Shown: positions 1 through 64,000 of the stretch, piece after piece | Numbering within the stretch: position 1 is the first letter of the stretch | Layout of the letters: each line of letters opens with the position of its first letter | Sequence record: NC_019500.1 | Source of the DNA: Escherichia phage Bp7 | Strand: one strand, 5' to 3' | DNA length: 64,000 nucleotides | Made by a program: the position numbers and the translations under genes | Notes under the pieces: model-generated | The model's input: the letters and a program-made list of their open reading frames with translations, nothing else | The model's database searches: none | Told to the model about the DNA's origin: nothing

Positions 1-507
1 CCTAACTATGTTTGTGACTGGACGTCGTTGCGGGAAGACTTGGCTAAACATGGCATCCGTAATAGCACATTATCAGCACTTATGCCGTGTGAATCAAGCA
101 GCCAGGTTTCCAACTCTACAAACGGTATCGAACCTCCACGTGGTCCGGTAAGTATTAAAGAATCTAAAGAAGGTAACTTCCGTCAGGTAGTTCCTAATGT
201 AGAACATAACCAAGGACTCTACGATTACGCTTGGAGCCTCGCTAAGAAAGGTAATAAACCTTATCTTACCCAAGTGGCAATAGCGTTGAAATGGGTGTGT
301 CAATCGGCATCAGCTAATACATATTATGACCCACAGATTTTTCCAAAAGGAAAAGTTCCGATGTCGGTAATGCTTGATGACCTGCTGTATTTCTGGTACT
401 ACGGTGGTAAGAACCTTTACTATCATAATACCCGTGATGGCTCTGGTACTGATGACTATGAAATCGAAACTCCTAAAGCCGATGATTGTGCAGCTTGTAA
501 GCTTTAA
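1..507 (+). CDS. nrdA: Ribonucleotide reductase large subunit NrdA, C-terminal part (gene continues upstream of window)
   Basis: Frame-1 ORF open from window edge; C-terminus ...DDYEIETPKADDCAACKL resembles class Ia NrdA C-terminal Cys pair; synteny immediately upstream of nrdB. Confidence 0.8.
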   Translation, partial: PNYVCDWTSLREDLAKHGIRNSTLSALMPCESSSQVSNSTNGIEPPRGPVSIKESKEGNFRQVVPNVEHNQGLYDYAWSLAKKGNKPYLTQVAIALKWVCQSASANTYYDPQIFPKGKVPMSVMLDDLLYFWYYGGKNLYYHNTRDGSGTDDYEIETPKADDCAACKL

Positions 508-561
508 TAAAATCCGATTATAATTGACTCACGGATGAGTCACTAACAAAATGAGAATAAT

Positions 562-1236
562 ATGTCTACAGTTTTTAATACTACCCCAGTTGATGTTTTA
601 GTCGAGCCGATGTTCTTTGGTTCAGGATTAGGTATCGCCCGTTATGATATCCAACGTCATAAAGTGTTCGAAGAGCTTTGTGAAAAGCAACTATCATTTT
701 TCTGGCGTCCAGAGGAAGTTAACTTGATGATGGACTCTGCGCAGTTAATAAGCTTCCAGAGTTCCAACAAAATATATTTACCAATAACTTGAAATATCAG
801 TCGCTTTTGGACAGTATTCAGGGCCGGGCTCCTTCTGCTGCACTCCAAGCCTTGATTTCTGACCCTAGCCTTGATACATGGGTGGCAACATGGACCTTTA
901 GTGAAACTATTCACTCGCGTTCGTATACCCATATCATGCGTAACCTCTATACAGACCCATCTAAGGTATTTGATGAAATTCTGTTAGATGACGCTATCAT
1001 GAAGCGCGCTGAATCCATTGGTCGTTATTATGATGACGTTATTGAGAAAACTAGATATTGGCAGAATGCTAAAGCTGATATTGAGTACCAAAAAGAAATT
1101 AACGCAGACGAAGATGATATTGAAGATGCCATAGAGCATGAGATGTATTGGAAACGTGAACTGATGCGTTCTCTTTATCTCTGTTTGCATGTTATCAATG
1201 CCTTAGAAGCTATTCGTTTTTATGTATCTTTTGCGT
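562..1236 (+). CDS. nrdB: Ribonucleotide reductase small subunit NrdB, exon 1 (apparent 1-nt frameshift near 745)
   Basis: [12 protein letters not shown]...EEVNLMMD in frame 1 then continues in frame 3 (...[21 protein letters not shown]...[12 protein letters not shown]); matches T4/E. coli NrdB; exon ends at T1236. Confidence 0.8.
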
Positions 1237-1310
1237 AAAATGCGCCTTTAAACGGTAACGTTTATCGAAAACTCCTTTAATTGCTGGAAAGTCCTTTATA
1301 GGAAAACTAG

Positions 1311-1337
1311 CAGCCAAGGTTTTGCTTGCACCTTTAA
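1311..1337 (+). promoter_or_regulatory. Putative middle promoter (MotA box TTTGCTTGCA, 11 nt, TATAAT) inside intron upstream of endonuclease ORF
   Basis: Sequence motif match to T4 middle promoter consensus. Confidence 0.45.
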
Positions 1338-1381
1338 TTAGTATAATATAAATATGATTATACTTTTAAGAGGATGCACAA

Positions 1382-2188
1382 TTGAACTATAGAAAAATTT
1401 GGATAGATGCTAACGGACCTATACCTAAAGATTCTGATGGAAGAACATACGAAATCCATCATAAAGACGGTAACCGTGAAAATAATGATTTAGATAATTT
1501 GATGTGCCTTTCTATACAGGAACATTATGATATACATTTAGCTCAAAAAGATTACCAGGCTTGTCATGCTATAAAGCTTAGAATGAAATATTCTCCTGAA
1601 GAAATTTCTGAATTAGCTTCTAAAGCCGCAAAATCTAGAGAAATCCAGATTTTTAATATCCCTGAAGTACGAGCTAAAAATATTGCCTCTATTAAATCTA
1701 AGATAGAAAATGGTACATTTCATCTTTTAGACGGTGAAATACAGCGTAAATCTAATTTAAATAGAGTTGCATTAGGTATACATAATTTCTCTAGAGGAGC
1801 CCATGCAAAAGTTAAAGAACGCAATATTGCAGCTATAAAAGAAGGTACTCATGTATTTTGCGGTGGTAAAATGCAGTCAGAAACTCAATCAAAACGGGTA
1901 AATGACGGTTCACATCATTTCTTGTCAGAAGACCATAAGAAAAGAACATCAGCAAAAACATTAGAAATGGTTAAGAACGGGACCCATCCTGCACAAAAAG
2001 AAATCACATGTGATTTCTGCGGTCACATTGGTAAAGGTCCTGGATTTTATCTAAAACATAATGACAGATGTAAATTAAATCCAAATAGAATTCAATTGAA
2101 TTGTCCATATTGTGATAAGAAAGATTTATCACCATCAACATATAAACGATGGCACGGCGACAATTGCAAAGCAAGGTTCAACGACTAG
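1382..2188 (+). CDS. Intron-encoded HNH homing endonuclease (I-TevIII-like), TTG start
   Basis: 268 aa; EIHHKDGNRENNDLDNLMCLSIQEHYDIH HNH motif; C-terminal Cys/His zinc-finger-like pairs; RBS aagagga upstream of TTG. Confidence 0.75.
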   Translation: MNYRKIWIDANGPIPKDSDGRTYEIHHKDGNRENNDLDNLMCLSIQEHYDIHLAQKDYQACHAIKLRMKYSPEEISELASKAAKSREIQIFNIPEVRAKNIASIKSKIENGTFHLLDGEIQRKSNLNRVALGIHNFSRGAHAKVKERNIAAIKEGTHVFCGGKMQSETQSKRVNDGSHHFLSEDHKKRTSAKTLEMVKNGTHPAQKEITCDFCGHIGKGPGFYLKHNDRCKLNPNRIQLNCPYCDKKDLSPSTYKRWHGDNCKARFND

Positions 2189-2324
2189 TCTTCGGACGTA
2201 GGGTCAAGCGACTCGAAATGGGGAGAATCCCTCTGGGATTGTGATATAGTCTGGTCTGCATAGTAATATGTAGCAGTTCATAAGAGAACGGGTTGAGAAT
2301 TAGCGAGCTCAATCGAACATAACG

Positions 2325-2827
2325 GTACCTTTAACTTCCATAAGAACATGGAAATCATGGAAGGTAATGCTAAGATTATGAAGTTCATTGCACGTGATGA
2401 ACAGCTCCACCTTAAAGGCACCCAGTACATTATTCGTCAGCTCCAACTTGGTACTGATGGCGACGAATGGGTTAAAATTGCTCAAGAGTGCGAACAAGAA
2501 GCAGTTGATATTTTCATGGAAGTTAACCGTCAAGAAAAAGAATGGGCCGCTCACCTGTTCAAAGATGGTACTTGCCCTGGATTAAATACTCAGAACATGG
2601 GTGCTTTTGTCGATTACCTGACAGTTTCTCGTATGAAGCAATGTGGCTTACCGTGTCCTATTACTGATGCTCCTACTCGCCATCCTTATCCTTGGATTCG
2701 CGAATACCTGAACTCTGATGCTGTACAGGCTGCTCCTCAGGAAGTGGAAATCAGTTCTTACCTTGTAGCACAAATTGATAACGATGTTGATGAAAAAGTA
2801 ATGGCATCGTACAAGAAATATTTTTAA
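2325..2827 (+). CDS. nrdB: Ribonucleotide reductase small subunit NrdB, exon 2
   Basis: TFNFHKNMEIMEGNAKIMKFIARDEQLHLKGTQ... to C-terminus; matches NrdB iron-ligand region. Confidence 0.8.
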
Positions 2828-2854
2828 GGAATGGGGCTTCGGCCCCTTATTGCT

Positions 2855-3268
2855 ATGAAAGAAATCGCAGACGAATTTAGCTTTATCAAGTACGTCACCC
2901 TAGAACTCCAAGATGACGCCACCATAGCTCCACTCACAGTACCAAATAAACAAAATGTCATATATGCTATAGCGGTTGATGATATACTAGTCTACGTTGG
3001 GAAGACTAAAAATCTTCGTAAGCGCATCAACTACTACCGAACCGCTATTAATCGTAAGGACCAAACGTCGGATTCGACTAAGTCCATTCTGATTCATGAA
3101 GCATTAATGGCTGGTAAAAAGGTAGAGTTCTATGCACGGCAGTGCTTTAATCTGTCGATGACTAACGAACTTGGAACTATGTCAGTTGAGACCATGTCTC
3201 TTGAAGAGCCAATGTTCATAAAGAAATTTAATCCACCTTGGAATACCCAACACCGATTAAAAGGATAA
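2855..3268 (+). CDS. denA: Endonuclease II DenA (GIY-YIG family)
   Basis: MKEIADEFSFIKY...YAIAVDDILVYVGKTKNLRKRINYYRTAINRKD; strong similarity to T4 DenA; start taken at internal ATG matching T4 N-terminus. Confidence 0.85.
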   Translation: MKEIADEFSFIKYVTLELQDDATIAPLTVPNKQNVIYAIAVDDILVYVGKTKNLRKRINYYRTAINRKDQTSDSTKSILIHEALMAGKKVEFYARQCFNLSMTNELGTMSVETMSLEEPMFIKKFNPPWNTQHRLKG

Positions 3269-3272
3269 AGCA

Positions 3273-4421
3273 ATGATTGAATTATATGATAACTTGATGG
3301 CCCTGGTTAAAAACTCGACTAAATCTAAGTTCTTCTTTAAAGACTTTCAGAGTGCGCTAGGAGTCAACTATCGCATCTTTAGTTATAACTATGCCTCGTA
3401 CAGTGATTGGTTGGAAGACGGCGCGCTAGAGGGCCGAGGCATTATGTTTGAAATGGACGAGAACGGTCCAGTACGTATTGCTGCTCGTCCTATGCAAAAG
3501 TTCTTTAACCTTGACGAAAACCCTCTGACCATCGGTCTAGATTTGTCACCAGAAAATATTGACCTCGTAATGGCTAAGGAAGATGGTTCTCTGATTTCTA
3601 CATTCATGGACCGACAGTATCTTTCTGTTAAATCTAAAGGCTCTATCCATTCATCAATGGTGCATGATTCTTTACGGTTCCTTCGTCTCCCTGAGAACGA
3701 GGCTTTTGCCGCACGTCTAGAAGAAATCACCAAAGCTGGGTATACCTGCAACCTTGAATATGTAGCACCTACCAACCGTATCGTTCTGGCTTACCAAGAA
3801 ACAAACCTCATCCTGTTGAACGTTCGTAATAATGAAACAGGTGAATATATTCCGTATGCTGAATTGTTTAAAGATGGTGCCCTGCGTAAGCATTTGGTTG
3901 AAAGCTATGACCTCGCTGAAGGTGATTTCGTAGAAAACATCCGTAAACAAGAAGGTATTGAAGGTTTCATCTTTGTACTGAAAGATGGTACGTTCTTTAA
4001 ACTCAAAACCGCCTGGTACAGTGCACTGCACCATACCAAAGATTCCATTAACAATAACGAACGTTTGTTTGAAGTTGTAGTGGCTGGTGGAACTGATGAC
4101 CTTCGTGGATTGTTCAGTACAGATTCGTTTGCTATCGAGAAAATCGATGCCTTTGAACGTATCCATTTAGATTACTTAGAACAATCATTAGCCTTGTTAG
4201 AAGCAGCGTACTCCCAACTTAAGGGTCGCGACCGTAAGGACTACGCCGTTACTGGTCAACTAATCCTTAAGGACTTTCCAGGGTTGTTCTCTATTCTTAT
4301 GCAGGCGTACGTAGGCGGCATTAATTATGATACGGTCATGGACCAGATTAACTCTGTGTTCTTGAAAAACCATAAAGCCCAAATCCCTGAAAAATATTTG
4401 AAAGAAATTGTGGTAGAGTAG
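3273..4421 (+). CDS. rnlA: RNA ligase 1 (gene 63, tail fiber attachment catalyst)
   Basis: 382 aa; YRIFSYNYASYSDWL...ALEGRGIMFEMD...KEDGSL motifs matching T4 RnlA. Confidence 0.85.
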   Translation: MIELYDNLMALVKNSTKSKFFFKDFQSALGVNYRIFSYNYASYSDWLEDGALEGRGIMFEMDENGPVRIAARPMQKFFNLDENPLTIGLDLSPENIDLVMAKEDGSLISTFMDRQYLSVKSKGSIHSSMVHDSLRFLRLPENEAFAARLEEITKAGYTCNLEYVAPTNRIVLAYQETNLILLNVRNNETGEYIPYAELFKDGALRKHLVESYDLAEGDFVENIRKQEGIEGFIFVLKDGTFFKLKTAWYSALHHTKDSINNNERLFEVVVAGGTDDLRGLFSTDSFAIEKIDAFERIHLDYLEQSLALLEAAYSQLKGRDRKDYAVTGQLILKDFPGLFSILMQAYVGGINYDTVMDQINSVFLKNHKAQIPEKYLKEIVVE

Positions 4422-4449
4422 TTTACATCTCCTCATGATGTGTTAGTAT
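4421..4449 (+). promoter_or_regulatory. Putative early promoter (GTTTACA -35, 17-nt spacer, TAGTAT -10)
   Basis: Motif match; upstream of alc-like ORF. Confidence 0.45.
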
Positions 4450-4479
4450 AGACTTACCAACTAATGAGGAGAAAACAAA

Positions 4480-4980
4480 ATGAATATGCAAATGATTACT
4501 AACGAAATGGTTGTTAAGGCTTTTGGTGACTCTACCGACGGTATCCAAGTTTTTAAAGGTTCTCGTGCAGTAGGTTACCTGACCGATCTTCGTGTTACTT
4601 TAGCTAAAAATGCTAAAAAGAAAATCAAGCAAAAAGAATACTCTACCCGTTACGCTGAAGAAAAGCGTGAAGCCATGCCCGAAGCTGTTAACTCTATGGT
4701 TGAGTTTCTCCGAAACAACCTTTCCAAGTATGATGCTGAGGTGTTCATTAATATTAGCCAACCTAATGTTAAAATCTCAGGCATCACTTTCTATTTGATT
4801 TGTGACCCATTAAGCGACAAGTTTAATCGCCTTGGCATTTCAAGTCCTTACCATACCGCTGAAGAATTGTGTTTTATGTTCGAAACGTACAAAATTCAGT
4901 GCGAAAATCCTAAAACGGTTCTTATTAATTCCCTGTCACGTGATGACATCATCGAGATTATTACCAAATGTCTAAATTAA
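4480..4980 (+). CDS. alc: Alc-like protein (inhibitor of host transcription on cytosine DNA), tentative
   Basis: 166 aa ORF at the position alc occupies in T4 (between 63 and pseT region); size matches T4 Alc (167 aa); identity by synteny and size only. Confidence 0.5.
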   Translation: MNMQMITNEMVVKAFGDSTDGIQVFKGSRAVGYLTDLRVTLAKNAKKKIKQKEYSTRYAEEKREAMPEAVNSMVEFLRNNLSKYDAEVFINISQPNVKISGITFYLICDPLSDKFNRLGISSPYHTAEELCFMFETYKIQCENPKTVLINSLSRDDIIEIITKCLN

Positions 4981-5321
4981 GTATTTACCTTTTAGCTGGA
5001 GCCATTGCAGTAGGTGCTTACGGTTTTATTTCGTATCAATCAAGTCGTATTGATACCCTTACCGAAGAACTGAAAACAACCCAGCAAACAGCTAAACAGA
5101 ACGCTGAAGCTGTAGAGGACCTTCGCGGTCAATACTCTGATATCGAATTCCGTACTACTGAAATGAATGCCCGAATGGATAAAATTAAGGTAGAAAATGA
5201 AAAGCTCCGTAAAGATTCGAAGAAGGCGCACGTGGTGGCAAGTAAGCCAGGACTGGTCGAAAAACAAATCAACAAGTCCTTCGATTCCTTTACAGAAGAC
5301 TTCAGGAGCATTACAGAATGA
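4968..5321 (+). CDS. i-spanin (Rz-like; T4 pseT.3 equivalent)
   Basis: 117 aa; N-terminal TM segment (LSIYLLAGAIAVGAYGFISY) followed by charged coiled-coil; overlaps next ORF. Confidence 0.7.
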   Translation: MSKLSIYLLAGAIAVGAYGFISYQSSRIDTLTEELKTTQQTAKQNAEAVEDLRGQYSDIEFRTTEMNARMDKIKVENEKLRKDSKKAHVVASKPGLVEKQINKSFDSFTEDFRSITE

Positions 5322-5608
5322 TTAAATTATCTGTGGTAGTATTATCTATTGGCTTGTTAGTTGGATGTGCCCAGGATATCCCTGTAGTGCCTAAGCAACA
5401 GCTGCATCCTTCATGGCCACAACCTATTGCCGAACATAATGTTAAATGGCAGGTTAAGGTAATCGATGGTAAAGCTTGGGTTGGAATGCCTTTCGAAGAC
5501 TCCCAAGAACATCGTATTTGGTTGAATGACGTAAAAAGATATGTACAAGACCAGAAATCTATGTTATGTTATTATCGTTCTGGACTAAAAGAGGAGAAGT
5601 GCAAATGA
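5318..5608 (+). CDS. o-spanin lipoprotein (Rz1-like; T4 pseT.2 equivalent)
   Basis: 96 aa; signal peptide with lipobox LLVGC; Pro-rich mature region; adjacent to i-spanin. Confidence 0.7.
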   Translation: MIKLSVVVLSIGLLVGCAQDIPVVPKQQLHPSWPQPIAEHNVKWQVKVIDGKAWVGMPFEDSQEHRIWLNDVKRYVQDQKSMLCYYRSGLKEEKCK

Positions 5609-5711
5609 TTGAGTCTTGTATCGATGGGTCGGATATCATTCTATTTGGCTTTACATGCTTTTGTTTTGGAATCGTGCTTAGCATGTGTATGCATGGTCTT
5701 TTTGGAAAGTA

Positions 5712-5741
5712 GTTTACAAACTCTTGGGAGCAGAGTATAAT
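5712..5741 (+). promoter_or_regulatory. Putative early promoter (GTTTAC, 18 nt, TATAAT), -10 inside hairpin GGAGCA/TGCTCC
   Basis: Motif match. Confidence 0.55.
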
Positions 5742-5775
5742 GCTCCTACGGATTATAAAAATTGAGGAAATTATT

Positions 5776-6075
5776 ATGAAAGAATTATTAGAGAATTACA
5801 TCAAGTGTTCAGACAATTACGTGGATTTATGTTATGGATTGAAAATATCTGAACATGATGAAGATGCGGCGCATCTGGCATTAGATACCGCAGGTAAAGC
5901 CTTGCGTAAAGCAGCTAAAGCCCAGGGCGTTGATATGGCTGAACTAAAGAAACATTTAATTATGTTTATCTCTGCTAACGTCTCTAGCCGGTCGGGTAAC
6001 AAAGCTGTCGCAAAATCAGGTGAAGAACGCACTGAACTACGCATTCAGCTCCTCAAAACCTCTGTTGGGAATTAA
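5776..6075 (+). CDS. Hypothetical protein (pseT.1 position)
   Basis: ORF with RBS gaggaaa 7 nt upstream of ATG 5776; immediately precedes pseT. Confidence 0.55.
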   Translation: MKELLENYIKCSDNYVDLCYGLKISEHDEDAAHLALDTAGKALRKAAKAQGVDMAELKKHLIMFISANVSSRSGNKAVAKSGEERTELRIQLLKTSVGN

Positions 6076-6983
<908 letters not shown>

Positions 6984-6984
<1 letters not shown>

Positions 6985-7181
6985 TGAATAATATCGAAAA
7001 GATTTTTCGTACAATCGAAGAAATTGAAAAACGTAAATGCTTTTTCTTCGGCGTATGGCCTTTAACTGATGGACGTATTGGCCTGGATGTGATGGACTAT
7101 AAAGATGAAGACAAGGTCGATGGTGGTATTTTTAAATCCGCTCCTGAACTCCTTGCCTTCTTGGAAGAACATTATGTATAA
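6984..7181 (+). CDS. Hypothetical protein
   Basis: 65 aa ORF, start overlaps pseT stop (translational coupling). Confidence 0.45.
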
Positions 7182-7389
7182 CAAACACCATGAAGTTGAA
7201 GAAGAAGCTTATAAAGAGCTTCAGAAATTGGTAGGTCAGAATATGTCTCCTACCCTCATTAACTCACTAGCGGCCCTTCGTAATGACCTCAATGAACGTT
7301 ACAAAGGCGAGTACTATGTTGAGTTCGTTCCTCTGACTGAAGTCGTTGACCGGTTTATTGTTAACGTGAAGGTCCATACAGTACACTGA
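7177..7389 (+). CDS. Hypothetical protein
   Basis: ORF in cd.x-type small-gene block; internal ATG with RBS chosen. Confidence 0.4.
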   Translation, partial: YNKHHEVEEEAYKELQKLVGQNMSPTLINSLAALRNDLNERYKGEYYVEFVPLTEVVDRFIVNVKVHTVH

Positions 7390-7396
7390 GGTAATT

Positions 7397-7675
7397 ATGT
7401 TCCCTACTTATTCTGAAATTGTTAAAGTAGTTTTTAGTCAGATTGTATCTGATTATCTATACGAAACCGTCGACACGTCGACTGAACTAAAAGTGCACGG
7501 TCGTTTGTCTGCTATTCTGGAAATCATGTTCCCGGATGCAGTTGATGCAATCACTGTTCAACTCACGCCTGGTGCAGCATTTGCAATTGTTCCATTTAAA
7601 ATTGATAACCACATTTTGGCTATTTCATGCAAAATGGACTTCCAGAAACAAACGGTAGTTGTCGAAGCAATTTAA
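7397..7675 (+). CDS. Hypothetical protein
   Basis: 92 aa ORF. Confidence 0.45.
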   Translation: MFPTYSEIVKVVFSQIVSDYLYETVDTSTELKVHGRLSAILEIMFPDAVDAITVQLTPGAAFAIVPFKIDNHILAISCKMDFQKQTVVVEAI

Positions 7676-7676
7676 G

Positions 7677-7706
7677 TGTTTACACTATGGTAGGACTGTG
7701 GTATAG
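7677..7706 (+). promoter_or_regulatory. Putative early promoter (GTTTAC, 18 nt, TATAGT), -10 in loop of hairpin GGTAGGACT/AGTCCTACC
   Basis: Motif match. Confidence 0.5.
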
Positions 7707-7737
7707 TAGTCCTACCGAAACAAATGAGGAAATCGAA

Positions 7738-8292
7738 ATGAGCCAGTTCTTTGAAGAGCGTAAGTTTTATAAGTTCGTTGGTGAATACACTAAAAACAAA
7801 TTCACTAATAACGGTGCTTATGGCCTCAATACAGCTTTTGCCAAGTATGTAGGTATGAACCCGTTTGAAGTTGAAATTGATTACCATAACGGGAAGCCAC
7901 GTGTAAGCCGAATTCGTGTATACGATGAGTTGATGTTTGTTGACCTGAGCAAAATCACAGGTAATCCCGATGATGCAACTAGTGTTCTTTTTAATTCAGT
8001 AGGCGCCTTTGCCCATGAATTCGAATACTTTATTGAAGTAGTACGTCCACTGGCTACTACGAGTATTGCTGTAAAGCCGGAACCTAAGCCAGTAAAAGCT
8101 ACAGCCGATTGGAAAGTGCTTATTGTTAAAAATGGTAAGATTGAAGTTCATTCTCGCCATAACACAAAGGAACAAGCCGATCGTCAGGCTGAAGAGCTTT
8201 TGACTAAGTCGTTCCAACAAGTGTGTTATATTGTTAAAGGCGACATTACCCAAGCTACCACTACCAAACAACTTAAGTTGGAGAGCATCTAA
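7738..8292 (+). CDS. Hypothetical protein
   Basis: 184 aa from ATG with RBS gaggaaa; ORF track start 7627 lies inside promoter. Confidence 0.5.
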   Translation: MSQFFEERKFYKFVGEYTKNKFTNNGAYGLNTAFAKYVGMNPFEVEIDYHNGKPRVSRIRVYDELMFVDLSKITGNPDDATSVLFNSVGAFAHEFEYFIEVVRPLATTSIAVKPEPKPVKATADWKVLIVKNGKIEVHSRHNTKEQADRQAEELLTKSFQQVCYIVKGDITQATTTKQLKLESI

Positions 8293-8525
8293 TGCTGAGC
8301 GAACAACCTATTACTGTAGAGCAGTTCCAAGTTAAAGTTAAAGAATTTGCTCAGGCCCTGATTAATAAGGTTTCTGTACGTTTTCCTGACGCAACTCTGC
8401 GAGTAATTCAGGAATCACCACGTGCGGTATTGGTTATCGTTAATCCTAAAAATGGCGGCCAGATTACCCAGTTGAAACTTGGTTCTGATGGTCTGGTCGA
8501 AGCGCAGCGAGTGTTCATAGAATGA
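8292..8525 (+). CDS. Hypothetical protein
   Basis: 77 aa ORF, coupled to neighbours. Confidence 0.45.
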   Translation: MLSEQPITVEQFQVKVKEFAQALINKVSVRFPDATLRVIQESPRAVLVIVNPKNGGQITQLKLGSDGLVEAQRVFIE

Positions 8526-9067
8526 AAGCAAGCACATACCTTCAGATTGCATATCTGATTTCTCAGGAATCAAAATGTTGTTCATGGAAAGTGGGCGCGG
8601 TTATTGAAAAGAATGGCCGCATTATTTCTACAGGGTATAACGGTTCACCATCCGGTGGTGTTAACTGTTGTGACCACGCTGTGGAACAAGACTGGACCCG
8701 TGTTGTGTATGACCCAGCGCGGATGTCGCACAAATCCGTTCTTCTTAAAGAACACCGTATGGCTCATGCAGCATGGTCATCCAAAAATGAAATCCATGCT
8801 GAACTGAATGCCATTTTGTTTGCAGCTCGTACCGGAAGTTCTATTGACGGCGCTACGATGTACGTGACGTTATCTCCATGTGCAGATTGTGCTAAGTCTA
8901 TTGCGCAGTCTGGAATTAAAACATTGGTTTATGCTGAGCTATATGACCGAAATCCTGAAGGATGGGACGATATCCTCCGTGAATCAGGCATAGAAGTTAT
9001 CCAGTATAATCGTACAGGTCTCCGTTCTCTGAACTGGGAATCAATTCAAAACTATTGTGGTGAATAA
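8522..9067 (+). CDS. cd: dCMP deaminase
   Basis: HAELNAILFAARTG and SPCADCAKSI zinc-ligand motifs of cytidine/dCMP deaminase; N- and C-termini match T4 Cd. Confidence 0.9.
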   Translation: MKASTYLQIAYLISQESKCCSWKVGAVIEKNGRIISTGYNGSPSGGVNCCDHAVEQDWTRVVYDPARMSHKSVLLKEHRMAHAAWSSKNEIHAELNAILFAARTGSSIDGATMYVTLSPCADCAKSIAQSGIKTLVYAELYDRNPEGWDDILRESGIEVIQYNRTGLRSLNWESIQNYCGE

Positions 9068-9339
9068 TGAAATTTCGTCTAGTTAAATTTTCAGGTCTGA
9101 ACTCAAAAGGTGAAAGCTTAGTAGCCTATTCAGTAGAATATAAAAAGTACTTTTTCTCTCGATGGAAATCGTACTATAAATCTGATTGGGTTTATGCCAA
9201 CATGAATTACAAAACAGTACCTATTCTTGATAATTGCCATAGCCTATTAAGAGCTCTAAAAGAGCGTAACGCAACCACTATCAAAACTATCTGGAATAAT
9301 TATGATTTTAACCGAACAAGAAACAATTCGTCTCCGTGA
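9067..9339 (+). CDS. Hypothetical protein
   Basis: 90 aa ORF. Confidence 0.45.
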   Translation: MKFRLVKFSGLNSKGESLVAYSVEYKKYFFSRWKSYYKSDWVYANMNYKTVPILDNCHSLLRALKERNATTIKTIWNNYDFNRTRNNSSP

Positions 9340-9601
9340 AAAAGTCAAGACTATTTTGTCTGTGGGTACTCACGAAGTCCTGTTTGAAAAGGCCGACGGT
9401 AGTGCACGTCGTATGACTTGTACACGTGACTTAGACCTGCTTCCATATAAAGAAGTCCAGGCCCCTGGGCCTGAAGCCAATAAAGAACCTGTTAATTATA
9501 TCAGAGTATTTGATACCAAGGTTAATGAATGGCGTTCATTCCGTTTCGATAAGCTGATTTCCGTTAATGGGCTTCAGACTGAAACTCTGCTTGTCATGTA
9601 A
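9302..9601 (+). CDS. Hypothetical protein
   Basis: 99 aa ORF. Confidence 0.45.
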   Translation: MILTEQETIRLREKVKTILSVGTHEVLFEKADGSARRMTCTRDLDLLPYKEVQAPGPEANKEPVNYIRVFDTKVNEWRSFRFDKLISVNGLQTETLLVM

Positions 9602-9628
9602 TATGCTTTAAGAATAGCGTGTTATTAT
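9602..9628 (+). promoter_or_regulatory. Putative middle promoter (MotA box TATGCTTTA, 12 nt, TATTAT) upstream of gene 31
   Basis: Motif match. Confidence 0.5.
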
Positions 9629-9659
9629 TAATCTATCAACAAAACAATATGGATTAAAT

Positions 9660-9983
9660 ATGGAACTTCCTATTAAAGCGGTCGGAGAATATGTTATTCT
9701 CGTTTCCGAACCAAAACAAGCTGGTGATGAAGAAACTACTGCATCTGGTATCGTTATTGGCAAACTTCATCAAGGTGAAATCCCTGAACTTTGTGAAATT
9801 TATTCTGTAGGACCTGATGTCCCTGAAGATTTTTGTGAAGTAGGCGATTTGACTCCACTTCCTGTTGGTAAGATTGCTAACGTGCCTCATCCTTTGGTTG
9901 CATTGGGTATTAAACAACCTAAAGAAATTAAACAAAAATTCGTTACCTGTCACTATAAAGCTATTCCTTGTCTTTATAAGTGA
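9660..9983 (+). CDS. 31: Co-chaperonin gp31 (GroES-like, capsid folding)
   Basis: 107 aa; size, position next to rIII and cd; GroES-like fold assigned by T4 synteny. Confidence 0.75.
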
Positions 9984-9991
9984 TATAAATA
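9984..9991 (+). promoter_or_regulatory. Possible late promoter TATAAATA
   Basis: Exact TATAAATA upstream of rIII. Confidence 0.3.
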
Positions 9992-10129
9992 ATAATATGG
10001 ATTGGCTGCCGGACTAGTTAGTTAACCGGAGAATCCTAAGCGGTGGACTACAACTGAGAGACTTGCCGAAAGGAAGTGAAATTCAGAAGAACGTGTCCAC
10101 CAATCTTTATCTCGAATTGAGAAACTAAA

Positions 10130-10378
10130 ATGAACAAACAATTGAATCACGCTCTTGAACTGCAACGCAACGCTTGGAACAACGGTCACGAAAACTACGG
10201 CGCATCTATTGATGTTGAAGCCGAAGCACTGGAAATCCTGCGTTATTTCAAACATCTGAATCCTGCTCAGGCTACTCTGGCTGCTGAACTGGAAGCTAAA
10301 GATGAACTGAAATTTGCTAAGCCTTTGGCTTCAGCAGCTCGTAAAGCAGTACGTCATTTTATTATTACCCTGAAGTAA
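10130..10378 (+). CDS. rIII: Lysis inhibition accessory protein rIII
   Basis: 82 aa; MNKQLNHALELQRNAWNNGHENYGASIDVEAEALEILRYF matches T4 rIII. Confidence 0.85.
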   Translation: MNKQLNHALELQRNAWNNGHENYGASIDVEAEALEILRYFKHLNPAQATLAAELEAKDELKFAKPLASAARKAVRHFIITLK

Positions 10379-10410
10379 ATTAAATCGAGGAGCCGTCGAA
10401 CTGTTTGATT

Positions 10411-10437
10411 AATGATTTGCGAATCATTATAGTTTTA
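10411..10437 (+). terminator. Hairpin AATGATT-tgcg-AATCATT followed by U-rich stretch
   Basis: Inverted repeat seen directly. Confidence 0.35.
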
Positions 10438-10641
10438 AGACCCCAACAGTTTTACGGTGTACCTCTTGAATGTATTTTGTACTATCACGCGTCAGAAAAA
10501 GGTTATCTGTCTAAGCCGTGGTCGGTATGATGACGAGGTTTATGGTTATCCTGTCGTTAAATATCCGAAACCTATGTTCCCCTTGAGGGCTTGCGCAGGC
10601 AACGCCAATAAGTCCTGCATCCTAATTTAAGAGATTTAAAA

Positions 10642-10803
10642 ATGGCTAAGAAAGAAGTTAAAGTAGTTGACGGTACCTCTAAACGCGCTGGTTACAAGCG
10701 TGCGTCCAACAAGCGTATCAATCAGGTAGTTGATAAGCTTCAAGCTCGTGCTCGTGCAGTATTGCGTGCAGATGCTGCTTGCTTTGGTAAGCCTCAGGCA
10801 TAA
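10642..10803 (+). CDS. Small basic hypothetical protein (53 aa)
   Basis: MAKKEVKVVDGTSKRAGYKRASNKRINQVVDKLQARARAVLRADAACFGKPQA; RBS aagag 8 nt upstream; followed by strong terminator. Confidence 0.45.
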   Translation: MAKKEVKVVDGTSKRAGYKRASNKRINQVVDKLQARARAVLRADAACFGKPQA

Positions 10804-10808
10804 GTTAT

Positions 10809-10837
10809 GGGACTCTTCGGAGTCCCATTTTTGTTTC
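10809..10837 (+). terminator. Rho-independent terminator GGGACTCTTCGGAGTCCC + T-tract
   Basis: Perfect hairpin plus T run. Confidence 0.6.
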
Positions 10838-10854
10838 TAAATCTTTAAAAAAGG

Positions 10855-10883
10855 GTGTACATCTCCGGTAGGCATGATACTAT
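10855..10883 (+). promoter_or_regulatory. Putative early promoter (GTGTAC, 17 nt, TACTAT)
   Basis: Motif match. Confidence 0.45.
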
Positions 10884-10927
10884 AGACATGTACCAAATAA
10901 TACGAAAACAAACTGGAGAATAAAATG
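10881..10927 (+). repeat. 47-nt promoter/leader cassette, copy 1 (TATAGACaTGTACCAAATAATACGAAAACAAACTGGAGAATAAAATG)
   Basis: 46/47 identity with 11287..11333. Confidence 0.9.
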
Positions 10928-11257
10928 AAAACTGTAAATCTGAATGCATCTGTTAAAGCTAAATGTTTCAACGGTGAATATCAAGAAACCATGTGGGTCC
11001 TGACTGCAGTTGAAGGTGATATCATCGAAGTTGAAACAACTGAAGGTATGGGTACTGATTTTACATTCACCATCGAGCTTCACAACTTCTTTACAGGTTG
11101 GATTTATGAACTGAAAACTGTAATTACTGGTCGTATTGAAGAAAACAAAAATGGTGAATTCTATTATGTTAATGCCCGTACACGTGCTGAACGTCTGATT
11201 GCTCAGATGAAAAAAGTTGGTAAACTTGATATGAAAAATTGGAATGTTGTGAAATAA
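10925..11257 (+). CDS. Hypothetical protein
   Basis: 110 aa ORF preceded by conserved leader and RBS ggaga. Confidence 0.55.
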   Translation: MKTVNLNASVKAKCFNGEYQETMWVLTAVEGDIIEVETTEGMGTDFTFTIELHNFFTGWIYELKTVITGRIEENKNGEFYYVNARTRAERLIAQMKKVGKLDMKNWNVVK

Positions 11258-11260
11258 ATG

Positions 11261-11289
11261 TTTTACTTTGGTACAGGTTGTGTTATTAT
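11261..11289 (+). promoter_or_regulatory. Putative early promoter (TTTTAC, 17 nt, TATTAT) inside hairpin GGTACAGG/CCTGTACC
   Basis: Motif match. Confidence 0.45.
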
Positions 11290-11333
11290 AGACCTGTACC
11301 AAATAATACGAAAACAAACTGGAGAATAAAATG
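11287..11333 (+). repeat. 47-nt promoter/leader cassette, copy 2
   Basis: 46/47 identity with 10881..10927. Confidence 0.9.
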
Positions 11334-11696
11334 AACTACATCAACTTCGAACGTAAATATGTTTCTAACGGTATCGCTGGTTCTTCTGAAGTTATTTGCC
11401 TGTGGAAACACAACAACGGCGCGGTGTGCGAAATCGAACAGTGCATGACTCCTAACTACGTTTATATGCGCTTTGAAAATGGTATTACGGTTTCAATCAC
11501 AATGGAAGGTTCTACTTTTAAAATCGCTTTAGATGATGATTTCCGTCAACGTGATTTAGGTACCCATCCTTGCTGGAACGGTTCTAATCGTAAGCTTCTG
11601 GTTAAAACCTGGATTCGTCACATCCTGAGCAACCGAGCTAAACCTGAACACCTGGAAGCAATCTTTGATGTAGTTCTGAATGAATTCGATATCTAA
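11331..11696 (+). CDS. Hypothetical protein
   Basis: 121 aa ORF preceded by same leader. Confidence 0.55.
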   Translation: MNYINFERKYVSNGIAGSSEVICLWKHNNGAVCEIEQCMTPNYVYMRFENGITVSITMEGSTFKIALDDDFRQRDLGTHPCWNGSNRKLLVKTWIRHILSNRAKPEHLEAIFDVVLNEFDI

Positions 11697-11739
11697 TCTT
11701 AAAAATGGAGGCTTCGGCCTCCTTTGAGGAAAATATTAT

Positions 11740-12025
11740 GTTTATGACCACTTATTTTGATACTCGTAAAAATTTCTGTGAAGTTGTTTTCTCTAAAGCA
11801 GGTAAAGATGTTCCTGCCGACAAACAACCTACTCGTGAATCTATTAAGGCTTATGCCGATGTTGTATGCCCGGTAGAATTCCGTACTGTTAATGGTCGTG
11901 ATACCCTAGCAATCACTAAGCTAAACCATGATATCAATATCGACCCAAGTGTCGCCCGTGAAGTCAATACCTCTGACATCTATGGTGGTAATGTTAAATC
12001 ACATGGCTTTCAGATGAGGTTCTAA
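11740..12025 (+). CDS. Hypothetical protein
   Basis: ORF with RBS gagga upstream of ATG 11740. Confidence 0.45.
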
Positions 12026-12219
12026 TGCAACTATTCTTATCACAAACTGTTCAGCTAAAAGGTGTAGGTATTCCTGGAATGATTTCAAAGGTTCTACCTG
12101 CTTTTAAATTAGGTAATGTTACTATTAAAGAAGCCTACACCGTCCTATGGGTCGATGGAACTGAAGATGTTCGCATGGGTGGTGAACTGTCTGTAATCAA
12201 ATGTTTAAAGCGAGGATAA
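12025..12219 (+). CDS. Hypothetical protein
   Basis: 64 aa ORF, start overlaps upstream stop. Confidence 0.4.
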   Translation: MQLFLSQTVQLKGVGIPGMISKVLPAFKLGNVTIKEAYTVLWVDGTEDVRMGGELSVIKCLKRG

Positions 12220-12220
12220 T

Positions 12221-12436
12221 ATGGTTAAGAAATTGATTCAGAAATTATTAGGTACGGAAATGGTCGAAGTGACTTATCGTGTGACTGATGTTTCTCCTCA
12301 TACGGCAGACCATTTAGAACCTTATATCATGACAATTAAAATGGCCAAATATGACGGTGGTTTATCCATTGAAGACCGTCTGCCAGGTTACGGGCATTGG
12401 GCTGATGTCGAAATTATAAGTGTCAAAGATGTCTGA
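12221..12436 (+). CDS. Hypothetical protein
   Basis: 71 aa ORF. Confidence 0.4.
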   Translation: MVKKLIQKLLGTEMVEVTYRVTDVSPHTADHLEPYIMTIKMAKYDGGLSIEDRLPGYGHWADVEIISVKDV

Positions 12437-12887
12437 GTTAGAAATCAGAAGTAATTTTCCGTGGCCATCGTGTGCATTAAGTAACTTTGCTAAATGGCCT
12501 TTCGTTATGGATGGTATCCAATTTGGAGGGCTCGAAGGATTCCTCCAAGGGTGTAAGGTGAGAAATCATGAACAACAAAAACGTATATTTGGGATGTCCG
12601 GTCTGGCCGCACAACAAACTGGAAGAGCTTATGCAAGAGCTGCGGACCGTGGGACGCTTTTCTGGCTTGGAATTCCCTTTTCAAGATACTCTACATCATG
12701 GAAAGAGTTGTATACAAATGCATATTTTGAAGCAGCGCTCCAAAACAAAGGATTCCGCGACGCATTACAAGCTACAAAGGGCAAAGTTTTAAAGCATTCG
12801 ATGGCGAGCCACCTTACAGAATGTGATACAATACTAACTGAAAAAGAGTTTATCGACATCCTAAACAAATTGAGAGATTTATTATGA
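12420..12887 (+). CDS. NADAR/YbiA-like (DUF1768) domain protein, tentative
   Basis: 155 aa; pattern ...LSNF...F..DG..F...EGFLQ..K... resembles YbiA/NADAR family; assignment from motif memory only. Confidence 0.45.
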   Translation: MSKMSELEIRSNFPWPSCALSNFAKWPFVMDGIQFGGLEGFLQGCKVRNHEQQKRIFGMSGLAAQQTGRAYARAADRGTLFWLGIPFSRYSTSWKELYTNAYFEAALQNKGFRDALQATKGKVLKHSMASHLTECDTILTEKEFIDILNKLRDLL

Positions 12888-13522
12888 AACCAGTTATCTT
12901 AACAGATATCGATGGAGTATGTTTAAGTTGGCAGTCCGGCTTGCCTTATTTCGCACAGAAATATAATTTGCCTTTAGAACATATTTTGAATATGATTCAG
13001 GACGAACGTTTCTTATCTCCTGGTGAGCTGTTTAATTGTGATAATGAATTAGGCGCTCGTTTAATCGAGAAGTACAATCAGTCAGATTTTATTCGTTATC
13101 TGTCTCCTTACATGGACGCATTAAAACATATCAACAAGCTCAAAAAAGACTTCGATTTTGTAGCCGTGACTGCGCTAGGCGACTCAATTGATGCACTGCT
13201 GAATAGACAATTCAATTTGAATGCTTTGTTCCCTGGCGCATTCAAGGAGATTCTGATGTGTGGTCATTCAGAATCAAAAGAAGACCTCTTCATAAGAGCT
13301 AAAAATACGTACGGTAAACGTATTAAGTTTTATGTTGATGATTTGGCTCACCACTGTGATGCTGCATCTAATGTTCTCATGGATATCCAAGTTTATTGGT
13401 TAGCTCGTGGTGAACGTGACTTTAAACCTAATTTAGCCGTAAAGGTTAATTCATGGGACGATATCGCAGCAATCGAATCCCTTCGTAATAATGCCGCAGT
13501 TGAATGGATTGCTCGAGGTTAA
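12884..13522 (+). CDS. HAD-superfamily phosphatase-like protein, tentative
   Basis: 212 aa; N-terminal ILTDIDGV (HAD motif I DxDG) and downstream acidic YVDD; tentative. Confidence 0.45.
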   Translation: MKPVILTDIDGVCLSWQSGLPYFAQKYNLPLEHILNMIQDERFLSPGELFNCDNELGARLIEKYNQSDFIRYLSPYMDALKHINKLKKDFDFVAVTALGDSIDALLNRQFNLNALFPGAFKEILMCGHSESKEDLFIRAKNTYGKRIKFYVDDLAHHCDAASNVLMDIQVYWLARGERDFKPNLAVKVNSWDDIAAIESLRNNAAVEWIARG

Positions 13523-13523
13523 T

Positions 13524-13802
13524 ATGTTTGTAGTTCATACAATTTCAGACTATGGTCCTACCACTACAATGGATTATGGTCATGTAAACCAGTTTATTCG
13601 TCATGTGAATCATGATTACTCATTTGATGTAAATCCGGCTAAAGACCATCCTGTTTGGCGCGAATGCGTCGAACAGGGATTCATTTATGTCCACTTTATG
13701 TCCAAGTTCAAATCTGATGGGCGAATGAGATTTGTGTTCTCTTATCATAAGCGATTAGACTTGCTTTTGGCTGATGTGGCTTATAATAGAATCCATGACT
13801 AA
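13524..13802 (+). CDS. Hypothetical protein
   Basis: ORF from internal ATG following HAD-like gene stop. Confidence 0.4.
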   Translation: MFVVHTISDYGPTTTMDYGHVNQFIRHVNHDYSFDVNPAKDHPVWRECVEQGFIYVHFMSKFKSDGRMRFVFSYHKRLDLLLADVAYNRIHD

Positions 13803-13812
13803 TGAGGTGATT

Positions 13813-15336
13813 ATGATTTTAGATATTTTAAACGAAATTGCTGCTATTGATTCTACTAAAGCTAAAGAAGCCATTATTGCTCGTGAAAAGGACAATGAGC
13901 TTCTGAAACGTGTTTATCGTATGGCTTATACCCGTCGTCTGAACTACGGTATTAAAAAGTGGCCAGAACCTGGATTTACATCTCAATCCTTTGGTATGAT
14001 TACTCTTGAAGACCTTCTTGATTTCGCTGAATTCACATTAGCCACACGTAAGATTACGGGTAATGCGGCTATTGAAGAACTGGCTCAAATCATTGCTGAT
14101 GCTAAGGCCCCGGATGCCGAGGTATTACGTCGTGTAATGATGCGCGACCTTGAATGTGGTGCATCGATTTCTATTGCTAACAAGGTTTGGAAAGGTTTAA
14201 TCCCTGAACAACCGCAGATGTTGGCGAGTTCTTATGATGAAGCTTTGATTAAGAAAAATATTAAATGGCCAGCGTTTGCTCAATTAAAAGCTGATGGCGC
14301 TCGTTGTTTTGCTGAAGTTCGTAACGATGGTGTGACATTCCTTACTCGTGGTGGTAATGAATATCAAGGGCTTAATCTTTTGGCGGCTGAATTAATGGCC
14401 ATGACCGAAGAAGCTCGCCAGCGCCATCCTAATGGTGTTATGATTGACGGTGAATTAGTTTACCATACTCCTAAGGTAGAACCTAAAGCATCTAATGATT
14501 TGTTTAGTATGTTTGATGAGGAACTTCCTGAATTAAGTAAGGCTAAGGAATTCCAAACTGTCGCCGATCGTTCTACGTCAAATGGATTGGCTAATAAGGC
14601 TCTTCAAGGAACTATTACTCCAGCCGAAGCAGCCGGTATGGTATTACAGGCGTGGGATTATGTCCCATTGGATGTCGTATATTCCGAAGGTAAAATTAAA
14701 GGCGATAAGTATGATGTACGCTTTACAGCCTTAGAACTTATGGTTGCTCATAATGTCGTATTGCATGGTGCAACGCGTGTTGAAGCTATCGAAAACCAGT
14801 GGGTTAATAATCTTGAAGAAGCTAAAGTTGTTTATAAGAAATATGTCGACCAGGGCCTGGAAGGCATTATCCTTAAGAACATGGACTCCTACTGGGAAAA
14901 CCGCCGTTCTAAGAATCTTATCAAGTTCAAAGAAGTAATCGATATTGCTTTAGAAGTGGTAGGTTATTATGAACACTCGAAGGACCCTAACAAACTTGGT
15001 GGTGTCGAGTTGGTATCGCGTTGTCGTCGAATTACAAGTGACTGCGGTTCAGGCTTTAAAGATACCACCCATAAGAAAGATAAATCAGGTAAAAAGGTAT
15101 TAATTCCATTGGAAGACCGTCCTGATTTAGACCGTGAACTTCTTATGAAACAAGCTCGTGAAGGTAAGTTGATTGGACGTATTGCTGACTGTGAATGTAA
15201 TGGTTGGGTTCATTCTAAAGGACGTACTGATACTGTAGGTATTTTCCTTCCAATCATTAAAGGTTGGCGTTTCGATAAAACAGAAGCTGATACATTTGAA
15301 GATGTATTCGGTGATTGGTCTCAAACTGGTCTATAA
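13813..15336 (+). CDS. 30: ATP-dependent DNA ligase gp30
   Basis: MILDILNEIAAIDSTKAKEAIIAREKDNELLKRVY...; adenylation KADGAR motif; C-terminus FEDVFGDW; matches T4 ligase. Confidence 0.9.
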   Translation: MILDILNEIAAIDSTKAKEAIIAREKDNELLKRVYRMAYTRRLNYGIKKWPEPGFTSQSFGMITLEDLLDFAEFTLATRKITGNAAIEELAQIIADAKAPDAEVLRRVMMRDLECGASISIANKVWKGLIPEQPQMLASSYDEALIKKNIKWPAFAQLKADGARCFAEVRNDGVTFLTRGGNEYQGLNLLAAELMAMTEEARQRHPNGVMIDGELVYHTPKVEPKASNDLFSMFDEELPELSKAKEFQTVADRSTSNGLANKALQGTITPAEAAGMVLQAWDYVPLDVVYSEGKIKGDKYDVRFTALELMVAHNVVLHGATRVEAIENQWVNNLEEAKVVYKKYVDQGLEGIILKNMDSYWENRRSKNLIKFKEVIDIALEVVGYYEHSKDPNKLGGVELVSRCRRITSDCGSGFKDTTHKKDKSGKKVLIPLEDRPDLDRELLMKQAREGKLIGRIADCECNGWVHSKGRTDTVGIFLPIIKGWRFDKTEADTFEDVFGDWSQTGL

Positions 15337-15337
15337 T

Positions 15338-15520
15338 ATGAAAGCTTATTTAGAAACCGTGGTTATTGGATATAAAGAAGGTGGGGATGTCTCCACTGCA
15401 GTGTCCCAAATTGTCCTTGAATTTGAAAATGAAATCGCGTTCGCTGATTTTAAAGATAATTTCGACCGCTATGAAAAGGGTCCTAAATTTGAAGTGTACC
15501 GTACGCTGTTAGTACTTTAA
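15338..15520 (+). CDS. Hypothetical small protein
   Basis: 60 aa ORF after ligase. Confidence 0.35.
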   Translation: MKAYLETVVIGYKEGGDVSTAVSQIVLEFENEIAFADFKDNFDRYEKGPKFEVYRTLLVL

Positions 15521-15523
15521 TAA

Positions 15524-15541
15524 AGGCCTTCGGGCCTTTTC
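15524..15541 (+). terminator. Rho-independent terminator AGGCCTTCGGGCCT + TTTT
   Basis: Hairpin plus T run. Confidence 0.6.
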
Positions 15542-15574
15542 TGGCATAAATAAGGTTATTAAAGAGGAATTATT

Positions 15575-17659
15575 ATGACCGAACAATTAAATGAAGTGTT
15601 TGAGTCCGAAGGCACACTGCCTACAGTAAACTTGAACCCAAAACTTAAAGTACCCCAGATTTGGAAGATTGGTGACGCAGAATCCCAATTAGTGGCGCGT
15701 ATGGTATCCTACGCTTCTGAAGGTGATGCTATTAAACAGGTTAAGATGGGTGATAAATATGCCCACGTTATCCTTATGAGCCTTTCAGCTAAAGGTTCGC
15801 CTGCCGAACTTAAAGGTGGCCTAGGCCCTACTCCCGTAGATGCGATTAATACTATTTTTGATGTGGTTTATGACCAAGTTAAAAAGCTTCGTATGGATGC
15901 CGTGATGTTCCGTTTCCCTACTAAGAAAATGAAAGGTCAAGGCCCTATCGTTCAACGGATTATCCAACGTTTGGTAGCACAGAAAACAGGTGGACGTTTT
16001 AAAGTAGTTCCGGCTATGTACCAATTTACCGGTAAACATACTTATATCCTAGTAGTTCGTAAACAGGCTGATATCGAAGATATCAAAGGTATGCCAGGAA
16101 TTAATGCCGAATTATACACTAAGGTAGATTCTGATGTCGGTGAAGTTTATATTTCTAAAAAAGAAGGCGTGCAGGTTACTAAAGAAACTGCTATTGCCGG
16201 CAGTATTGCTAAAGTTGAAGAACGTCGCACTGATAAAATGGTTATAACCAAGACTAAGATTTCTCGTCGTGCCATTGCAGCAAGTCAATCGTTAGAATCT
16301 TATCGTAATGAAAGTGAACTGTTTAAGAAATATGAAGCAAATGCCGTAGATTTTAATAAACCTGCAACAGCTCCATTAATCCCTGAGGCCCAGGAAATGG
16401 TTACTAATAACAATTCTCCCGCGGCTAAAAATAAGGTTGCTAATATAGTAGCTGAAGGTACTGCTGAAGAATTGCATTATGATTATAAAATGTTTCCTCT
16501 TCACGGTATAGGTGAAATCCAAGAGAAAATTAAAGATAAAATTCTTGCGGCCATCAAAAACGAACCTTTGACATCTGTTAAAGCTCTAGAAAAATATGCC
16601 TCTGCTATTAATACCGTTTTCGAAGAATACAAAGGTGAATGGCTGGCCCGGCATAACAAAACTCGTAAAGGCCAACCTGACGACCTCTGGAATGAATTGA
16701 CCGATGCGAAGTGGAAAGCCGCCAAGACCAAGTTCATTAAAAAACGTGTATATAGTTTTGCCGGTGTAGGTGGCGGTATTATGGTCGATATTACTATTGC
16801 TCGTGAGGGCTCTAAATATACCCCATCACAAAAGCGCGGCATCAGAGAATATTGTGGCTCAGGATATACAGACATAAATAATCTTCTTTTAGGACGCTAT
16901 AACCCTCAGAACTATGAGGTTATGGGCGAAAAAGATATCGAATCTGCAGTTAATAATTTGGATTCTGCTTTTGAAAATGGCGACCGTATACCAGAAGGCA
17001 TCACAGTTTATCGTGCACAGAGTATGACTGCTCCTATATACGAAGCACTAGTTAAAAATAAAGTGTTCTATTTCAGAAATTTTGTATCCACTTCATTGAC
17101 TCCTATCATTTTTGGACGTTTTGGTGTTACACACGCCGGTATCGGTCTTTTAGAACCGGAAGTTCGCGATGAATTGACAGTCGATAAAAATGAAGAAGGA
17201 ATAACTATTAATCCTAATGAAATAAGAGCATATAAAGAAAATCCTGATTATGTTAAAGTTCAAATAGGATGGGCTATTGATGGGGCTCATAAAGTTAATG
17301 TCGTATATCCAGGAAATCTCGGAATAGAAACTGAAGCCGAAGTTATTCTACCGCGTGGATTAATGGTCAAAGTTAATAAAATAACAGATGCTTCTAATAA
17401 TGATGGAACAACATCTAGTAATACAAAACTCATCCAAGCTGAAGTTATGACAACAGATGAGCTTCAAGAATCTGTGGTATATGATGGTGACGTACTAATG
17501 GAAACCGGCGAGTTGGTCGTATATAAAGATGACTTCGATACTTCCGAAAGCCCTGTATCTTTTGATTCATTTGTTAAATCTACACGGTTTGATGTATTGC
17601 CTCTTTTGGCTTCATGCATAGACCTCTATGACATCCCAGAAAAATTCATCCAAGGGTAA
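15575..17659 (+). CDS. alt: ADP-ribosyltransferase Alt (copy 1)
   Basis: 694 aa; C-terminal ART domain (RGIREYCGSGYTDINNLL..., YRAQ..., FVSTS); size and position match T4 Alt. Confidence 0.85.
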   Translation: MTEQLNEVFESEGTLPTVNLNPKLKVPQIWKIGDAESQLVARMVSYASEGDAIKQVKMGDKYAHVILMSLSAKGSPAELKGGLGPTPVDAINTIFDVVYDQVKKLRMDAVMFRFPTKKMKGQGPIVQRIIQRLVAQKTGGRFKVVPAMYQFTGKHTYILVVRKQADIEDIKGMPGINAELYTKVDSDVGEVYISKKEGVQVTKETAIAGSIAKVEERRTDKMVITKTKISRRAIAASQSLESYRNESELFKKYEANAVDFNKPATAPLIPEAQEMVTNNNSPAAKNKVANIVAEGTAEELHYDYKMFPLHGIGEIQEKIKDKILAAIKNEPLTSVKALEKYASAINTVFEEYKGEWLARHNKTRKGQPDDLWNELTDAKWKAAKTKFIKKRVYSFAGVGGGIMVDITIAREGSKYTPSQKRGIREYCGSGYTDINNLLLGRYNPQNYEVMGEKDIESAVNNLDSAFENGDRIPEGITVYRAQSMTAPIYEALVKNKVFYFRNFVSTSLTPIIFGRFGVTHAGIGLLEPEVRDELTVDKNEEGITINPNEIRAYKENPDYVKVQIGWAIDGAHKVNVVYPGNLGIETEAEVILPRGLMVKVNKITDASNNDGTTSSNTKLIQAEVMTTDELQESVVYDGDVLMETGELVVYKDDFDTSESPVSFDSFVKSTRFDVLPLLASCIDLYDIPEKFIQG

Positions 17660-19714
17660 ATGATGGAAAATTTAAACGAAGTTTTTGATAGCGATTCCGC
17701 TAAAAACTATCCAGTAATAAATCTTAAACCAGGTTCCGGTATCCCACAGATTTTCTCTATTAAAGCACCGGGTAATGATAACCTGGTTGCTCGTATGGTA
17801 TCTTATGCGTCTCAAGGAGACGCTATTAAAATGGTTAAGCCGGGCGACAAATATGTCCACGTTATTCTAATGAGTTTGTCAAGCAAGGGTGCTCCGGCTG
17901 AACTCAAAGGTGGTCTTGGTTCTGACCCACTCGGTACGCTGAATACCATTTTTGATACTGTATACGAACAAGTAAACAAACTTAAAATGGATGCGGTTTT
18001 ATTCCGTTTCCCTACCAAGAAAATGAAAGGTAAGGGCCCTACTGTTCAGCGTGTATTAGCTCGTTTGGCTATGGCTCGTACTGGTGGTAAGTTTAAAGTT
18101 GTTGATGCCATGTACCAATTCACTGGAAAACATACCTATGTTCTTTTAGTACGTCGTGGCACTAATATTGAAGATATCAAGGGTATGCCTGAAATTGATG
18201 CCGAACTTTATACTAAGGTTGAGTCCAAAGTTGGCGAAGTTTATGTTTCTAAGGAAACCGGCCAGTCCGTAAGTAAGGCCGAAGCTGTCTCGGCAAGTAT
18301 AGCTAAGGTTGAAGAGAAACGTACTGATAAGGCCGTCATTACCAAGACTAAGATTTCTCGTCGTGCTATTGCTATGTCGCAATCCTTAGAATCGTCACGA
18401 TTTGAAACTCCTATGTTTAAGAAATTTGATTCTAATGCTGCTGAATTGAATAAACCGGCTACGGCTCCTTTAATGTCAGAAGCAAATGAAATAAAGGTTA
18501 TTTCTAATTCTTTCTTGGCTTTAGAAAATACCATTAGTGCTAATACTGGTGGTATGTCGTTTAAAGACAACCTTCTTATTCCAGAAGATAAAATGGAAGA
18601 AATTAATACCGACATAAAAATGAGAGCTTTTGAGAAATTACATGGATTAAATGTGACTTCAGTAAAAGCCCTAGAAAATTATGCTTCAGTGGTTGATGAC
18701 GTCATCGAAGAATATAAAGGTCCTTGGCTTCAAAAGCTAATGGCTCAACATTCACACCTAGGTTATCACGAAGCAGTCGAGTTGGCTGAAAATTCTTGGA
18801 ATGCTATAAAGACCAAAATTATTCAACGTGAGCTGCGTGTTTACGCTCTTACCGCCGGTTGGCAATTGCATTCTATTATAGAAAATAAAGACGCGTCTCG
18901 TTATACTCCTGCCCAGAAACGTGGTATTCGTGAATATGTTGGCTCCGGTTACGAAGATATGAATAATGTTCTTTTAGGTCTCCATGACCCGAATGTAAGA
19001 AGCAGTATTCTGACTAATGAAGACATAGAAAAAGCTATCAATAACTTAGATTCTGCTTTTGAAAATGGCGAACGTCTACCACCAGGTATTACTCTTTATC
19101 GTTCCCAACGAATGATTCCTGATATTTACTTGGCTATGATTAGCAATAAAGTATTCTATTTCAGAAACTTTGTTTCAACTGCGATATATCCGAATATTTT
19201 TGGTACATGGATGACTGATTCTGGTGTTGGTCTTTTGCCTGACGAAAAACGTCGTGATGTTGCATTAGACAAATCGGATGAAGGTTTAGTATATTCGAAT
19301 AAAGATACTTTAGTAGGTATTGGTTGGGCCTTTACCGGTACAGATAAGGTAAATGTCGTTTTACCTGGTGGAGACTTGGCTCCTTCTAACGAAATGGAAG
19401 TAATTCTTCCTAGGGGTTTGATGGTCAAAATCAATAAAATTACAGATGCTTCATACAATAACGGAACTACTCGTTCTAACAATAAGTTCGTTCAAGCCGA
19501 AGTAATGACTGCAGACGAACTTAATGAAGCCGTGGTGTACGATGGTGATGCTCTGATGGAAACAGGCGAACTAGTTGTCTATAAAGAGGGTAATGAGCTT
19601 TCTTTTGATTCTTTTGTTTCTAATGAGAAGAAAAAGAAATCAGACAGAGGTCTTGGCTTGTTAGCTTCTTGTATAGATATCGACGCTCTCCAGTATAAAT
19701 TTGTACAAGGGTAG
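17660..19714 (+). CDS. ADP-ribosyltransferase Alt paralog (copy 2)
   Basis: 684 aa; collinear similarity to copy 1 along full length (e.g. RMVSYAS.GDAIK, RGIREYVGSGYEDMNNVLLG). Confidence 0.85.
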   Translation: MMENLNEVFDSDSAKNYPVINLKPGSGIPQIFSIKAPGNDNLVARMVSYASQGDAIKMVKPGDKYVHVILMSLSSKGAPAELKGGLGSDPLGTLNTIFDTVYEQVNKLKMDAVLFRFPTKKMKGKGPTVQRVLARLAMARTGGKFKVVDAMYQFTGKHTYVLLVRRGTNIEDIKGMPEIDAELYTKVESKVGEVYVSKETGQSVSKAEAVSASIAKVEEKRTDKAVITKTKISRRAIAMSQSLESSRFETPMFKKFDSNAAELNKPATAPLMSEANEIKVISNSFLALENTISANTGGMSFKDNLLIPEDKMEEINTDIKMRAFEKLHGLNVTSVKALENYASVVDDVIEEYKGPWLQKLMAQHSHLGYHEAVELAENSWNAIKTKIIQRELRVYALTAGWQLHSIIENKDASRYTPAQKRGIREYVGSGYEDMNNVLLGLHDPNVRSSILTNEDIEKAINNLDSAFENGERLPPGITLYRSQRMIPDIYLAMISNKVFYFRNFVSTAIYPNIFGTWMTDSGVGLLPDEKRRDVALDKSDEGLVYSNKDTLVGIGWAFTGTDKVNVVLPGGDLAPSNEMEVILPRGLMVKINKITDASYNNGTTRSNNKFVQAEVMTADELNEAVVYDGDALMETGELVVYKEGNELSFDSFVSNEKKKKSDRGLGLLASCIDIDALQYKFVQG

Positions 19715-19743
19715 TTTACAAACGCCAAGGATGGTGGTACTAT
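19714..19743 (+). promoter_or_regulatory. Putative early promoter (GTTTAC, 18 nt, TACTAT)
   Basis: Motif match. Confidence 0.5.
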
Positions 19744-19771
19744 TACCTTACACAAACATGAGGAGAACATT

Positions 19772-20062
19772 ATGAAATCTGCATTCCGCTTTAACGGTCA
19801 AGAACTGGTAGTTGAAAACGTTATCCCTGCTTCCGAAGAGTTTGACAGTGCAGTTGGTAATGAATTGCGTCGAGTTTTCGGTGAAGATAAGCAATTTGAT
19901 ATCCGTCCTGTTGAGAACTTTTCTCATCCGGAACAAACCGAAAACATTTTTAATGGTGTAGTGACTGGTCAGCTTGAATCTGAAGCTCCTATTTCAGTTA
20001 CGGTGTTTGTTAAAAAGCAACCACTAATGACTGCAGCAGGTTTCATTTCGTTCCGTAAATAA
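19772..20062 (+). CDS. Hypothetical protein
   Basis: 96 aa ORF with RBS gaggag; followed by terminator. Confidence 0.55.
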   Translation: MKSAFRFNGQELVVENVIPASEEFDSAVGNELRRVFGEDKQFDIRPVENFSHPEQTENIFNGVVTGQLESEAPISVTVFVKKQPLMTAAGFISFRK

Positions 20063-20070
20063 ACCCCTAA

Positions 20071-20096
20071 AGGAGAGCGTACGCTCTCCTTTTTTG
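20071..20096. terminator. Bidirectional rho-independent terminator AGGAGAGCGTACGCTCTCCT + T6
   Basis: 20-nt perfect palindrome with flanking T/A runs between convergent genes. Confidence 0.65.
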
Positions 20097-20108
20097 TTAT
20101 AGCAACCT

Positions 20109-21050
20109 CTATATTCCATTATTAATAGCACGCCCGCCGAATGTATTAACTAATCCTGTTAATCCACTAGAAGCTCCTGAAAGTCTACTTAATTTGGCCA
20201 CTGAAGAACTCAGGGAATTGCTCTCACTTATACCCGCCACGCCTTTAAGGACTTTATCTTCCAGCCATTCGTAAGCAGCCTGTTTACCGACTGCGCCTGT
20301 CTGTACACTTCTATAAGCAAATGTAACATCAAACGAAGCAATTTGGTTATCGCCGTCGTAAGATAATTCCGGGGAAGATACGCTCACAGGAACGCAACCA
20401 TTAAGCATTACTACCGTATGTGGTAATCCATTACGGGAATGAAGGTTGACTTGAATGTCAGCTTCAACATCCTCCGGTAATGCTCTTAATTGTGTAATAG
20501 GGTCTTGAACACTATTGACCCAATCATTAAAAGCACGGTAGTTAGCAGCTTCAGAATCCATACGGAAGCTTAATACTAATGGAGAATATTCTCTTCCGGT
20601 AATTTTGATGTTAGGTGAGTTGTGGTTCAAATCCATTTCATAGTTCAAAGTATTATCCGGGATTTTAACGGCGTGGACTAAAAGACCTGCCGTAGGATAG
20701 GCCATATTGAAAAAATCCATCAGATATGTACCTACTTCAAACTCCCCTAGTAAGCTCTGCACAACCCTGGATGACATAGCTCCAATCAAATATTTACTTA
20801 TGCCTGACTTACGAATCAACTTCTGAGTGCCCGCTGTCACTAATGTCGTAACACCTTGGGTCAACTCTCCTTGTGTAATACCAAACAAATCGCTATTCAA
20901 TGGGATATTGTTAAATAAAGCTCCACCGAACTGGTCGAGGAGCGTCTGAGATTTAGAAGAAGGAACTGTGGCAAATACCACACTAAACAGGTTATTCCTT
21001 TGTAGGTCAATATTAATTGCCTGATTCTGAAATTCTTGTAAAGTATACAT
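20109..21050 (-). CDS. 54: Baseplate tail tube initiator gp54
   Basis: 313 aa; order 48-54 and size match T4. Confidence 0.8.
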   Translation of the reverse strand: MYTLQEFQNQAINIDLQRNNLFSVVFATVPSSKSQTLLDQFGGALFNNIPLNSDLFGITQGELTQGVTTLVTAGTQKLIRKSGISKYLIGAMSSRVVQSLLGEFEVGTYLMDFFNMAYPTAGLLVHAVKIPDNTLNYEMDLNHNSPNIKITGREYSPLVLSFRMDSEAANYRAFNDWVNSVQDPITQLRALPEDVEADIQVNLHSRNGLPHTVVMLNGCVPVSVSSPELSYDGDNQIASFDVTFAYRSVQTGAVGKQAAYEWLEDKVLKGVAGISESNSLSSSVAKLSRLSGASSGLTGLVNTFGGRAINNGI

Positions 21051-22138
21051 TAGAATCCTTCCGTATAAAGTGAGCCACGGTTCAGAGTAATAATTTCACG
21101 GAAAGTAACTTCTAAACTAAACGTAGATGGTAAGTTAGGAGCAATAGCCAATCCGTTAAAATGGCCGTCCGGAGTTTTATCAAAACGGATACTCTGGATT
21201 TGGCATGGGCCAAAAATATCTTCACGACCATCATATGAACTGCTATCACCAAAGTTTCGGATATACCAAATGGTTGGGTTACTTACCACAATAACATTAG
21301 AAAGGAAGCTTGTAATACTTTCCCCTAATAGCTTACCATCAAACTTGTCAATAGCTTCTTTTTTAAATGTAGAACGATACCAAGTATCAATCTTCTCTTT
21401 TAATTCACCTGCGAAAGCCGAATTACCCGTTTCGCCGTAAGAATAATAGTTGAAGATTTCGTATATTTTAATAATCTGGATAAGGTCTTGGGCATTTCGT
21501 GGAGTCATTTCCCAAGTGAATACCTTAGTACGGTTATCCGGACCGGCGTACATACTACGAGCTGTAGTGTATATCTGTTCGCCTGAATCAGCCATTACGC
21601 CGTTAGTCACAGATTCTAATGCACCAAATACCGCGGTACTAGCAACGTTACTTAAAATACCTGTAGCAGTACCACCGCCTTTAGTAATTAAGGACTCACC
21701 AACATCATTAAATTTGTGTGATACGGAATCCACATCAGATTTAGAACGAGGTAAAAGGATATTAGCTAAGGCTTGGGTATCAAATTTAACGCCCTTAGTA
21801 TTTCCACCAAATAAGTTTTTAACAGCACTATATGTTCCACTATTGCCTGTTAATTTGCTGGCTGCACTTGAGAACTTTTTAGTCATTTGACTCGAACGGT
21901 CGTTACGCAAATCCGGAGATACACGAGAACTAAAATTATATGCGGTAAAAAGCAATCCATTTTTATAGAGGTCGTTTAATACCATATCGGTTGAGGTATC
22001 ATTACCTGAAGCACGCTCAGCTGGATACTGAGCGGTTACCGTGGTTTTTATTGCTGGTGTTTTAGATTGACCTGCGGAGGTCTTTGAACCTCCTTTAAAC
22101 AAGGAGGCTACATCAAAGTCAAGTTCTTTTACTTTCAT
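21050..22138 (-). CDS. 48: Baseplate tail tube cap gp48
   Basis: 362 aa; synteny and size. Confidence 0.8.
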   Translation of the reverse strand: MKVKELDFDVASLFKGGSKTSAGQSKTPAIKTTVTAQYPAERASGNDTSTDMVLNDLYKNGLLFTAYNFSSRVSPDLRNDRSSQMTKKFSSAASKLTGNSGTYSAVKNLFGGNTKGVKFDTQALANILLPRSKSDVDSVSHKFNDVGESLITKGGGTATGILSNVASTAVFGALESVTNGVMADSGEQIYTTARSMYAGPDNRTKVFTWEMTPRNAQDLIQIIKIYEIFNYYSYGETGNSAFAGELKEKIDTWYRSTFKKEAIDKFDGKLLGESITSFLSNVIVVSNPTIWYIRNFGDSSSYDGREDIFGPCQIQSIRFDKTPDGHFNGLAIAPNLPSTFSLEVTFREIITLNRGSLYTEGF

Positions 22139-22146
22139 TATTAATC

Positions 22147-23883
22147 CTAATTAACTTTAGTAGCTTGACGCATACCAGGGGCCGGAGTAGAGGACTGTGG
22201 AGGTAAATTATAGCTTGTCTTACTCGTTTTCTTGATATTCGTTTGCTGATTTATTTGAGTTGGAGCTTGCTGACTATATTTAGCATTTTCCTTTGCTCTC
22301 ATTTGCTCATCAACCTTTTTAACCTGGGTATTTTCAGGAGATTCCGCTACAGAAGCAGGTTTAGGCTTTTCAGCTTCATTAAATTTCTCTAAAGATTTAT
22401 TCATCTTATCAAGTAATTGCTGGATATTAAGGTCCTTCGGTGCTCCGCCTTTAGCCATAATAGGGTCGGCCAATTGTTTCTCGATATCAGCTTTAAATGC
22501 TTTGGCATTTTCGATATCTTTAGAATCAGGCTTCATTATATTATCGGCAGTTTGAGTCAAACGAATAATATCAGCCTGGGCTTTATCACGTTTCTTGAAA
22601 TACTCTAAACGTTCTTCTTCAGGGAGGTCACGGAAGCTTGTGTCAATTCCACCTGCGCGTAATTGGTCAGCTTGTTCTTTAGTAAGATTACCGTATTTCT
22701 CTGCCTGGTTTATAAGCTCAGGTTTATCCTTATACTTCTTATTCATTTTCTCGGCTGTTTCTAAAGCCTCAGCAGAACGTCTATCATGGTACTTGGCTAC
22801 TTTAGTTTGGTCTTCGACATCCAAAGTGGCTCCGGTATTTTGTTGATACGACATTAAAGCAGAAGCCTCTACGTTTTCAGCCAACTCACCCATACCAGGT
22901 ATTTTGCTTAAAATAGCAGAAATCAACTTAGAAATACCGAGCATTAAAAGCTGGGCCATATTTTTAGTAAGATTAACCATACCACGAATAATGGCTTCAG
23001 CCAGACCTAACCAGTTCCCTTCACTAAACATAGCTTCGGCATTCTTGGCCCATGTCATTAATCCTTCAAGTAACGGGCCCCACTCTTTAAACTTATCATT
23101 AAATTCTTTCCACCCTGACTCAAATTGGTCCATGAAATATTGGAAGTACACACGAATGGCATCTATACCAAATATTAAAAGGACTAAACCTGCGGCGAGT
23201 TTAGCAGCTTCAGCGGCAGCGGTAATGGTATACTTAAAAAGCATGCCTGAAATTCTATCAGCGACGCCTATAGAAGCTTTAAATCCCTTTTCAGTTATTT
23301 TAGTAAGGGCTTCAATTTTATCAGAAAGAGAAGTCTTATCACCTTCTTTACCTTCATCTGAATTTTTAGGAGGCTCGGGCATAAATTCAGCGTCAGGTTT
23401 ATTATCTTCAGGCGGAAGAATATCTTCAACAACAGCAGGAACTTTAGGAGTTTCGGCCTTAGGTTCTTCTGGAATAGAGTCTTCAATAACCTTTAATGAA
23501 CTCCCTTCCGGTGGAATAGAAATACCAGAAAATTTAGCCTCTAACATATTAGAAAGCTTATTAATCTTTTCGTTTAGTGCATCCGAAAGAGCTTTAGATT
23601 GTTGAGTTTGTTCTGATATAGCTTCAGCCGTTAATTCTGTCCCAGCAACAACATCTTGGACGCTTTTATCTACTCGGTCTACAGAACTAATAATCTGATT
23701 GGACTTTGTCTCAACCACTTCAGAGAGCAATTCAGACGCCGCCTGGGAATCGGATAAAACATCTGATATATTTCCTAATTCGTCGTTCTGAGTTTGGGCT
23801 AGCGCCTCAGCACGACGCTGAGGAGCCATTTCTTCAATCAGTTTATTGCGACGAAAACTATTCTGATTAGATTCGTTCTTCAT
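22147..23883 (-). CDS. 29: Baseplate hub/tail length determinant gp29
   Basis: 578 aa; coiled-coil rich; synteny. Confidence 0.8.
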   Translation of the reverse strand: MKNESNQNSFRRNKLIEEMAPQRRAEALAQTQNDELGNISDVLSDSQAASELLSEVVETKSNQIISSVDRVDKSVQDVVAGTELTAEAISEQTQQSKALSDALNEKINKLSNMLEAKFSGISIPPEGSSLKVIEDSIPEEPKAETPKVPAVVEDILPPEDNKPDAEFMPEPPKNSDEGKEGDKTSLSDKIEALTKITEKGFKASIGVADRISGMLFKYTITAAAEAAKLAAGLVLLIFGIDAIRVYFQYFMDQFESGWKEFNDKFKEWGPLLEGLMTWAKNAEAMFSEGNWLGLAEAIIRGMVNLTKNMAQLLMLGISKLISAILSKIPGMGELAENVEASALMSYQQNTGATLDVEDQTKVAKYHDRRSAEALETAEKMNKKYKDKPELINQAEKYGNLTKEQADQLRAGGIDTSFRDLPEEERLEYFKKRDKAQADIIRLTQTADNIMKPDSKDIENAKAFKADIEKQLADPIMAKGGAPKDLNIQQLLDKMNKSLEKFNEAEKPKPASVAESPENTQVKKVDEQMRAKENAKYSQQAPTQINQQTNIKKTSKTSYNLPPQSSTPAPGMRQATKVN

Positions 23884-24394
23884 TTAAGATATCCATGATT
23901 TTAAGCAATCCTTTGATAGGACCATTAGGACCAGGGATAGCTATAGTAGAAGTTATATCGTCGGCCCATGTAGCAACAAAGGCAGGCATATCCAGAAAAT
24001 CTGGTACATCATCACCAAGGTAAAGGGACTGTAATACACTATCAACAGGTCCAAATGTTTGAAATGGTTCATGTGATTTAAATTTAAATGTTTTACCTTG
24101 GAATTGGAATTCAAGTCGTTGGCAGATATAAAGGTCATTTAAGTTATAAGTAAACCCGTCTTTGGTTACTTTACTTTTTAATCTTCCGTTGAATTCTAAA
24201 AGGTGAAGAGCGGCAAAATCGGTCTCTGCCGCGGATAAATCTTTATAAATGGAATTCATTAATATGTGAAGAGCCTTGTAAGGGTCTTTTTCATCTTTAA
24301 CCAATTTCTGGTGTTTAAGACCCAATTTAGGAATAGAAATCTCTTTATCACCCAGCGTTATTTTCTTGATCGGGAGTATCAGTTTTAAGTTCAT
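23867..24394 (-). CDS. 28: Baseplate hub distal subunit gp28
   Basis: about 175 aa from internal ATG; synteny between 27 and 29. Confidence 0.65.
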
Positions 24395-25517
24395 TTTTAA
24401 CCTTCGGTGGTTCTTCAATCTTAATAGGCTTACCATTAGTAAACATATAAAGGTTTGTAATTGATGTATTGTTACTCACTTCATGAATAACTTCGTCTAC
24501 ATAAAAATCGTATTGGAATTGGTTTTTAGGGTCATAGAAATTAATCTTATCGCCTGGAGTTAGTTCAAAGTTACCGTATACCTTACAATGCGCGTAGCCG
24601 TCGTATTGGGCCATAGTAACTAATCTATCGGCTTCTTCAAATCCGTTTCGGTAGGTATAATCAGAATATCCACCAGAGCGAGAAACCAATATACTGTTTT
24701 GCCCATCGCCAAAAGTAATTCGTGTGGCGTTTTTGTCTAAGAAAGAGTGGGCGTATATAGTAGCGTTTTCATATGGCTTTCTGGAATGCTGGTTGGCTTT
24801 AGTTAACCATTCAAAATCAAATGCGATAGGAGTATCCATATCTTGAACGTATTGGCCTATTAAACGCGGCTCACCCACCACAAAATTAATTGGCTCTTGA
24901 TTAACCATAAATTCATAGTCCATAATAGAAATACCATCTATATCTTCCCAGACAAATACAAATTTATCAGATTCAACGGCCATACCTACTTCTCGTACAA
25001 ATTCCATATAACGGTCCATTGAATCGCACCAAGGGACATTAGGAACATAAACGTTTATCCCGTTCAATGGAGGTGCAAGAAGTGGACGGTCTTGGTAAAT
25101 AACACCAATCATTTCTGTTAATGTTTCTTGAACACTAGGGAAGAACATACGCCCGAATTTAAGATTTTCTAAAAAGTGGATTGGGGCGAGTTGTATTGTT
25201 ATGATATTGTCGCCCTTCGAATCCACTCCTACAGCAAAGTGTTTGCTTCCATAAATTCTTGACTGGGTACGCTCGGAGTTAGCGTTCTTAACAGAAATTT
25301 GGATAATCTGCTCACCGTCCATTTTAGTATGAAGGTTCTTTGCATCATAAAACTGGAGCAGCCCTTCATTACTACCGTAAAGCCCATCTCGCATTGTTAG
25401 AGTAGTAAATGTTGCGCCTAGTTCAACAAAACGATGCTCTAACCAGGCGTCATAATCTTCGTAAAGGCGTATACTGATATTAGGAAAGCCTTCACGTTGC
25501 ATAGTTTTTGAACTCAT
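24348..25517 (-). CDS. 27: Baseplate hub subunit gp27
   Basis: 389 aa; synteny and size (T4 391 aa). Confidence 0.8.
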
Positions 25518-26266
25518 TTCTTAAGGTCCTTTTCAACCAAAGACAAAGCAATACCGCGTTCGATTGGAATCATCTGCATAATGCTTTCTAATGAATAATT
25601 GTTCTTTACCAATAAATGGTTTATTTGGTAAAATAAAAATATCTCATCCGGATTGACTATAAGCTTAAACACCTCTAAAATATCGGTATACGTAATTGTT
25701 CTACGATTACAGCACCCATATTTGAGTTCGAAATGAATAGGGCTAGTTTGTTTAACTATATCCTCTAAAGTGGATAAGTCAATAGCATCTATTACGGCTA
25801 ATTGGTCCTCTTCTGAAAGGTCTGACCAATTATATTTTCCGTTTTCATCTTCTACGGTTTGGAGGGTGTTCAAAATCAATTCAGATTTATCGTGATATTC
25901 TATTTCCGGAAATTTGAATGTTAGCTTCAAGCCTGCCACTTCAATTGTAGGGTTATCTAACTTGGCCTGTTTCAAATTGAATAAGACTTGTCTATCCTTT
26001 TCACACTTACTGCAAGTGTATCGGATAGGAATTTTTGTCTTGCCGAGTGATGACGTGTAAAGTTCAATGAACATATACGGGCGCCATGACATAGGATATT
26101 CACCGAAGTATTCTTCCAGTAACTCATCTAAAATTTGTTTTTGCTCTTCAGGCGATTTATTATTCATGTCATTTCGAATCAAAATAAAATCACGATAATC
26201 AGCTACTGTAAAAGGTTTAAATCGGTGGACTCCATCAGGCATTTCACAACGTACTATATTAGCCAT
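25514..26266 (-). CDS. 51: Baseplate hub assembly catalyst gp51
   Basis: about 250 aa from ATG with RBS aagagga; divergent from gene 26 as in T4. Confidence 0.7.
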
Positions 26267-26286
26267 AGGGTGTCCTCTTATTGATG

Positions 26287-26294
26287 TATTTATA
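26287..26294 (-). promoter_or_regulatory. Late promoter TATAAATA (minus strand) for gene 51
   Basis: Exact T4 late promoter octamer on minus strand. Confidence 0.5.
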
Positions 26295-26298
26295 AATA
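26291..26298 (+). promoter_or_regulatory. Late promoter TATAAATA (plus strand) for genes 26-25
   Basis: Exact octamer, overlapping the divergent one. Confidence 0.5.
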
Positions 26299-26316
26299 AG
26301 CTTAAAGGAGAAGACA

Positions 26317-26940
26317 ATGAATTATACTTTTGACGTAAAAATTAAAAACAAAACCATAAAATGCAGAGCATTTACCCTCAGAGAGTATAAGGACTTGCTC
26401 CAAGCTAAATTAGAAGGCAGAATAGAGTCCTTTATCAATGAACTCATTTCGAATTGCACAGATGCTCGTGATTTAAACAAGCAAGAATCTGAGCTCCTGG
26501 TGATAAACCTGTGGGCCCATTCATTAGCTGAAGTGAATATAGAACGTGAGTGGAGTTGTAGTTGTGGTCGCTCACAGGTTGTCCCTATGACACTAACTCG
26601 AGCAACATTGGGTAAAGAGCCGGATGTTATTAAAGACTTTGGCAACTTTAAAATTGTTTTCAGATATCCTAAACTCTTTGAAGATAAAAATAGAGCTATG
26701 ATGGTCGCCGGGTGTATCGATTATATTTTAACTTCTGCAGGCGAAAAGCTTTTTCTTTCCGATTTAAGCGATGCGGAACTTGATGACCTTTATTCTGTGA
26801 TAACAGAAAAAGATATAAAAGAAGTTTATGATGCACTAGTCGCCCCTAAGCCTATTTTGGCTATACCTATTTCTTGTGAATGTGGTGAACACACCGTCCA
26901 CGTTATTGAGGGACTTAAAGAGTTCTTTAAGGTGATGTAA
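26317..26940 (+). CDS. 26: Baseplate hub subunit gp26
   Basis: 207 aa (T4 208 aa); divergent from 51. Confidence 0.7.
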   Translation: MNYTFDVKIKNKTIKCRAFTLREYKDLLQAKLEGRIESFINELISNCTDARDLNKQESELLVINLWAHSLAEVNIEREWSCSCGRSQVVPMTLTRATLGKEPDVIKDFGNFKIVFRYPKLFEDKNRAMMVAGCIDYILTSAGEKLFLSDLSDAELDDLYSVITEKDIKEVYDALVAPKPILAIPISCECGEHTVHVIEGLKEFFKVM

Positions 26941-27329
26941 TGAATATCAATAAAATGTATTCAGATTTAGACCCTGAAATGAGGACGTCTTGGAATAGAG
27001 ACGTCGCTAAAGCTACAGGTGCTCGCGCAGTAAAAAATAGTTTGTTAGGCATTATTACTACTCGCAAAGGTTCACGCCCTTTTATGCCAGAATTCGGTTG
27101 TGATATCAGTAACCAACTGTTTGAGAATATTACTCCACTAATCACGGATACCATTAAGCGTAATATAGTTTCCGCTGTGCGGAACTTCGAACCCAGAATT
27201 TCTACCCTGGCTGTAGGTGTGACACCTGTGTACGATGATAACTCGATTATAGTGACGGTTCAGTTTAGTATAGTTGATGACCCTGATACATTAGAGCAAA
27301 TTAGAATCCAACTCTCACAGAGTGGTTAA
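26940..27329 (+). CDS. 25: Baseplate wedge subunit gp25
   Basis: 129 aa; gpW/gp25-like; synteny 26-25-uvsY. Confidence 0.8.
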   Translation: MNINKMYSDLDPEMRTSWNRDVAKATGARAVKNSLLGIITTRKGSRPFMPEFGCDISNQLFENITPLITDTIKRNIVSAVRNFEPRISTLAVGVTPVYDDNSIIVTVQFSIVDDPDTLEQIRIQLSQSG

Positions 27330-27387
27330 TTGCTGTTCAATTGAATAGTGTATAATGGTCCTATGGTTATTACACAGGAAACATGCG

Positions 27388-27822
27388 ATGAGTAAAGAGA
27401 TTGAATATAAATTAGAGTCGTTTCAAGATGCTTTGGATGAAGATTTAAAGATTGATGGGACTCGTTTACAGTACGAAGTACAGAACAACGTTTTGCTGCA
27501 CAGCAAATGGCTAAGGCTGTATACGAATTGTAAGAAAGAAATAATGAGATTAGAAATCCAGAAAAAGACCTCACTTAAGAAGCGATTAGATTTCTACACG
27601 GGCCGTGGAGAGCCTGGTGATGAGGTTTGTATGGACCAATATGAGAAGTCTGAATTAAAGACCGTTATGGCTGCGGATTCTAGTGTAATTAAAATCGACA
27701 CATCAATTCAGTATTGGGCTTTATTACAAGACTTTTGTAGTTCAGCACTTGATGCTATTAAGGCGCGTGGTTTTAACCTTAAGACCATGCATGAGATGAG
27801 ACAATTTGAGGCAGGTAAATAA
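27388..27822 (+). CDS. uvsY: Recombination mediator UvsY
   Basis: DGTRLQYEVQNNVLLHSKWLRLY...DTSIQYWALLQDFCSSALDAIKARGF matches T4 UvsY. Confidence 0.85.
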   Translation: MSKEIEYKLESFQDALDEDLKIDGTRLQYEVQNNVLLHSKWLRLYTNCKKEIMRLEIQKKTSLKKRLDFYTGRGEPGDEVCMDQYEKSELKTVMAADSSVIKIDTSIQYWALLQDFCSSALDAIKARGFNLKTMHEMRQFEAGK

Positions 27823-27949
27823 TGAGACGTACTAAAAATACCAAACCCATTAAAGTAGATGCCGATAAAATGAAACTTCTTCAAGAATTCATTAATGCCG
27901 CTTTATCAAGTAATAAATAGATATGTAAGTTAAACTAAGGAGACAATCA

Positions 27950-28116
27950 TGTCAGATAAGATTTGCGTTGTCTGTAAAACTCCAATCGATGCTGCATTGG
28001 TTGTTGAAACAGAAAAAGGTCCGGTTCATCCGGGTTCATGTTATAATTACGTTCAAAGCCTGCCTGTTACGGAAAACACTGAAGAACAGCTGAACGAAAC
28101 CCAATTACTACTTTAG
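27950..28116 (+). CDS. Small Cys-containing protein (uvsY.-2-like), tentative
   Basis: 55 aa; CVVCKTPID...HPGSC. Confidence 0.4.
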
Positions 28117-28145
28117 TCTAGTGAGTCTAGCCCTTTAGGGTTACC

Positions 28146-28175
28146 GGCCCTTCCGAAAGGTTGGGCCTTTTTTGT
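28146..28175 (+). terminator. Hairpin GGCCC...GGGCC + T6
   Basis: Stem-loop followed by TTTTTT between convergent uvsY region and uvsW.1. Confidence 0.4.
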
Positions 28176-28403
28176 TTAGAAATCTTCCTCTTCCTCGTCG
28201 TCCATCGACTCCAATTCAGCTCTCTTACCAGCCAATGCATCACGCACGCTAATATCATCCGAATCACGAAGTTCGGCTTCCTTACTACGAGTTTTGTAAT
28301 ACTTTTCCAATTCCTTCAGACCATCCATAGTCTGACAAGAACCAATTTTAGCCATGAAGCTTTCAATAGATGCTTCCTGAATAACTTCTTTAAAGGTTTT
28401 CAT
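28176..28403 (-). CDS. uvsW.1: UvsW.1
   Basis: 75 aa acidic C-terminus, located downstream of uvsW as in T4. Confidence 0.6.
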   Translation of the reverse strand: MKTFKEVIQEASIESFMAKIGSCQTMDGLKELEKYYKTRSKEAELRDSDDISVRDALAGKRAELESMDDEEEEDF

Positions 28404-29182
28404 AATATTTCCTCGAAAAATTTGGTAACCATTTTACCGTAATGCACATTAGGATAACCGGCTTTAATGGCTTCTTTTGTAAATTTACCAACTTTAAGCT
28501 TTCCTGTATTTATCCAAAGCTCTTTAAGCTCATCATACATTAACCAGTGTGGATATTTCTTAGCCAAAGTAGCTTGCCAATTTTTAGAATGGTCCTCAGA
28601 CCTAAACGATTTCTTTACACCTTTATTGGCTTTGCCAGCTTTTGAACACGTTTCATAATCTCCGGCTTTAATAGGTGTAAATCCTTTCATTGCTTTAGAC
28701 CTTTTGGCTATGGTCTCTTTGGATTGCTTGGAGCCTTTATTTTTGGTCCAAGCCTTTTCTAAAGCTTTTAATTTGGCTTCTGTTAATCCAACTTTAGCCA
28801 TAGCTTTTCGGTGTATTTCTCTTCGTTCATCAGTCCATTCATAAGAACCGTTTGTATTACCAATCATGGCTTCGCTTATTAATCTAGAAGCATTTTCTTT
28901 TAAAATGGAAATAGACCTAGAGCTTATCTCATTTAATCTTTTGCCACATGTCATACCAAATGCGGCACGCCATAATTTTCCACCTTGAGCTTTAGCCAAG
29001 ATTATATGGCCCAAAATATGTTCCCTAATAGTCAATGCAACTAAATTGTTAGGGTCATCGGAACCACCTATCGACTTAGGAATAATATGATGAATTTCGA
29101 TTTTACAGGGCGCAGTAGCTTTGGTCCATCCTCTGGACCTAGCATTCTCTATTAAATCATCGTAAATTTTCTGATAATTCAA
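28400..29182 (-). CDS. HNH homing endonuclease (free-standing, between uvsW and uvsW.1)
   Basis: 260 aa; HHIIPKSIGGSDDPNNLVALTIREH HNH motif; overlapping start/stop with neighbours. Confidence 0.75.
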   Translation of the reverse strand: MNYQKIYDDLIENARSRGWTKATAPCKIEIHHIIPKSIGGSDDPNNLVALTIREHILGHIILAKAQGGKLWRAAFGMTCGKRLNEISSRSISILKENASRLISEAMIGNTNGSYEWTDERREIHRKAMAKVGLTEAKLKALEKAWTKNKGSKQSKETIAKRSKAMKGFTPIKAGDYETCSKAGKANKGVKKSFRSEDHSKNWQATLAKKYPHWLMYDELKELWINTGKLKVGKFTKEAIKAGYPNVHYGKMVTKFFEEIL

Positions 29183-30682
29183 AGCTGCACCTCTTTCATA
29201 ACATAATTAAATTTCTCGTCGGCGTATCGTTGTATACGTTCCAATCCATGTTTCAGGCAATAATTTAAATGAACATATTTCTTTTTAGAATCTTTAGATT
29301 TAGGGCGGACTCCCATATCATCCACGAGGTCCCAGACTTGGGCCACTTGTTTGCTATCGTGCTTACGTAGAACACGCCCAATTGTTTGCAGAACAATGAT
29401 TTTAGATTTTACGCCGTGAGCAAATACAACGTGGTGAAGGTTCTTAACGGAAATACCAGTAGAGAACACACCATAACTTGCCACAACAATAATACCCTTA
29501 CCATTTTCCGCCATTACTTTCAGAGCATTACGCGTTTCGGTATTAACTTCACCTGATACGTAATAAACTTCTTTATGTTGCTCTTTAACCATTTCAAAAA
29601 GAGTTTTACCGTGTTCGATGTTTTTAAACATCAGGAATACGTTCTCTTCTTTCTTAGCGAGTTTAACAGCTAAATTAGCAACCCATTTATTACGACGAGT
29701 AGCCTTAGTAATGACCTTGATTTCTGATTGGTAATCTTTACCTTTCATCTTAACAGTGAATTCGTCTGGGTATCGAAGGAAAATACTGTTGATTTTAAGG
29801 TCGGTAACCTGTCCTTCTTCCATTAACTGGGAAGTGGATACCGGCTTAAACACATCACCAAACAAACCCATATATTGCATTAAATTAGCTTTACCATCTT
29901 TTAAAGAACCAGACAAACCGAATTTAAACATACAGTTGGTTAGGCCTTCGATGATAGTAGAAATAGATTTACCTGTAGCCAAATGGCATTCGTCGTTCAT
30001 AAACATACCGAACTGAGCAAACCATTCTTTAGGTTGCTTGATAGCAGTTTGATAAGTTGAAACGTAAATCATTGCATCAGAATCACGAGCAGTACCTGAA
30101 CGAATACCAAGCATTGCTGCTTTAGGGAACAATCGATAATCGATGAAGTCATTAATCATCTGGTCGACAAGTGCAGTAGTAGGAACCAGAATAAGGATTT
30201 TACCTTCATAGTTCTCAACGTAATATCGACTCAGGAGCGCCTGGATTAATGATTTACCTGCGGATGTAGGTAAATTCAGAATTGCACGACGTTTTGTCAG
30301 GCCGTTGTATACGGCTTCATTCTGATACCAATGAGGCTCAATCTTGGTAGACCCTGAATAAATTTCTTGAGAAGCTACCCATGAATCAAAATCTTCACGA
30401 GAAATATCTTCCTGTTCAAGAATACGCGGGTCAATCCACAGAGAATATTCAAATTGTTCAGCGAACTTTTTAATTTGAGGGACAAGTCCATAAGGGCAAG
30501 TTTACGGCAGTTACGTAATCTAGAAGAAGAAGACTTCCATCCCATTGCCCATAACGAAATTTAGGGTTGAATTTATATCCATCGGCTTCAAAGCTAAAAT
30601 AGTCTCTGAGTTCGTAGAATGTGGATTCATCACACTCAATACGAACATGACTAAAATTATCGAAATGTACTTGAATTTGCAT
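29179..30682 (-). CDS. uvsW: DNA/RNA helicase UvsW (apparent 1-nt frameshift near 30490)
   Basis: N-terminus MQIQVHFDNFSHVRIECDESTFYELRDYFSFEADGYKFNPKFRYGQWDG; after frame change continues ...PYGLVPQIKKF...LPTSAGKS...DECH...QTIGRVLR; matches T4 UvsW in two frames. Confidence 0.8.
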
Positions 30683-30696
30683 AAGTAATTCTCAGT

Positions 30697-30704
30697 TATA
30701 AATA
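30697..30704 (+). promoter_or_regulatory. Late promoter TATAAATA for inh-hoc
   Basis: Exact octamer 33 nt upstream of inh ATG. Confidence 0.5.
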
Positions 30705-30710
30705 TAGTTA

Positions 30711-30718
30711 TATTTATA
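30711..30718 (-). promoter_or_regulatory. Late promoter TATAAATA (minus strand) for uvsW
   Basis: Exact octamer on minus strand upstream of uvsW start. Confidence 0.5.
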
Positions 30719-30737
30719 CACCAACAAGAGACTAATT

Positions 30738-31409
30738 ATGGATACTCAATATATTGAAGAGCTTCGTGCACTCGAAGATAAAAAAGAAGCTAAAGCTAAG
30801 TTAATCGAATACGGCGAACAGTTCGGTTTAAAACTTAAGAAAACCCGTTCGTTTGATAATTTGATTATCGATATCTCTGAAGGCCTTAAAGCCCTGGCTG
30901 ATGAACCACTTCCAGAAACCGAAGGGTTGTCTATTTCTGATTTGATTGATGCTGATAACGAACTCACCGGTGGTAATGACTTTATCGAAGGTGTAGAACC
31001 AGCTAAAGAAGAAGCCACCCTGTTGTTCGATGCTCCTGAGGCTGTAGTCGAAGTCATTGAGGTAGCCGAACTTCCTAAGGTCGAGATTATTGAAGAAGAT
31101 GTCCCATTTGACGAAGAGAAATTCAAAGAGGCTGTAGCCAAGGTTGTTGAATTGGAAAAACCTGTATTCTCTTTACCTGAAAACTTCAGCCCTAATCTTT
31201 TGCTTATCGGTAAGAACCCTGGCTATTGCACCGTTCCTTGGTGGATTTACCAATGGATTTCTGAGACCCCGGATTGGAAAGAACGTCCAACTGCTTTCCA
31301 ACATCCTTCTGCCCACCAAACATTATTTAGTCTGATTTATTACATTAATCGTAATGGTTCAGTATTAGTACGTGAAACTCGTAACTCATCTTTTGTCACT
31401 TTAAAATAA
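30738..31409 (+). CDS. inh: Inhibitor of prohead protease Inh
   Basis: 223 aa; position between uvsW and hoc; size matches T4 Inh. Confidence 0.7.
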   Translation: MDTQYIEELRALEDKKEAKAKLIEYGEQFGLKLKKTRSFDNLIIDISEGLKALADEPLPETEGLSISDLIDADNELTGGNDFIEGVEPAKEEATLLFDAPEAVVEVIEVAELPKVEIIEEDVPFDEEKFKEAVAKVVELEKPVFSLPENFSPNLLLIGKNPGYCTVPWWIYQWISETPDWKERPTAFQHPSAHQTLFSLIYYINRNGSVLVRETRNSSFVTLK

Positions 31410-31418
31410 GGGTTTATT

Positions 31419-32267
31419 ATGGCTTATACCGTAGATATGGCTCCTTTGGCGGCTACGGCCGTTATTGGAGCAACAACCAATTTCACTGCGACCGGTTCCG
31501 GTGCTGCAGCTGAAGGTACCGAATCATTTGTCTGGACCGTTGATGGCGTTCCTCAATCTTCTGTGACTGCTGCAATGGATTATGTTGCTGTTGGCCCGGC
31601 AGGCAGCAAGACTATTAAAGTTGTTGCAACAACTACACCGGCGGACGGCGAACCAGAAACAGCTGAAGCCGAAACAACTTTAACTATCCAGAATAAAACC
31701 ATTTCCGGTGTTTCTGTGACATTAACCCCAGCTTCGATTAATGTTCCGGAAGGCACTCCAGCTTCTTTTAAAGCGGATGTGGTCGGCGCTCCTGCTGGTG
31801 CTACTTTTGCCTATTCTTGGAAGAAAGACGGTTCTCCTGTAGTTGGCACCACGGATACTCTAGCAATCGATACAAGCACTGAAGGTTCACAGGTTATTGA
31901 AGTTTCTGTTGTGGTTTCGGCGACTGATTATAACCCGGCGACTGTCACAAAAACCGGTAATGTAACAGTCACGGCTAAAGTCGCACCGGTTCCGGATGGC
32001 GAATTACCTTACGTTCATCCACTCCCTGTTCGTAATTCAGCATATATTTGGGTTGGTTGGTGGGTTATGGATGAAATCCAGAAAATGACTCTTGAAGGCA
32101 AAGACTGGAAAACAGATGACCCGGATAGCCCGTATTATTTGCACCGATATACACTTCAAAAAATGATTACCGACTATCCAGAGGTTGATGTACAAGAATC
32201 TCGTAATGGTCGAATTATTCATCGCACCGCTTTAGAAGCTGGTATTATATACGATTACGTTTACTAA
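31419..32267 (+). CDS. hoc: Outer capsid protein Hoc (shortened)
   Basis: Ig-like repeats and conserved capsid-binding C-terminus ...LPYVHPLPVRNSAYIWVGWWVMDEIQKMT...YYLHRYTLQKM...; 282 aa vs 376 in T4. Confidence 0.85.
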   Translation: MAYTVDMAPLAATAVIGATTNFTATGSGAAAEGTESFVWTVDGVPQSSVTAAMDYVAVGPAGSKTIKVVATTTPADGEPETAEAETTLTIQNKTISGVSVTLTPASINVPEGTPASFKADVVGAPAGATFAYSWKKDGSPVVGTTDTLAIDTSTEGSQVIEVSVVVSATDYNPATVTKTGNVTVTAKVAPVPDGELPYVHPLPVRNSAYIWVGWWVMDEIQKMTLEGKDWKTDDPDSPYYLHRYTLQKMITDYPEVDVQESRNGRIIHRTALEAGIIYDYVY

Positions 32268-32270
32268 TTA

Positions 32271-32291
32271 TGGGCCGCAAGGCCCATTTTG
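32271..32291 (+). terminator. Rho-independent terminator TGGGCCGCAAGGCCCA + TTTT
   Basis: Hairpin plus T run after hoc. Confidence 0.6.
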
Positions 32292-32581
32292 CATTAAAGT
32301 ACAAAATTCCTGTTTACAAGGACTCTAGTCTATGTTAAGATGGGTTTACCAACTCAACGAGAGAATTGTTATGGATAAGGTTAAAGTACATTTTTTACAC
32401 GAATCCGGGTTGAATTTTATAGAAATTGCTAAAAAAATGGGCGGGACCGCTAAGGATATGGCCAAAGCATGGGTTGATGTAGAACAAGCCTAGAGCCAAA
32501 TTTAAAGCGAAAGAAAAGGTTGTTTATCGTAAAAGATTGAACAACAAGGTTCGGCGCAAAGCGCGTTCTGGTTCAAAGTAA

Positions 32582-32609
32582 TATGCTTTAAATTTAGGTG
32601 TGATATAAT
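32582..32609 (+). promoter_or_regulatory. Putative middle promoter (MotA box TATGCTTTA, 13 nt, TATAAT) upstream of rnlB
   Basis: Motif match. Confidence 0.5.
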
Positions 32610-32695
32610 GAGTCTAGGTCCTTCCGTTAAACCATTTGGCTTGGTGACAGAAGACTACTAGCTCTTCTATTTAATTATATTTATTATGGTGATTT

Positions 32696-33703
32696 ATGTT
32701 CAAGAAATATAGCAGTCTCGAAAACCACTACAACAGTAAGTTTATCGAAAAACTCCGTACTAATGGTTTGACTGGTGGTGAATGGGTAGCACGTGAGAAG
32801 ATTCATGGAACCAACTTTAGTTTAATCATAGAACGTGACGCAGTCACATGCGCCAAGCGCACTGGCCCTATCCTCCCTGCTGAAGATTTCTATGGTTATG
32901 AAATTGTACTTAAGAACTACGCTGATTCTATTAAATCAGTTCAACATCTAATTGAATCGATTAATTATCAGTCATACCAGATTTATGGCGAATTCGCTGG
33001 GACAGGTATCCAGAAGAATGTGGACTACGGCGATAAAGACTTTTATGTGTTCGATATCCGAGTTACTAAAGAAGATGGCTCAGAATCTGTTCTAACCGAT
33101 ACATTGATGGAAGCCTTCTGTATTATCCATAAGTTTAAGGTAGCTCCATGTCTGGCCACTGGTAGCTTTGAAGACCTTATTAAACTTCCTAATGATTTTG
33201 ATTCAGTTGTTCCTGATTATAATTTTGCAGTGGATAACGCAGGCTTAACTATTGCAAACTCAACCGATTTTATTCCTAAGGTAGAAGGTAAGGTATTCAC
33301 GGCTGAAGGCTTTGTATTGAAACCTGATGTTCCTACCTGGCTTCCAAACGGAAATCGTGTGGCGATTAAATGTAAGAACTCTAAATTCAGCGAGAAGAAA
33401 AAGTCTGATAAGCCTATTAAAGTTGCAGTGGTTTTATCCCAAGATGATATGGATTTGATGTGGCAATTCACTGATTATGTGACTGTTAACCGCATTAACA
33501 ATGTCATCAGTAAGATTGGCGAAGTATCGCCGAAGGATTTCGGAAAGGTGATGGGCTTGACAGTCCAGGATATCCTTGAAGAAGCCGCCCGTGAAGAATT
33601 GGAATTAACTGATGCGGAAAATCCCGTTGAAGTTAAAAAGCAGCTCGTTGAGTGTGTAAAAGAAACATTAAGACATGTATGGATTGAACTAGTATCCAAA
33701 TAA
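32696..33703 (+). CDS. rnlB: RNA ligase 2
   Basis: [20 protein letters not shown]...[10 protein letters not shown] (KxHG adenylation motif); near-identical to T4 Rnl2. Confidence 0.9.
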
Positions 33704-33710
33704 ACGATAA

Positions 33711-33738
33711 AGGGACCGTAAGGTCCCTTTTATTTTTC
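33711..33738. terminator. Bidirectional terminator AGGGACCGTAAGGTCCCT + T-tract
   Basis: Hairpin between convergent rnlB and gene 24 paralog. Confidence 0.6.
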
Positions 33739-35010
33739 TAAAGGCGGTAATTTTACGCCGAGATAAGAACTCAATTGACTTTGATTAGCCATTTTGTCCA
33801 TATCAGAACCATCAATAATGCGGGCTTCTTTATCGTCCTTAGCGACGGTATAAGGGTTTGCAGTCAATGCATAACGAGCAAGCAATGCTACTGTAGGTTG
33901 TAAGCTTTCCGGGTCAACAATAACCTTAAATTCACCAACTGAAGTATCACCTTCTTCGTCAACCACATTCAAACCTTCCGTATAAGGCGCATAATATAAA
34001 GATGCGACCGTCTGTCCTTCACCCATCTGGGCATTTACACCAACAATAACATAATCACATGGACTATTCATATCAGCATAAAGTGGTAGGCCATTCTTTA
34101 ATATACCATAAGCCAATTCGTCCTGGTCTTCCTTTTTCTCAACCCAACCAGAGGCGGCGAGAATAGCAGCACAACGAGAACTAGCTACTGCATAAGTCCC
34201 GGCAAAAGAAGTCTGTCGTTGGACGGCAGAGTTCATCTCACACATATAATAATATAATGTGCGAGCACGGTCCTGGGCATTATCGTAGCGAGGGTTGGTA
34301 AGGTCTAATACACCCTTTTCAGAAACACCCTGGACTTTAAAACGAGAGCTCACGGTAATTAATGACTGTAATACATCCTTATTAATTTCTTCTGCCATTT
34401 GAATGCCTAGCAGATTTTCAACGAAATTAGGAGCATTAAACCCGTTAGATTCTAGGTCTTGGGCTAATTCGACTGTCAATGAAGTTTTCAGTTTACGTGA
34501 TTTAACTTCAGATTGCCATTTGTCGATGCGGAATCCGGTTTCAGCAATTTCAGGATGGCCTTGTTCAAATTTAGAAGTAATAGCAGCATCCGACACCATA
34601 CGGATATGGCCGGCTGCCACTGCTTCAGAAATAACTTCGCTGAGGTTGGTTTCTGTGGTTCCGGCGAAAGGAGATGCTTCTAGAACTTTAAACACTACGC
34701 TTTCAAACTGGAACATATCACCGACCGCATAAGCTGTAGATGAATCAGTAAATTCTGGAATATTTTCACGTTCCGTCATACCAATCTGGCCCGCAAATGT
34801 TGCTCCACCAAGATAAGTCATTTTGTCGTCAGGGTTCAGTACACGTACCCCATACAGAGCAGCAACCGGTTGATTTGTTTTTTGTTCAGCAACTAGGGCT
34901 TTAAAGATTCGTTTATTAGTTGCTTGGGTGTATGAAAGAAGAGCAGGACGGCCAACCGAGCTGGCAGCCGTCAATGTGGATTCTTTAATTAGGTCTACAA
35001 TCTTAGACAT
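33730..35010 (-). CDS. Capsid vertex protein gp24 paralog (divergent second copy)
   Basis: 426 aa; gp24/gp23-fold conserved blocks (KSRKLKTSLTVELAQDLESNGF, YYAPYTEGL, RYALTANPYTVAKDDKEARIID). Confidence 0.85.
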   Translation of the reverse strand: MSKIVDLIKESTLTAASSVGRPALLSYTQATNKRIFKALVAEQKTNQPVAALYGVRVLNPDDKMTYLGGATFAGQIGMTERENIPEFTDSSTAYAVGDMFQFESVVFKVLEASPFAGTTETNLSEVISEAVAAGHIRMVSDAAITSKFEQGHPEIAETGFRIDKWQSEVKSRKLKTSLTVELAQDLESNGFNAPNFVENLLGIQMAEEINKDVLQSLITVSSRFKVQGVSEKGVLDLTNPRYDNAQDRARTLYYYMCEMNSAVQRQTSFAGTYAVASSRCAAILAASGWVEKKEDQDELAYGILKNGLPLYADMNSPCDYVIVGVNAQMGEGQTVASLYYAPYTEGLNVVDEEGDTSVGEFKVIVDPESLQPTVALLARYALTANPYTVAKDDKEARIIDGSDMDKMANQSQLSSYLGVKLPPLEK

Positions 35011-36293
35011 TAATCAGCCTCGTAAATAATTGCCGGAAGTTTAACGCCAACCAGATAAGACATATTGCTCTGTCCAGCCATTAAATCCATATTGGTTGCA
35101 TCGATAACACGAGCTTCTTTATCGTCTTTAGCCACGGTGTACGGGTTAGCTGATAGTGCATAACGAACCATCAGAGAAATAGAAGGTTGTAATGAATCCG
35201 GGTCAACAATAACCTTATAAGCACCGACGTGTTCTTGGTCATCTAAATCTAAGCCTTCGGTATAGGGAGCGTAGAAAATAGAACCGACAACTTCATTACC
35301 GCCGTAATTCTCTTTAACACCAACGGTAACATAATCTAATGGACTGTTAACGTCACAAAACAGAGGCAGACCATTCAACAAATATCCGTATGCAGTTTCC
35401 GGAAGCCAATTATTATCTTCGGGTTTATGTTTTAACCAGCCAGAACCTGCAAGCATTGCAGCCACACGACTTGAAGCCACAACAAACGTGCCAGAATAAG
35501 AAGTAGTTTTCTGGATTTCAGAATTCATCTCACAAACGAGTTCATAAAGTTTACGTGCAGATTCAGGAGCACTGTCATAAGACAAATCGATGATGCCGTT
35601 ATCAGATACACCAGTAACTTTATAACGTTTGGATACGGTTATTAGAGATTGCAGAACGTCTTTATTAATTTCATCTGCCATTACTGTAGCCAAGAGGTCT
35701 TCTAAGAACGCCGGCGCGTCAAAGCCATTTGATTCCATATCCTGCGCTAATTCTACAGTCAAAGCCGTCTTCAATTTACGGGTCTTAACCGGAGCATTCC
35801 ATTTATTAACCTGGAATACGGCATCAGAGATTTCTACATCACTCGCTTCAAATTTAGTGGTATGGGCAGCATCAGGAACCAGACGACATGTTAATGACAC
35901 TAAACCTTCTTGAAGAGCATCAGCCAATTCTGTGGCGCTAGTGGACGCGAGTGGGCTTGCTTTAAGAGCCTTATAAACCACATTCTGATACTTGAAATAT
36001 TCACCCTGAGCAATCGCCTGGGCCTTATCTGTGAGTTCTGGGATAGTTTCACGGTCTTTAGAACCAACTTCACCACCATAAGAGGCACCTGTCTGGAAAC
36101 TAAATTCATTATCAGGGGTAAGATATTTGACACCATACAGTGCAGCAATAGGCTGGCTAGTACGTTGTTCGGCGATAATATCACGGTAAATCAATTTGGT
36201 TGTAGCACGGGTCAAAGCAACAAGATTAGGGCGACCCAATGAGTTGCTGGAAGTAGTTGTTGACTCGCGCAGTAATTCGTTAATCTTTGCCAT
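35010..36293 (-). CDS. 24: Capsid vertex protein gp24
   Basis: 427 aa; MAKINELLRESTTTSSNSLGRPNLVALTRATTKLIY... matches T4 gp24. Confidence 0.9.
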   Translation of the reverse strand: MAKINELLRESTTTSSNSLGRPNLVALTRATTKLIYRDIIAEQRTSQPIAALYGVKYLTPDNEFSFQTGASYGGEVGSKDRETIPELTDKAQAIAQGEYFKYQNVVYKALKASPLASTSATELADALQEGLVSLTCRLVPDAAHTTKFEASDVEISDAVFQVNKWNAPVKTRKLKTALTVELAQDMESNGFDAPAFLEDLLATVMADEINKDVLQSLITVSKRYKVTGVSDNGIIDLSYDSAPESARKLYELVCEMNSEIQKTTSYSGTFVVASSRVAAMLAGSGWLKHKPEDNNWLPETAYGYLLNGLPLFCDVNSPLDYVTVGVKENYGGNEVVGSIFYAPYTEGLDLDDQEHVGAYKVIVDPDSLQPSISLMVRYALSANPYTVAKDDKEARVIDATNMDLMAGQSNMSYLVGVKLPAIIYEAD

Positions 36294-36321
36294 TGCGCTT
36301 TCCTTATTGAGGGTATATGTT

Positions 36322-36329
36322 TATTTATA
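36322..36329 (-). promoter_or_regulatory. Late promoter TATAAATA (minus) for gene 24
   Basis: Exact octamer about 30 nt upstream of gene 24 start. Confidence 0.55.
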
Positions 36330-36335
36330 AAAGTT

Positions 36336-36365
36336 GTTTACAGCAAGATTCTCACATGTTACTAT
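36336..36365 (+). promoter_or_regulatory. Putative early promoter (GTTTAC, 18 nt, TACTAT)
   Basis: Motif match. Confidence 0.5.
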
Positions 36366-36394
36366 AGACCTATCAAAACATGAGGAGATTAAAA

Positions 36395-36661
36395 ATGAAC
36401 AAGTTAAACTTTATTCGTACTACTCTTTCCGCTCTTGATAAAGACATCAAAGCTCTGGTAGAAAAATTCGGTAACAATCCTAATGGTAATGCAGTGAATG
36501 CCTTAGTTAAGAAATACGAAGCCATGGCTTATGCTACCGACTTCTGGTGGAACGGTGAATACTCTACCCATACCAAAGACAAATCTGGTAACTGGCTGAA
36601 AATCCAAGAAAATCGTATTGACTTCCGTGATATCATCAACCGCCGAGTTAAGATTGCATAA
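36395..36661 (+). CDS. Hypothetical small protein, antisense-oriented between genes 24 and 23
   Basis: 88 aa; RBS gaggag 7 nt upstream; own promoter and terminator. Confidence 0.55.
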   Translation: MNKLNFIRTTLSALDKDIKALVEKFGNNPNGNAVNALVKKYEAMAYATDFWWNGEYSTHTKDKSGNWLKIQENRIDFRDIINRRVKIA

Positions 36662-36676
36662 TACAGAAACAAGAAT

Positions 36677-36700
36677 GGGAGACCGAAGTCTCCCATAATA
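36677..36700. terminator. Hairpin GGGAGACCGAAGTCTCCC between convergent ORF and gene 23
   Basis: Perfect 7-bp stem, tetraloop. Confidence 0.5.
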
Positions 36701-36710
36701 AGGTTATATC

Positions 36711-38270
36711 TTAGATACCTTTAACATATACGCGACGGAAGTAACCATTCAGACCAAGGCTGTTAACGATGTCAGGCATACCATTCTGGATACGTTTGGT
36801 AGGAGCCTGAGCAGCAGGGTCAGCGAACGGGTTGATACCGATACCGTAACGAGTTTTGAAGCCCATTACCGGTTGGAAGTTCTTCGGATCGGAACCACGC
36901 AGCGGGGTCAGTGCAACGTACGGAGCATAGTAGATACCTGCGTCCATTTCGTTAGCGCCTTTATAACCAATGGTGAAGTAATCGGAACGTGCATACTGGT
37001 CGATGTAAACGCGATATTTACCACCAAGAACACCGGCAAATACTGCTTTGGTTGTGTCAACGTTGAAACCTTGACCCAGACCTTGAGCTGCATAACTTAC
37101 AGAAGTATCAACTGCAGCCAGTACGTTAACTACGTTACGGGAAGCGATGATGAAGTTACCAGCACCACGACCGGTCTGACGAGCGATTTCCGCTGCTTCT
37201 TTATCAATCTGGAACAGAAGGGCTTTAAAGCTCTCACCGGCCCAACGAGCACCACGGATATCAATCGGGTCCTGGAAGTCAAACACACCAGCTTTAGCGC
37301 CGACGGTGTTAGTCATACCAGATTTACCAACCTGTGCAGAGTAGTTAATCCAATCGATAACTTCACGGTTGATTTCGAGCATAATTTCGGTAGCAAGGAT
37401 ACCGGACAGTTCAGCATCTGCATCCATACCGTGTACTGCACGAAGGTCCTGTGCCAGTTCGATAGAGTAGCTTGCTTTCAGCTGACGGGATTTAGCTTCG
37501 ATAACTTGTTTGTCGATGCGGAAGCCCATTTCGTTCCACGGGTTATCGGTAGAACCGTTAAAGCCTTCCTGAAGTTCAGCGATAGAAGTAGCCATACCTT
37601 CAGCCAATTCAGCCAACTTACCAGCTTCAATCAAAGCGGTAACAGCAGCATCCAGTTTAGCGGCATCAGTAGCAGCAGCATCAACGGTTACAGCTTCAAC
37701 AGCCTGGAAGTGTGCAGCACCGGTAGCTTCGAAGAAGTGGGAATAAATTTTACCAACTTCCAGAACTTTGCTTGCAGCCAGTGCTTCGAAAGATTTAGCA
37801 GCACCCTGACCAGAGAACATAGCGTCCGGAGAATACATCGGATGGAAAGCTTCTTTAGCGCCAGCAGCGATAGGGTCTTTACCATAAACTGCACGAAGGG
37901 CAAATACCTGGCCGGTAGGGTTATTCAGAGGCTGAACACCACAAATGTCAAAAGCAATCAGATGAGGAATAGCACGACGAACCATACCCATTACTGCCGG
38001 CCCAATCTGAGTTACAGCACCAGAAGTCTGGCCAGCTGCGATATTGGTAGCATCATAACCGTGGTCACCACCGATTTCAGCTTCGGTCAGGAAAGAACCA
38101 AATGCTTCAGAGATTTTTTCGTCACGATATTCCGGAGCAGTCAGGATGTCTTGTTCCTGGTTTTCGAAAATTTTAGCGATGATAGCTTGTTTAGAAGCAC
38201 CAACGATTTCAGGAAGAGCTTCGTTTTCCAGCAGAGCGGACCATTTTTGAACTAATGCATTCTTTTTCAT
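36711..38270 (-). CDS. 23: Major capsid protein gp23
   Basis: 519 aa; long identical stretches to T4 gp23 (GDHGYDATNIAAGQTSGAVTQIGPAVMGMVRRAIP..., C-terminus RVYVKGI). Confidence 0.95.
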   Translation of the reverse strand: MKKNALVQKWSALLENEALPEIVGASKQAIIAKIFENQEQDILTAPEYRDEKISEAFGSFLTEAEIGGDHGYDATNIAAGQTSGAVTQIGPAVMGMVRRAIPHLIAFDICGVQPLNNPTGQVFALRAVYGKDPIAAGAKEAFHPMYSPDAMFSGQGAAKSFEALAASKVLEVGKIYSHFFEATGAAHFQAVEAVTVDAAATDAAKLDAAVTALIEAGKLAELAEGMATSIAELQEGFNGSTDNPWNEMGFRIDKQVIEAKSRQLKASYSIELAQDLRAVHGMDADAELSGILATEIMLEINREVIDWINYSAQVGKSGMTNTVGAKAGVFDFQDPIDIRGARWAGESFKALLFQIDKEAAEIARQTGRGAGNFIIASRNVVNVLAAVDTSVSYAAQGLGQGFNVDTTKAVFAGVLGGKYRVYIDQYARSDYFTIGYKGANEMDAGIYYAPYVALTPLRGSDPKNFQPVMGFKTRYGIGINPFADPAAQAPTKRIQNGMPDIVNSLGLNGYFRRVYVKGI

Positions 38271-38291
38271 GTGTTGTATAACCTTATTAAA

Positions 38292-39107
38292 TTAAGAAAT
38301 TCGTGATGCTGCGATTGCAGACAGGTCCGCGAAGGACAGGGTAGGCTTAGCGCCTTTTTCTTCAACTGCTTCTGAAATGTAATTCAGTGCCGCAGCATCG
38401 TCTACATTTTTATTTATAGCGGCTTCGGTGATTGGGTTTTCAACGTCAGACTGACCTTTAACCATTTCAACAATAGCGCCAATTTTTTTACCGAATGCAT
38501 CGGAATAATCCATGCCTTCTACCAGAGAACTAACTTTTTCTTTTTGAGATTCAGTCAGGTCTTTAGTTGCTTCCGTAACAGCAACTTCACGCTGCACGTA
38601 ATTAATATACGCATCGCGCATACCAACTTCTTCGAACAGACGAGCGGTTTCATCTTTCTGCTCTTGGAGCTCTTCTTCCATTTCAGCAACAACATCTACT
38701 GCTTCTTCTGGAACAACCACATTGTGTTCAACAAACAGTTCTTTCATACCCATCAACATGGATTCGAACAGTTCGGCTTTAATACCTTTATCAACAGCCA
38801 GCTGGTTTTCAGCCATCCATTCTTTAGCAACGTGGTCAAGGAAACGACCGGCAGCTTCTTGGATTTTCTTATCGGCTTTTTCTTCAGCTTCTTCTTTATT
38901 TTTCTCGACTTCTTCTTCCGCTTTTTCAGCGATTTTAGCGATGTGAGATTCAGCCAGTTTCACGGCGTGTTGCTTGACGGTAGCTTCGAATACAGTGCCG
39001 AAAGTTTCTTTTGCTTCCGGAGAAATATTAACTGATTCGAAAATACTATCAAGAGCAACGGAAGCATCAATATTCTGTGCTTCGGCGATCAGTTGTTCTT
39101 TAAGCAT
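38292..39107 (-). CDS. 22: Prohead core scaffold protein gp22
   Basis: 271 aa, acidic coiled-coil; synteny. Confidence 0.85.
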   Translation of the reverse strand: MLKEQLIAEAQNIDASVALDSIFESVNISPEAKETFGTVFEATVKQHAVKLAESHIAKIAEKAEEEVEKNKEEAEEKADKKIQEAAGRFLDHVAKEWMAENQLAVDKGIKAELFESMLMGMKELFVEHNVVVPEEAVDVVAEMEEELQEQKDETARLFEEVGMRDAYINYVQREVAVTEATKDLTESQKEKVSSLVEGMDYSDAFGKKIGAIVEMVKGQSDVENPITEAAINKNVDDAAALNYISEAVEEKGAKPTLSFADLSAIAASRIS

Positions 39108-39134
39108 TTTGTAGTCCTGTTGTTTAGATAATAA

Positions 39135-39142
39135 TATTTATA
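39135..39142 (-). promoter_or_regulatory. Late promoter TATAAATA (minus) for gene 22
   Basis: Exact octamer. Confidence 0.5.
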
Positions 39143-39773
39143 ACGCTTTTTTCATGGCCTCTGCGAGAGCCATAAAGGCGTCATCGGCACTGGTATCGGT
39201 TTCTACCGTTTGTGATTCTGTAATTTGCTTTGGAGTTACATAAGCATCAGGAGCAGATGGTCCCCATACTGCATCAACACCGACGGTTAATTTATAACCT
39301 TCGTTTACACGCTTATATCCTTTGTTGGTTTCGGTTAAAGAACCAAGACCGCGAGAACTAACACCAGGAACCCAGCCAGCTCGGATATTTGCAGCTAGTT
39401 TATCACCCGGGCCATGGTCACCTTCGATGATACGTGCACGTCCATAAACATCATTACCTTTCCACCACATATCTTCAATAATGATAGCAGCTTGCATAGG
39501 GTCGACGTTAGCACGAGGTGGATGGTTTAATTCTCCTAAAGCTTGTTTAGTAGCAACTTGTTCTGCCATGTAATCGGCAACGGCTTTTTCCAAAATAGGT
39601 TTTGGGTAAAGGCGTTTATTACGGTTAACTACCTCTGCTTGCATGAAAATGCCTTCTATATAAAGGCCGGGAGCAAGACCAGAATTTTTTCCATCATGAG
39701 ATTCCAGCATTGGAACCCCATCGATAATTTCACCTGGTTGTCCCCAATGTTCGATGAGCAATTCAGGTTTCAT
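39138..39773 (-). CDS. 21: Prohead core protease gp21
   Basis: 211 aa; synteny and size. Confidence 0.85.
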   Translation of the reverse strand: MKPELLIEHWGQPGEIIDGVPMLESHDGKNSGLAPGLYIEGIFMQAEVVNRNKRLYPKPILEKAVADYMAEQVATKQALGELNHPPRANVDPMQAAIIIEDMWWKGNDVYGRARIIEGDHGPGDKLAANIRAGWVPGVSSRGLGSLTETNKGYKRVNEGYKLTVGVDAVWGPSAPDAYVTPKQITESQTVETDTSADDAFMALAEAMKKAL

Positions 39774-40201
39774 TAGTTAAGTCCAAAAGCTTTACGTTTA
39801 GAACGGGCTTTCTTACGCTTACGTTCGGCACGTACTTGAGTAGACGGATTAGCACGTTTGGTTTTAGATGCTTTACGAGCAATCTGACGGCGTTTTGCTT
39901 TAGATAAACCTGTCGTTTGGAACGCATTACGTTGACGGGTTTTAATATCTTTAGTACGAGTAAGCTCACCTTTAGAGGAAACGTGTTTAACGATAAATTC
40001 GTTAAGAGCCATTGATTCATTTAAAGAACCAAGAGCGATAGCACATTCGATATCGCCTTCAGCAATCATGTTCTCTACAAGATTATTTATATCGCTTTTC
40101 TCGAGCGCTTCAGAAAGAGCAGCAAAACGTCCCTGTGCTTCTGGAATTTTGGCCTCTACGCTTTCTAGAGTTAATTCGTAATCATCAGGGATAAGGAACA
40201 T
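39773..40201 (-). CDS. 68: Prohead core protein gp68
   Basis: 142 aa; synteny. Confidence 0.75.
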
Positions 40202-40446
40202 TATTCGTCGTCCTCGTCATCATCCGCATCGTCAGATTCTTTTTTGTCTTTCTTATCTGCTTTATCGGATTTTTCGTCGTCTTCGTCATCTTCGTCAGCT
40301 TCTTCGCCTTCAATCATAACGGAGCGAGCAATTTCTGCTTTACGGGCTTCAATCAAAGCGGTTACTCGAGATTCGATAAGCGGGGCTGCTGCTTTACGAA
40401 CTGCTACGAGGTCGTTTGATTTAATAGCTTCGATTAAATCTTCCAT
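40201..40446 (-). CDS. 67: Prohead core protein gp67
   Basis: 81 aa with poly-acidic C-terminus; synteny. Confidence 0.75.
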
Positions 40447-42019
40447 TAGAAATCCTCTTCTTCTTCATCTGGGTTTTGGAAACGAGCCTCTTTAGACTCT
40501 TCTTCAATTTGCTTAGCTTCTTGATTAATTTCTTCGTCGGTCATTTGGAGGAAATCTTTCATAGCCGTTTGATGTGAAATGTACTTACCAATAAATGGTT
40601 CAGCCATCGTTAGCATATTGATTCTGCGTTCCATGATTTCAGCATCTTTCATTTCACTGAAATAGCTATCACGGTTAAACGTAACTTTAATATTATTTAT
40701 TTCCTTTTCCCACTCATCTTCTGTAATAATCTTTTTAAGAATGAGGTTTGTTTTTAACGGGTCTAGGAAAATTTCTTCAAATTTGTTTTGTAGTTGACGA
40801 ATCCATTTAGAGAATTTTAATTCGTCACGAGTGATTGCTGTACCGGCATCAAACATAACACCAGAATTAGACTCGCTAGGGATACGTGATTCAGGAACAC
40901 GCAACGCACGGTAAAGTGCTGTGCGGAAATAAAGAACGTCATCCATATCACTCATACCAGTAGCACCTGGCATTGTATCAACTTCTGTTACCGCTTTACC
41001 ATCACGACGTTGCAACCAATAGTCTTCAGTCATGGACATATTGTGTTGTTGGTTTTTAATTTTACCTGTCGAAGCATCATACACCACACGGTTTTTCATC
41101 GTGTTCATGATATGTTGCATTTGTGCTGCAGCCTTACGTGAAGGCATATTACCTGTATCGATATAAAACACACGACGGTCAGGAGCACGTGTAATACGGT
41201 AGATGACCATTGCGTCTTCCATCAATTTAAGCTGGTTTGCAGGCTTAATAGCACGTTGCAAATAGCCAATGATGTTTTTACCACAACAATCTAATAATCC
41301 AGAATGAGCATAAACCACTGCAGCACGAGGAATTTTAACTTTAGTCCCGGCTGAATAAATGCGTCCATCTGCGCAATAGCTTTCATGACCTGTGTCGTAA
41401 ACGAAAAACTCGCGATATCCGTCTACAACTTTAACGCCATCTTCCATACGTGTAACGATTTCACGAATATATTGGACTTGGCGTGGGTCTAAGCGACGAA
41501 GCTCTTGTACGCCATCTTTCATTTTTTTAGGGTTTATAATTTTATGAAAGAAAATTCTTGAGTCTACATACCAGCGTTGGAAATGGTCAGTGCCTTTACG
41601 TTGGAAATTTAAAAGGTTTAAAACTTCACTGAATTCGGCCAAGATTTTATCTTTAATTGCTTGACTAAATTCTGTCCCGTCTAAATTCAATGCAACTACT
41701 TCTTTATCATCTCATAGACAATAGCGTCAGACACAATTTCCTGTACGGCGTTGTCGACTTCATAGTTGTTCATTAAATTACGGTAGGTATCAATAAGTTC
41801 CCTGGTATTTTTAACTTCAGGCTCATTACTACCAAACATCTGTTGCATAAGAGCATTATAAGGAATATTTTGCTCTTGTGTCTCAATTTCGCGAGCGCCA
41901 TCATCAAGCTTAGGTGCGGTGACAGACTCTAAATTGTTATTAATTTGTTGTTTGAATTCTTTTTCGTCTTCATTAGCCCATGGCTTAAGAAAACTTAATA
42001 TTGTATTAAAGTTTGCCAT
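40446..42019 (-). CDS. 20: Portal vertex protein gp20 (apparent 1-nt frameshift near 41711)
   Basis: Two adjacent ORFs (41696..42019 and 40446..41690) together match T4 gp20 end to end; break falls between ...[10 protein letters not shown] and [11 protein letters not shown]. Confidence 0.85.
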
Positions 42020-42067
42020 TAGAGTCTCCGATGAATGGGATAAGGAGCCGAAGCTCCTTGATAATTC

Positions 42068-42075
42068 TATTTATA
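42068..42075 (-). promoter_or_regulatory. Late promoter TATAAATA (minus) for gene 20
   Basis: Exact octamer. Confidence 0.5.
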
Positions 42076-42076
42076 C

Positions 42077-42658
42077 TCATTCATTTTCATGTTTGTGATA
42101 ACGTGTTATAGCCGAACGAGTTGATTCAACACCACAGATAGGGCAAATCATCCTTGGCTGATTAATCTTTTTGCCTTTAGCCGGATGTTCTTTACCAAAC
42201 ATCGGATTACCTTCACCAGACATAGCTTTGGCTTGGTCTGGTCGCTTACGTCCTTTTAGAGCTTTAGAATGTTCAGGCCTCTTTTTACCTAACCTACAAT
42301 CTCTTTGTAGCTGTTTGGCATGTTCACTCATTGGAATCCCTTTACGAGACATTCCAAAGAACCCGTCAGGCTGAGCTAATGACATATTTATATAGTTTTT
42401 AGATTTAACTACATTATACTTTATTTGAAGCTCTTTCTCAGCTATACGAGCTTCTTTATCGGTTTCAAATAAAGATAAAATTCTGGTTTTGAAAAGGTGC
42501 GGATTTTCTTTACGTTCTAGATTCCAAATCTTTTTATATGCTTGGGATAATACAGAACCATTATATCCTTCTTTGAGAATCCTTTCAACGTATGTTGAGC
42601 CAATATAACGACGGGGTAGTTTAGACCCCGTGTATATGGTTAAGTAAGTACAATACAT
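42077..42658 (-). CDS. GIY-YIG homing endonuclease (Seg-like), free-standing between genes 19 and 20
   Basis: 193 aa; N-terminal TYLTIYTGS...RRYIGST GIY-YIG motif; Lys/Arg-rich DNA-binding C-terminus. Confidence 0.7.
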   Translation of the reverse strand: MYCTYLTIYTGSKLPRRYIGSTYVERILKEGYNGSVLSQAYKKIWNLERKENPHLFKTRILSLFETDKEARIAEKELQIKYNVVKSKNYINMSLAQPDGFFGMSRKGIPMSEHAKQLQRDCRLGKKRPEHSKALKGRKRPDQAKAMSGEGNPMFGKEHPAKGKKINQPRMICPICGVESTRSAITRYHKHENE

Positions 42659-42688
42659 TCTAAACTCCTTGACTTCATTGTTTGAATG

Positions 42689-42696
42689 TATTTATA
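42689..42696 (-). promoter_or_regulatory. Late promoter TATAAATA (minus) upstream of GIY-YIG ORF
   Basis: Exact octamer. Confidence 0.45.
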
Positions 42697-42725
42697 CTAT
42701 CATAATTTGCTATAAAAGTAAAAAC

Positions 42726-43217
42726 TTATTCCCACCAGTCAATAGCAAATGTGCTTTCAAATGTTTCTACCTCGTTATTCGAGTCCCAGTCCATCTGGAC
42801 TTCACCAACGTTAGTAGGCCATAAGCCGTAAATTGTAACTTCTTTGGTCACAGTCTTGCCGTCACGATGGAACTGGCGAACTACTGCTTGTTTCTTATAT
42901 TCTGCAGGTGCTGCACCGGTAATTTCATTGGTCATACCGTGACAGAGATTCTGCCAATCGACAATTGCTTGACGGGTGTCATGTGCATCATCGTTATAAA
43001 TGGTAATTGTCCAATCATCAAACGTACGGTCACCAGCTACGTTAATTTTACGGTTCATGTAGCCAACCGGTACTTTTTCTACAATGCCTGCCGGCATAGG
43101 GGCTGCTTTACATTTAAAGCTAAAGTTTTTACCGAGAAATGGAATTTCCACTTCGAAAAGGTTAGGGCGTGCAAAGTCACCTGACTCGAAGGCCCTAGTG
43201 ATATCGGTCAACTCCAT
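42726..43217 (-). CDS. 19: Tail tube protein gp19
   Basis: 163 aa (T4 163 aa); synteny. Confidence 0.85.
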   Translation of the reverse strand: MELTDITRAFESGDFARPNLFEVEIPFLGKNFSFKCKAAPMPAGIVEKVPVGYMNRKINVAGDRTFDDWTITIYNDDAHDTRQAIVDWQNLCHGMTNEITGAAPAEYKKQAVVRQFHRDGKTVTKEVTIYGLWPTNVGEVQMDWDSNNEVETFESTFAIDWWE

Positions 43218-43254
43218 TGGCGACCTCCATCTAAGTTAAATTCTTGATAAGTTT

Positions 43255-43926
43255 TCATGATAGTTTTCCATTTGGTTGTTTTGATTCAATCATATTTATA
43301 AGAGTTTTTAAGCTCATCCCACAGCCATCTGATTTGGAAAGATTTTCTTCCCACGGAATAATTTGCAAGTTACAAATATGGCCTATATGTTCTGCGGGTA
43401 TTTTATTATCATAACCAAATTTCTTAGATATTATATGGTCTAATTGATAAGCACCTTTGACTCCGCACTTGCCTATTTTAGTAAAATTCTTCATTTTACT
43501 TATTTCATTTCTATATTTATACTGATGACGCTTGACATCCATACAATATTTATGATATTTTTTCTTATCAATCCAGTGTTCTTTAGATTTGAGACCTTTA
43601 CCTGTTCTATTTTTGGAAATTTTAGGCCCTTTGGTTTTACGGATTTTTATGCCTTCATCAGAATTCCAATATTCTTTTCTTGTTTCTGAATAGACTTCCC
43701 AGCGATGTTCTTTACAGAACTTAGAATTTGTTTCATTAAGACGTCCTTTTGTTACAGTATAATAAGTGCCACATTTATCACATTTACATGTAACAGCAAT
43801 TTTTCCAGGACAATCTTCTAATTTTATTAAATGAGAGCTTCCACTTTTAACTTGATATCCGAGATTTTTAAAAGCAGAAACATTGCGATTCGTTATAGGT
43901 ATTTCAAATAGAGTATTAGTAATCAT
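43255..43926 (-). CDS. HNH homing endonuclease, free-standing between genes 18 and 19
   Basis: 223 aa; QLDHIISKKFGYDNKIPAEHIGHICNLQIIPWEENLSK HNH motif; Cys-rich N-terminus. Confidence 0.7.
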   Translation of the reverse strand: MITNTLFEIPITNRNVSAFKNLGYQVKSGSSHLIKLEDCPGKIAVTCKCDKCGTYYTVTKGRLNETNSKFCKEHRWEVYSETRKEYWNSDEGIKIRKTKGPKISKNRTGKGLKSKEHWIDKKKYHKYCMDVKRHQYKYRNEISKMKNFTKIGKCGVKGAYQLDHIISKKFGYDNKIPAEHIGHICNLQIIPWEENLSKSDGCGMSLKTLINMIESKQPNGKLS

Positions 43927-43931
43927 ACTTA

Positions 43932-43939
43932 TATTTATA
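43932..43939 (-). promoter_or_regulatory. Late promoter TATAAATA (minus) upstream of HNH ORF/gene 19
   Basis: Exact octamer. Confidence 0.45.
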
Positions 43940-43948
43940 TACCAGAAA

Positions 43949-43977
43949 GTCGCAGGATTGAGCCTGCGACGTTTTTA
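43949..43977. terminator. Hairpin GTCGCAGG...CCTGCGAC + T-tract downstream of gene 18
   Basis: 8-bp perfect stem. Confidence 0.4.
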
Positions 43978-44107
43978 GTTATACAGTTGATAAATCATAT
44001 TCCTAAAGAATAATCAACCCCAGGCGCAATTCTGCGTGATGTACGCTGTAACCAAACTCATGGTATAATGGTTTTAGGTTCTTTATATTACAGCCTGGGA
44101 TAATAGA

Positions 44108-46090
44108 TTATACTAAAGGTCCAATCAATTCATCAAAGTCAGCACCAGTGCTCGTCGCGACGAAATTCAATGTAATATAGTTAATACTGCGAGCAGGTTT
44201 AACATAGATATTAGCAATAAACTCGTTACGGTCGATAACCGCAGGGGTGTTCACTGTAGTATCACAAACCACACGTCCTTCATAAATCCCACCAAGTGCC
44301 TTAATACCATCTAAGTACTGAGAAACTTCCATACGGAAGCTTGAACGAGTGAAGTTGTCGTTCAATTCAAACAGTTTATATTTAGAGGCATCACCGATAT
44401 TTTTCTTAAGCATGTTGAACAGACGGCGAACGTTAATGTGGTCCATCGGAGATGGAACTTTGGTTGCAGTCTTATCACCAAACAATACGAAACCATCGCC
44501 ACCAGCAAAACCAACAACCGGGTTAATAGCTTCTTGGTACATGCGGTCACGTTGAGCTTGGCGCGGTTCAATTGCCAATTTCAGAACGTTAAGAATCTGG
44601 CCACGGTTATAACCTGCCGGAGACATCCAAGGCTGAGAAACATCATCAGTACGTGCACACAAACCAGCCATATCAGCGGCCAGAGGCACCCAACGGTTTA
44701 CGTCATTATATTTGTCATACTGATATTTATAGTTACCATCAATAGCAGCATAAGTGGTGCTAATGTTCATGTTGTTGGCATCGAAAGTACCTGCACCGGT
44801 ACGCCAGTCGATAAGATTATCTACTGCACGAGTCAATGGAACGTTAACCAACAGTCCTTTAGGAGGAGAAATAAATGCCAAGCAATCCTGACGTTCATCA
44901 GCAATACTAACAACGTGTTTCTGGACTGTAGAAGCAACTTCATCACCTTCACCAGCAACAGCACCAGCAATCAAAAGGTTAATATGGAGTGCTTCACGGT
45001 CGGCAAACAAATCCCAACCCTGCATCAAATCACCTGCAGTAACCTGGTCGTTAGCAGATACACCACCCATAAGATTGATGATACCACTAAAACCGGCCGG
45101 CCAGTTCAGAGAGGTAGCGAAGATATAGTTAGAAGTACCTTTAGCGAAATAGTCGTCAAGATAAATGTTATTACCGTAAACGTCTTTTTCACCTTCTTTG
45201 GTAGAAAGTACGACAGATTCTACGATAGCGCCGTCACGACGAACAATAATCGCGTATTGGTCATCTGTTTGTGGGCCGTAATTAAATACCGCCTTGGCAA
45301 TAGAAGCACGAGTACCGCCATTTGGATAAATATCCAACATTTTAGTAGAACCAGCGTCATAAGCCGCTTTAGAAACAATTTCAACTTCCAGAGTACTACC
45401 AATTTCACCAGGATAAAGGGCGACCACACCAGGCATACCAAACTGTTTAAGAGATGCTTGGAATTCCAGGGAAGTAATAACTTCTTCACTGTTCTCTGCT
45501 TCAGTCAACAGAATACCGGAATCGGTTACAATTTTACCGACAGTAATAGTACCAGAAACACCGGAAGAGGCAGAAGTAACTTCAGCAGTCCACGCAGGGC
45601 CTAGGTTCGGATACTGGTTAACAGAACGAGCATAAGAAATAATCTTGCCGGTAGGAATAAACACTGATAGAATTTTACCGTCTGTATCGACCGAAGTTAC
45701 ACGACCTTCAGATTCAACAACAGTCTGGTTATATTTGATATTAATTTTATCACCTACCGCATAGTTAGAACCTGCAGTAGTAATAGTGGTTTGGACGTTA
45801 CCTGCTACCGGAGACGCGTTTTTAGCGAATTCACGGTTAACAACACGAACAGTACGAAGGTCGTTACCATACTGGAGGAAGTTCATACCCGACATGAAGT
45901 AATCAGCAACTTCGTTATTAGGACCTCCAAATAAGTCGACCAGTTCAACTTCATTAGTAATCTGAGTTACCTGGAAAGCAGGGCCCCACTGGAATTTACC
46001 AACCAGCGCTGCACGACCCGTTGCGTTACGAACGACAGTACTCTGTACGGACGTTTCTTTGAGCTCAATGCCCGGTGATAATAAAGACAT
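44108..46090 (-). CDS. 18: Tail sheath protein gp18
   Basis: 660 aa; synteny and size. Confidence 0.9.
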   Translation of the reverse strand: MSLLSPGIELKETSVQSTVVRNATGRAALVGKFQWGPAFQVTQITNEVELVDLFGGPNNEVADYFMSGMNFLQYGNDLRTVRVVNREFAKNASPVAGNVQTTITTAGSNYAVGDKINIKYNQTVVESEGRVTSVDTDGKILSVFIPTGKIISYARSVNQYPNLGPAWTAEVTSASSGVSGTITVGKIVTDSGILLTEAENSEEVITSLEFQASLKQFGMPGVVALYPGEIGSTLEVEIVSKAAYDAGSTKMLDIYPNGGTRASIAKAVFNYGPQTDDQYAIIVRRDGAIVESVVLSTKEGEKDVYGNNIYLDDYFAKGTSNYIFATSLNWPAGFSGIINLMGGVSANDQVTAGDLMQGWDLFADREALHINLLIAGAVAGEGDEVASTVQKHVVSIADERQDCLAFISPPKGLLVNVPLTRAVDNLIDWRTGAGTFDANNMNISTTYAAIDGNYKYQYDKYNDVNRWVPLAADMAGLCARTDDVSQPWMSPAGYNRGQILNVLKLAIEPRQAQRDRMYQEAINPVVGFAGGDGFVLFGDKTATKVPSPMDHINVRRLFNMLKKNIGDASKYKLFELNDNFTRSSFRMEVSQYLDGIKALGGIYEGRVVCDTTVNTPAVIDRNEFIANIYVKPARSINYITLNFVATSTGADFDELIGPLV

Positions 46091-46119
46091 TTTGAATCCT
46101 CTTGGTTATGCTTTATTGT

Positions 46120-48429
<2,310 letters not shown>

Positions 48430-48433
<4 letters not shown>

Positions 48434-49248
48434 GGGTTTCTCCTTGGTGCTGGAGGCGCCGGCTCGACAGGCACTGGAATATCTTGTGAATATGTTTGAA
48501 CGGAACTTCCATCCCATTCTTTTTCTTCTACACCTCTAGGAACCACTTCGCTATCAACCGATTCGAAATTACCTTCAGGAGCGAGTTCCTTTGAGTTGGC
48601 AAAGAAATCAAGATAAATGGTTTTAATTTCGCCTTCCATTTCCTTCACAGGAGGATATAACCAACCATTAACCTCAAACATCATAGACCACTCTAAGCGA
48701 CGTCTAGAAGTGGTATCACCTTCTAATTGTTCATCCATTGCTATAGATTGGAACACAATACGGATATCACGGTCAAATTTAATTTCGTTTGTATAGAGTT
48801 CAGTGATAGTTGTATTGAAGTGAGGTTGGAAATAAGGCATAATCTGTTCTACAATTTGGAACATATCATCTTGGGTTCTAGTGTAAATACCCAGTTCGAA
48901 AATCATTTTAACCGGAGTAGGAGAATATTGGCTGACACGCTTACGTGGGTCGCCATTCTCAAATTGAATTTGTGTTCTGTTTTGAAGGGCTGTTTTATAT
49001 TGTGAGTTGTAAAGCATATCAACCATTTGGAGGTTCATACGCGGAAGAACTGTTTCCACTTTAGCTTTTTGTTCGGCCCGTTCTTTAGCTGTCATATTAG
49101 GATTTGGAATATTCTGTACTGCCGTCCATTTACCCAAATTTGCCATAAATCTTTCTTTAGAAGCATACGTAATAGGAACCTTAATAAATTTAAGTCCTGT
49201 ATCTTCTCTTTGGCGCGCTACTTGGACATGGGAAAATAAATCACCCAT
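48430..49248 (-). CDS. 15: Tail sheath stabilizer/completion protein gp15
   Basis: MGDLFSH...; synteny; N-terminal boundary uncertain (see findings). Confidence 0.8.
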
Positions 49249-49337
49249 CAAAACAATGTAGCGACGCAGCGATGAATTGTACCAGTGGCCAAAAATAAAT
49301 CACCTCTCAAAATGGCGCACCATGCGCCATGTATTAT

Positions 49338-50111
49338 TTAATCATCTAAAAAAGCATCATCAAATGCTGTAGGAGGAGCATCCTCTCCTCGTCCATTAAT
49401 TACAACATAAGGATGTACGAATTCCGCCGCTTCAGCATTAATCTCATTGACCTCTTCATATTGAATGTCGGAGATATCAGCCAATCCGTCGATATTCTTA
49501 ACAGGCATTAAATCAAGCTCACTAAACTCAGGGATATTAATACCTTCATTTCTCTGTAATTCAGGGCGAAGTTCTTCACCATTGTAAATGAACTTGGTAG
49601 CGGTGATGCGCCGCTGGACGTTAGCTCCTACTTGATAGAATGGGTCGTAAGGTTGTACCCAGTTAATTTCGAATAGGCTGTTGTCCATTGGGAAATAAAT
49701 CAAATCACCTGAAACAGGTTCAGTGCCATTGCATTGATGTTTAAAAAGGTTAGGGTTAATTGTGATTGTTACTTCGTCATTAACCATCATACCGAACTTA
49801 CTGAAATAAGTATTGTCACCGGAATAACCTTCAAAGGAATCCAAATAACCTGCAAATTTCCAGGCTTTAGTAAATTTGTTCTGAAGGTCTTCGCCAAATA
49901 GCTGGTCTGGATTAACGTATTCACGTGGTATATAATAAAGCTCAATACCACGCATTTGAATAGACTCAGCAACTAAAGCATCAGCCAATGTTTGGGTATT
50001 CTCATGCTTGTAGAAGTTGACGAACGGATTCATTATTTCAGTTTCGTTCGTGTTAGCATAGCCAGTATTATTTTCCAGCTTGGCAAATAAACTCGAATCG
50101 AAAGTAGCCAT
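49338..50111 (-). CDS. 14: Neck protein gp14
   Basis: 257 aa; synteny. Confidence 0.85.
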
Positions 50112-50113
50112 AA

Positions 50114-51049
50114 TTATCCAATTAAAATAGGTGTTGGTGGGTCGAGTAAATCTAATTCTTCGCGAAGGCGTTCTTTTTCTAAACGAGCTTCTTCAATCAA
50201 TCGAATACCATCTACAGTGGTTCCACCCGCAAGTTGCATGCCTTGGTGTTTGGCCAAAATATTACCATTGACTTCTTTAACCAATGCCGTCGCATAATCT
50301 TTGACCCAACGGTTATTATATGAACCATCTTGCAAACCAAGGTCTTCACCTGCCCTCATACCTGAAATACGACGAGCCGGGTTATCCCAAATAGCTCCGG
50401 GGCTCCATTCATTTTCGTCGCACCCACCAGAGGCATATCCATATCCTGCGGTATTTCCTACCATAGAATCGACCCCATTAAAAGAGCGAGTATAAACTTC
50501 AATTACAATAAAATCGCCTTTAACAAAGTTACCCATTACCTTCAACTGTTCAGTGGCATCGTTATACCAATAATCAGGCAATGGAACCAAAAGGTCCTGC
50601 ATCATAGAACGATATTGCATTAATTGTGTAAAATACCCGAGGTCAGCACCAAAGGCATTAGGCCCAAAGCTGTTACAAGAAGTTCCAAGACCGCCATTAA
50701 TACCAGCTAGGCCTAATACAAAATCAGTAAACCATGGATAAGTCGCTTGGCCATCCATAGATGTTAAAGAACCTACATTAGTTCTTAAAATTTGTGTTAC
50801 TGCAAATATATTACGGCCTTTAAGGTCAAATACGCCGTTACGGAATTTTTCTTCGTCATCATGGCCTATATAAAAAGCCTGATAACCTTTGTTATAGCCG
50901 TTATAATGATACTCACCGTAGAGCTCCAGGGCGCGCTGGATGCAATCGTATACTTGGTCTGTAGTTACTTCAATATTCGTAATCGGTGCACCCAGGCGGC
51001 GCAGGATTGCGTCCTTGAGTTGCTTAGGGTTATATGATTCACTTGCCAT
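50114..51049 (-). CDS. 13: Neck protein gp13
   Basis: 311 aa; synteny. Confidence 0.85.
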
Positions 51050-51070
51050 GGTTTATTCCTCTAATAACCG

Positions 51071-51078
51071 TATTTATA
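51071..51078 (-). promoter_or_regulatory. Late promoter TATAAATA (minus) for gene 13
   Basis: Exact octamer between wac terminator and gene 13. Confidence 0.5.
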
Positions 51079-51080
51079 GC

Positions 51081-51104
51081 AAAAAAGGGCCGAAGCCCTT
51101 TTAT
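51081..51104 (-). terminator. Rho-independent terminator after wac (GGGCTTCGGCCC + T6 on minus strand)
   Basis: Hairpin flanked by A6 on plus strand. Confidence 0.65.
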
Positions 51105-52693
51105 TATGGTGCTGGGTTTAAAGTCACAAAATCTGACAATAGCACCCACGCATTATCAACAAGAACATATGGAAGTCCATCAGCAACTGGAGCCACTGGT
51201 GGACGTTTAGCAAGTTCAGTTTCTAATGCAGTGATTTTATCTTCTGCTGTAGTAACTCTAGAAGTTAAAGCTGCCACATTACCATCGGTAACAACTAAAT
51301 CAGCTTTAACGGTCCCTATTTCAGTAGAAACGTTAGGAACTTCGGTCCACGTAGCATTACGACGAGCATAAAGCTTACCATCGGAAGGGGCATCATTCAA
51401 CTTACCTAACATCCGGGTTTCTAAAGAAGTAACCGCGTTAATAAGACCACGTTCTTCTACAGTAGTACCGTTAGGGTTTGTCCCGTCAACCTTATTGGTG
51501 AGTTTAAGTAAAGTACCCTTAATACCGGATTGGTTATTTCCAATTTCTACTTGAATATCCTGGATAGATGAAGTAGATTGGTTTGCTTGGATAATAACGT
51601 CATTTAAACGCTTATTAATGGTCCCAGCTGCCGGAGATACTTCACTACCTAAACGGCGGTTGATATCAGTAACTTGGAAACGTAAGCCATCACTTGAACT
51701 AACACCCACTATGGTTTTAAGGTCATTTACATCAGTACGAAGACCGCTTAAACGTCCATTAATAGAAGTAGGAGTTGATTCAGAACCTATTTGGGTTTCA
51801 ATTGATGTTACACGAGGTTTTAAATCAACGTTGACTGAATTTTCTAGGGTAAGAGTTTTGCTTTCTAAAGTAGTTACTCGGTCCTTTATAGGCATACCGG
51901 AGAAATCAATATTAGTCTTAATTTCGTCGATAGATGTATTGAAATTAATTGCAGCCGTTTCTAATACAGAAATTCGGGTATAAGCCTGTTGTTTACCTAC
52001 CGTATCGGAATGGGGCCCAAGTTCAGCACGAATTTCATTTAATTTAATACCTAGTTGCCCGACGTCAGAATCTTCATAATTCCTTTCAAGGGTATCAATG
52101 CGAAGACGATGGTCGACCAATTGAGTGGTATTATCAATGATGCGACGTTTCATACCGGTGGCTTCGCTGGTTTCACCAGGAGGCAACGGATTACCATTTA
52201 TATCCTGGTTTTCATAATGACCTATTTCGGTTTTAAGAAGAACAATATTTTCACGTACAGTTAAATACGGGCCGTCTTGTAAAGGGTCGTGGTAGCCAAC
52301 GTCTTCTTTTAGGTGGTCTAAATTTATGGTTAAATTGTTTAGCCCAGTAGTGGTTTCGCCTTCTACTCTCTTAAGCTCTACGATATCAACACGGTTTTTC
52401 TCAATTTGTTGGATGACGGAAATATCCGTAGCCATTTCTAAGGCATCATTGATATTATTAACGTTTTCTACCAGTTCGTTAACTTTATCTGCGGTTTTCA
52501 AATCATTCGCATCAAGAGCTTCAACGTTTTTCTGAACTCCTAAAGCAGCAGCGTTCAAATTACCTTCATTGCCGTATTTTGTTTTTGCTGCAGACATACA
52601 ATCACCCTCGCGTATCCATTGGATACGCTTTTGAGGAGCATCAGGTACGCCGTCAACAAATGGTAACTCACTAAGTTCCAATTTGTTAATCAT
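51104..52693 (-). CDS. wac: Fibritin (whisker) Wac
   Basis: 529 aa; N-terminus ...LSELPFVDGVPDAPQKRIQWI..., long coiled-coil, C-terminal foldon-like ...GLPYVLVDNAWVLLSDF. Confidence 0.85.
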   Translation of the reverse strand: MINKLELSELPFVDGVPDAPQKRIQWIREGDCMSAAKTKYGNEGNLNAAALGVQKNVEALDANDLKTADKVNELVENVNNINDALEMATDISVIQQIEKNRVDIVELKRVEGETTTGLNNLTINLDHLKEDVGYHDPLQDGPYLTVRENIVLLKTEIGHYENQDINGNPLPPGETSEATGMKRRIIDNTTQLVDHRLRIDTLERNYEDSDVGQLGIKLNEIRAELGPHSDTVGKQQAYTRISVLETAAINFNTSIDEIKTNIDFSGMPIKDRVTTLESKTLTLENSVNVDLKPRVTSIETQIGSESTPTSINGRLSGLRTDVNDLKTIVGVSSSDGLRFQVTDINRRLGSEVSPAAGTINKRLNDVIIQANQSTSSIQDIQVEIGNNQSGIKGTLLKLTNKVDGTNPNGTTVEERGLINAVTSLETRMLGKLNDAPSDGKLYARRNATWTEVPNVSTEIGTVKADLVVTDGNVAALTSRVTTAEDKITALETELAKRPPVAPVADGLPYVLVDNAWVLLSDFVTLNPAP

Positions 52694-52702
52694 TTTTTAC
52701 CC

Positions 52703-54229
52703 TTATTCTACTTTAATAATAAAAAGAACGGACATTGTCCATGGACGTGTTTCGTTGGCAATAAGACCTTCACTATTCAATGTGGTATGTCCATCACGGT
52801 TCCAAGGATCGGTGGTCTCAAAACCTTCGTTGGTATAATAACTACGGTTATCCCAGTCAAGGCCTTTACGAGTACCAACATATCCGGAGTTAGCGGTGTT
52901 ACCAAAAGCGCCATAGTTATCATGTTCACCAAAACCACCAGCATGTTTATGATAACGTAATGCTTGGGCTTGAACGGAAGATTGTGGGAACGAACCAACA
53001 CCGTTGCCTAAACGGGCCTTACCTTTACCGTCTTGTCCTCGGTTACCAGCAATATGCGGGTTAACTTCGCCTTCAGAATATCCACCAACCATGTTAGCGC
53101 CACGAGGATATAATCCACGGAAATCTGGAATAGCACCCCACCATCCCCAACGCCCACCAACAGCATTTAAATATGCACCACCAGTGTAAGTCCCACCTAC
53201 ACAAGCACGCCATTTACCAGGTATATTACCTTCATTGCCACCCCACATGCAAATAGTACCCACCGGAACGCTATCTGATAATTGGTCATGGGTAACAACA
53301 TCAACACCATTACGACGTAATGCTCCATTAACGTTTAAAGTACCCCATATTTCGCCGCCTGAAGTAGAAATAACGTTAGCATTATAAGCCAGTGCCGTAT
53401 TACCATCGCCTTGGCCTACAGTAGTAGATAAACGAACCAACCCAATACGTCCAGTATTACCTGTACGAGCTAACAAAGAAGCAGGTGTAACAGCGGCAGT
53501 GTGGTCGGTACCATTAGATACCATATCCCAACCAGCGAGTTTAATAATACCACTTCTGGCTTCGGTGGAAGTTAATGTGGCTAATCCGGCTGGAGAAATA
53601 GCAATACCCACCGAAAGACTTCCATTACCAACCTCGGCATTGGTCGCTAAACGAACTAAACCTTCATTTGTAGTCGTTGCTGTAGAATAAACCGGTAACG
53701 CTGCCGTCGCTGCACCAATTGCCTGAGATACTTTAAGTGGGGTCATTGCTGTGGTATCATCGGTACCAGCTAATGCGGCAGGTGTAGTTGAAATCTTGAT
53801 AACGCCTGTAGCGTTCTCTGTTGATAAACGGTTCTCAAATGTATAATCCATTACCGCTTTCAAAGAGGTTGCTACGATTGCAGCCTGGGGCTCTGTGCCT
53901 GCTATAGCTTCAGCGTTAGTAGCATAACGGGTGATACCTACATAAGTTTCTGTTGCCTGAGTAGGAATATCTAAACGGGCTTTTAAAGTTGCTGGAGTCA
54001 CCGCACTATAAGCATCCAATCCATCCATTACTTCTTGTGTGGTTGCAAGACGAATAATACCTTGGGATGTTTCTGTGGCTGAAGGAACATTACCTGTGAC
54101 GCCGATTAATGAAATAGTGGCCAATGCTTCTTGAACATTAGTAATATCAGGCGGGAAATTCGACCCAGTAGGGTCGAATGATTTGAATTCCGATTTATCA
54201 CTAATGTGTTTTAGTGTGTTTGTTGACAT
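52703..54229 (-). CDS. 12: Short tail fiber protein gp12
   Basis: 508 aa; synteny; repetitive beta-rich sequence. Confidence 0.85.
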   Translation of the reverse strand: MSTNTLKHISDKSEFKSFDPTGSNFPPDITNVQEALATISLIGVTGNVPSATETSQGIIRLATTQEVMDGLDAYSAVTPATLKARLDIPTQATETYVGITRYATNAEAIAGTEPQAAIVATSLKAVMDYTFENRLSTENATGVIKISTTPAALAGTDDTTAMTPLKVSQAIGAATAALPVYSTATTTNEGLVRLATNAEVGNGSLSVGIAISPAGLATLTSTEARSGIIKLAGWDMVSNGTDHTAAVTPASLLARTGNTGRIGLVRLSTTVGQGDGNTALAYNANVISTSGGEIWGTLNVNGALRRNGVDVVTHDQLSDSVPVGTICMWGGNEGNIPGKWRACVGGTYTGGAYLNAVGGRWGWWGAIPDFRGLYPRGANMVGGYSEGEVNPHIAGNRGQDGKGKARLGNGVGSFPQSSVQAQALRYHKHAGGFGEHDNYGAFGNTANSGYVGTRKGLDWDNRSYYTNEGFETTDPWNRDGHTTLNSEGLIANETRPWTMSVLFIIKVE

Positions 54230-54894
54230 TAATATAATCTCTTATAGTAATATAAAGGAATCGTGCCGTTAACTGTACCACCTGCTAACGATTGGGTAGA
54301 GTTACCTAAGTATTCCCACTTACCGTATCCAGCCCTTGGCTGTTGGACTATAGTATGGGAAATTGTACAACCCGATTGTTTATATGGTGAAAAAATATGA
54401 TTCTGATAGTCATTGTATTTAATATTCAAGGTAGATTGGTCTAAGGCATCAATAGCAGTTTCGGCTAAAATATAGCTATTAGCAATAGCGTCTAAAAACA
54501 CATCATTTACTTTAGATGCAACCAATACAGATGAATCGCCAACTAAGACCTCTACAGGAAGTCCGAACACTTTAATAATAACCGGGTCGCCAAGTTCACC
54601 GCCTGAAGAAATAGAACCGGTAAATGTAATTTTATCAGATTGCTGAATAAATCCAGGTGCTCTGTTTTCTGTGGTAATAATAACAGAGTTCACAGGAAGC
54701 TCTGTTCTAAATGCAATATCATCTATTGCACTTTGGACTGTAGGAAAATAAACACCCTTCTGGGTTTGGTTTGCAGAAGGCCCACCGATAGGACGTTGGT
54801 CAGCGACAGCAGTAGGCTTGTCACTAGTGTAAGATAATTCCAAATAATCGGCTAAGCGGGATTTTAACCCGCTTTTCATTTCAGTTAAAGTCAT
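54229..54894 (-). CDS. 11: Baseplate wedge protein gp11
   Basis: 221 aa; synteny. Confidence 0.85.
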   Translation of the reverse strand: MTLTEMKSGLKSRLADYLELSYTSDKPTAVADQRPIGGPSANQTQKGVYFPTVQSAIDDIAFRTELPVNSVIITTENRAPGFIQQSDKITFTGSISSGGELGDPVIIKVFGLPVEVLVGDSSVLVASKVNDVFLDAIANSYILAETAIDALDQSTLNIKYNDYQNHIFSPYKQSGCTISHTIVQQPRAGYGKWEYLGNSTQSLAGGTVNGTIPLYYYKRLY

Positions 54895-56705
54895 TATGCA
54901 ATCCTCATCCAGCGATGAACAGTTAAGTATGGTGGTAGAGTATTAACCGGGATAGGAGTGGTTCCTTGAGCCTTATTAATACTGGCTTTATCTTCACGAT
55001 ATTTTGTATAAGCCGGTCCTTGTGAATCAGGGTCAACTAAACACCCACCTACAAAAATAGGGCCATCGTTATCAGCAATAAGGACTTTATCATCGGTATT
55101 AAGTTCAGGGATATTCTCATATTTCAAATTAGCCACATGAGCGCCACCAGTACCGCCAGCAGTTGACTGTGGAATACCGGCAGAATCCAGATCGTTGTTA
55201 TTTGCATTAAACAAAGAACTAGCGTCAGGAGACCAACCTACCAAGAACACATCAGATAAACGCTTCCATGAACCAAAGCCCATATAAGTTTTAGGGTTAT
55301 TAGGGTTCACCGTATTCTCATAGATGGTTCCTATTGGGTAAACCAAATCAAAAAACGTTGCTGCTGTATCTATTGTAATATTGGACGCGGCGACCTGTTC
55401 AACGTTAGGTGCAAAAGGATTATCTACATCAGTAATACGAACTTGACCTGTTATATCGATAGAAGGCCCTTTGGAAATATAGATGTTGTTGGTATAATCC
55501 AAAATCTCATCAATTTCCATGGTGGTACCGATATCATTATTGTACCAAATTACTGTAAGAATATCACCATGTTCAAAGTTACGTCCAAATTCAATGGATT
55601 CAATCTTGTCTTCAGGAGTCAAATTAAAAATATAGTCTGATTTAGATTGGGTCCATTGACCACCAGCATTAAAACACTCGGTAGCAGTACGACCATCAGC
55701 ACCTTCACAATAAAACGAAGGAAGTCCTGCTGTACCCGCTTGATGAAGTAATGTGCTATTAAGCATGACTTGACAAGCATTTGGGTTGATAGGGCTGTTA
55801 ACAGAAATATTCAAATCTGCGGCTGATATAACATGCGAAGTATTCAAATCTCCGACGAAAGAAGAACCAGGAACAGAAACGTTTTTAGTCAATTCTGAAC
55901 TTTGGATTGTTATATCACGGCGGTTATAAGAACTACGCCATTGAGCAAGTCCGTCATTATATGATTTGATAATAACAGTATCACCTGCTTCACAAGGATA
56001 TTTTAAACGGATGTCCTTACCATTCAAAGCTACCAATTCGCCTGGTTGAGCACCTGGAGAACCGAACTCTGCGGTAGCAGCGTCAAAAATATCATCAATA
56101 CCGTAGAACAAATTGTTACCACGTTGCGAAACGCTTAAACTTGCTACGTTATAAGAAAGCCCTGGGAAAATGTCTAGAAAATCTGTTTGGCCTTCAGTGG
56201 CAATAAACTGCTTAGTTGCTACAGTAGCGAGGTCGTTATTTGGAATACGGTTTACTTGCTTATTTTCAACGTATTCCCATCGTCCTGGGGCACAATAAAC
56301 TAATTCAAGGTCCGAGAAGTTGCGAGCAATTTCTACTTGAGTAGCTGAACCCTTAATGGTATCACCCGTGGCAGGGATTAGGGTTACAGGGTTAGCTTGC
56401 CATGAGGAATACACATCACGTACACGGATAACAAAGTTATATTCTTCAGGAGAGCCTTTAGGAAGCTGAACGTTAATACGCCCACCTTGAGTATTAAGGG
56501 TATAGCTATGACCCATTACAGCGTTCAACAAAGCACCATCTGCAGTAGAATGCTGTTTCCAAGCGCCTGCTGCATGAGGGTTGTTGCCATCACCTAATTG
56601 GTAATAAAGCTCATTGAAGTTGTTATTAATTTTAAGACCACCTGCACGCAGGTAATCACCGGACCCGTCATCAACAGCGGAACCTACTTTTAAGTCTTGT
56701 TTCAT
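54894..56705 (-). CDS. 10: Baseplate wedge protein gp10
   Basis: 603 aa; synteny. Confidence 0.85.
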   Translation of the reverse strand: MKQDLKVGSAVDDGSGDYLRAGGLKINNNFNELYYQLGDGNNPHAAGAWKQHSTADGALLNAVMGHSYTLNTQGGRINVQLPKGSPEEYNFVIRVRDVYSSWQANPVTLIPATGDTIKGSATQVEIARNFSDLELVYCAPGRWEYVENKQVNRIPNNDLATVATKQFIATEGQTDFLDIFPGLSYNVASLSVSQRGNNLFYGIDDIFDAATAEFGSPGAQPGELVALNGKDIRLKYPCEAGDTVIIKSYNDGLAQWRSSYNRRDITIQSSELTKNVSVPGSSFVGDLNTSHVISAADLNISVNSPINPNACQVMLNSTLLHQAGTAGLPSFYCEGADGRTATECFNAGGQWTQSKSDYIFNLTPEDKIESIEFGRNFEHGDILTVIWYNNDIGTTMEIDEILDYTNNIYISKGPSIDITGQVRITDVDNPFAPNVEQVAASNITIDTAATFFDLVYPIGTIYENTVNPNNPKTYMGFGSWKRLSDVFLVGWSPDASSLFNANNNDLDSAGIPQSTAGGTGGAHVANLKYENIPELNTDDKVLIADNDGPIFVGGCLVDPDSQGPAYTKYREDKASINKAQGTTPIPVNTLPPYLTVHRWMRIA

Positions 56706-57565
56706 TATACTGGAACTCCAATAGTTTGGGTTTCTACGACCTTAATTGCAAGCCTCATAGGATTGACAGAAGAAGCGGTCGCGATAATATAGTTTGATGT
56801 ATCAAATTTAAAATCTAGGGAATAAATTTCGTCATCATCTGAAGTTTGCCCACGTTTAATAACAGCGTATTCGGTGGAATAAATCTTTTTAGCTTGGTTG
56901 TCGATAAACACAAGATATTCTGAAGCTTTGTAAATGGTTTCGTTGGCATTCACTGCCGTAACTAAAAGTTTGACCAATGAATACTGGCCGGAATAAACCA
57001 CCGGAATATCACGAGCGACAGAAGATATATTATATGTCTTATTTAATGGAACTCGTTTATCACCAAACATACTTTCAATTGAATAATCCCATACTGCAAT
57101 GCCGTTTGTATCTGATACACACCATAAAAGAACTCGTGTATAAGGTGTTACGATACGCAAAGTCGAAGTTGAATGGCTTGCAAAAGTATCCAATATACGG
57201 ATTTCAAGATAATTAGTGGAAGAAATACTCCCGTTAGAGTTGATAATCTCGATTCCTTCACCGACTGCACCTTTTACAGTGGTTAATACGATAGAACCGG
57301 TAGAAGCATCGATATCCACCAAAGAGCCTAAATCTACTGAGCTTGCTTGGTCCATATCACCAAATTTTTGATAATAACCTGTAGCGTGTAATTTCTGACC
57401 GGTTAATTCACCAGTTAAAGCAGTTTTGCGTTGGTCGCCGAAAGTATTATATATGTTGTTTAAGTCAGTGTTCAGTTTAACACCGCCATCATAAAGAATG
57501 TCGCCGGTGCTGGCATTACCAATTTCACCGACGTCAATTAGTTCTTTACCAGTTTGCTTAATCAT
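56705..57565 (-). CDS. 9: Baseplate wedge protein gp9 (long tail fiber socket)
   Basis: 286 aa; synteny. Confidence 0.85.
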   Translation of the reverse strand: MIKQTGKELIDVGEIGNASTGDILYDGGVKLNTDLNNIYNTFGDQRKTALTGELTGQKLHATGYYQKFGDMDQASSVDLGSLVDIDASTGSIVLTTVKGAVGEGIEIINSNGSISSTNYLEIRILDTFASHSTSTLRIVTPYTRVLLWCVSDTNGIAVWDYSIESMFGDKRVPLNKTYNISSVARDIPVVYSGQYSLVKLLVTAVNANETIYKASEYLVFIDNQAKKIYSTEYAVIKRGQTSDDDEIYSLDFKFDTSNYIIATASSVNPMRLAIKVVETQTIGVPV

Positions 57566-57599
57566 AGGTATGCCTCATTATTGATATACTGTATTTATT

Positions 57600-57626
57600 A
57601 AACCCGAAAGGGCCTTGCGGCCCTTA
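57600..57626 (-). terminator. Hairpin GGGCCTTGCGGCCC downstream of gene 8
   Basis: Stem-loop with flanking T-rich run on minus strand. Confidence 0.45.
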
Positions 57627-58631
57627 TTAGAATTCGAAGATAATGTTAATTTCTTCTGTTTGGTCCATGGAACGAATAACCGGAGGACGGTTTTCCATAT
57701 AAATCATTTCACCTGAATGGCGGGAGAGGTCTATAACATCATAGTACTCTTTTTCGGCTTTAATGATCGGATCGGATGGGTGAGCTTTAGCTTCTAATGG
57801 ATTAGAAATTATCGAAAGCTGTCTAAATCCTTTGTTACCAGGAAGACTAAATTCAGGGAAGTAAACTGAATCTAAGAATGCTTTAAAACGAATGGTATTG
57901 CCTTTAATACGATAAATCAATCCATAATCGTCTTGCTGCCAAGTAAGATTATTCTCGTATCCCCAACGTTCAGGGTCTTCGGCAATTTCTTCTGGCCATG
58001 GTACTACAATATATTCATTAGTGCAACGGTTAATACTTACATCAGGTGGAATCTCATACAAATATTCCCAGAGATACCCATCACCCGTATCAACCATACC
58101 TTCCGTATCACCTTGACCTGCTGGAGCTTTAACCGACTGTACATTTGAGGTCCATTTACCACCAAGTTTAATACACTCAGTTTTATTATCAAGGGACAAA
58201 ATAGAACATGTACCTGATTCTGGGATATCTACACAACGATAAACCATCCACCCGGCACCGACATCAGTACGGTTTTGCGGCTGGCTGTTCGCCACTACAA
58301 TTTCACCAATCTGGAAAGTAAACGGATTAGGATAAGAGGTATCGCCCCAGTCTTTGCGCGGGACAACACAATCCAACATGCTCTTATAAACCTTAACGCA
58401 TCCCATCATGTTTGTCCAGACGTCTTCTACGCCTTCAGAATCATCTACAGGATATGGCGGGGCAAAACCTGGGTCGTTTTCGTTATCTGCCCATGGTCGG
58501 GCCCTTCCGAAAGATACATACATGGTGTTCTGGTCTTCACCATCACCTATTGTTCTGTAAAAGTTGTACATTTTTTCCGTTCTAAATTTTGAAGTAACAA
58601 TAGAACGATAAACTACTGTAGAATTAATCAT
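57627..58631 (-). CDS. 8: Baseplate wedge protein gp8
   Basis: 334 aa (T4 334 aa); synteny. Confidence 0.85.
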   Translation of the reverse strand: MINSTVVYRSIVTSKFRTEKMYNFYRTIGDGEDQNTMYVSFGRARPWADNENDPGFAPPYPVDDSEGVEDVWTNMMGCVKVYKSMLDCVVPRKDWGDTSYPNPFTFQIGEIVVANSQPQNRTDVGAGWMVYRCVDIPESGTCSILSLDNKTECIKLGGKWTSNVQSVKAPAGQGDTEGMVDTGDGYLWEYLYEIPPDVSINRCTNEYIVVPWPEEIAEDPERWGYENNLTWQQDDYGLIYRIKGNTIRFKAFLDSVYFPEFSLPGNKGFRQLSIISNPLEAKAHPSDPIIKAEKEYYDVIDLSRHSGEMIYMENRPPVIRSMDQTEEINIIFEF

Positions 58632-61600
58632 TAATTTTTACCTGAGTTGGAACTTTAGGGTCTCTAGGATTTCCAATATCGTCTTTAAGACGCTTATCAA
58701 CCAGTGCACGCCAATTGGCAAAGGTCGCAGCACTTTGGTCAAACAATGGACTATGCTTTTTAATACGTTCGTGTGGTAATTGACCTTGGAATACAGAGAA
58801 ATCATTTTCCGCATCATAATCTGCAGGGATATCAAACGGTTCTCCTGCTTTAGGTCCAACGTTATAAACCGGAAGTCCTGTTCTAGGGTCTCGTTCTATA
58901 TTACCATCAAAACCTATTACAGCAACTCTATCATACCATTCAGATGGCAAACCTGAGTCCCATTTGTAGTTCTTAAGGATATTAATAATAGTTTCTGTAT
59001 GTTTTAGCGTTAAACCTACGTTAACGAACATAGAAAGCAAAGTTATACCTACAAAGCCGAAACCTACTGGATGAACAAATCTCAAAACATCGTTGCGATA
59101 ACGAGAAGTAGGGAGATTAGACTTAATGGTCATCACATAATAAGAACGGTTACGGTTGATATAGTCGATATTGTTACTCAAAAGCTCTTTACCACGTACG
59201 CCCTGAACAATCATACCCTTGAACGAAGTACGTTCAGATTTAATTTCCTGTCCGACTATAAAACGACCTAAAAGATTATGAATGGTTAAACGCCATTGCA
59301 GTTTACCATCTTTGTAATTTCGTTCTATATAAGTAACATTACTACGACCTGTAGGAGTATAAATCGTTTGGCCTACGATATCTTCACTGATATTATCAGA
59401 TTCTACGATGATATCATATTCGATAGAGTTCTTGGACTCGATATCAATTTCTACATCTTCATTGTAAAGCAATTTAAACAGGAATTTATATGAAGCTTCG
59501 GTACCTTTTGTAGACCAAAAATCGGTTTGGCGCGCCTGGAAAAAACGAACTACTTCGTCGCGTTTTTCTTTCGACAAATAGATATTACGCTTATAGATTT
59601 CCGACCACAAATATTCCCATGAATCTTCTTCACGTGGGTATTGGTTACGAATAAGATTCAACAAATTATTATAGTGTGTACCTGAGCCATCACTAATAAA
59701 TTGGAGATAGTATTCACAGAATTTTTCAAAGTTGCTATCTTGAAGCAAATAACTATCTGGAATCATTTTAACCAGTAAAGGCTGGAGGTCCGGGTCTTGC
59801 TCACCAACTTCCTCTTTAGGTTTCCACGGGATTTCATGTTCTTGGTTTTGCAATTCAGCCGTAAACATAATTTCTTTAGGCTTCCAAATAACACGGACTT
59901 CATCGCGTACACGATAGTCGAATTCAAAATATCCAACCAATTCACCTGTAGATTTGTGAATCATCATTCCAGAAGAATATTTCTTAAAGCCGTTGAACTC
60001 TATATTAGGAGATGTGACTTTACAAAAACCTTTATTCCAAATCTCATGAACAATACGTTCAGGTGAAGAACCACTGTTCAGGTCGATAATTTTCTGGTAT
60101 AAAGCATCGTTATAAACAACCATCGCATGGTCACCAGTGGTAATCCATGAACGGGTTCCATCGCGTCGAGACCAACTAAAGAATGGTTCGGCATAATAAG
60201 CCATACGCCCAGGTTTAAATTCTTTGAAATCGGATTTAGAGTTAGACCTAAAACTCATCATCAAATAATGTTTATCGTGAATCCATTGTTCATCTTTAAC
60301 ATATTTAACGGCGGAGGTGACAATTTCAGGGTATTCCAAAGGAAGCTCAGAATCAACCTCTACTTCATATCTAAAGTTGCTTGAACTGAAAAATAATTCC
60401 TCTCCATCAGTAGACATGCTGGTATATCCATGCTCTATACGACGACGTTCTTCTTCAGTGTTTCCAAATACACGGGTCCATGTATCAGTTGAAGTGTCTA
60501 ACCAATAAACACCTTTGGATTCAGAATCAACCACATTGGATTCGACCGTAGGGTCCATTTTTTCTTCTTTAACTTCACCTGTAATTAAAGCAAATGTATG
60601 GCCTTGGATAGAATCTAATTTATAACAAACTGCTTTAGGGTTCCCTGTGATAGTTGAATATCCGCTTTCAAATATCTTCTCTCCATAAGTCGGAGAACTA
60701 GGGTCGGTGTCTATAGGTGCCTCAGATGTTTTTGCTTTATAAACTCTGTCTCTACCTGCAACATAAATGAAATCATCAGAAGCGCATATAGCTTCAGCAA
60801 TAGTGGAAATAGGCAAAGGAAGTTTTGCATATGACCCAAATATCTCGATTTCAAATGGAAGGTCGATATCACTACCTATTTTAGCAAATGTTATATCTTG
60901 GGAGCTAAAACGGACATCATCAGCAGACCAACGAATATCACTTGATTTACGTCCGTAAAATATTTGGTCATAACCTAGAACATACGTAGTAGTTTCAGTT
61001 TGGTAATGTGCCGTACGTGAAACAGGGTTACCTACTCGGTCATTAAACAAACGGATATAATGCCAGTTCTGCCCTTTATCATTAGAAACCTTAGCAGTAC
61101 TTTGGAACCTTTCTAAAAGGTAAAGTACACCACCAAGTTCCATTAAAATAGAACGTTTAGGGTCTTTACAAACCGCTTGGATGCTTCCTTGGATTTCATG
61201 GAATCGGTCTGCTTTTAAAACATAATTTGATATAGATGACAAATGCGAATACGCTGGCGTAAAGTTAAAATCTTCCGTCATTAAGGAAGCCATAATGGCA
61301 TCGGTATTAAAGTTCACATAATTCTGATTATTTTTTGTGAATTTTTCTTCAATAAATTTATTAGACAAAGTGAATTCACGCATATGCTCAAATGTATATG
61401 CGTTGGTAGAGAAAGTTTCAAATTCTTCAGTGTAAACCCATTCAGACTGCTCAAACCCCTGGGCGGCCACCGCAACTCGCATTTTATAAAATGAATTAGG
61501 AGAAATGAATGCCTCTTCAAACCATTCGTTATTAGGGGTGTAACCTAAATTTCTCCAAAATAATCTATCGTCGGGAATTTCTACACCCGCATCCTTCGTT

Positions 61601-61719
61601 TGGGCCAGTTCTACGAAATAATAGAAGTTGGCGCCTACGTCATCCCAAAGAATGCTCACATGGTTAGCCGAGAGTTTATCAATTCTCAGACTAGTAACAT
61701 AAGGCGCTTGTACAGACAT
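58624..61719 (-). CDS. 7: Baseplate wedge protein gp7
   Basis: 1031 aa (T4 1032 aa); synteny. Confidence 0.85.
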   Translation of the reverse strand: MSVQAPYVTSLRIDKLSANHVSILWDDVGANFYYFVELAQTKDAGVEIPDDRLFWRNLGYTPNNEWFEEAFISPNSFYKMRVAVAAQGFEQSEWVYTEEFETFSTNAYTFEHMREFTLSNKFIEEKFTKNNQNYVNFNTDAIMASLMTEDFNFTPAYSHLSSISNYVLKADRFHEIQGSIQAVCKDPKRSILMELGGVLYLLERFQSTAKVSNDKGQNWHYIRLFNDRVGNPVSRTAHYQTETTTYVLGYDQIFYGRKSSDIRWSADDVRFSSQDITFAKIGSDIDLPFEIEIFGSYAKLPLPISTIAEAICASDDFIYVAGRDRVYKAKTSEAPIDTDPSSPTYGEKIFESGYSTITGNPKAVCYKLDSIQGHTFALITGEVKEEKMDPTVESNVVDSESKGVYWLDTSTDTWTRVFGNTEEERRRIEHGYTSMSTDGEELFFSSSNFRYEVEVDSELPLEYPEIVTSAVKYVKDEQWIHDKHYLMMSFRSNSKSDFKEFKPGRMAYYAEPFFSWSRRDGTRSWITTGDHAMVVYNDALYQKIIDLNSGSSPERIVHEIWNKGFCKVTSPNIEFNGFKKYSSGMMIHKSTGELVGYFEFDYRVRDEVRVIWKPKEIMFTAELQNQEHEIPWKPKEEVGEQDPDLQPLLVKMIPDSYLLQDSNFEKFCEYYLQFISDGSGTHYNNLLNLIRNQYPREEDSWEYLWSEIYKRNIYLSKEKRDEVVRFFQARQTDFWSTKGTEASYKFLFKLLYNEDVEIDIESKNSIEYDIIVESDNISEDIVGQTIYTPTGRSNVTYIERNYKDGKLQWRLTIHNLLGRFIVGQEIKSERTSFKGMIVQGVRGKELLSNNIDYINRNRSYYVMTIKSNLPTSRYRNDVLRFVHPVGFGFVGITLLSMFVNVGLTLKHTETIINILKNYKWDSGLPSEWYDRVAVIGFDGNIERDPRTGLPVYNVGPKAGEPFDIPADYDAENDFSVFQGQLPHERIKKHSPLFDQSAATFANWRALVDKRLKDDIGNPRDPKVPTQVKIND

Positions 61720-61746
61720 TAAATCTCCTTAAACCTCCGAAGAGGT

Positions 61747-63705
61747 TTATATTGTAATTGGTTCCAACTCTATAGTTGTGTACTGAGGACGAAGGTCATC
61801 TTCAAATACGATTAAAGAACCGTCTTTGGTAAAGATGTTGTCTTGGTCTGGCCCTGCATAAAGTTCAATAGACTGGACTTCAAAACGGTCGGAAGTAAGG
61901 CCTATTGCGGCGATATCCCAGAAAATAAAGTCCGAGTAATAATCAATTTCGCCAATAACATAGTAGACCGATTGGTCTGCAGGCGCTGCCATTTTATCGA
62001 AGTCATCTCCGGTGTAAGGTTGGATGTATTGGTTTTCAATTACATCGCCAGGTCGGAAAGGACCTATAACCATTTTACCATCGCCTCGTTCGTCTTTATC
62101 TGTGGCAACAATACGTACGTTGTAAGATTTAACAACATCAGATACGTTTGTTGGGACGAACTCAAATTCACTAGAAGTTACAGAACGGTTGGTGTATTGA
62201 TTATAGTATTTAATACCCGCTTCAGGTGTTTTGAAGAAGTTTAATACCTCGCGAACCATTGTTACCGTAGCCGAAGAGCCAAGGATACTGTGGTCTGCAT
62301 TATCAATATAAGTCAGCATTTTAGACTTGGCAAATCCGTGGTTGAATATTTCAACTTCGTTAATATAATAACGGTCTATTTGGGAAAGGATTTGAGCCGT
62401 TAACCATTGTTCGGATTCCTGTAATTTGTTCAGTGCATATGAAACCTTAATTTTATGCTTCAAGAACAAGTAGTCAGGAGAAATAACCGAAGGGGTAATA
62501 GGTGCCAAGTTAAATTCTGAAAGATAATTTTGGATATCTTCGCGTTGAACCGCAGTCAAATACAATCCTGATTTAGGTTTAATGGTAACAAAGGCATAAC
62601 CTGGTTTATTTGGGTCTGTAAAGGTTTGTACTGCTTGTACAATAGAACCAAATCGCTCCGAAACGAATGTATCATAATCTGTACCGGTTACAGCACGCAT
62701 CTGGGCTTCACGTTTAACTACAGCAAGTTCACGAATACGTTCAATATCTTCAGGGTCACCACCACCGTCAGCACCTACATAATCCGGGTTTTCATCGTAG
62801 TTTTCTGTAATTTTTTCAACCGTAATATATGCCAAAGAATCCGCATAACTAAAGTCCACTGCCCCGTTAGCAACTTCACCATCTGTACGAAGGTATTCTA
62901 TAACAATGGTAGCATCTTTAACAGGTTTTAAACCACCAATATAATTAGCTTCTAATACCCCACCTGCAACTGATTTTTCAGCAACACCTTCACCAAAGAA
63001 GAATTCAGTATTACCATCTACGGTTTCACGCATATAGTAAATTGTTGATGTACTACCAGCATGAACCATGGATTTATTAGTCCAGTTAGTCCATTCTGCG
63101 CCATCGACATAAAGTTTAACTTCCTGTCTATCAATATCCGGGTCACGAATAAGAATAGGAGTTTTAGGGTCATACTTAAGTTCAGTACGGATAATACGAC
63201 CTTGTGCTAAAGATACGATAGGAAGATATTGGTTATTAACATCACGTACGGCAATAACGTTTTCCGTGGTAACAAAAGCATACGGGTCTGCTGAAGTATC
63301 ACGGGCATAGGCCAAGAATTTAGTACCACGTGGGATACGAATATTCTTTTCATTCAGGGCTTGGGTACAGGTCAACATGATACTTGTTTTGGCTGCTGAT
63401 TTAGAACTTGGCAAATAGCCGTTATCCTGTGCAGCCTGGACGACGGAGGAACGCAAGTTAGCAGTACCGATGAAAGATTCATATACCGCGGTATTAGCAA
63501 ACTGCTGCATATACAGGGTGTTGTAAGCTAACATGTCAATCAGGATATTCATTCGCGAACCAACGAAATCGTAATCCTTAAATTCGTCCTGGCTAGAAAG
63601 CCAATCGATAATATTCTTTTTAATCTCTTCAAACGTAGCTCCCACAAATACTTTTGGGATAGCGTTAACGGTTCTTGTTAATTGGTAATTCGTAGGAGTA
63701 GCCAT
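61747..63705 (-). CDS. 6: Baseplate wedge protein gp6
   Basis: 652 aa; synteny. Confidence 0.85.
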   Translation of the reverse strand: MATPTNYQLTRTVNAIPKVFVGATFEEIKKNIIDWLSSQDEFKDYDFVGSRMNILIDMLAYNTLYMQQFANTAVYESFIGTANLRSSVVQAAQDNGYLPSSKSAAKTSIMLTCTQALNEKNIRIPRGTKFLAYARDTSADPYAFVTTENVIAVRDVNNQYLPIVSLAQGRIIRTELKYDPKTPILIRDPDIDRQEVKLYVDGAEWTNWTNKSMVHAGSTSTIYYMRETVDGNTEFFFGEGVAEKSVAGGVLEANYIGGLKPVKDATIVIEYLRTDGEVANGAVDFSYADSLAYITVEKITENYDENPDYVGADGGGDPEDIERIRELAVVKREAQMRAVTGTDYDTFVSERFGSIVQAVQTFTDPNKPGYAFVTIKPKSGLYLTAVQREDIQNYLSEFNLAPITPSVISPDYLFLKHKIKVSYALNKLQESEQWLTAQILSQIDRYYINEVEIFNHGFAKSKMLTYIDNADHSILGSSATVTMVREVLNFFKTPEAGIKYYNQYTNRSVTSSEFEFVPTNVSDVVKSYNVRIVATDKDERGDGKMVIGPFRPGDVIENQYIQPYTGDDFDKMAAPADQSVYYVIGEIDYYSDFIFWDIAAIGLTSDRFEVQSIELYAGPDQDNIFTKDGSLIVFEDDLRPQYTTIELEPITI

Positions 63706-63706
63706 T

Positions 63707-63994
63707 TTAATTCCTAGTAGGAGATTCTAAACAAGGTATGCAAATGGAAAGGGATGGAAATGCAATCGTTAAACCGAATATTCCCAGCATCTTATTAATC
63801 CATTGTACCACCTTACTTAAGGATAATGTTGATATTTGGTTATACATTGATTTGCACAAGTCTTTCATTGACCTGGAACCATCAGTAAATTCGTGATATA
63901 AAGATTTTGCTTTAGTTACTGAGTTCTCGTATATAACCATGATATCATCTACAGTAGCTCCGAGCATACCGAGAAGTTCTTCCATTTGAGCCAC
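63707..63994 (-). CDS. Hypothetical protein upstream of gene 6 (gene 5.4 position); may extend beyond window
   Basis: 95+ aa ORF whose stop abuts gene 6 start; hydrophobic C-terminal segment; no obvious PAAR-type Gly-rich repeats. Confidence 0.4.
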   Translation of the reverse strand: MAQMEELLGMLGATVDDIMVIYENSVTKAKSLYHEFTDGSRSMKDLCKSMYNQISTLSLSKVVQWINKMLGIFGLTIAFPSLSICIPCLESPTRN

Positions 63995-64000
63995 AATAGG

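Follow-up and report, generated by a model that had tools for sequence, protein, structure and literature searches.

The alt locus of Escherichia phage Bp7, a T4-like coliphage of the genus Dhakavirus, raises the question of how two adjacent alt genes arose and whether both encode working enzymes. The locus was analysed within a window of 64,000 nucleotides (NC_019500.1), in which the features given by coordinate below lie on the + strand. Copy 1 occupies 15575..17659 (694 aa; AEN93923.1 / YP_007004247.1) and ends in a TAA stop codon (17657-17659), to which the ATGATG of copy 2 (17660..19714; AEN93924.1 / YP_007004248.1) is directly adjoined. Counted from the ATG at 17660, copy 2 encodes 684 aa; use of the second ATG (17663), the start chosen by annotators of related phages, gives 683 aa. 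From 5' to 3' come DNA ligase (gene 30), alt.1, the two alt copies and alt.-3, with gene 54 next on the reverse strand. The pair is flanked by ligase, Phage_blade (alt.1) and DUF5498 (alt.-3) domain matches, and synteny with the T4 map is complete. A preliminary description of this DNA had reported two back-to-back collinear alt paralogs, and this was borne out: both ORFs were found at the positions claimed, and BLASTP aligned their products with 395/709 identities (56%; E = 0), collinear from the first to the last residue. Both window proteins are 100% identical to the deposited AEN entries, and RefSeq already lists them as Alt-like ADP-ribosyltransferases. Two adjacent intact alt genes are thus an arrangement already annotated, and one common among T-even phages; alt paralogs of T4-like phages have been described since 2006 (PMC1524935).

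Both ORFs are full-length homologues of T4 Alt, with a match far beyond chance. In Pfam, each exceeded the gathering score for PF03496 (ADPrib_exo_Tox; E = 4.7e-35 for copy 1 and 5.4e-26 for copy 2), and each covered positions 1-674 of 674 of PHROG 802, 'Alt-like RNA polymerase ADP-ribosyltransferase' (E = 3e-263 and 5e-254, respectively). Conserved ART motifs had been claimed for the two ORFs, and the catalytic Arg, S-T-S/A and E-x-E were all found; a copy lacking catalytic residues was looked for, and neither copy was without them. The motif residues of copy 1 are R480 (17012-17014), S505-T-S (17087-17095) and E587-A-E589 (17333-17341), and those of copy 2 are R480 (19100-19102), S505-T-A (19175-19183) and E577-M-E579 (19391-19399). 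The third residue of the middle motif is therefore Ala in Bp7 copy 2, as against S-T-S in its closest orthologues and in T4. Among R-S-E ARTs, E-x-E is the arginine-specific form of the motif. Mutation of the second Glu of the T4 Alt E-x-E to Ala abolished activity (PMC11404850); a one-residue offset in the numbering of this Glu is explained by the ATGATG start of T4 alt.

Comparison with orthologues gave dN/dS values of 0.06-0.10 in every domain of both copies (overall about 0.07), with 0.06-0.07 for copy 1 and 0.07-0.08 for copy 2 against its FB and Ec2-ASingh orthologues. Purifying selection acts on both copies and, since the ratio is this low in every domain, both genes are maintained. Both encode complete, and probably active, members of the T4 Alt family of NAD+:arginine mono-ADP-ribosyltransferases.

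T4 Alt itself (gpAlt, NP_049811.1), a head-packaged NAD+:arginine ADP-ribosyltransferase, has the same four-part layout as both Bp7 copies: N-propeptide/N-domain, helical region, R-S-E ART domain and C-propeptide. Its gene occupies the same position (alt.1/gene 30 to alt.-3/gene 54), with a hairpin and late-promoter box upstream and both protease motifs. Copy 1 is 50% identical to T4 Alt overall and 64% in the ART domain; for copy 2 the values are 59% and 77%, with only 40-47% in the N-domain.

Copy 1 begins with an N-terminal propeptide, MTEQLNE (15575..15595), which aligns with T4 MELITE and ends in an L-x-E motif of the gp21 prohead protease type, where cleavage is predicted. The N-terminal domain (15596..16249), presumed to serve in head targeting/delivery, is of the PF26846 'Tevenvirinae_ADPRT' type according to a precomputed Pfam label. 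A conserved linker (…SIAKVEERRTDKMVITKTKISRRAIAASQSLES…; 16208..16309) forms the 5' boundary of the exchangeable module and contains a 26-nt word, ACCAAGACTAAGATTTCTCGTCGTGC (16247-16272), that is identical in copy 2 (18341-18366). The ART catalytic domain (16802..17470; Pfam match to residues 379-627, profile match to C3/VIP2/iota-toxin ARTs) ends in ELQE632, aligned with the T4 C-terminal gp21 site, and is followed by a predicted C-terminal propeptide of 62 aa (17471..17656), the counterpart in the alignment of the 63 residues that T4 Alt loses. Similarity to RB68 slot 1 at the DNA level starts at 16255. The ART domain is 93% identical to that of RB68 slot 1 in protein and 86-92% in DNA, against only 44-50% identity in the N-domain; the C-propeptide, like the N-domain, lacks the high DNA identity of the ART core. 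Judged by these identities, copy 1 is a Dhakavirus slot-1 N-domain joined to an 'alpha' (T2-type) catalytic module.

The N-terminal propeptide (MMENLNE) and N-domain of copy 2 (17660..18364) are common to the slot-2/slot-3 alt genes of other Dhakaviruses. This 5' part is about 90-97% identical in DNA to slot-2/3 genes of IME281, IME08, AnYang and VR5; beyond about nt 630-675 of the gene that identity collapses, and BLASTN placed the end of homology at 18364-18367. The exchangeable module that follows (18365..19710) comprises a variable helical region, the ART domain and a C-propeptide (predicted at 19529-19711), the last preceded by ELNE622 (19517-19528), which is aligned with the T4 C-terminal gp21 site. 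DNA identity of the module is <= 50% to other Dhakavirus slot-2 genes, against 65-80% to T4 alt and VR5 slot 1, and its ART protein is 77% identical to T4 Alt as compared with 60% to copy 1. At >= 90% identity the module was found in only 3/50,697 phage records (FB, Ec2-ASingh and IME540), and IMG/VR held no match to it closer than 69%. Homology to relatives resumes at 19711. On these comparisons, recombination in copy 2 has joined a Dhakavirus slot-2 N-domain to a rare 'beta-prime' (T4-related) module, and the breakpoint, at 18364/18365, is sharp.

Upstream of copy 1, a hairpin (GGCCTTCGGGCC) followed by a T-run (15525-15540) is the presumed terminator of alt.1, and CATAAATA (15545-15552), a 7/8 match to the canonical T4 late-promoter box TATAAATA, is the presumed late promoter of an alt operon; a GAGG ribosome-binding site lies at 15564-15567. 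The same hairpin, then TATAAATA, stands upstream of T4 alt. The hairpin with ATAAATA (as a (C/T)ATAAATA box) occurs once per locus, only upstream of the first alt gene, in 15/17 related loci. Each alt array would accordingly carry one promoter-like element, a putative promoter by its sequence. A T4 early-promoter-like sequence, GTTTAC-N14-GTGGTACTAT (19714..19743), adjoins the copy 2 stop codon, serves alt.-3 (19772-20062) and marks the 3' edge of the array; an equivalent is annotated right after alt in Mosigvirus SA35RD.

The reading that we consider quite probable is that the pair constitutes two complete Alt enzymes and one state of an old, copy-variable, module-swapping array. A single late transcript, started at the promoter-like box before copy 1, would cover both genes, with copy 2 translationally coupled through the TAA followed at once by ATGATG. 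A short N-propeptide and an N-domain of roughly 220 residues would carry each protein into the prohead core, where the gp21 protease would cut N-terminally after LNE and C-terminally after ELQE632 or ELNE622, trimming both ends. L-x-E motifs do stand, in both copies, at positions aligned with the two gp21 cleavage sites mapped in T4 Alt, after ITE-6 (Glu-6 of MELITE) and after LTE-619 (PMC5694885). A single-copy Alt homologue has been detected by mass spectrometry in the head of an RB69-like phage (PMC6563131). Once mature, the enzymes would leave the head together with the DNA and modify arginines of host proteins, RNA polymerase alpha among them, by ADP-ribosylation. Homology to T4 Alt makes these steps (packaging, cleavage, catalysis and targets) likely.

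In the same reading, arrays of one to three genes occur across T-even phages, and a genus-specific N-terminal delivery domain would be joined at the linker (…KTKISRRAIA…) to catalytic modules swapped by homologous recombination. Copy 1 would carry a T2-type module and copy 2 a rare relative of the T4-type module, which in Tequatrovirus are alternatives in the same slot and in Bp7-type phages are present together. Two modules may in turn give two partly different sets of host targets. That two copies expand or alter the host target range had been proposed in the preliminary description, and this is plausible; the same inference was published in 2026 for another T-even phage (PMC13600099). Alignment of the copies, one of the checks proposed there, placed the greatest divergence in the helical region before the ART core, in the segment from S-T-S to the ARTT loop, and in the ARTT loop before E-x-E. 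The mapping was made on sequence alignments, the full-length AlphaFold model being poor in the ART region (pLDDT < 50), and the position of the ARTT loop was set by profile alignment to Clostridium perfringens BEC component a and a C3-type ADP-ribosyltransferase (4xsg).

Exchange between phages is indicated by the related arrays. Synonymous divergence between copy 1 and copy 2 is saturated (dS 1.4-2.0), and the pair is therefore old rather than recent. N-domains are 67% identical between slots within a genus, as against 40-44% across genera, while the catalytic halves (mid+ART) cluster by type across genera (copy 1 with RB68_1 at 81%, copy 2 with T4 at 69%), and trees built domain by domain disagree. 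T4 and RB68_1 have N-domains 99% identical, yet mid+ART regions only 49% identical. DNA breakpoints are sharp at 18364/18365 and 19711. The grouping of N-domains by genus could reflect independent duplications or gene conversion between slots. In the same genus and at the same locus as Bp7 stand altA/altB of JS10 and IME08 and the three-gene arrays of AnYang, QL01, MX01 and C6. Their copy 1 is 96-98% identical to that of Bp7 and their second-slot N-domain 92-94% (residues 1-225); their second or third genes carry other modules, 'gamma' (707 aa) and 'delta' (681 aa), with ART domains only 35-38% identical to that of Bp7 copy 2. Tequatrovirus T2, RB68 and YUEEL01 likewise have tandem full-length alt paralogs at this locus, with T2-type and T4-type modules as alternatives in slot 1, where the N-domain preceding them is 99% identical, and the 'gamma' type in slot 2.

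Copy number varies among sequenced phages: besides single copies there are three-copy arrays and two-copy arrays, the latter of two types. T4 has one full alt gene and a remnant, in contrast to the two full genes of Bp7: the opening 352 nt of the slot-2 gene of RB68 correspond to T4 alt.-1/alt.-2, and about 1.7 kb after that point is deleted in T4; by this match alt.-1/alt.-2 is the remnant of a second alt copy. A metagenomic contig, seen in two samples, holds a single hybrid alt gene between alt.1 and alt.-3, whose 5' part resembles copy 1 and whose 3' part resembles copy 2 (97-100% identical). Coverage of the contig is low (about 2.5x by name), so that an assembly chimera is possible, although the switch between the two parts falls about 40 nt upstream of the sole long exact word common to both Bp7 genes. 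Such a hybrid is the expected product of a crossover at the linker.

The preliminary description had spoken of a tandem duplication. Adjacent collinear paralogs stand; the implied event peculiar to Bp7 is not supported. A recent in-place duplication of a single alt gene in the Bp7 lineage, followed by divergence, would account for two adjacent, collinear genes of similar length and for N-domains closer to each other within each genus than to those of the other. It is nevertheless highly improbable given the saturated dS, the recombination breakpoints in copy 2, a copy 2 catalytic module nearer to T4 Alt than to copy 1 and a copy 1 module nearer to RB68, and the presence of the same two-slot array in other genera with a remnant kept in T4. 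Far from being mutual closest relatives over their whole length with low dS, the paralogs have ART domains that are 77% (copy 2 with T4) and 93% (copy 1 with RB68) identical to those of other phages. It is also quite unlikely that one of the copies (copy 2, given its S-T-A, being the likeliest candidate) is catalytically dead and persists as a structural/internal head protein or a decaying duplicate. The Ala in S-T-S position would fit such a fate, and Alt has been described as a head core protein aside from catalysis (PMC11404850). Against this, copy 2 has an unbroken ORF that retains the Arg, the first Ser and the two Glu, and dN/dS of its ART domain is 0.08 against orthologues that have S-T-S; the IME08_B type, with S-A-S, indicates that the motif tolerates variation within the family.

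The two copies might instead be redundant, acting on the same targets, with the array raising or buffering the dose of injected enzyme. Both are indeed E-x-E (arginine-specific type) ARTs of the same clade, and in T4 a single copy suffices, with about 40 molecules in each head (PMC9958956). We regard redundancy as doubtful, however, as the modules are only 49% identical over mid+ART, type-fixed differences concentrate in the ARTT loop and flanking variable segments, and arrays across phages mix module types without repeating one type. A further proposal, tentative but possible, gives the modules a role in counter-defence instead of in transcription modification, with each type directed against a different host toxin or immunity protein and the array turning over in an arms race. 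The MazF toxin is reportedly among the proteins that T4 Alt ADP-ribosylates, which counts towards this proposal. Turnover at the level of modules is also rapid and their distribution patchy, as the three records with the copy 2 type illustrate, and viral ARTs have been described as fast-evolving conflict proteins (PMC9503650). Strong purifying selection on the modules within each type speaks against it. Counter-defence is compatible with the preferred reading of an old module-swapping array, and the two are not exclusive.

A limited literature search retrieved no paper describing alt module exchange. On a broader view, to which we give even weight for and against, the alt locus of T-even phages would be a cassette array of injected effectors: at the conserved linker, a genus-specific PF26846 delivery domain (possibly of GNAT-like fold) would be recombined with catalytic modules that are interchangeable and pass from slot to slot and from genus to genus. 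Hybrid and collapsed arrays would, on this view, occur in nature. In a 1.84-billion-protein library the PF26846 domain is confined to 70 clusters, in every case at the N-terminus. In combining a constant delivery part with variable cargo, the alt array resembles MuF-fused effectors (PMC9503650) and T4 internal proteins with a capsid-targeting sequence (PMC9026906). The N-terminal 270 residues of either copy, searched against Pfam, gave no match of any kind at E up to 10; identification of the N-domain as MuF (Phage_Mu_F) was rejected, its sole Pfam match being PF26846 (the precomputed label), and the likeness is one of logic only. Unlike the varied cargo of MuF-type effectors, the cargo known from alt arrays is almost invariably an ART, an exception being at least one distant array whose second-slot protein lacks a detectable ART.

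The R-S-E toxins C3, VIP2, iota-toxin Ia and CdtA (PF03496) belong to the same catalytic fold family as Alt and share its motifs. They are distant from it (E 1e-9 to 1e-4, partial alignments) and, as secreted proteins of bacteria, have different delivery domains and different targets (actin, Rho). Against solved C3/VIP2/iota-type structures, the Alt ART profile aligns in two places, the N-terminal helix/Arg region and E-x-E.

The two back-to-back plus-strand alt reading frames of Bp7 were correctly named in the preliminary description and lie exactly where it placed them: in the ORF list, copy 1 occupies 15575-17659 (694 aa) and copy 2 occupies 17660-19714 (684 aa). Their products are 100% identical to the adjacent Bp7 proteins AEN93923.1/AEN93924.1 (YP_007004247.1/YP_007004248.1), which carry the database names 'ADP-ribosylase' or 'Alt-like RNA polymerase ADP-ribosyltransferase'. 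BLASTP aligned the two copies end to end with 56% identity (E = 0), bearing out their designation as collinear paralogs. PF03496 (ADP-ribosyltransferase exoenzyme) is present in both, and each matches PHROG 802, 'Alt-like RNA polymerase ADP-ribosyltransferase', over the full length of that family; NCBIfam assigned neither to a family. The neighbours of the pair are those of T4 alt, namely the ATP-dependent DNA ligase gene (13774-15336), alt.1, encoding a small Phage_blade protein and ending at 15520, alt.-3, encoding a DUF5498 protein (19772-20062), and genes 54, 48 and 29 on the opposite strand.

Two adjacent Alt genes are already known, being annotated in the Bp7 genome and common in T-even phages, for which such a pair is ordinary. 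Of 1,221 phage records that match Alt, 40 were sampled at even spacing, and 18 of these had at least two Alt-matching places. JS10 and IME08 carry two genes annotated altA and altB, names for which a literature search returned no paper; AnYang, QL01, MX01 and C6 carry three consecutive Alt genes; the Tequatrovirus phages RB68 and YUEEL01 have two full-length alt genes, and Mosigvirus SA35RD and a Klebsiella phage have one. The nearest record in the phage collection is Dhakavirus vB_EcoM_FB (94.7% over the locus). The existence of alt paralogs among T4-like phages has been on record since 2006 (PMC1524935), and a 2026 paper (PMC13600099) inferred more targets from the two paralogous Alt proteins of another phage, precisely as the preliminary description had proposed for Bp7. 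No proteomic study of virions from a phage with two Alt proteins turned up in the literature search, and papers citing Bp7 yielded nothing on alt. An assembly artefact or chance reading frames were excluded by recurrence of the pair in independent complete genomes together with purifying selection.

The term 'tandem duplication' had also been applied to the pair. The genes are indeed tandem paralogs, but the term misleads: dS between the copies is 1.4-2.0, which is saturated, and per-domain identities conflict with any simple duplication history. The latter were determined for 25 Alt proteins from 12 phages, taking residues 1-225 as the N-domain. Bp7 copies 1 and 2 share 67% identity in the N-domain and 49% in the middle region plus ART, and the two RB68 slots share 67% and 25%, respectively. 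Across genera, N-domain identity ranged from 40 to 44%, while that of the middle region plus ART depended on module type. Thus Bp7 copy 1 and RB68 slot 1 are 44% identical in the N-domain and 81% beyond it (93% in ART alone), Bp7 copy 2 and T4 Alt 40% and 69% (77% in ART alone), and IME08 altB and RB68 slot 2 44% and 52%. The middle gene of AnYang and QL01 represents yet another module type. N-domains therefore group by phage genus, and the middle region plus ART groups by module type across genera. The alt pair is most likely an old array kept by selection and reshaped through exchange of catalytic modules.

T4 Alt (locus L004) and RB68 slot 1 (locus L008, 5004-7097) are 99% identical in the N-domain and only 49% identical in the middle region plus ART; as an enzyme module, Alt differs between the two classic phages. 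The T2-type and T4-type catalytic modules that share this name are only about half identical and lie behind a near-identical N-domain, and natural phages mix the two. Module typing is needed before T4 Alt biochemistry is generalised to therapeutic or environmental T-even phages.

The borders of exchange were visible at the DNA level. Copy 2 is approximately 90-97% identical to second- and third-slot Dhakavirus genes until about nt 630-675 and at most 50% identical thereafter; beyond this point its similarity to T4 alt climbs to 65-80%. In BLASTN the homology of copy 2 stops at 18364-18367 and resumes only in its final codon, at 19711. The ART core of copy 1 (gene nt 1200-1860) has 86-92% identity to RB68, with 42-62% in the N-domain and 51-71% in the C-propeptide. 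The modules are thus bordered by the conserved linker VITKTKISRRAIA, and the copy 1 module also by the C-terminal protease site. Copy 2 is a recombinant bearing an uncommon T4-related module. The longest exact word common to both Bp7 genes, 26 nt encoding TKTKISRRA, lies exactly on the linker/module boundary (16247-16272 and 18341-18366). Recombination or gene conversion in Bp7 may have left it behind. The idea that it is a conserved signal for recombination was rejected, since it occurs in both copies only in Bp7, and elsewhere at most once per locus.

The two modules differ greatly in abundance. The ART domain of copy 1 was matched at 90% identity or more in 349 phage records (31 at 95-99% and 318 at 90-95%, the latter group mostly T2-type Tequatrovirus among the matches listed) and at 60-80% in 18. 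The corresponding figures for copy 2 were 3 records (FB, Ec2-ASingh and IME540) and 178 (T4-type). A scan of IMG/VR for the copy 2 module gave no relative above 69%, and in a collection of 5.8 billion proteins the only close relatives besides Bp7 itself were an IME540 protein (P0005; 94% identical across 65% of the query) and a metagenomic protein (P0002; 88% identity).

The gene for the metagenomic protein lies on a 2,685-bp ENA contig (L017, ERZ17811656 NODE_16185) found in two samples, in the order alt.1, a single hybrid alt (325-2370) and alt.-3. The first ~630 nt of the hybrid are copy 1-like (mostly 88-100% identity, with one window at 80%), and from ~nt 660 to its end it follows Bp7 copy 2 at 89-100% identity, mostly 97-100%. 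A Bp7-like two-gene array recombining between its linkers would be expected to yield such a gene; the crossover would delete the module of copy 1 along with the N-domain of copy 2, reducing two genes to one. Coverage of the contig is low. The switch point lies ~40 nt upstream of the shared 26-mer, so that a simple assembly chimera is a possible but not the obvious explanation. A gene built in the same way, with a slot-1 N-domain joined to a T4-type module, occupies the first slot of the cultured phage VR5. Natural chimeras of this kind show where the cargo of a head-delivered protein can be swapped, and could help in engineering enzyme-injecting phages.

A further rearrangement of the array was apparent in T4 itself. 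The T4 GenBank record describes alt.-1/alt.-2 as an old duplication of the alt start. This stretch (L004 5034-5455) has 95% DNA identity to the first 352 nt of the second RB68 alt gene (L008 7097-9218), after which T4 has a deletion of ~1.7 kb. The model phage T4 is therefore a reduced array, descended by deletion from a two-gene alt array, and not the carrier of a partial duplication.

Upstream of copy 1 we found a hairpin with a T-run (GGCCTTCGGGCC, 15525-15540), then a late-promoter-like box (CATAAATA, 15545-15552) and a GAGG ribosome-binding site. T4 alt is preceded by the same hairpin and the canonical late box TATAAATA; no exact TATAAATA was present near the Bp7 alt genes, where CATAAATA matches it at 7 of 8 positions. 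In 15 of 17 related loci the hairpin plus ATAAATA is found once, ahead of the first alt gene and nowhere else. In Bp7 the copy 1 stop codon directly abuts the ATGATG of copy 2. The array is therefore most likely transcribed as one late unit with translational coupling. Scans for sigma-70 promoters and terminators revealed no excess within the alt genes relative to shuffled sequences. Directly 3' of copy 2, a T4 early-promoter-like element (GTTTAC-N14-GTGGTACTAT, 19714-19743) would serve alt.-3. Between alt.-3 and gene 54, which converge, a strong hairpin flanked on both sides by T-runs (20069-20092) is a likely bidirectional terminator, and one is annotated at the same place in SA35RD. Across the window, TATAAATA occurs 20 times against 6.7 expected, with 15 occurrences on the minus strand at 36-51 kb (36322-51078), which fits a block of structural genes driven by T4-type late promoters.

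Conserved ART motifs had been claimed for both copies, and were located in each: the arginine of the Y-R motif is R480 in both, the S-T-S motif is S505-T-S in copy 1 and S505-T-A in copy 2, and the E-x-E glutamates are E587/E589 and E577/E579, respectively. The preliminary description envisaged an inactive duplicate as a copy lacking catalytic residues and absent from virions; neither copy lacks these residues. Alanine at the second glutamate abolishes T4 Alt activity (PMC11404850); that residue, numbered E577 in the literature and E576 from the RefSeq start, corresponds to the second glutamate of both Bp7 motifs. The numbering differs because T4 alt opens with ATGATG (L004 7501-7506), as does copy 2 (17660-17665), and the same start explains a T4 propeptide of 7 residues in the literature and 6 by RefSeq. 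The gp21 prohead protease cuts T4 Alt after ITE-6 and LTE-619 (PMC5694885). Predicted L-x-E cleavage sites align with these in Bp7: MTEQLNE and ELQE632 in copy 1, MMENLNE and ELNE622 in copy 2. Relative to orthologues in FB, Ec2-ASingh and AnYang, dN/dS was 0.06-0.10 in every domain of both copies, and neither looks to be decaying. The third position of the copy 2 S-T-S motif (19175-19183), alanine in Bp7, is serine in FB, Ec2-ASingh and T4, marking a strain-specific substitution within a catalytic motif.

Identity between the copies is 65-83% over most of the N-domain, 90% in the linker, 11-55% in the helical region (residues ~270-405) and 53-78% in the ART core, falling to 0-25% from S-T-S to the strand before E-x-E (~530-561), a segment that includes a ~10-residue insertion in copy 1. 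Binary-toxin and C3-type ARTs could be aligned with the Alt ART profile at the arginine region and E-x-E, which has the arginine-specific form in both enzymes. In the ART fold, the substrate-reading ARTT loop consists of the residues immediately before E-x-E, which are PG-NLGIETEAE in copy 1 and PGGDLAPSNEME in copy 2. These residues are fixed within each module type and different between types. The two enzymes would thus most likely hit different sets of host targets, and functional diversification of targets is plausible. A PDB sequence search returned distant toxin ARTs and no solved Alt structure, and Pfam gave nothing credible on the middle regions. A full-length AlphaFold model of copy 2, built from a 37-sequence alignment, was unusable for mapping the divergence (mean pLDDT 49; ART region below 50), and Foldseek with this model yielded nothing significant.

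The N-terminal 270 residues had no credible match in a local Pfam copy; the N-domain bears the newer label PF26846, 'Tevenvirinae_ADPRT'. When 1.84 billion representative proteins were scanned exhaustively with HMMER, it turned up in only 70 clusters, mostly of proteins 600-712 residues long, and began at or near the N-terminus wherever the matched stretch was reported. A word-indexed search for the N-domain alone found three short proteins only, one of which came from the 5' half of an alt gene split in two. The AlphaFold model of copy 2 residues 1-225 had a pLDDT of 81 and pTM of 0.81, and its Foldseek matches, though weak (E 0.008-0.08; TM-scores 0.25-0.42), were almost all GNATs. Before the long helix 89-106 lies an invariant LKG(G)LG loop reminiscent of the GNAT acetyl-CoA loop. 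We regard a GNAT-like fold as a lead and not a result; together with the module-exchange pattern, it deserves a short systematic survey.

On a distant T4-like contig (L019, ENA ERZ28616334 scaffold_7961), the ligase gene is followed by alt (582 aa, weak ART match) and by a gene for a 541-aa protein (3184-4809) comprising the Alt N-domain and 367 further residues. The latter have no detectable ART and no Pfam family or PDB sequence match; the delivery domain may here carry a cargo that is not an ART, in which case the N-domain would be a general delivery handle. In a Mosigvirus-like scaffold (L018, ENA ERZ28573362 scaffold_138, 4001-6087), two overlapping reading frames take the place of an intact alt, one of 371 aa for the N-part and one of 340 aa for the ART part, reflecting either a frameshift or a sequencing error. 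The alt gene of Acinetobacter phage ZZ1 is likewise annotated 'split'.

Follow-up and report, generated by a model that had tools for sequence, protein, structure and literature searches.

A Putative Mob-like HNH Homing Endonuclease Gene and a Co-converted uvsW Tail at the uvsW/uvsW.1 Junction of Escherichia Phage Bp7

Gene Organization of the Locus

The DNA analyzed here, referred to as the window, is a stretch of 64,000 nucleotides from Escherichia phage Bp7 (NC_019500.1), a JS98-like coliphage (Dhakavirus). On the minus strand of the window, a putative endonuclease gene resides between the helicase gene uvsW and uvsW.1 (Table 1), and the gene identities of all three are far beyond chance. 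The original prediction described a 260-aa HNH ORF located exactly between its neighbors and overlapping both by 4 nt. Coordinates and direct reading of the sequence agree on the overlaps: the start codon, TTG at 29182–29180 within CTTTGA, shares 4 nt (TTGA) with the uvsW stop codon TGA (29181–29179), and the stop codon, TGA at 28402–28400 within TTATGA, shares 4 nt (ATGA) with the ATG of uvsW.1 (28403–28401). The word “exactly” does not hold, because the tail of uvsW is itself replaced as compared with empty sites.

Table 1. Features of the uvsW/uvsW.1 locus in window coordinates.
Feature	Position	Strand	Basis or remark
GC-rich hairpin between converging uvsW.1 and uvsY.-2	28146..28167	.	Fold energies -12.6 and -16.9 kcal/mol
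uvsW.1, 75 aa	28176..28403	minus	Pfam UvsW-1, E 2.5e-24; ATG overlaps endonuclease stop
Putative endonuclease gene (free-standing, Mob-like HNH, 260 aa)	28400..29182	minus	ORF listing, profile matches, homologue alignment
C-terminal four-helix domain, aa 196-260	28403..28597	minus	Structure model, pLDDT ~90
HNH catalytic motif IEIHHIIPKSIGGSDDPNNLVALTIREHILGH, aa 28-59	29006..29101	minus	Profile match, homologue alignment, model
Foreign co-converted uvsW 3' end, ~237 nt	29179..29416	minus	Mismatch profile vs empty-site LHE83
uvsW helicase gene, net +1 frameshift	29179..30682	minus	UvsW_N and Helicase_C/ResIII matches on ORFs
Shine-Dalgarno GAGGTG	29188..29193	minus	5 nt before TTG start, within new uvsW tail
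GGC (Gly) codon in UvsW FAH-G-VKSK	29413..29415	minus	CCR (Pro) in empty-site relatives; left edge of tract
Dense uvsW mutational patch	30481..30535	minus	Alignment to relatives; private to window genome
T4-type late promoter motif TATAAATA	30711..30718	minus	~29 nt upstream of uvsW ATG

The TTG start, in place of ATG, was absent from the original prediction. No in-frame ATG, GTG, or TTG is found upstream of it, and the first in-frame ATG of the endonuclease is that of Met77, from which translation would lose the HNH motif. At exactly the position of the TTG, orthologues from other genera carry ATG, and their products likewise open with MNYQ, MNYK, or MNYE. Several GenBank records mis-annotate endonuclease ORFs at this site, having overlooked the TTG start.

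The promoter motif listed in Table 1 is the sole T4-type late promoter motif on the minus strand between 28100 and 30800, and neither the late nor the MotA-type middle promoter pattern occurs on the minus strand from 28176 to 30700. No convincing signal of a mobE-style middle promoter, an internal terminator, or an RBS-sequestering hairpin was found at the endonuclease gene. The hairpin between uvsW.1 and uvsY.-2 lies at the end of the transcription unit and is followed by a T-run on the plus strand only; a conserved bidirectional terminator has been described downstream of uvsW.1 (PMC1524935). The single late promoter upstream of uvsW and the overlaps at both ends support the earlier view that the endonuclease gene is embedded in the uvsW transcription unit.

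The uvsW gene of the window is frameshifted. Its N-terminal ORF (30470–30682) ends early, and the remaining frame is open to the stop at 29179 with no start codon before 30159; UvsW of relatives is intact with 498 aa. The mutational patch consists of 13 substitutions, a 5-nt insertion at 30509–30513, and a 2-nt insertion at 30496–30498 whose placement depends on the alignment. None of 450 matching phage records has this patch, and the frameshift is absent from UGJNEcP3, UGJNEcP4, and the Logan contig L084, all of which harbor the same endonuclease gene. A tie between frameshift and endonuclease, the former having been said to lie near the element, is rejected: the frameshift is located 1.3 kb from the ORF, is private to the window genome, and is missing in the other carriers and in the 450 records. 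As a separate matter, the endonuclease may be expressed weakly or not at all in the window genome, given its TTG start and the frameshift in upstream uvsW.

Protein Family and Domains

Judging from its sequence, the ORF is a member of the T4 Mob-like HNH homing endonuclease family. A profile search detects the Pfam HNH domain (PF01844) at aa 28–50 with 26.7 bits (cut-off 21.4), PHROG 655 “homing endonuclease” matches aa 1–257 with an E-value of 3e-47, and mobE-annotated proteins share 33% identity over 98–99% of the length. The residues E29, H31, H32, N46, H55, and H59 are invariant among the homologues (n = 19), and alignment pairs the motif with HNH domains in Cas8-HNH and McrA. These matches and the invariant catalytic residues bear out the HNH endonuclease assignment of the original prediction. 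The opposite outcome, an ancestral and non-nuclease protein, is contradicted by the homologues, which keep the nuclease residues, and by the sporadic occurrence of the gene. The gene is free-standing: uvsW is colinear with empty-site alleles except for the tail, and neither intron nor intein is present.

In the structure model, the N-terminal domain is composed of two strands and a helix (pLDDT ~90), and a basic linker of low model confidence leads to the C-terminal four-helix domain. Foldseek with the full model returns HNH-domain matches only, and these are weak (E ~0.8). The C-terminal domain has no significant match in Pfam or PDB, even when the isolated domain is searched by structure, and it is for this reason only presumed to be a DNA-binding module. 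Novelty in kind is slight, as free-standing T4-like HNH homing endonucleases are textbook knowledge and the gene is already annotated in relatives.

Distribution of Carriers and Empty Sites

Most of the ~50 close relatives of the window phage have an empty site. The locus spans 2115 nt in most close Dhakavirus relatives and 2894–2901 nt when occupied; only four of the 672 phage records that match the locus cover at least 80% of it. The uvsW/uvsW.1 junction is uninterrupted in all five relatives fetched (JS98, 04086, LHE83, WG01, and JS10). The same gene is found only in UGJNEcP3/P4, where it is annotated as a homing endonuclease, and in two SRA contigs. The UGJNEcP3/P4 protein is 98.8% identical to that of the window, and its gene likewise sits between uvsW and uvsW.1 and overlaps both in the same way.

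More distant orthologues (44–76% identity) are located directly 3′ of uvsW in six other Straboviridae genera, making seven with Dhakavirus. Those of Enterobacter phage EnC07 and Acinetobacter phage AbTZA1 are labeled “putative Mob-like HNH homing endonuclease.” Occupancy is patchy: four Karamvirus records are occupied and 28 are empty, and Gaprivervirus and Acinetobacter phages are mixed. Copies in Maestro, Morttis, and AB-Navy71 are broken (split or truncated). At 90% identity, the lineage forms only ~14 clusters in a set of 5.8 billion proteins, and a scan of IMG/VR gave no orthologues, only N-terminal paralogue matches of at most 52% identity. In the literature searched, no account of an endonuclease at the uvsW/uvsW.1 junction was found, nor were cleavage or homing experiments on this lineage.

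The Foreign uvsW Tract

The insertion is accompanied by a replacement of the UvsW C-terminus, which reads VMKEVQL* in the window and VMKQVDL* in the native form. Compared with LHE83, mismatches amount to 0.8% at positions -603 to -241 and 27.5% at -240 to -1, and synonymous sites in the foreign tract are saturated (pS 0.78). The tract is common to UGJNEcP3 (95%) and L084 (one difference). No donor of the tract was found: the best match after UGJNEcP3/P4 is ESCO10 with 81%, and all others are at most 78%. On the other side of the gene there is no downstream co-conversion tract; uvsW.1 is native-like, with 2 mismatches in 228 positions against the empty-site phage 04086. The foreign tract is a one-sided co-conversion tract, and the mobile unit is larger than the ORF, covering ~28404–29416 with the endonuclease gene and ~237 nt of foreign sequence at the 3′ end of uvsW. 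It is a clean natural case of an insertion that swaps the tail of a host gene without damage.

Similar edges are found in other genera. Mismatches in Karamvirus rise from 1.7 to 25.4% with the change at -237, the mismatch cluster of Gaprivervirus likewise begins at -237, and the dense tract between PhT2 and PhT2-v2 begins 7 nt before the same Pro/Gly codon. In Dhaka-, Karam-, Gapriver-, and Hadassahvirus, the edge is located at one and the same Pro-to-Gly codon. The pair PhT2 and PhT2-v2 was considered as direct evidence of homing, with PhT2-v2 as a lab-evolved PhT2, and this was rejected, as the preprint lists PhT2-v2 among its isolated phages and the differences from PhT2 are scattered. In P479, SP18, PSD2002, PST, and PhT2-v2, the last codons and the stop of the endonuclease ORF are clearly those of the native uvsW tail. 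A tail duplication is not demonstrable in the window, which has only TTATGA and a GAGG in common with the native tail.

A Candidate Cleavage Site and Immunity

The common left edge of the tract suggests a cut ~235–260 bp upstream of the endonuclease gene. The Gly codon at this edge is a candidate cleavage or immunity position, and in the homologous empty allele the cut is predicted around window position 29413–29420. The enzyme would act at or next to the codons CAY-CCR-GTA-AAA (His-Pro-Val-Lys), just before helicase motif VI, and the change of CC to GG, which is present in every type 1 carrier examined in five genera, may confer self-immunity on carriers. The Pro-to-Gly change was also considered as a universal mark of carriers and was rejected. 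T4 and Acinetobacter phage AM101 have the Gly allele with an empty site, and AsFcp_2 and PVA23, carriers of distant orthologues, retain Pro. Because of these exceptions, the evidence retained is the position of the tract edge alone.

From these features a broader proposal is drawn tentatively, its chance being put somewhat below one half: the uvsW tail may be a landing site shared across Straboviridae genera by two HNH families, and the element would cut ~235–260 bp away, be kept from self-cleavage by the CC-to-GG change, and provide a substitute UvsW C-terminus. If so, the element would preserve UvsW and keep uvsW.1 translationally coupled, and the Gly-bearing empty sites of T4 and AM101 would be immune survivors of past invasions. 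The sharp edge recurring in four genera makes for a precise and cheaply testable prediction of the cleavage or immunity site.

A competing account of the edge, to which a not quite even chance is also assigned, places the cut at the insertion point or close to it and takes the Pro/Gly codon as the place where conservation first suffices for crossovers to be resolved. Indeed, motif V is encoded just before the edge in a 90-nt stretch that is near-identical even between genera, and the last 240 nt of uvsW are diverse even among empty sites (8.8% vs 1.9%). This account is also favored by the Gly codon in the empty-site genomes T4 and AM101, and by SP18, which has the second type of endonuclease without any recoded tract. 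However, in four genera in which donors and recipients differ, the edge departs from the same codon by no more than 7 nt, and conserved sequence equally capable of crossover is also present past the edge on its downstream side, around the QTIGR codons. YenP8 is a further difficulty for it: this phage keeps a short patch at -237 to -208, and much of the sequence from the patch to the gene is native-like, which is the outcome expected from selection for an immunity patch.

Proposed Mechanism and the State of the Gene

Taken as a whole, the locus is very probably explained by a Mob-like HNH homing endonuclease gene that is accompanied by a foreign uvsW tract, is transcribed from the uvsW promoter, and may encode an enzyme cutting at a distance. 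Having no promoter of its own, the gene would be expressed from the late uvsW promoter on a uvsW–endonuclease–uvsW.1 message, with its Shine-Dalgarno sequence supplied by the new uvsW tail. Promoterless, overlapping, and translationally coupled mob genes have been described (PMC2988022). Since the start is a weak TTG that overlaps with the uvsW stop codon, low and translationally coupled expression is expected, and the overlap of the endonuclease stop with the uvsW.1 start would keep uvsW.1 coupled. In a mixed infection, the enzyme would presumably nick or cut uvsW in a related phage that lacks the endonuclease gene, and repair from the carrier genome would then copy this gene along with the stretch of uvsW that separates it from the cut.

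It is improbable that the gene is instead a dead or dying relic, in which the ORF is intact but unexpressed or immobile here and is inherited vertically. Such a relic would fit the TTG start, the frameshift in upstream uvsW, by which ribosomes may miss the coupled start, the decay of the lineage in Maestro, Morttis, and AB-Navy71, and its rarity among known proteins. However, the ORF is full-length with every HNH residue kept and has its own strong Shine-Dalgarno sequence. Furthermore, the endonuclease is under purifying selection. The window and UGJNEcP3, its nearest copy, differ by 14 synonymous and 2 non-synonymous changes (dN/dS ~0.035), and an identical protein is encoded in two SRA assemblies on different flanks, the contigs differing by 3–7% in the flanks and by 0.5% in the gene. 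TTG is also the start codon of intact Karamvirus copies and of the second endonuclease family, and hence is not a recent defect.

Domestication, that is, a nuclease serving recombination or repair with UvsW and UvsW.1, or a weapon against competitors, in place of a selfish homing element, is highly unlikely: the constant flanking of the gene by two conserved recombination genes of the uvsW operon, seen in seven genera, and the purifying selection speak for it, but the gene is absent from most close relatives, whose uvsW and uvsW.1 are intact, its copies decay, it is accompanied by a foreign flanking tract typical of homing, a different endonuclease can take its place at the same site, and its closest relatives are free-standing mob genes at unrelated loci.

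Comparison with Known Systems

In T4, the homing endonuclease of the same neighborhood is SegE (PMC2988022), a GIY-YIG enzyme of an unrelated family. As the original prediction had it, segE lies on the opposite side of uvsW, between inh and uvsW, and the uvsW/uvsW.1 junction of T4 is empty. In the window, segE is absent, and inh and uvsW are only a 55-nt promoter region apart. The further suggestion of an independent invasion stands as far as the families are unrelated, but it was not a one-off event, as the same lineage is found at this site in seven Straboviridae genera. T4 SegG and SegF, known for “intronless homing,” are free-standing endonucleases too, with the GIY-YIG nuclease fold and at different loci; for SegG, cleavage at a distant site has been demonstrated, and for the window endonuclease it is inferred. 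From the gene of UGJNEcP3/UGJNEcP4, that of the window differs only in genomic background, notably by the private uvsW frameshift.

T4 MobE, encoded between nrdA and nrdB, likewise has an N-terminal HNH domain, an MNY start, and a distinct C-terminal region. Its gene is also promoterless and uses an upstream promoter, and its start overlaps the upstream stop, suggesting coupling (PMC2988022). The mobE start codon is AUG in contrast to TTG of the window gene. The two loci, nrdA/nrdB and the uvsW tail, are different, so that the target of the window endonuclease is presumably different as well. Nicking has been shown for MobE, whereas the window enzyme is known from sequence.

The closest parallel in position is a second family, type 2 (HNH, NUMOD3, and helix-turn-helix; 230–231 aa), found in PSD2002, UP19, ESCO10, SP18, T6, and Yersinia phage PST, the last of which has it annotated as “mobD/MobE.” Its genes share the insertion site and the TTG start overlapping the uvsW stop, follow a similarly replaced uvsW tail (KEVQI* or KEVKL*), have a native uvsW tail as their last codons, and are accompanied by a comparable one-sided foreign tract from -226, except in SP18, which lacks a recoded tract. 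The proteins are 32–33% identical to that of the window, mostly in the HNH domain, and their C-terminus consists of NUMOD3 repeats and an I-TevI-like DNA-binding domain in contrast to the helical domain of the latter. T6 and PST carry both the type 2 endonuclease and segE. Two endonuclease families alternate at one site.

The Endonuclease Gene and Its Product

The window belongs to a T4-type coliphage that resembles JS98 (genus Dhakavirus), in which, as the original prediction had stated, an HNH ORF of 260 aa is located between uvsW and uvsW.1 and overlaps both. By direct sequence reading, its start codon is found within CTTTGA, overlapping the uvsW stop, and its TGA stop within TTATGA, overlapping the uvsW.1 ATG. 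The start codon is TTG, a point added to that prediction. This TTG is the true start, because ATG occupies exactly the same codon in orthologues of other genera and opens the same MNYQ/MNYK/MNYE, because there is no in-frame start further upstream and the first internal ATG would remove the catalytic motif, and because a GAGGTG Shine-Dalgarno sequence is found 5 nt upstream.

Features of the uvsW region and other features of the window
Feature	Positions	Strand
NrdB-like ORF	789-1238
Second HNH endonuclease ORF, 268 aa (MNYRKIWIDANGPIPKDSDGRTYEIHHKDGNREN...), TTG start	1347-2188	plus
Mosaic patch, uvsY 3' end and small-ORF region	27738-27873
GC-rich hairpin facing the converging uvsY.-2 gene	28146-28167
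uvsW.1	28403-28176	minus
Endonuclease ORF, 260 aa	29182-28400	minus
Edge codon GGC in uvsW	29413-29415
uvsW	30682-29179	minus
Frameshift patch in uvsW, 55 bp	30481-30535	minus
Late promoter motif TATAAATA	30697-30704	plus
Late promoter motif TATAAATA	30711-30718	minus
Mosaic patch, parts of inh and hoc	31289-32100

The product has a Pfam HNH match at aa 28-50, above the curated cut-off, and matches PHROG 655 ("homing endonuclease") over its whole length (E 3e-47). Across 19 aligned homologues, residues E29, H31, H32, N46, H55, and H59 never vary. AlphaFold models the HNH domain at the N terminus (aa 1-80) with confidence (pLDDT ~90), then a basic linker of low confidence, and at the C terminus a four-helix domain (aa 196-260), again with confidence. 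A structure search found no match of this C-terminal domain to a known DNA-binding fold, and for this reason we only infer its DNA-binding role. The best full-length matches beyond its own orthologue group are mobE-annotated endonucleases (~33% identity). The recognition of the ORF as a homing endonuclease gene is correct: it is a genuine gene of the Mob-like HNH type and belongs to a known kind of element; near-identical and orthologous copies are already annotated as homing endonuclease.

Sporadic Distribution

Escherichia phages UGJNEcP3 and UGJNEcP4 are 96.9% identical to the 2.9-kb region around the ORF, and JS98, WG01, QL01, LHE83, 04086, and many more are 92-95% identical over the same region minus a gap of ~786 nt. 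At least 80% of the locus is covered in just 4 of 672 matching phage records. In JS98, 04086, LHE83, WG01, and JS10, uvsW ends in NYVMKQVDL and its stop overlaps the uvsW.1 ATG, with no gene between. Orthologues found by tblastn (44-76% identity) are in every case directly 3' of uvsW: in Gaprivervirus (P479, YenP8), Karamvirus (EnC07, UFV01, KMB20, KMB17), Acinetobacter phages (genera Hadassahvirus and Lazarusvirus), Angelvirus (AsFcp_2), and Schizotequatrovirus (PVA23). Carriers are a minority within each genus; for example, 4 Karamvirus records are occupied and 28 empty, and occupied and empty sites are mixed in Gaprivervirus and the Acinetobacter phages. Split or truncated copies at the same site in Maestro (2501-3201 of locus L011), Morttis, and AB-Navy71, broken by frameshifts or a deletion, are decaying orthologues. 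The alternative of an ancestral ORF is thus answered by the comparison with relatives, which shows sporadic mobile insertion with clean empty sites; together with the decaying copies, this is the usual life cycle of homing endonuclease genes.

The window's copy itself is under purifying selection, as it differs from that of UGJNEcP3 by 14 synonymous and 2 non-synonymous changes (dN/dS ~0.035). An identical protein is encoded on two SRA-derived contigs, and on one of these the gene is 0.5% and the inh/hoc flank ~7% different from the window.

The same junction is also occupied by a second endonuclease type of 230-231 aa, composed of an HNH domain, NUMOD3 repeats, and an I-TevI-like DNA-binding (HTH) tail, which shares just 32-33% identity with the window's protein. 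It is found in Dhakavirus PSD2002, UP19, and ESCO10, in Gaprivervirus SP18 and others, and in Tequatrovirus PST, T6, EC121, ACG-C40, and HY03, and starts with TTG in PSD2002, UP19, SP18, PST, and ESCO10. The contrast originally drawn with T4, where segE lies on the other side of uvsW, holds for T4 itself, but the uvsW/uvsW.1 site is commonly occupied in other T-evens, and PST has both the type 2 gene and segE.

In GenBank, the CDSs of SP18 (L015 1743-2342), KMB17 (L088 1968-2441), and PVA23 (L010 2729-3298; all locus positions) begin at a downstream ATG, and the HNH domain is lost from them as annotated. The TTG overlapping the uvsW stop was overlooked in SP18 and KMB17; the upstream start in PVA23 is ATG.

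A Foreign uvsW Tract and Sparing of the Neighbors

Compared with five empty-site Dhakaviruses, uvsW of the window diverges by 0-6% over most of the gene and by 22-36% in its final ~240 nt, the stretch adjoining the endonuclease gene on the upstream side. A per-base comparison with LHE83 gives 3 mismatches (0.8%) at -603 to -241, counted back from the uvsW 3' end, and 66 (27.5%) at -240 to -1. Synonymous sites of the tract are saturated (pS 0.78, pN 0.145), and therefore its donor is as distant as another genus; the donor was not found, the best non-self match being 81%. The tract is common to the window, UGJNEcP3, and SRA-derived contig L084. No such tract is found downstream, uvsW.1 having 2 mismatches to that of 04086 in 228 positions, and so the mobile unit of this genome spans ~28404-29416. 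In PSD2002 and UP19, the type 2 tract begins at -226; in SP18, mismatch comparison shows none.

Both neighbors are spared by the insertion. The endonuclease ORF of relatives runs into the native uvsW tail, whose stop codon it uses: P479 ends KF/IKQVEI, and 25 nt there match the VR7 uvsW tail and uvsW.1 ATG exactly; PhT2-v2 ends DGT on native ATGGGACCTAA; and type 2 ORFs end NLMKQVDL (PSD2002 and UP19), NLIKQVEI (SP18), or RKTVNL (PST, the T4 tail). Upstream, the element provides a substitute uvsW tail (VMKEVQL in the window, VMKEVQI or VMKEVKL in type 2, VVKHVEL in P479) with the endonuclease Shine-Dalgarno sequence and a stop overlapping the endonuclease start. UvsW is therefore full length, and the ribosome-binding context of uvsW.1 is kept. 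For the window, tail reuse is read from the relatives, since its downstream copy has diverged and has just GAGG and TTATGA in common with the native tail.

The Tract Edge

Dense mismatches start at nearly the same point in different genera: at -238/-235 in the window vs LHE83 (Dhakavirus), at -237 in EnC07 and KMB17 vs PG7 (Karamvirus) and in P479 and YenP8 vs VR7 (Gaprivervirus), and 7 nt before the homologous codon in PhT2-v2 vs PhT2 (Hadassahvirus). The edge codon, in FAH-P/G-VKSK just upstream of the helicase motif VI codons (QTIGRVLR), is Pro (CCR) in empty-site LHE83, PG7, VR7, and PhT2 and Gly (GGN) in all type-1 carriers (the window's lineage) examined in five genera. In YenP8, a short patch (-237 to -208) is kept though native-like sequence makes up much of the interval up to the gene, as we would expect if the patch shields the carrier from its own enzyme. 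Because of these three observations, the enzyme may have its cleavage or recognition site ~235-260 bp away from the gene, with slightly less than an even chance. However, Gly is present with an empty site in T4 and AM101, where it may mark genomes that lost the endonuclease and stayed immune, or may have no bearing; Pro is kept in the distant carriers AsFcp_2 and PVA23; and conservation is high in the 90 nt before the edge, so that crossovers might simply resolve there and the recurring edge would mark no cleavage site. AM101 harbors nearly the whole carrier-type tract, identical to fHyAci03 from -334 to -46. A literature search found no paper describing this endonuclease site, and therefore the tract edge and uvsW tail reuse are perhaps modest new details of an otherwise ordinary element.

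The uvsW Frameshift and Other Features

The frameshift originally noted near the element is present in the sequence: in a patch of uvsW, defined against UGJNEcP3, JS98, PSD2002, UP19, and L084, 13 bases are substituted and two insertions add 5 nt and 2 nt, and the net +1 shift closes the reading frame at 30470. The first start codon of the downstream frame comes after the Walker A motif. But 1.3 kb separate the patch from the ORF and 1.07 kb separate it from the tract edge, and UvsW is intact (498 aa) in three further genomes that carry this endonuclease, so no link to the element is seen. The patch occurs in none of 450 matching phage records, nor in a metagenomic contig with an identical endonuclease, and may be a genuine pseudogene mutation, a scar left by repair, or an artefact of sequencing.

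Of the two mosaic patches, the one at uvsY is 15-30% divergent from UGJNEcP3 and identical to 04086 and LHE83, and that in inh and hoc is 10-19% divergent from UGJNEcP3 and JS98 and identical to PSD2002 and WG01. The TTG of the second HNH ORF, which comes after the NrdB-like ORF, has TAAGAGGA before it as Shine-Dalgarno sequence, and a late promoter motif, TATAAATA, stands upstream at 1347-1354. We take this ORF to resemble an intron-borne nrdB ORF of the full-length I-TevIII type; in window positions 1-4000, an Rfam scan at the gathering threshold gave no intron model.

Expression and Comparison With T4 Endonuclease Genes

Two late promoter motifs stand back to back in the 55-nt inh-uvsW gap, from which segE is absent, unlike in T4. 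Neither late nor MotA-type middle promoter motifs were found by a motif scan inside or just before the endonuclease ORF, and the sole minus-strand late motif in 28100-30800 is upstream of uvsW; the gene is thus a promoterless cassette in the late uvsW message. Low, coupled translation is predicted because the TTG overlaps the upstream stop. TTG is also used in intact Karamvirus copies and in type 2 of three genera, and orthologues elsewhere have ATG with the same overlap, so TTG is not forced by the overlap. Several mob and seg genes of T4 are described as promoterless cassettes of this kind (PMC2988022), and the T4 mob genes, in which an HNH domain is fused to a distinct C-terminal region, have the same layout as the window's protein (PMC2988022).

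Follow-up and report, generated by a model that had tools for sequence, protein, structure and literature searches.

A private scrambled patch breaks the uvsW frame in the Escherichia phage Bp7 record and is probably a sequencing or assembly artefact

UvsW of bacteriophage T4 is an SF2 RNA-DNA/DNA-DNA helicase. In the genome record of Escherichia phage Bp7 (NC_019500.1) the corresponding gene cannot be read in a single frame, which raises the question of whether the phage has lost the helicase, reads the gene by an unusual route, or has been recorded incorrectly. Here we address this question in the window, that is, the whole stretch of 64,000 nucleotides that was analysed. From comparison with related phages we conclude, with a probability of about 0.78, that the uvsW break at 30496-30535 is a sequencing or assembly artefact and not a property of the replicating phage.

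BLAST searches of a phage collection placed the window within Dhakavirus, the JS98/WG01-like T4-type coliphages, at 96-98% identity over tens of kb, and its orientation is opposite to that of WG01 and UGJNEcP3. None of the collections searched contained an identical record. Around uvsW the genes are arranged as hoc, inh, uvsW, an HNH homing-endonuclease gene, uvsW.1, uvsY.-2 and uvsY. UGJNEcP3, JS98 and WG01 have the same neighbourhood, with the HNH gene as its variable member, and uvsW occupies its conserved genome position beside inh and upstream of uvsW.1 and uvsY. The features of this region are:

30738..31409, inh, neighbour of uvsW in conserved position
30470..30682, minus strand, uvsW piece 1, 70 codons and TAA, holding most of UvsW_N (open reading frame and translation)
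29179..30492, minus strand, uvsW piece 2 in the +1 frame, 437 codons and a stop, holding the end of UvsW_N and the complete SF2 helicase core
28400..29182, minus strand, free-standing HNH homing-endonuclease gene between uvsW and uvsW.1 (Pfam HNH, E = 6e-6)
28179..28403, uvsW.1, in conserved position with uvsW upstream
27388..27819, uvsY, in conserved position with uvsW upstream

An earlier sequence-only reading had claimed that the N-terminus of UvsW runs into a stop on the minus strand, and that the next conserved block and the helicase motifs lie in the adjacent frame. Both statements hold. The open reading frame 30682..30470 begins MQIQVHFDNFSH, finishes GQWDGSLLLLDYVTAVNLPLWTCPSN and is closed by TAA at 30472-30470, its final ~20 codons falling within or beyond the patch described below. 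The +1 frame, translated over 437 codons, reads TCPYGLVPQIKKF and continues through PTSAGKS, DECH and QTIGRVLR to a stop at 29179-29181. As written, uvsW therefore has no uninterrupted frame of ~498 codons, since the stop at 30472-30470 leaves the remainder in the +1 frame.

The same reading had named the gene as uvsW, and the domain content and structural match agree. Piece 1 matches UvsW_N (Pfam PF21241, E = 1.6e-29) over profile positions 2-60 of 81, positions 61-81 match the start of piece 2, and ResIII, DEAD and Helicase_C are all found in piece 2, so that the domain order UvsW_N, ResIII/DEAD, Helicase_C is that of T4 UvsW (PDB 2OCA, 1RIF). Motifs I, II and VI of the SF2 core are present as PTSAGKS, DECH and QTIGRVLR. 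The joined product aligns with T4 UvsW (PDB 2OCA) over its full length, residues 1-500, with E = 1e-254. Judged by domain content, full-length similarity and synteny, the gene is a T4 UvsW orthologue that lacks only the intact frame; its Dhakavirus counterparts are EpJS98_0180 in JS98, gp185 in WG01 and UGJNEcP3_00027. Since every relative has a single 498-aa protein that both halves match, the break is not an artefact of chance open reading frames.

The first ATG, GTG or TTG in the frame of piece 2 stands at 30159, downstream of the Walker A motif (motif I, PTSAGKS), and a restart within this piece therefore could not give an active helicase. On its translation, the sequence as written does not encode a functional UvsW. 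The position of the start codon also bears on the idea of a natural split gene, in which a 70-aa N-terminal domain and the helicase core would act as two cooperating proteins. The break does lie near the end of UvsW_N, at profile position 60/61 of 81, but it is inside that domain and not between domains, a split uvsW occurs in no relative examined, and any restart product would be without the ATP-binding loop. With no start codon ahead of motif I, a split gene is excluded.

We then compared the break with five relatives, namely UGJNEcP3, JS98, PSD2002, WG01 and the Logan contig SRR25011262. In these alignments it coincides with one further feature:

~30496-30535, minus strand, private scrambled patch of uvsW, with 7 extra bases and 3 substitutions relative to the five relatives

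The extra bases lie at ~30496-97, 30507-09 and 30514-15 (net +7); alternative alignments place them in three blocks (2, 3 and 2) or in two (5 and 2). The private substitutions at 30528, 30532 and 30535 turn CGT ATT CGT into AGT CTT CTT, replacing R49, I50 and R51 by S, L and L. In the relatives the loop reads GGA CGT ATT CGT CTT CTx GAT TAx AAx CGT AAA CTx CCT TAT GGA, translated as W-D-G-R-I-R-L-L-D-Y-N-R-K-L-P-Y-G, whereas the window has GGA AGT CTT CTT CTT CTA GAT TAC GTA ACT GCC GTA AAC TTG CCC TTA TGG A. Compared with T4 UvsW and its Dhakavirus orthologues, the frame of the window is broken after codon 62 by this private net +7 nt patch, and the loop conserved as WDGRIRLLDYNRKLPYGL in T4 and the Dhakaviruses reads WDGSLLLLDYVTAVNLP/YGL.

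The sequence-only reading had attributed the break to a single extra T. Deleting one T from CCCTTATGG (30496-30488, minus strand) does reopen the frame, giving one open reading frame of 500 codons without an internal stop, and to this extent the proposal stands. As a model of the lesion it is too simple, given the net gain of 7 nt and the substitutions over ~40 nt with respect to the five relatives. The segment DYVTAVNLP, which had been taken as UvsW sequence, is partly an out-of-frame reading, and the codons of the ancestral N-R-K-L can still be read in the third frame, as RNCRKLAL in the open reading frame 30375..30545. The one-T repair would consequently yield a protein with a mutated conserved loop and not the native UvsW, its VTAVN segment being out of frame.

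Within the patch the new sequence is built from local repeats, namely (CTT)4, and CGTAACTGCC and then GTAAACTTGCCC. A templated conversion from elsewhere in the window was considered by searching k-mers of the patch against both strands of the window, and was rejected: 19 10-mers were shared where ~9 were expected, none of them near the patch, and there was no longer template. A natural alternative loop allele carrying a single error was likewise rejected, the patch being absent from 1217 UvsW-bearing phage records and partly out of frame. Translational bypass of the gene 60 type between two GGA codons was dismissed because the take-off codon is not followed by a stop and because the relatives have this GGA...GGA pair in frame.

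The frames join at CCC-UUA, and slippage of tRNA-Pro at CCC-N is established. Programmed +1 frameshifting, in which peptidyl-tRNA-Pro would slip from CCC to CCU and full-length UvsW would be made from two frames, was weighed for this reason. The CCC-U would let tRNA-Pro re-pair in the +1 frame, and a CCC followed by U where the frames join is what the window shares with prfB-type and CCC-N programmed sites; the downstream frame is, moreover, perfectly conserved at the protein level. In other respects the window is unlike such sites: the shift is not conserved, the A site holds neither a stop nor a hungry codon, and an upstream Shine-Dalgarno stimulator and a structure are both missing. Every relative examined has a single 498-aa open reading frame without the extra bases, the A-site codon UUA is neither a stop nor a known hungry codon, nothing resembling a Shine-Dalgarno stimulator lies upstream, and the RNA structure at the shift is ordinary (fold z = -0.38). 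A trans-frame product would also keep SLL in place of RIR, together with the out-of-frame VTAVN, in a loop that T4 and all Dhakaviruses have in identical form, and the lesion is young enough to account for the conserved downstream frame. Programmed +1 frameshifting at uvsW is essentially excluded.

The patch is private to one record, and close relatives are intact. Exact-protein look-ups of the 70-aa uvsW fragment, of Inh and of Hoc gave no match. Among the best 30 phage records listed, every full-length match spans 99 nt against 106 in the window. As an exact match, the patch string was absent from IMG/VR (two patterns), from JGI metagenome contigs and from GTDB genomes; BLAST gave no match to the uvsW region in complete E. 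coli genomes, and the patch was not found among the matches listed for INPHARED phages. The loop peptide produced by the one-T repair was matched in none of the 1217 UvsW-bearing phage records at more than 81.8%, a value given by the canonical loop. A Logan contig carrying an HNH protein identical to that of the window has an intact 498-aa uvsW and an intact 24.3.

Outside the patch, the UvsW protein of the window is 100% identical to that of UGJNEcP3. Over 488 codons the two genes show 50 synonymous nucleotide differences and 0 non-synonymous ones, and all 8 differing columns of the UvsW alignment fall inside a 12-column stretch at the patch. This pattern indicates that both halves of uvsW were translated and under purifying selection throughout the divergence of the two phages, and hence that the lesion is either extremely young or not real.

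An extremely young lesion would mean a genuine and viable uvsW-null phage, in which codons 49-60 were scrambled, and the frame displaced, very recently through a complex event of slippage, duplication or repair. We regard this as unlikely, though it deserves far more weight than frameshifting or a split gene. The frame is indeed broken as written, without an in-frame start before Walker A and so without an active helicase; the repeats of the patch, (CTT)4 and a near-duplicate of CGTAAACTGCC, are what slippage or template switching would yield; and the ratio of 0 non-synonymous to 50 synonymous differences fits a very young null allele. The gene is dispensable in T4, where established genetics show it to be non-essential, and a null allele would be tolerated. 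Loss may even be of advantage, as UvsW helicase activity triggers the type III-A3 Retron-Eco11, and T4 mutants that escape this retron all carry frameshifting uvsW deletions (PMC12746101). These escapers resemble the window in having a truncating uvsW frameshift, and they demonstrate that a T4-type null is viable and can be advantageous. They differ from it in kind, however, as the reported escapers have simple deletions in the motor domain (PMC12746101), while the lesion of the window is a patch of insertions and substitutions in UvsW_N that occurs beside a lethal-looking portal frameshift. Unlike in the escapers, there is no sign of selection for the uvsW lesion of the window, and a second sequence with the patch was found in none of the collections searched.

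The portal frameshift came from a comparison of the annotated proteins of WG01 and IME281 with the window by tblastn. Nearly all proteins matched in a single frame at 95-100% identity, many of them being 100% identical to WG01. Leaving aside a few accessory genes that are divergent or absent, only uvsW, the gp20 portal, 24.3 and nrdB departed from this pattern. Besides uvsW, the affected features are:

41696..42019, minus strand, N-terminal piece of portal gene 20, with the remainder at 40446..41711
32371..32494, plus strand, gene 24.3 homologue (DUF2774), cut at codon 41 (69 aa in relatives)
562..1238, plus strand, nrdB exon 1, split into 562..792 and 789..1238

Gene 20 has lost 1 nt at 41711 (CC to C, plus strand), a private deletion that puts everything beyond codon 103 of 524 into another frame, and residues 1-103 of WG01 gp20 accordingly match frame -1 and residues 104-524 frame -3. 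The flanks of the deletion are otherwise 100% identical to WG01 and UGJNEcP3, both of which have the extra base. Eight records listed for this site each showed 99.2% identity and a span of 122 nt against 121 in the window, and 19 records had an identity of at least 99%. The gene 24.3 homologue is closed by a change of AAG to TAG at 32491, accompanied by a 1-nt insertion at 32494; this combination is private to the window, the best relatives spanning 120 nt against 121 in the window and none being identical. Neither the portal lesion nor the 24.3 lesion is present in any relative listed. In nrdB one T has been lost from a TTT run at ~744-746, where KIT01, AnYang and IME281 read CAGTTTAAT and the window reads CAGTTAAT, and the relatives span 576 nt in this region against 575 in the window. 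The nrdB exon 1 region as a whole is only ~92% identical to that of other Dhakaviruses.

Two further differences were considered as lesions and set aside. A 24-nt insertion with a stop in gp54 (20126-20149) is common to UGJNEcP3 and represents a natural C-terminal variant. The patch at the gp14/gp15 junction (49258-49315, minus strand, +2 nt) occurs at 100% in Salmonella phage ABTNLS3 and at 99.2% in MX01, and from these matches is a natural divergent allele. At this junction an ATT preceded by an in-frame TGA stands where relatives have the ATG start of gp15, and the next ATG or TTG lies ~17 codons downstream of the homologous gp15 start. A connection between the lesions and homing-endonuclease genes was also rejected: these genes number at least five in 64 kb, so that the presence of one within 0.4-1.3 kb of three of the four lesions is not significant.

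The record holds other private lesions, in gene 20, nrdB and 24.3, that are biologically implausible. T4 genetics established gene 20, the portal gene, as essential, and a genome with its frameshift cannot make heads. Because of this, no viable phage could have its portal gene frameshifted at codon 104 of 524, and either at least one of the four private lesions is an error of the record or the genome is non-viable. The reading of uvsW as a genuine null is weakened by the same lesion: since the window also carries a private frameshift in an essential gene and private breaks in two others, private indels of this record need not be biological and are not to be taken at face value.

If the patch were nevertheless real, the phage would be a natural or passage-derived UvsW-null Dhakavirus, perhaps selected by helicase-sensing abortive-infection systems of its host such as type III-A3 retrons, with the other lesions being unrelated errors or belonging to minority defective genomes that entered the assembly; we hold this fuller account to be slightly less probable again than a recent uvsW loss as such. 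Such a phage would be expected to be sensitive to UV and hydroxyurea and to show deregulated use of R-loop origins. Its allele could be neutral under laboratory conditions, or could be favoured because UvsW activity sets off an abortive-infection defence such as a type III-A3 retron. It would be an instance from the field of a T4-type phage that has lost the helicase, of moderate interest in view of the UvsW-triggered retron defence, and the uvsW allele would still be an ordinary null mutation.

We favour an error of the record, given that the patch is private, that conservation around it is perfect at the protein level and that three other private frame-breaking lesions occur in the window. 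A local base-calling, consensus or assembly error would have scrambled ~40 nt of a normal, recently selected uvsW; in the true phage UvsW would be intact, with its 498 aa and the canonical WDGRIRLLDYNRKLPYGL loop. Such an error could stem from a stretch of low quality, from long-read consensus errors on hydroxymethyl-C DNA, or from incomplete polishing of the assembly. The private patch, its conserved surroundings and the three other lesions are seen directly in the alignments; from them we infer a technical cause. The suspicion of an error voiced in the sequence-only reading is strengthened by the other three frame-breaking lesions, all of them private and one affecting the essential portal gene.

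One-base contraction of a homopolymer is a classic signature of sequencing error, and two of the four lesions are of this type, in short homopolymers (TTT to TT and CC to C). In being private lesions of conserved genes, those of the window resemble the indel and consensus errors of phage records, such as homopolymer miscalls and unpolished long-read consensus. The uvsW and 24.3 lesions are unlike simple homopolymer length errors, being multi-base and mixed. Several points count against an artefact, among them that a real uvsW null would be tolerated, as noted above. The uvsW patch is complex, with 7 inserted bases, 3 substitutions and local repeats, and is not a typical single homopolymer miscall; a real slippage, template-switch or repair event could have produced this form instead. 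The rest of the window is also very clean, which indicates a low overall error rate of the record. With four private frame-breaking lesions in otherwise perfectly conserved genes, an imperfect sequence is the simplest account.

The uvsW break holds no new biology and should be classed as a probable artefact. In this record uvsW, gene 20, nrdB and 24.3 should be flagged as probably mis-sequenced, and should not be annotated as pseudogenes or recoded genes. The record should not serve as evidence for loss of UvsW or for programmed frameshifting in T4-like phages.

The TTG start of the HNH gene (28400..29182) overlaps the uvsW stop, and this gene is part of the context and not of the lesion. It is present in UGJNEcP3/4 and absent from JS98 and WG01. 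A protein identical to the HNH protein of the window was found on two Logan contigs; one of them extends as far as the patch region and has no lesion in it. Over 29217-29419, at its 3' end, uvsW departs from WG01 to an unusual degree, as a co-conversion tract would be expected to.

The nrdB gene is interrupted by an insert of ~1.09 kb (1239-2326, plus strand) that contains a 268-aa HNH_3 endonuclease open reading frame (1382-2188) and a sub-threshold Rfam match to group I introns (2033-2273; 34 bits, E = 1.3e-6). This insert looks like a mobile intron of the I-TevIII type; in IME281 nrdB is an uninterrupted gene of 392 aa. Directly after nrdB follows a 145-aa GIY-YIG endonuclease open reading frame (2831-3268, plus strand), with 97.8% identity to an IME281 protein annotated as 'endonuclease'.

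Two more open reading frames are extra with respect to WG01, and both are probably further homing endonucleases. The one between genes 19 and 20 (42077-42658, minus strand, 193 aa) has a weak SegE GIY-YIG match. The other, between genes 18 and 19 (43255-43926, minus strand, 223 aa), has no Pfam match and carries an HNH-like DH...N motif. Elsewhere in the window, two Alt-like ADP-ribosyltransferase genes stand in tandem (15575-19711, plus strand) against three in relatives, and a tandem pair of gene 24 head-vertex genes is present (33733-36293, minus strand), as in WG01.

Follow-up and report, generated by a model that had tools for sequence, protein, structure and literature searches.

Phage T4 is the reference model of prolate capsid assembly, and one protein occupies all 11 non-portal vertices of its head. 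The N-terminal arm of the T4 protein relocates to the surface of the capsid and attaches to neighboring subunits. The processed form of the T4 vertex protein, gp24*, is missing its first 10 residues, the site being cut inside the prohead, and attachment of gp24 is thought to trigger activation of the gp21 protease (PMC9958956). The N-arm makes its contacts mainly with neighboring subunits and capsomers (PMC9958956). The duplication that led from gp23 to gp24 yielded a capsid paralog specialized for a particular lattice position (PMC9958956, PMC10580926).

Here, we analyzed a 64,000-nucleotide stretch of Escherichia phage Bp7 (NC_019500.1; hereafter the window), a Dhakavirus with two tandem genes for gp24-like proteins, 24a and 24b. 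The pair is an already-known feature, since it has been annotated in GenBank from JS98 onward (EF469154, genes 24a and 24b); more than a hundred genomes of related phages carry this annotation, and the present finding is a re-discovery. Other public labels are found in WG01 (ORF179/180), QL01, VR5 ("capsid vertex protein I/II"), and S16 (gp108/gp109). The JS98-like pair is the same feature in the same order (23, a small antisense ORF, 24a, 24b, rnlB), with no structural difference from Bp7, and the public records name the genes only. The 2564-bp pair region is 99.7-99.8% identical to that of WG01, QL01, FB, E33, and others, and 84% identical to that of JS98. We found no functional study of the second copy, or discussion of the 24a/24b pair, in the accessible literature, and no proteomic, genetic, or cryo-EM support for 24b in virions of two-copy phages in the searchable literature; the Morganella MP1 and Klebsiella ValerieMcCarty proteomes are those of single-copy phages. 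What we add is the distribution of 24b, selection figures, the operon layout, the one-sided divergence of the pair, the age of 24b, and a cassette swap.

Two adjacent genes encode gp24 homologs

The ORF list places gene 24a, for the canonical capsid vertex protein (427 aa), at 35010..36293 and gene 24b, for a divergent second vertex-protein paralog (426 aa), at 33730..35010, both on the minus strand. The first-pass annotation had put two adjacent ORFs of 427 and 426 aa at 33730-36293, as confirmed here, and had read them as tandem gp24 paralogs, and our alignments bear this reading out. The two proteins share 55% identity and 77% positives over their full length (BLASTP, E=7e-177), a likeness therefore far above chance, and both matched Pfam PF07068 (E about 1e-96 to 1e-98) and phrog_138. 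Compared with T4 gp24, 24a is 70% identical and 24b 57%. The downstream copy is divergent, as had been claimed, and T4 does have one gene 24 at the same locus; the description of the upstream copy as nearly T4-like was overstated, 24a being canonical in character yet only 70% identical to T4 gp24.

We observed that 24b aligned end-to-end with T4 gp24 (PDB 1yue_A, residues 1-423, E=1.4e-150), compared with E about 1e-11 for gp23 chains. The best Foldseek matches to an AF2 model of 24b (pLDDT 73.7) were 5vf3_a (TM 0.82/0.84), 7vrt_he, and 1yue, and gp23 chains fitted the model less well (TM 0.52-0.64). The modeled fold of 24b is HK97-type with an insertion domain, and gp24-like. As the model was made for 24b only, 24a is assigned to the gp24 family by its 70% identity to T4 gp24. 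At the level of sequence comparison, both proteins are confirmed as full-length T4 gp24 homologs that are closer to gp24 than to gp23.

The gene order in the window is 20-67-68-21-22-23-(orf)-24a-24b-rnlB-hoc-inh, with a small antisense ORF between gene 23 and 24a. The pair lies among the head genes, where a gp24-family gene is expected: it comes after gene 23 and has a predicted late promoter before it. Position after gene 23, late promoter, and the L-x-x-E↓S motif are common to T4 gp24 (PDB 1YUE; 5VF3 chain a; 7VRT) and the Bp7 pair. T4 has one gene for all 11 vertices, whereas Bp7 has two that are predicted to be co-expressed, and 24b differs from T4 gp24 by fixed N-arm changes (T4 positions 25-36, 56-57, and 72) and three loop indels. 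Sites that tell 24b apart include its insertions at residues 238-240 (NPR) and 355-357 (GDT) and a deletion after residue 296. The older gp23-to-gp24 duplication follows the same principle of a capsid-protein paralog; however, gp23 and gp24 share about 20% identity and have proven hexamer and pentamer roles, whereas 24a and 24b are 55% identical and their division of labor is hypothetical.

The pair is predicted to form a two-gene late operon

A sequence search located a T4-type late promoter, TATAAATA, at 36322..36329 (minus strand), 28 nt upstream of the 24a start. A search of the 24a-24b span found no second TATAAATA between 36293 and 33730, and the promoter at 36322..36329 is predicted to be the only one serving the pair. 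The same one-promoter layout before 24a was present in 9/10 two-copy loci; the tenth locus has CATAAATA. Reading off the sequence, we noted a Shine-Dalgarno-like AAGGAAAG upstream of the 24a ATG (36298..36305, minus strand) and, at the 24a/24b junction (35008..35021, minus strand), GAGG followed by TAATG. The GAGG ribosome-binding site falls within the last 24a codons, 7 nt before the 24b ATG, and the 24a stop and 24b start share one base (TAATG). Stop and start abut or overlap in 10/10 two-copy loci, from five genera and metagenomes. We infer from this arrangement that 24b translation may be coupled to that of 24a.

At the 24b stop (33709..33730), a promoter/terminator scan identified a hairpin, AAAGGGACC-TTAC-GGTCCCTTT, that resembles a bidirectional terminator and is common to 24b and the convergent rnlB. 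Another terminator-like hairpin follows gene 23 (36675..36696, minus strand) and is predicted to set the gene 23 transcript apart from the 24a-24b unit. Within the pair, a terminator is found only after 24b. Overall, the layout of promoter, junction, and terminator shows 24a-24b as a predicted two-gene late operon read from one promoter.

Both products keep the prohead-protease cleavage motif

Alignment identified codons 1-10 of 24a (MAKINELLRE↓S; 36264..36293, minus strand) as a predicted propeptide for the gp21 prohead protease, and codons 1-10 of 24b (MSKIVDLIKE↓S; 34981..35010, minus strand) carry the same predicted cleavage motif. L7, E10, and S11 (L-x-x-E↓S, residues 7-11) were invariant in both clades in a 22-sequence alignment, and the motif was kept in 21/21 database 24b-like cluster representatives. 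The gp21 protease is predicted to remove the first 10 residues of both proteins, cutting after Glu10.

24a and 24b are inherited together across five genera

Orthologs of 24b were found in 115/1417 gp24-bearing phage records, from Dhaka-, Gelderland-, Kanagawa-, Marfa-, and Roskildevirus, genera whose hosts are E. coli, Salmonella, Klebsiella, Enterobacter, and Erwinia. The collection holds 1534 gp24 places in these 1417 records, that is, 117 extra copies compared with 115 records bearing 24b. In every case examined (the Bp7 window, six annotated genomes, and four metagenomic contigs), 24b lies directly downstream of 24a, and the pairing across database contigs agrees with 24b never occurring alone. 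We looked for a lineage with a 24b-like gene as its sole gp24, a candidate donor, and found none. The nearest single-copy proteins, of Jiaodavirus type (62%), are canonical.

In a neighbor-joining (NJ) tree of 24 sequences, the 24b clade was monophyletic and its topology mirrored that of 24a; clade support was 100% with 24 sequences and 70-89% with 50. Pairwise 24a and 24b distances were correlated (Mantel r=0.94, p=2e-4), and 24b proteins across the five genera have diverged to 66% identity. These data show that 24a and 24b have been inherited together across five genera.

24b is constrained, and its divergence from canonical gp24 is one-sided

Between the Bp7 window and JS98, dN/dS was 0.061 for 24a, 0.054 for 24b, and 0.095 for gp23, and 24b dS was saturated between genera. 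In each of the 115 records with 24b, and in every metagenomic contig examined, the gene was full length and intact. Purifying selection on both genes is strong.

To define a conserved set, we took the 140 columns with a conservation of 95% or more across 22 single-copy gp24s. 24a retains 140/140 of them; none was changed only in 24a, and 11 were changed only in 24b. The divergence is therefore one-sided, and the subfunctionalization suggested earlier is not supported if it is taken to mean complementary degeneration. Eight of the 11 24b-only changes fall at T4 residues 27-72, showing that the fixed changes of 24b are concentrated in the N-terminal arm. There, 24b has the signature LLSYTQATNKRIF where canonical gp24 reads LVALTRATTKLIY; LLS[YF]T[QK]ATN[KR]RIF, KY-to-RV at T4 residues 56-57, and E335Q mark the subfamily, and the signature was found in Bp7 24b and in 21/21 database representatives. 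Residues 1-33 of the 24b AF2 model have pLDDT below 50, and because of this low N-arm confidence, the structural meaning of the substitutions is taken from T4 only.

The codon adaptation index was 0.46 for 24a and 0.41 for 24b. This gap was too small to interpret, and codon adaptation was dropped as an expression proxy; the slightly lower 24b value fits a lower abundance and says nothing about location.

24b is probably an old lineage

The adjacency of the genes, their same orientation and near-equal length, and the restriction of 24b to a set of related genera would all fit a recent in-place tandem duplication of 24a followed by fast evolution of 24b, an origin implied in the first-pass annotation. 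However, no NJ tree, whether of 24 or of 50 sequences, made 24b the sister of 24a, and 24b branched outside all canonical Tevenvirinae and Twarogvirinae gp24s, with weak support (40-53%). Tajima relative-rate tests, run with either Phi1 or gp23 as the outgroup, gave similar numbers of unique changes (53 vs 43; 28 vs 28); there was no rate acceleration in 24b. In addition, 24b shares with KpV477, Thanatos, Phi1, and Kimel two ancestral states, SSRF and a longer loop near T4 residue 237, that have been lost in 24a and T4. Indels were rejected as phylogenetic markers because those in the loop around T4 residues 293-300 showed homoplasy. We consider a recent duplication improbable: the deep placement of 24b, resting on weakly supported NJ trees together with relative-rate tests, shows a gene that is probably an old lineage and not a recent copy of 24a.

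Close relatives carry a single-gp24 cassette in place of the pair

MX01-type Dhakaviruses belong to the same genus as Bp7 and have the same locus and flanking genes; they differ in having a single gp24 allele. MX01, which is well annotated, was taken for comparison instead of 04086, a noisy assembly. Its gp21, gp22, gp23, RnlB, and Hoc are 98-99.5% identical to those of the Bp7 window, and its Inh is 95.5% identical; however, one 426-aa gp24, 68% identical to 24a and 54% to 24b, replaces the 2.56-kb pair. AnYang, KIT01, C6, PSD9, and 04086 are single-gp24 relatives of this type. In a sliding-window alignment against MX01, identity dropped from 90-98% to about 70% across a left boundary at 36300..36394, from the promoter to the 24a start; on the right, identity rose from about 50% to above 90% exactly at the 33709..33730 hairpin. 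Between the Bp7 window and JS98, dS was 0.65 and 1.25 in the cassette compared with 0.10-0.38 in flanking genes.

Since the MX01 type combines near-identical head genes with a single, different gp24, we regard the vertex locus as a swappable cassette; the alignments show the pair exchanged, presumably by recombination, for a single-gp24 cassette in close relatives. The MX01 state is not a simple loss of 24b because both genes were replaced by a foreign single allele. We rejected the idea that the 04086 gp24 is a 24a/24b chimera: in a sliding-window protein comparison it was closer to 24a throughout, and a BLASTN HSP from its 3' part into 24b was caused by paralogous similarity.

Discussion

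We propose that 24a is the canonical vertex (penton) protein and 24b an anciently diverged second vertex protein. One late promoter would transcribe both genes, with 24b translation coupled to that of 24a; both proteins would enter the prohead and be trimmed of residues 1-10 by the gp21 protease, and in the prolate head the 11 non-portal vertices would be divided between 24a and 24b pentamers. The pair would be inherited as one cassette and swapped by recombination for a single-gp24 cassette in close relatives. We give this proposal as a whole, a late operon for two distinct, processed gp24-type penton proteins sharing vertices, a probability of roughly 55%. Fold, dN/dS, cleavage motif, operon, co-inheritance, one-sided divergence, and cassette swap speak for it. 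Against it, MX01-type heads are built with a single gp24, and 24a, with every canonical residue in place, might be enough by itself. The gp23 lattice itself would not need a second vertex protein, since the MX01 type pairs a 98% identical gp23 with a single gp24. On the sequence evidence, 24a and 24b are most likely processed vertex subunits; we infer the presence of both proteins in virions, their cleavage, homopentamers, and any partition of the vertices. The alternative vertex composition raised in the first-pass annotation is a plausible candidate reading.

A more specific version, in which 24a and 24b form separate pentamers at geometrically different vertex classes and the cassette is exchanged under external selective pressure, is possible but rather unlikely in our view. 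One such division would set the lone apical vertex, which lies on the five-fold axis, against the ten shoulder vertices; another would set the five portal-proximal vertices against all others. The pressure could come, for instance, from hosts that sense the vertex protein or from a need for capsids that are stable in the gut.

Mixed pentons, with 24a and 24b in the same pentamers at a stochastic or fixed ratio, would suit the predicted coupled translation, by which one mRNA delivers the two subunits together in space and time. The correlated clade distances (r=0.94) are as expected for physical partners, although co-inheritance alone gives the same signal. However, a five-fold ring cannot take two subunit types symmetrically, and the A-domain and core are largely shared, with the fixed differences in the N-arm, which faces neighboring subunits and capsomers (PMC9958956). 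We judge mixed pentons unlikely.

It is also doubtful that 24b is an assembly or counter-defense factor and not a stable virion component, such as a decoy or alternative target for a host vertex-sensing system, or a helper of protease activation at the vertices. The cassette is a divergence island in a conserved head module, whole alleles are swapped between near-identical phages in a pattern typical of diversifying pressure, and T4 gp24 is already linked to activation of gp21 (PMC9958956). However, 24b keeps the full gp24 architecture, length, and cleavage motif and is strongly constrained within its clade, a decoy would have no need of the complete set of conserved lattice-contact blocks, and we found no gp24-triggered defense system in the reachable literature.

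Lastly, T4 lives with one gene, as do about 92% of the phage records that have a gp24, and MX01-type Dhakaviruses lack 24b, but a redundant, decaying 24b that is dispensable and merely still present, the alternative named in the first-pass annotation, is largely refuted by the selection data and very improbable, given an intact gene in all 115 records and the contigs, its dN/dS of 0.054 with saturated dS, the retained cleavage motif, co-inheritance across five genera down to 66% identity, and the replacement of both genes, not loss of 24b, in MX01.

A widespread, selectively kept second vertex protein in 115 phages of five genera suggests that the T4 picture is incomplete for a sizeable group of phages that are therapeutic candidates. 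If separate pentamers by vertex class prove true, these phages would have position-specific pentons. The natural swap between one gene and two, with other head proteins 95-99% identical, is a ready-made isogenic system that could show what part a second penton plays in stability, assembly fidelity, and evasion of host sensing.

A predicted late operon of two vertex-protein genes

The window carries two adjacent minus-strand ORFs, 24a (35010..36293, 427 aa) and, downstream, 24b (33730..35010, 426 aa), exactly the pair that a first-pass annotation had read as tandem paralogs of capsid vertex gene 24. Their products share 55% identity and 77% similarity over the full length (E=7e-177), and both match Pfam PF07068 and phrog_138. 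T4 gp24 (PDB 1yue) aligned with 24b from end to end (E=1.4e-150), compared with only ~1e-11 for gp23 chains. The best structural matches to an AlphaFold2 model of 24b (pLDDT 73.7) were also T4 gp24 chains (5vf3_a, TM 0.82; 7vrt_he; 1yue), and gp23 chains fitted it less well (TM 0.52-0.64). The paralogy of the two vertex genes was thus borne out; describing the upstream copy as nearly T4-like was an overstatement, as 24a is only 70% identical to T4 gp24 (24b, 57%).

The head module runs 20, 67, 68, 21, 22, 23, a small antisense ORF, 24a, 24b, rnlB, 24.3, hoc, inh and uvsW. A T4 late promoter (TATAAATA, 36322-36329, minus strand) and a ribosome-binding site (AAGGAAAG) precede 24a, and we found no late-promoter match within 24a. 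The 24a stop overlaps the 24b start in TAATG, with GAGG 7 nt upstream. Terminator-like hairpins lie after gene 23 (36675-36696, minus strand) and at the 24b stop (33709-33730), where the hairpin is common to the convergent rnlB. We observed the same one-promoter layout in 10/10 loci compared from phages carrying both genes ("two-copy" phages), which covered all five genera and metagenomes: TATAAATA is present in nine and a CATAAATA variant in one, the genes abut in all, and an SD-like motif falls within the last 24a codons in most. The single promoter, the abutting genes and the recurrence of this layout point to a bicistronic late operon, and we infer translational coupling from 24a to 24b.

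The antisense ORF between gene 23 and 24a (93 aa, 36380-36661, plus strand) matches phrog_6003 (function not known; E=8e-50), with no match in Pfam, and is kept in Dhakavirus (JS98 orf173 and MX01 ORF174, 95-98% identity). In T4, the homing endonuclease gene segD holds this position. Escherichia phage 04086 (OR842557.1) has ~680 nt without a window counterpart between gene 23 and the antisense ORF (L013 2962-3641), and a homing endonuclease is annotated at the site of this insert in its relative vB_EcoM_005. The 04086 head genes are fragmented and its 177 kb carry only 148 annotated features; the record looks like an error-prone assembly.

At the end of the module, uvsW of the window does not keep the reading frame that it has in WG01 and MX01. 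Two small insertions, of +2 and +5 nt (indels at 30496-30514), leave a 70-aa N-terminal ORF (30470-30682, minus strand) and a remainder in another frame (29179-30159, minus strand; …PYGLVPQIKKFAEQ…), reflecting an error of sequencing or assembly, or else a true disruption of the gene. In addition, the uvsW 3' end (29150-29420) departs strongly from the WG01 sequence, suggestive of mosaicism.

24b is a separate gp24 lineage that accompanies 24a

The 2564-bp region is 99.7-99.8% identical in Escherichia phages WG01, QL01, vB_EcoM_FB, E33 and others of the genus Dhakavirus, 93% in JS10 and 84% in JS98. GenBank records name the pair "24a"/"24b" (JS98, JS10, IME08), "capsid vertex protein I/II" (VR5, VR26) or "head vertex protein I/II" (CGG4-1), and others simply give "head vertex protein" twice. 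The pair is a real, well-defined feature, already known as annotation; in the accessible literature we found neither a discussion of it nor virion proteomics of any two-copy phage. In the record of Enterobacter phage vB_EhoM-IME523 (IME523), a product named "capsid vertex protein gp24" (QEA10671.1, L005 7870-9275) is a Hoc homolog, 48% identical to the window Hoc over 189 aa and without similarity to 24a or 24b, and 24a itself is called "major capsid protein"; both labels are misannotations.

A tblastn search with 24b located gp24 homologs at 1534 places in 1417 phage records, giving 117 extra copies. In 115 records we identified an ortholog of 24b (identity of 66% or more, E<=1e-175), full length each time (115/115); the genera represented are Dhakavirus (E. 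coli), Gelderlandvirus (Salmonella S16 group), Kanagawavirus (Enterobacter, Kosakonia), Marfavirus (Klebsiella F48, Marfa) and Roskildevirus (Erwinia Cronus). A 24a-type gene lies directly upstream in every annotated genome examined, as it does in four metagenomic contigs with more distant 24b-like genes (66-70% identity); across the annotated genomes and these contigs, no case of 24b as the only gp24 came up. Its closest single-copy relative, at 62% identity, is a canonical gp24 of the Jiaodavirus type.

Pairwise alignment and phylogeny, the check proposed with the first-pass annotation, recovered 24b as a monophyletic clade. The internal topology of the 24b clade, Cronus,(F48,(IME523,(S16,Dhakavirus))), mirrors the branching of the partner 24a genes, and pairwise distances in the two are correlated (r=0.94, Mantel p=2e-4). 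In the comparison of the window with JS98, dN/dS (NG86) was 0.061 for 24a, 0.054 for 24b and 0.095 for gp23, with similar values in more distant comparisons until dS saturated. In T4, the prohead protease removes the first 10 residues of gp24 inside the prohead (PMC9958956). The maturation-site residues L7, E10 and S11 are invariant in both clades and present in 21/21 database representatives of 24b. Low dN/dS, mirrored trees and the kept cleavage motif indicate that 24b is a functional gene, refuting the decaying duplicate that had been raised as an alternative, and the conserved cleavage site argues that 24b enters the prohead.

We also considered 24b as a recent copy of 24a and rejected this, since the two did not group in neighbor-joining trees of 24 or 50 sequences. 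Instead, 24b fell outside every canonical gp24 of Tevenvirinae, Tegunavirus, Shewanella phage Thanatos and the Twarogvirinae of Acinetobacter, with weak support (40-53%). In Tajima relative-rate tests, which took either Phi1 or gp23 as the outgroup, 24a and 24b did not differ in their number of unique changes (53 versus 43 and 28 versus 28), so 24b is not accelerated. Ancestral states that were lost from T4 and 24a (SSRF, and the longer loop close to T4 residue 237) persist in 24b, as they do in KpV477, Thanatos, Kimel and Phi1. 24b arose either through an old duplication with many subsequent losses or by gain from an unsampled T4-like lineage.

Across 140 columns, each at least 95% conserved among 22 single-copy gp24s, none is altered in the 24a clade alone, compared with 11 in the 24b clade alone (T4 numbering: L27Y, R29K, T32N, L34R, Y36F, K56R, Y57V, Y72F, T204I, E335Q and H356S). 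Together with V25L and A26S, these changes give the 24b signature LLS[YF]T[QK]ATN[KR]RIF, where canonical gp24 has LVALTRATTKLIY. These counts mark a one-sided specialization and speak against complementary degeneration. By its conserved columns 24a has the look of a full canonical vertex protein, and 24b resembles one whose neighbor contacts are altered.

The pair behaves as a swappable cassette

At this locus MX01, an ICTV species of Dhakavirus that comes from the WG01 study, carries a single gp24, as do ~19 further records, including AnYang, KIT01, C6, PSD9 and 04086. Its gp21 (99.5%), gp22 (99.3%), gp23 (98.1%), RnlB (98.2%), Hoc (98.2%) and Inh (95.5%) are nearly identical to those of the window; its gp24, however, is only 68% identical to 24a and 54% to 24b. 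Nucleotide identity falls from 90-100% to ~70% at 36394-36300 (promoter and 24a start) and returns to >90% exactly at 33730 (24b stop and terminator hairpin). Comparing the window with JS98 gave a dS of 0.65 for 24a and 1.25 for 24b, compared with 0.10-0.38 for gp23, rnlB, hoc, inh and the antisense ORF (cassette 33730-36330 versus flanks 30738-38270); even from one two-copy Dhakavirus to another, the cassette stands out as an island of high synonymous divergence. The gp23 tree also conflicts with that of 24a/24b: S16 gp23 (L004 1062-2621) joins Citrobacter Moonvirus NM4.3 (L012) with 100% bootstrap, whereas S16 24a and 24b group with Dhakavirus, showing that head genes are mosaic among Tevenvirinae genera. 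Overall, the MX01 swap, the dS island and the tree conflict indicate that the pair moves as a unit, and imply that something maintains old divergent alleles, or that these are exchanged, at this locus.

Possible roles of 24b at the capsid vertex

We favor, at a probability of roughly 0.55, a model in which a single late mRNA yields 24a and 24b, and both proteins would enter the prohead, undergo cleavage after Glu10 and become penton subunits at the 11 non-portal vertices, 24a as the canonical form and 24b as a variant with altered N-arm contacts. The vertices of a prolate head fall into non-equivalent classes, one apical and five plus five around the caps; position-specific pentons, exchanged as a cassette, are therefore conceivable, if doubtful. 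Pentons that mix 24a and 24b are unlikely. Just as unlikely is a non-virion role for 24b in assembly or counter-defense, which the diversity of the cassette nonetheless suggests. A dispensable duplicate is highly improbable, being contradicted by the selection data. Returning to the favored model of two penton subunits, either the pair or one foreign gp24 can apparently close a 98%-identical gp23 lattice, suggesting that the pair does the job of one gp24 and has no unrelated capsid function. Alternative vertex composition, as first proposed for this locus, is a testable hypothesis.

Follow-up and report, generated by a model that had tools for sequence, protein, structure and literature searches.

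A putative early accessory-gene cassette between the capsid genes 24 and 23 of Escherichia phage Bp7 and its T-even relatives

In the 64,000-nucleotide stretch of the Escherichia phage Bp7 genome that we analysed (NC_019500.1; hereafter the window), a plus-strand open reading frame (ORF) for a protein of 88 amino acids lies between the minus-strand capsid genes 24a and 23, as had originally been predicted from the sequence alone (Table 1). The segment 36330-36661 is probably a self-contained, dispensable and exchangeable early accessory-gene cassette for a small basic protein, and it is inserted between the late promoter of gene 24 and the terminator of gene 23. It is very likely that the product is an expressed early protein, and an accessory, non-essential role can be assumed with the same high confidence; its target, judged by analogy with known small phage proteins, may somewhat more probably be the host than the phage. 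Over the 601 bases around the ORF, the window shares 100% identity with QL01, another Escherichia phage, and with several further phages, and 96.7% with JS98 (Dhakavirus, Tevenvirinae); it is a Dhakavirus of the JS98/QL01 type. A second copy (paralogue) of the ORF was not found within the window, and Rfam families gave no match at the locus.

Table 1. Features of the gene 24-23 region in the window, with the basis of assignment where one is given
Feature	Position	Strand	Remark
rnlB	32696-33703	plus	
gene 24b	33730-35010	minus	
gene 24a (capsid vertex protein)	35010-36293	minus	left neighbour of the ORF
T4-type late promoter box TATAAATA of gene 24a	36322-36329	minus	exact match
putative early (sigma-70 type) promoter	36336-36365	plus	sequence, promoter scan, conservation
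Shine-Dalgarno sequence GAGGAG	36382-36387	plus	sequence, alignment
88-aa ORF, PHROG 6003 family	36395-36661 (stop codon 36659-36661)	plus	
intrinsic terminator hairpin of gene 23	36675-36696	minus	right-hand cassette boundary
gene 23 (major capsid protein)	36711-38270	minus	right neighbour of the ORF
gene 22, gene 21		minus	beyond gene 23

Evolutionary comparison indicates that the ORF is a genuine protein-coding gene under strong purifying selection, in line with the original prediction of a real small gene. Nei-Gojobori dN/dS values among close alleles were 0.07-0.14, and those of more distant pairs with an estimable dS were 0.16-0.46; the window ORF differs from that of JS98 by 7 synonymous and 3 non-synonymous changes, and from that of phage LF82-3 by 18.5 and 6.5, respectively. 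Between clades, synonymous sites are near saturation, yet protein length and fold have been retained, the length being the same down to 27% identity. We consider the ORF to be real because dN/dS is low, conservation at the protein level is deep, the predicted fold is confident and reproducible, and the expression signals are conserved. An in-frame ATG at 36380, which would lengthen the product by 5 residues to 93 amino acids, was rejected as the start codon since it is not present in JS09, LF82-3 and other homologues; a distance of no more than about 9 nt to the predicted start of transcription also speaks against it. Comparison of the homologues points to the ATG at 36395 as the true start.

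The upstream expression signals were likewise found as predicted. The hexamers GTTTAC (36336-36341) and TACTAT (36360-36365) are separated by an 18-nt spacer and accompanied by an extended -10 TG (36357-36358), an arrangement that matches the T4 early consensus (GTTTAC as the -35 element, TAnnAT as the -10 element and an A/T-rich upstream region) and was reported by a generic promoter scan as TTTACA-17-TACTAT (9/12, with TG); transcription would start at about 36372. This near-consensus promoter stands back to back with the gene 24 late promoter, with 6 nt between the TATAAATA box and the -35 hexamer, and the A/T-rich complement of the box falls where an UP-like element of the divergent early promoter would be expected. 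Both kinds of motif are more frequent in the window than expected by chance: GTTTAC-N16-19-TAnnAT occurs 5 times (1.1 expected), each time on the plus strand, and TATAAATA occurs 20 times (6.7 expected), with 16 occurrences on the minus strand.

We aligned the region from the start of gene 24 to the start of the ORF in the window, JS98, IME08, G28 (Tequatrovirus), VR25 (Gaprivervirus), JS09 and LF82-3 (both Mosigvirus), and a T4-like contig from a metagenome. The late-promoter box, a TT.TTTACA block and the -10 box (TACTAT, TATTAT or CATAAT) are kept across these loci, so that the promoter is conserved in Dhakavirus, Gaprivervirus, Mosigvirus and Tequatrovirus genomes; the TATAAATA box is invariant in every aligned locus, T4 and T2 included. 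The 17-18 nt that separate the two hexamers are mostly divergent, and hexamers that are kept around a diverged spacer are what a working promoter should leave as its footprint. The strong ribosome-binding site that had been noted, GAGGAG, lies 7 nt before the ATG at 36395, is conserved in the same alignment and is located in an unstructured leader (-2.2 kcal/mol, z-score 0.55). From these signals, and by analogy with segD of T4 discussed below, we infer that the ORF would be transcribed early in Bp7.

The encoded protein belongs to a family that sequence searches indicate to be very small and phage-only. Homologous proteins were found by tblastn in 236 phage records, whose identities form three clusters, at 90-100%, at 60-80% and below 60% (mostly 34-39%). 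When 5.8 billion proteins were searched with a profile, 23 matched; an exhaustive HMM search among 1.84 billion representatives gave 9 matches, two of which (P0025 and P0026) were discarded as spurious sums over repeat proteins and one (P0023) as a chimeric fragment. Residues 1-88 match positions 1-88 of the 90-position phrog_6003 profile (E = 6.8e-50), and family members include JS98 orf173 (98% identity), IME08 orf166, JS09_0270, RB69ORF188c/189c and QL01 gp177, which is identical to the window protein. The gene is thus not new, being already annotated as a member of the uncharacterised PHROG 6003 family, and every source names these proteins 'hypothetical protein'. Compared with this family, which has neither a Pfam entry nor a solved or similar structure, the window protein is an ordinary member that shows no difference. 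In an alignment of the window protein with 18 full-length matches (n = 19; 27-94% identity), almost no gaps were needed and M1, K3, F6, N30-G31-N32, A45 and Q71 are invariant. The window protein is basic (pI 9.6), as are the family members in general (pI 9.2-9.9 in 17 of 19, with a range of 8.0-10.1), and GRAVY is negative in all 19.

AlphaFold2 run with the family alignment produced a confident model (pLDDT 93.8, pTM 0.79) of a compact helix, helix, beta-hairpin, helix fold, with predicted helices at residues 3-25, 31-48 and 77-87 and strands at 52-61 and 67-71. An independent BFVD model of a 40%-identical homologue superposes on it with a TM-score of 0.90. Searches for function gave little: Pfam yielded sub-threshold noise only for all 19 members (DUF5380 with E = 0.075-0.11, DUF4859 and a Ca-binding family), NCBIfam had no meaningful match, and a profile search of PDB sequences retrieved designed helical proteins only, with E of at least 0.1. 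Foldseek found no match in the PDB at E ≤ 0.001 (best E = 1.3), and in BFVD it found the family's own member alone. In agreement with the prediction that endonuclease motifs were lacking, Pfam detected no GIY-YIG or other nuclease domain in any of the 19 members, and BLASTP against T4 SegD showed no similarity (best E-value 0.6, over 8 residues). Profile and structure-prediction searches, which had been suggested for checking the prediction, have thus provided a confident fold and no functionally known relative by sequence or fold. Literature searches on RB69ORF188c, JS98 early promoters, Dhakavirus and Mosigvirus transcriptomes and anti-defence genes of Tevenvirinae found nothing on the ORF.

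The position of the ORF, at the gene 24-23 site and on the strand opposite to these genes, is kept in Dhakavirus, Gaprivervirus, Mosigvirus and some Tequatrovirus genomes, and the site occurs in four states. It is empty in T2 and most other Tequatrovirus records, in which an 84-nt spacer contains the late promoter followed by the terminator, with no GTTTAC promoter. It is occupied by segD only in T4 and about 50 records, and by the ORF only in the window and about 200 records. In 38 records, including IME08, IME341, the LF82 series, AV114 and others, the two genes stand one behind the other on one strand, first the ORF and, after 3 nt, segD. These 38 records with IME08-type segD all come from T-even phages of E. 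coli or Shigella, and those examined carry the Dhakavirus-type allele of the ORF. The promoter, ribosome site and ORF (approximately 36330-36661) are present or absent as a whole.

The Mosigvirus LF82-3 provides a view of how such units may move. Its sequence follows JS09 (92-100% identity) along gene 24 and the spacer as far as the ORF start, then the Dhakavirus IME08 (92-100% identity) through the ORF and the first two-thirds or so of segD; by the 3' end of segD, identity to IME08 has dropped to about 63%, and identity to JS09 returns to about 100% at the gene 23 stop or just inside gene 23. These switches place the junctions at the ribosome site/ORF start and at the terminator/3' end of gene 23, and the pattern of identity indicates that the unit of ORF and segD has been exchanged as a whole into Mosigvirus genomes. 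The original prediction had held that absence or disruption of the ORF in close relatives would speak against it; the ORF is indeed missing from T4 and T2, frameshifted in the RB69 reference by two single-base indels and truncated in at least two further records, but this does not make it spurious. Its loss in T4 and T2 and its breakage in RB69 rather imply that the gene is dispensable in some backgrounds. Strong purifying selection and the presence in approximately 236 phage records suggest that it is useful to its carriers, and the loss in T4 and T2 shows that there is no general requirement for it. A link between the ORF and the duplication of gp24 was rejected, since JS09 and LF82-3 carry the ORF with a single gp24 copy beside rnlB.

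The hairpin that had been predicted downstream of the ORF does exist, but it belongs to gene 23 on the minus strand and not to the ORF. On the minus strand it reads AUGGGAGAC-UUCG-GUCUCCCAU, with a 9-bp stem, followed by the U-rich run UCUUGUUUCU; read on the plus strand, it has CGAA as its loop and, as its tail, AUAAUAAGG, which lacks a U-tract. A terminator scan called the hairpin on the minus strand only, and an intrinsic terminator of the ORF's own (hairpin and U-tract on the plus strand) was not found. The hairpin after gene 23 is kept with compensatory changes in T4, VR25, JS09, segD-bearing phages and the ORF-less T2. Nolan et al. 2006, in a comparison of six genomes, likewise predicted a terminator after gene 23 in every one of them (PMC1524935). 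Because the U-tract is on the minus strand and the hairpin is present even in ORF-less T2, sequence comparison identifies it as the UUCG-tetraloop terminator of gene 23, which is not dedicated to the ORF. The lack of a U-tract after the hairpin on the plus strand makes it plausible that early transcription might continue antisense into gene 23, as the original prediction had proposed.

In T4, segD replaces the ORF between genes 24 and 23, consistent with the original statement that segD lies around here. The two loci share the intergenic site, the orientation antisense to the capsid genes, homologous upstream sequence that holds an early promoter and the late promoter of gene 24, and the gene 23 terminator downstream; they differ in payload, which is a 223-aa GIY-YIG enzyme in T4 and an 88-aa protein without a domain match in the window. 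The T4 region upstream of segD aligns with the promoter region of the ORF and contains the hexamers ATTTAC and TATTAT, separated by 18 nt, and a TG two bases ahead of the -10 box. According to a 2010 review, a promoter specific to segD could not be identified, and its transcripts were presumed to be vanishingly scarce (PMC2988022). In time-course omics of T4, segD was classed as 'early-RNA, middle-protein' and SegD protein was detected (PMC9697503, supplements). By analogy, the early RNA class of T4 segD indirectly suggests that the homologous promoter is active early, although the RNA could come from read-through from early or middle promoters upstream of rnlB/24.2.

Homologues outside the T-even phages were found in an rV5-like record, ABPH49 (Vequintavirinae), and in two similar metagenomic contigs, at 34-40% identity to the window protein. 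These homologues sit in long same-strand runs of small ORFs, almost all without a Pfam match, and no nuclease Pfam domain was found in their neighbour genes. Each of them has a promoter-like sequence in front and a G+C hairpin behind it. Their location away from the capsid genes implies that the function of the gene is not tied to those genes.

Four alternative explanations of the locus were considered, and the least probable of them, which can be given almost no weight, is that the ORF arose by chance in a spacer and was spread by annotation pipelines. The ORF is short, has no known domain and is called 'hypothetical protein' everywhere, as such an artefact would be; however, purifying selection, protein conservation, a reproducible fold, conserved expression signals and the PHROG 6003 match at E = 6.8e-50 all contradict it. 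A functional RNA would be a different matter, in that the product might be an early antisense ('anti-late') RNA into gene 23, or the promoter might interfere with the gene 24 late promoter, delaying capsid expression in either case, with the ORF being incidental. Anti-late RNA is made early in T4 infection, the early promoter and the late promoter of gene 24 are 6 nt apart, transcripts would be likely to continue into gene 23 since the hairpin has no plus-strand U-tract, and T4 keeps the promoter though the ORF is gone. Nevertheless, dN/dS of 0.07-0.14 and the maintenance of protein length and fold despite near-saturated synonymous sites would not be expected of an incidental ORF, nor would a strong ribosome site in an unstructured leader; furthermore, rV5-like homologues lie far from capsid genes, T2-type phages do without any promoter at the site, and the promoter in T4 precedes another protein gene, segD. 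We therefore regard this explanation as highly improbable.

Only slightly less improbable, and still very unlikely, is the idea that the ORF is part of a segD mobile element, whether as the degenerate remnant of a homing endonuclease or as a module that accompanies SegD as its helper or target. The ORF site is the segD site of T4, segD begins 3 nt past the ORF stop in 38 records, seemingly on a shared promoter, and the two were transferred together into Mosigvirus genomes, but such co-transfer is the expected outcome of flanking-marker co-conversion in homing or recombination. Moreover, the protein is not similar to SegD (BLASTP best E-value 0.6), Pfam finds neither a GIY-YIG nor any other nuclease domain in it, some 200 of the 236 ORF records are without segD, alleles at 27-36% identity hold the same site without segD, and rV5-like homologues have no neighbour with a nuclease Pfam domain. 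A role in head morphogenesis, such as that of a chaperone or regulator of gp23, gp24 or the duplicated gp24, could account for the position between genes 23 and 24 in four genera of Tevenvirinae and for the presence of two gp24 paralogues in several carriers. Such a role would be hard to reconcile with the opposite strand and a promoter that is early rather than late, with the absence of the gene from T4 and T2, which build the same kind of head, and with the rV5-like homologues in small-ORF arrays that are not near structural genes; it has as little likelihood as the antisense RNA. An early accessory-gene cassette is the explanation we prefer.

Such cassettes have a known counterpart in the promoter-early stem-loop (PeSL) elements. 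According to Arbiol et al. 2010, early-promoter (PeSL) cassettes flank genes of unknown function, a few of them inside virion modules; a stable G+C-rich stem-loop lies within or overlaps the promoter element, and the motif occurs in many copies per genome and mediates recombination or mini-circles (PMC2839356). The ORF cassette resembles them in its strong early promoter of sigma-70-like type, which is A/T-rich upstream and has a small gene of unknown function directly after it, and in being a plastic spot inside a conserved virion module with exchange at regulatory flanks. In at least one rV5-like homologue (L014) the likeness goes further, a G+C stem-loop overlapping the -35 hexamer. However, an inverted-repeat scan of 36290-36400 detected no G+C-rich stem-loop in the promoter of the ORF, only A/T palindromes and one imperfect 13-nt repeat; the single stem-loop at the locus is the terminator of gene 23, which points the other way and lies at the far end. 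The cassette is not classed as PeSL because this defining promoter stem-loop is missing.

With regard to the protein itself, the closest comparison is with the small early host-takeover proteins of T-even phages, such as AsiA, Alc, MotB and Gp94/Emp of Mosigvirus AV110 (bioRxiv 10.64898/2026.09.14.751387). The likeness is by analogy only: these proteins are also about 10 kDa, non-structural and under early promoters, they are often dispensable and lineage-specific, and they act by binding a host protein or DNA. Neither sequence nor fold similarity of the ORF protein to AsiA, Alc, MotB or Emp was detected. The 2026 AV110 screen covered 45 Mosigvirus early proteins that were picked by homology to T4 early proteins (bioRxiv 10.64898/2026.09.14.751387), and it could not include the ORF family for that reason.

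Based on these observations, the following course of events may be proposed. The sigma-70 RNA polymerase of the host would initiate near 36372 at the GTTTAC/TACTAT promoter during the first minutes after infection, and the strong Shine-Dalgarno site on the short unstructured leader would direct synthesis of a soluble basic protein of 88 amino acids (pI ~9.6) that is presumably dispensable for the basic lytic cycle. Most likely, by analogy with the proteins named above, it would bind an enterobacterial host macromolecule, whether a protein or a nucleic acid, and so help to take over the host or to counter its defences; that what it binds is specifically nucleic acid appears rather unlikely. Transcripts that pass the ORF stop would meet the gene 23 terminator the wrong way round, and some early RNA would probably run antisense into gene 23, where it may be ended by Rho or RNA decay. 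Recombination would use two flanks, the conserved promoter to the left of the ORF and, to its right, the terminator of gene 23, and in some phages segD would have been added directly after the ORF, apparently using its promoter. A bolder and less likely version, which we put forward as speculation, would be that the protein is a new-fold early effector neutralising an enterobacteria-specific host factor (an immune system or a core process), horizontally shared by T-even and rV5-like coliphages, and that the cassette gave T4 segD its early promoter.

T4-like phages have hundreds of uncharacterised early genes, and the ORF, as a further one, is unsurprising. Its confident fold without a structural neighbour, together with strong selection, makes the protein a reasonable candidate for host-takeover or anti-defence screens, and it is missed by screens based on T4 homology. 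The placement of T4 segD behind the same conserved early promoter would bear on how T4 segD is transcribed. The spacer between genes 23 and 24 shows a clear four-state exchange of cassettes at conserved regulatory flanks in an otherwise rigid capsid module, which informs both the understanding and the engineering of insertion-tolerant sites in T-even genomes.

Directly upstream of segD in T4 lies a sigma-70-type promoter that carries a TG two bases 5' of its -10 box and is homologous to the promoter of the small ORF. A 2010 review noted that a segD promoter could not be found (PMC2988022), and T4 omics data from 2022 class segD RNA as early (PMC9697503). In the alignment, the ribosome site and start of the small ORF are matched in T4 by a GGAG and by the first ATG at the annotated start of segD. 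Judged from this alignment, T4 looks as if it had derived from an ORF+segD layout by deletion of the ORF.

Within the window, the pattern GTTTAC-N16-19-TAnnAT has four further matches besides the promoter of the small ORF, all of them on the plus strand and one (32312) upstream of rnlB; these are candidate early promoters. At two other window sites, a TATAAATA box on one strand overlaps such a box on the other strand or stands within ~20 nt of it, and these pairs may represent back-to-back late promoters. The -10 box of the small ORF and the start of its leader are covered by an imperfect inverted repeat (CATGTTACTATAG / CTATCAAAACATG), which is A/T-rich and weak.

Coordinates of the genes, promoters and repeats considered here
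Feature	Location	Strand	Details
Gene 24b, capsid vertex paralogue	window 33730-35010	-	
Gene 24a, capsid vertex paralogue	window 35010-36293	-	
T4 segD promoter, sigma-70-type	L009 (T4 locus) 3234-3323 = NC_000866 107233-107322		ATTTAC, 18-nt spacer, TATTAT
GTTTAC-N16-19-TAnnAT matches	window 4421, 5712, 19714, 32312	+	
Opposed TATAAATA box pairs	window 26287-26298; 30697-30718	both	
Imperfect inverted repeat, CATGTTACTATAG / CTATCAAAACATG	window 36355-36382		13 nt, 77% complementary
GGCAGGCAATACCGCCAGCCAC-like leader, rV5-like loci	L014 3634-3645 and 3972-3983; L015 3971-3982; L006 2471-2482		

A 5' leader (GGCAGGCAATACCGCCAGCCAC-like) is conserved among the homologues in rV5-like phages. In one of these loci (L014), the same leader also stands 5' of the neighboring small gene, and there is overlap between the -35 hexamer and a G+C stem-loop. 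Leader and stem-loop together give the impression of a PeSL-like cassette for early regulation that is repeated in rV5-like phages.

Among the matches of the family profile to representative proteins, P0023 (160 aa, metagenomic) is probably an assembly chimera that joins a 32-residue family piece (profile positions 32-63) to unrelated sequence. P0025 and P0026 were rejected as family members, being long repeat proteins that reach E ~1e-12 only through summed weak repeat matches. In the RB69 reference (L011, NC_004928, 7292-7532), two indels relative to JS09, one +1 and one -1, break the family member into ORF189c (29 aa) and ORF188c (41 aa), a split that reflects either a lab-strain pseudogene or old sequencing errors.

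Genes 24b and 24a lie in tandem, the start of one overlapping the stop of the other. Annotations of JS98, IME08, and VR25 show the same duplication, which is uncorrelated with the presence of the small ORF. A Dhakavirus-type ORF+segD block was detected in the Mosigvirus LF82-3 (L007, 2500-3517), in a region that is otherwise JS09-like, with switch points at the ORF start and the gene 23 stop. The ORF allele appears to travel together with segD.
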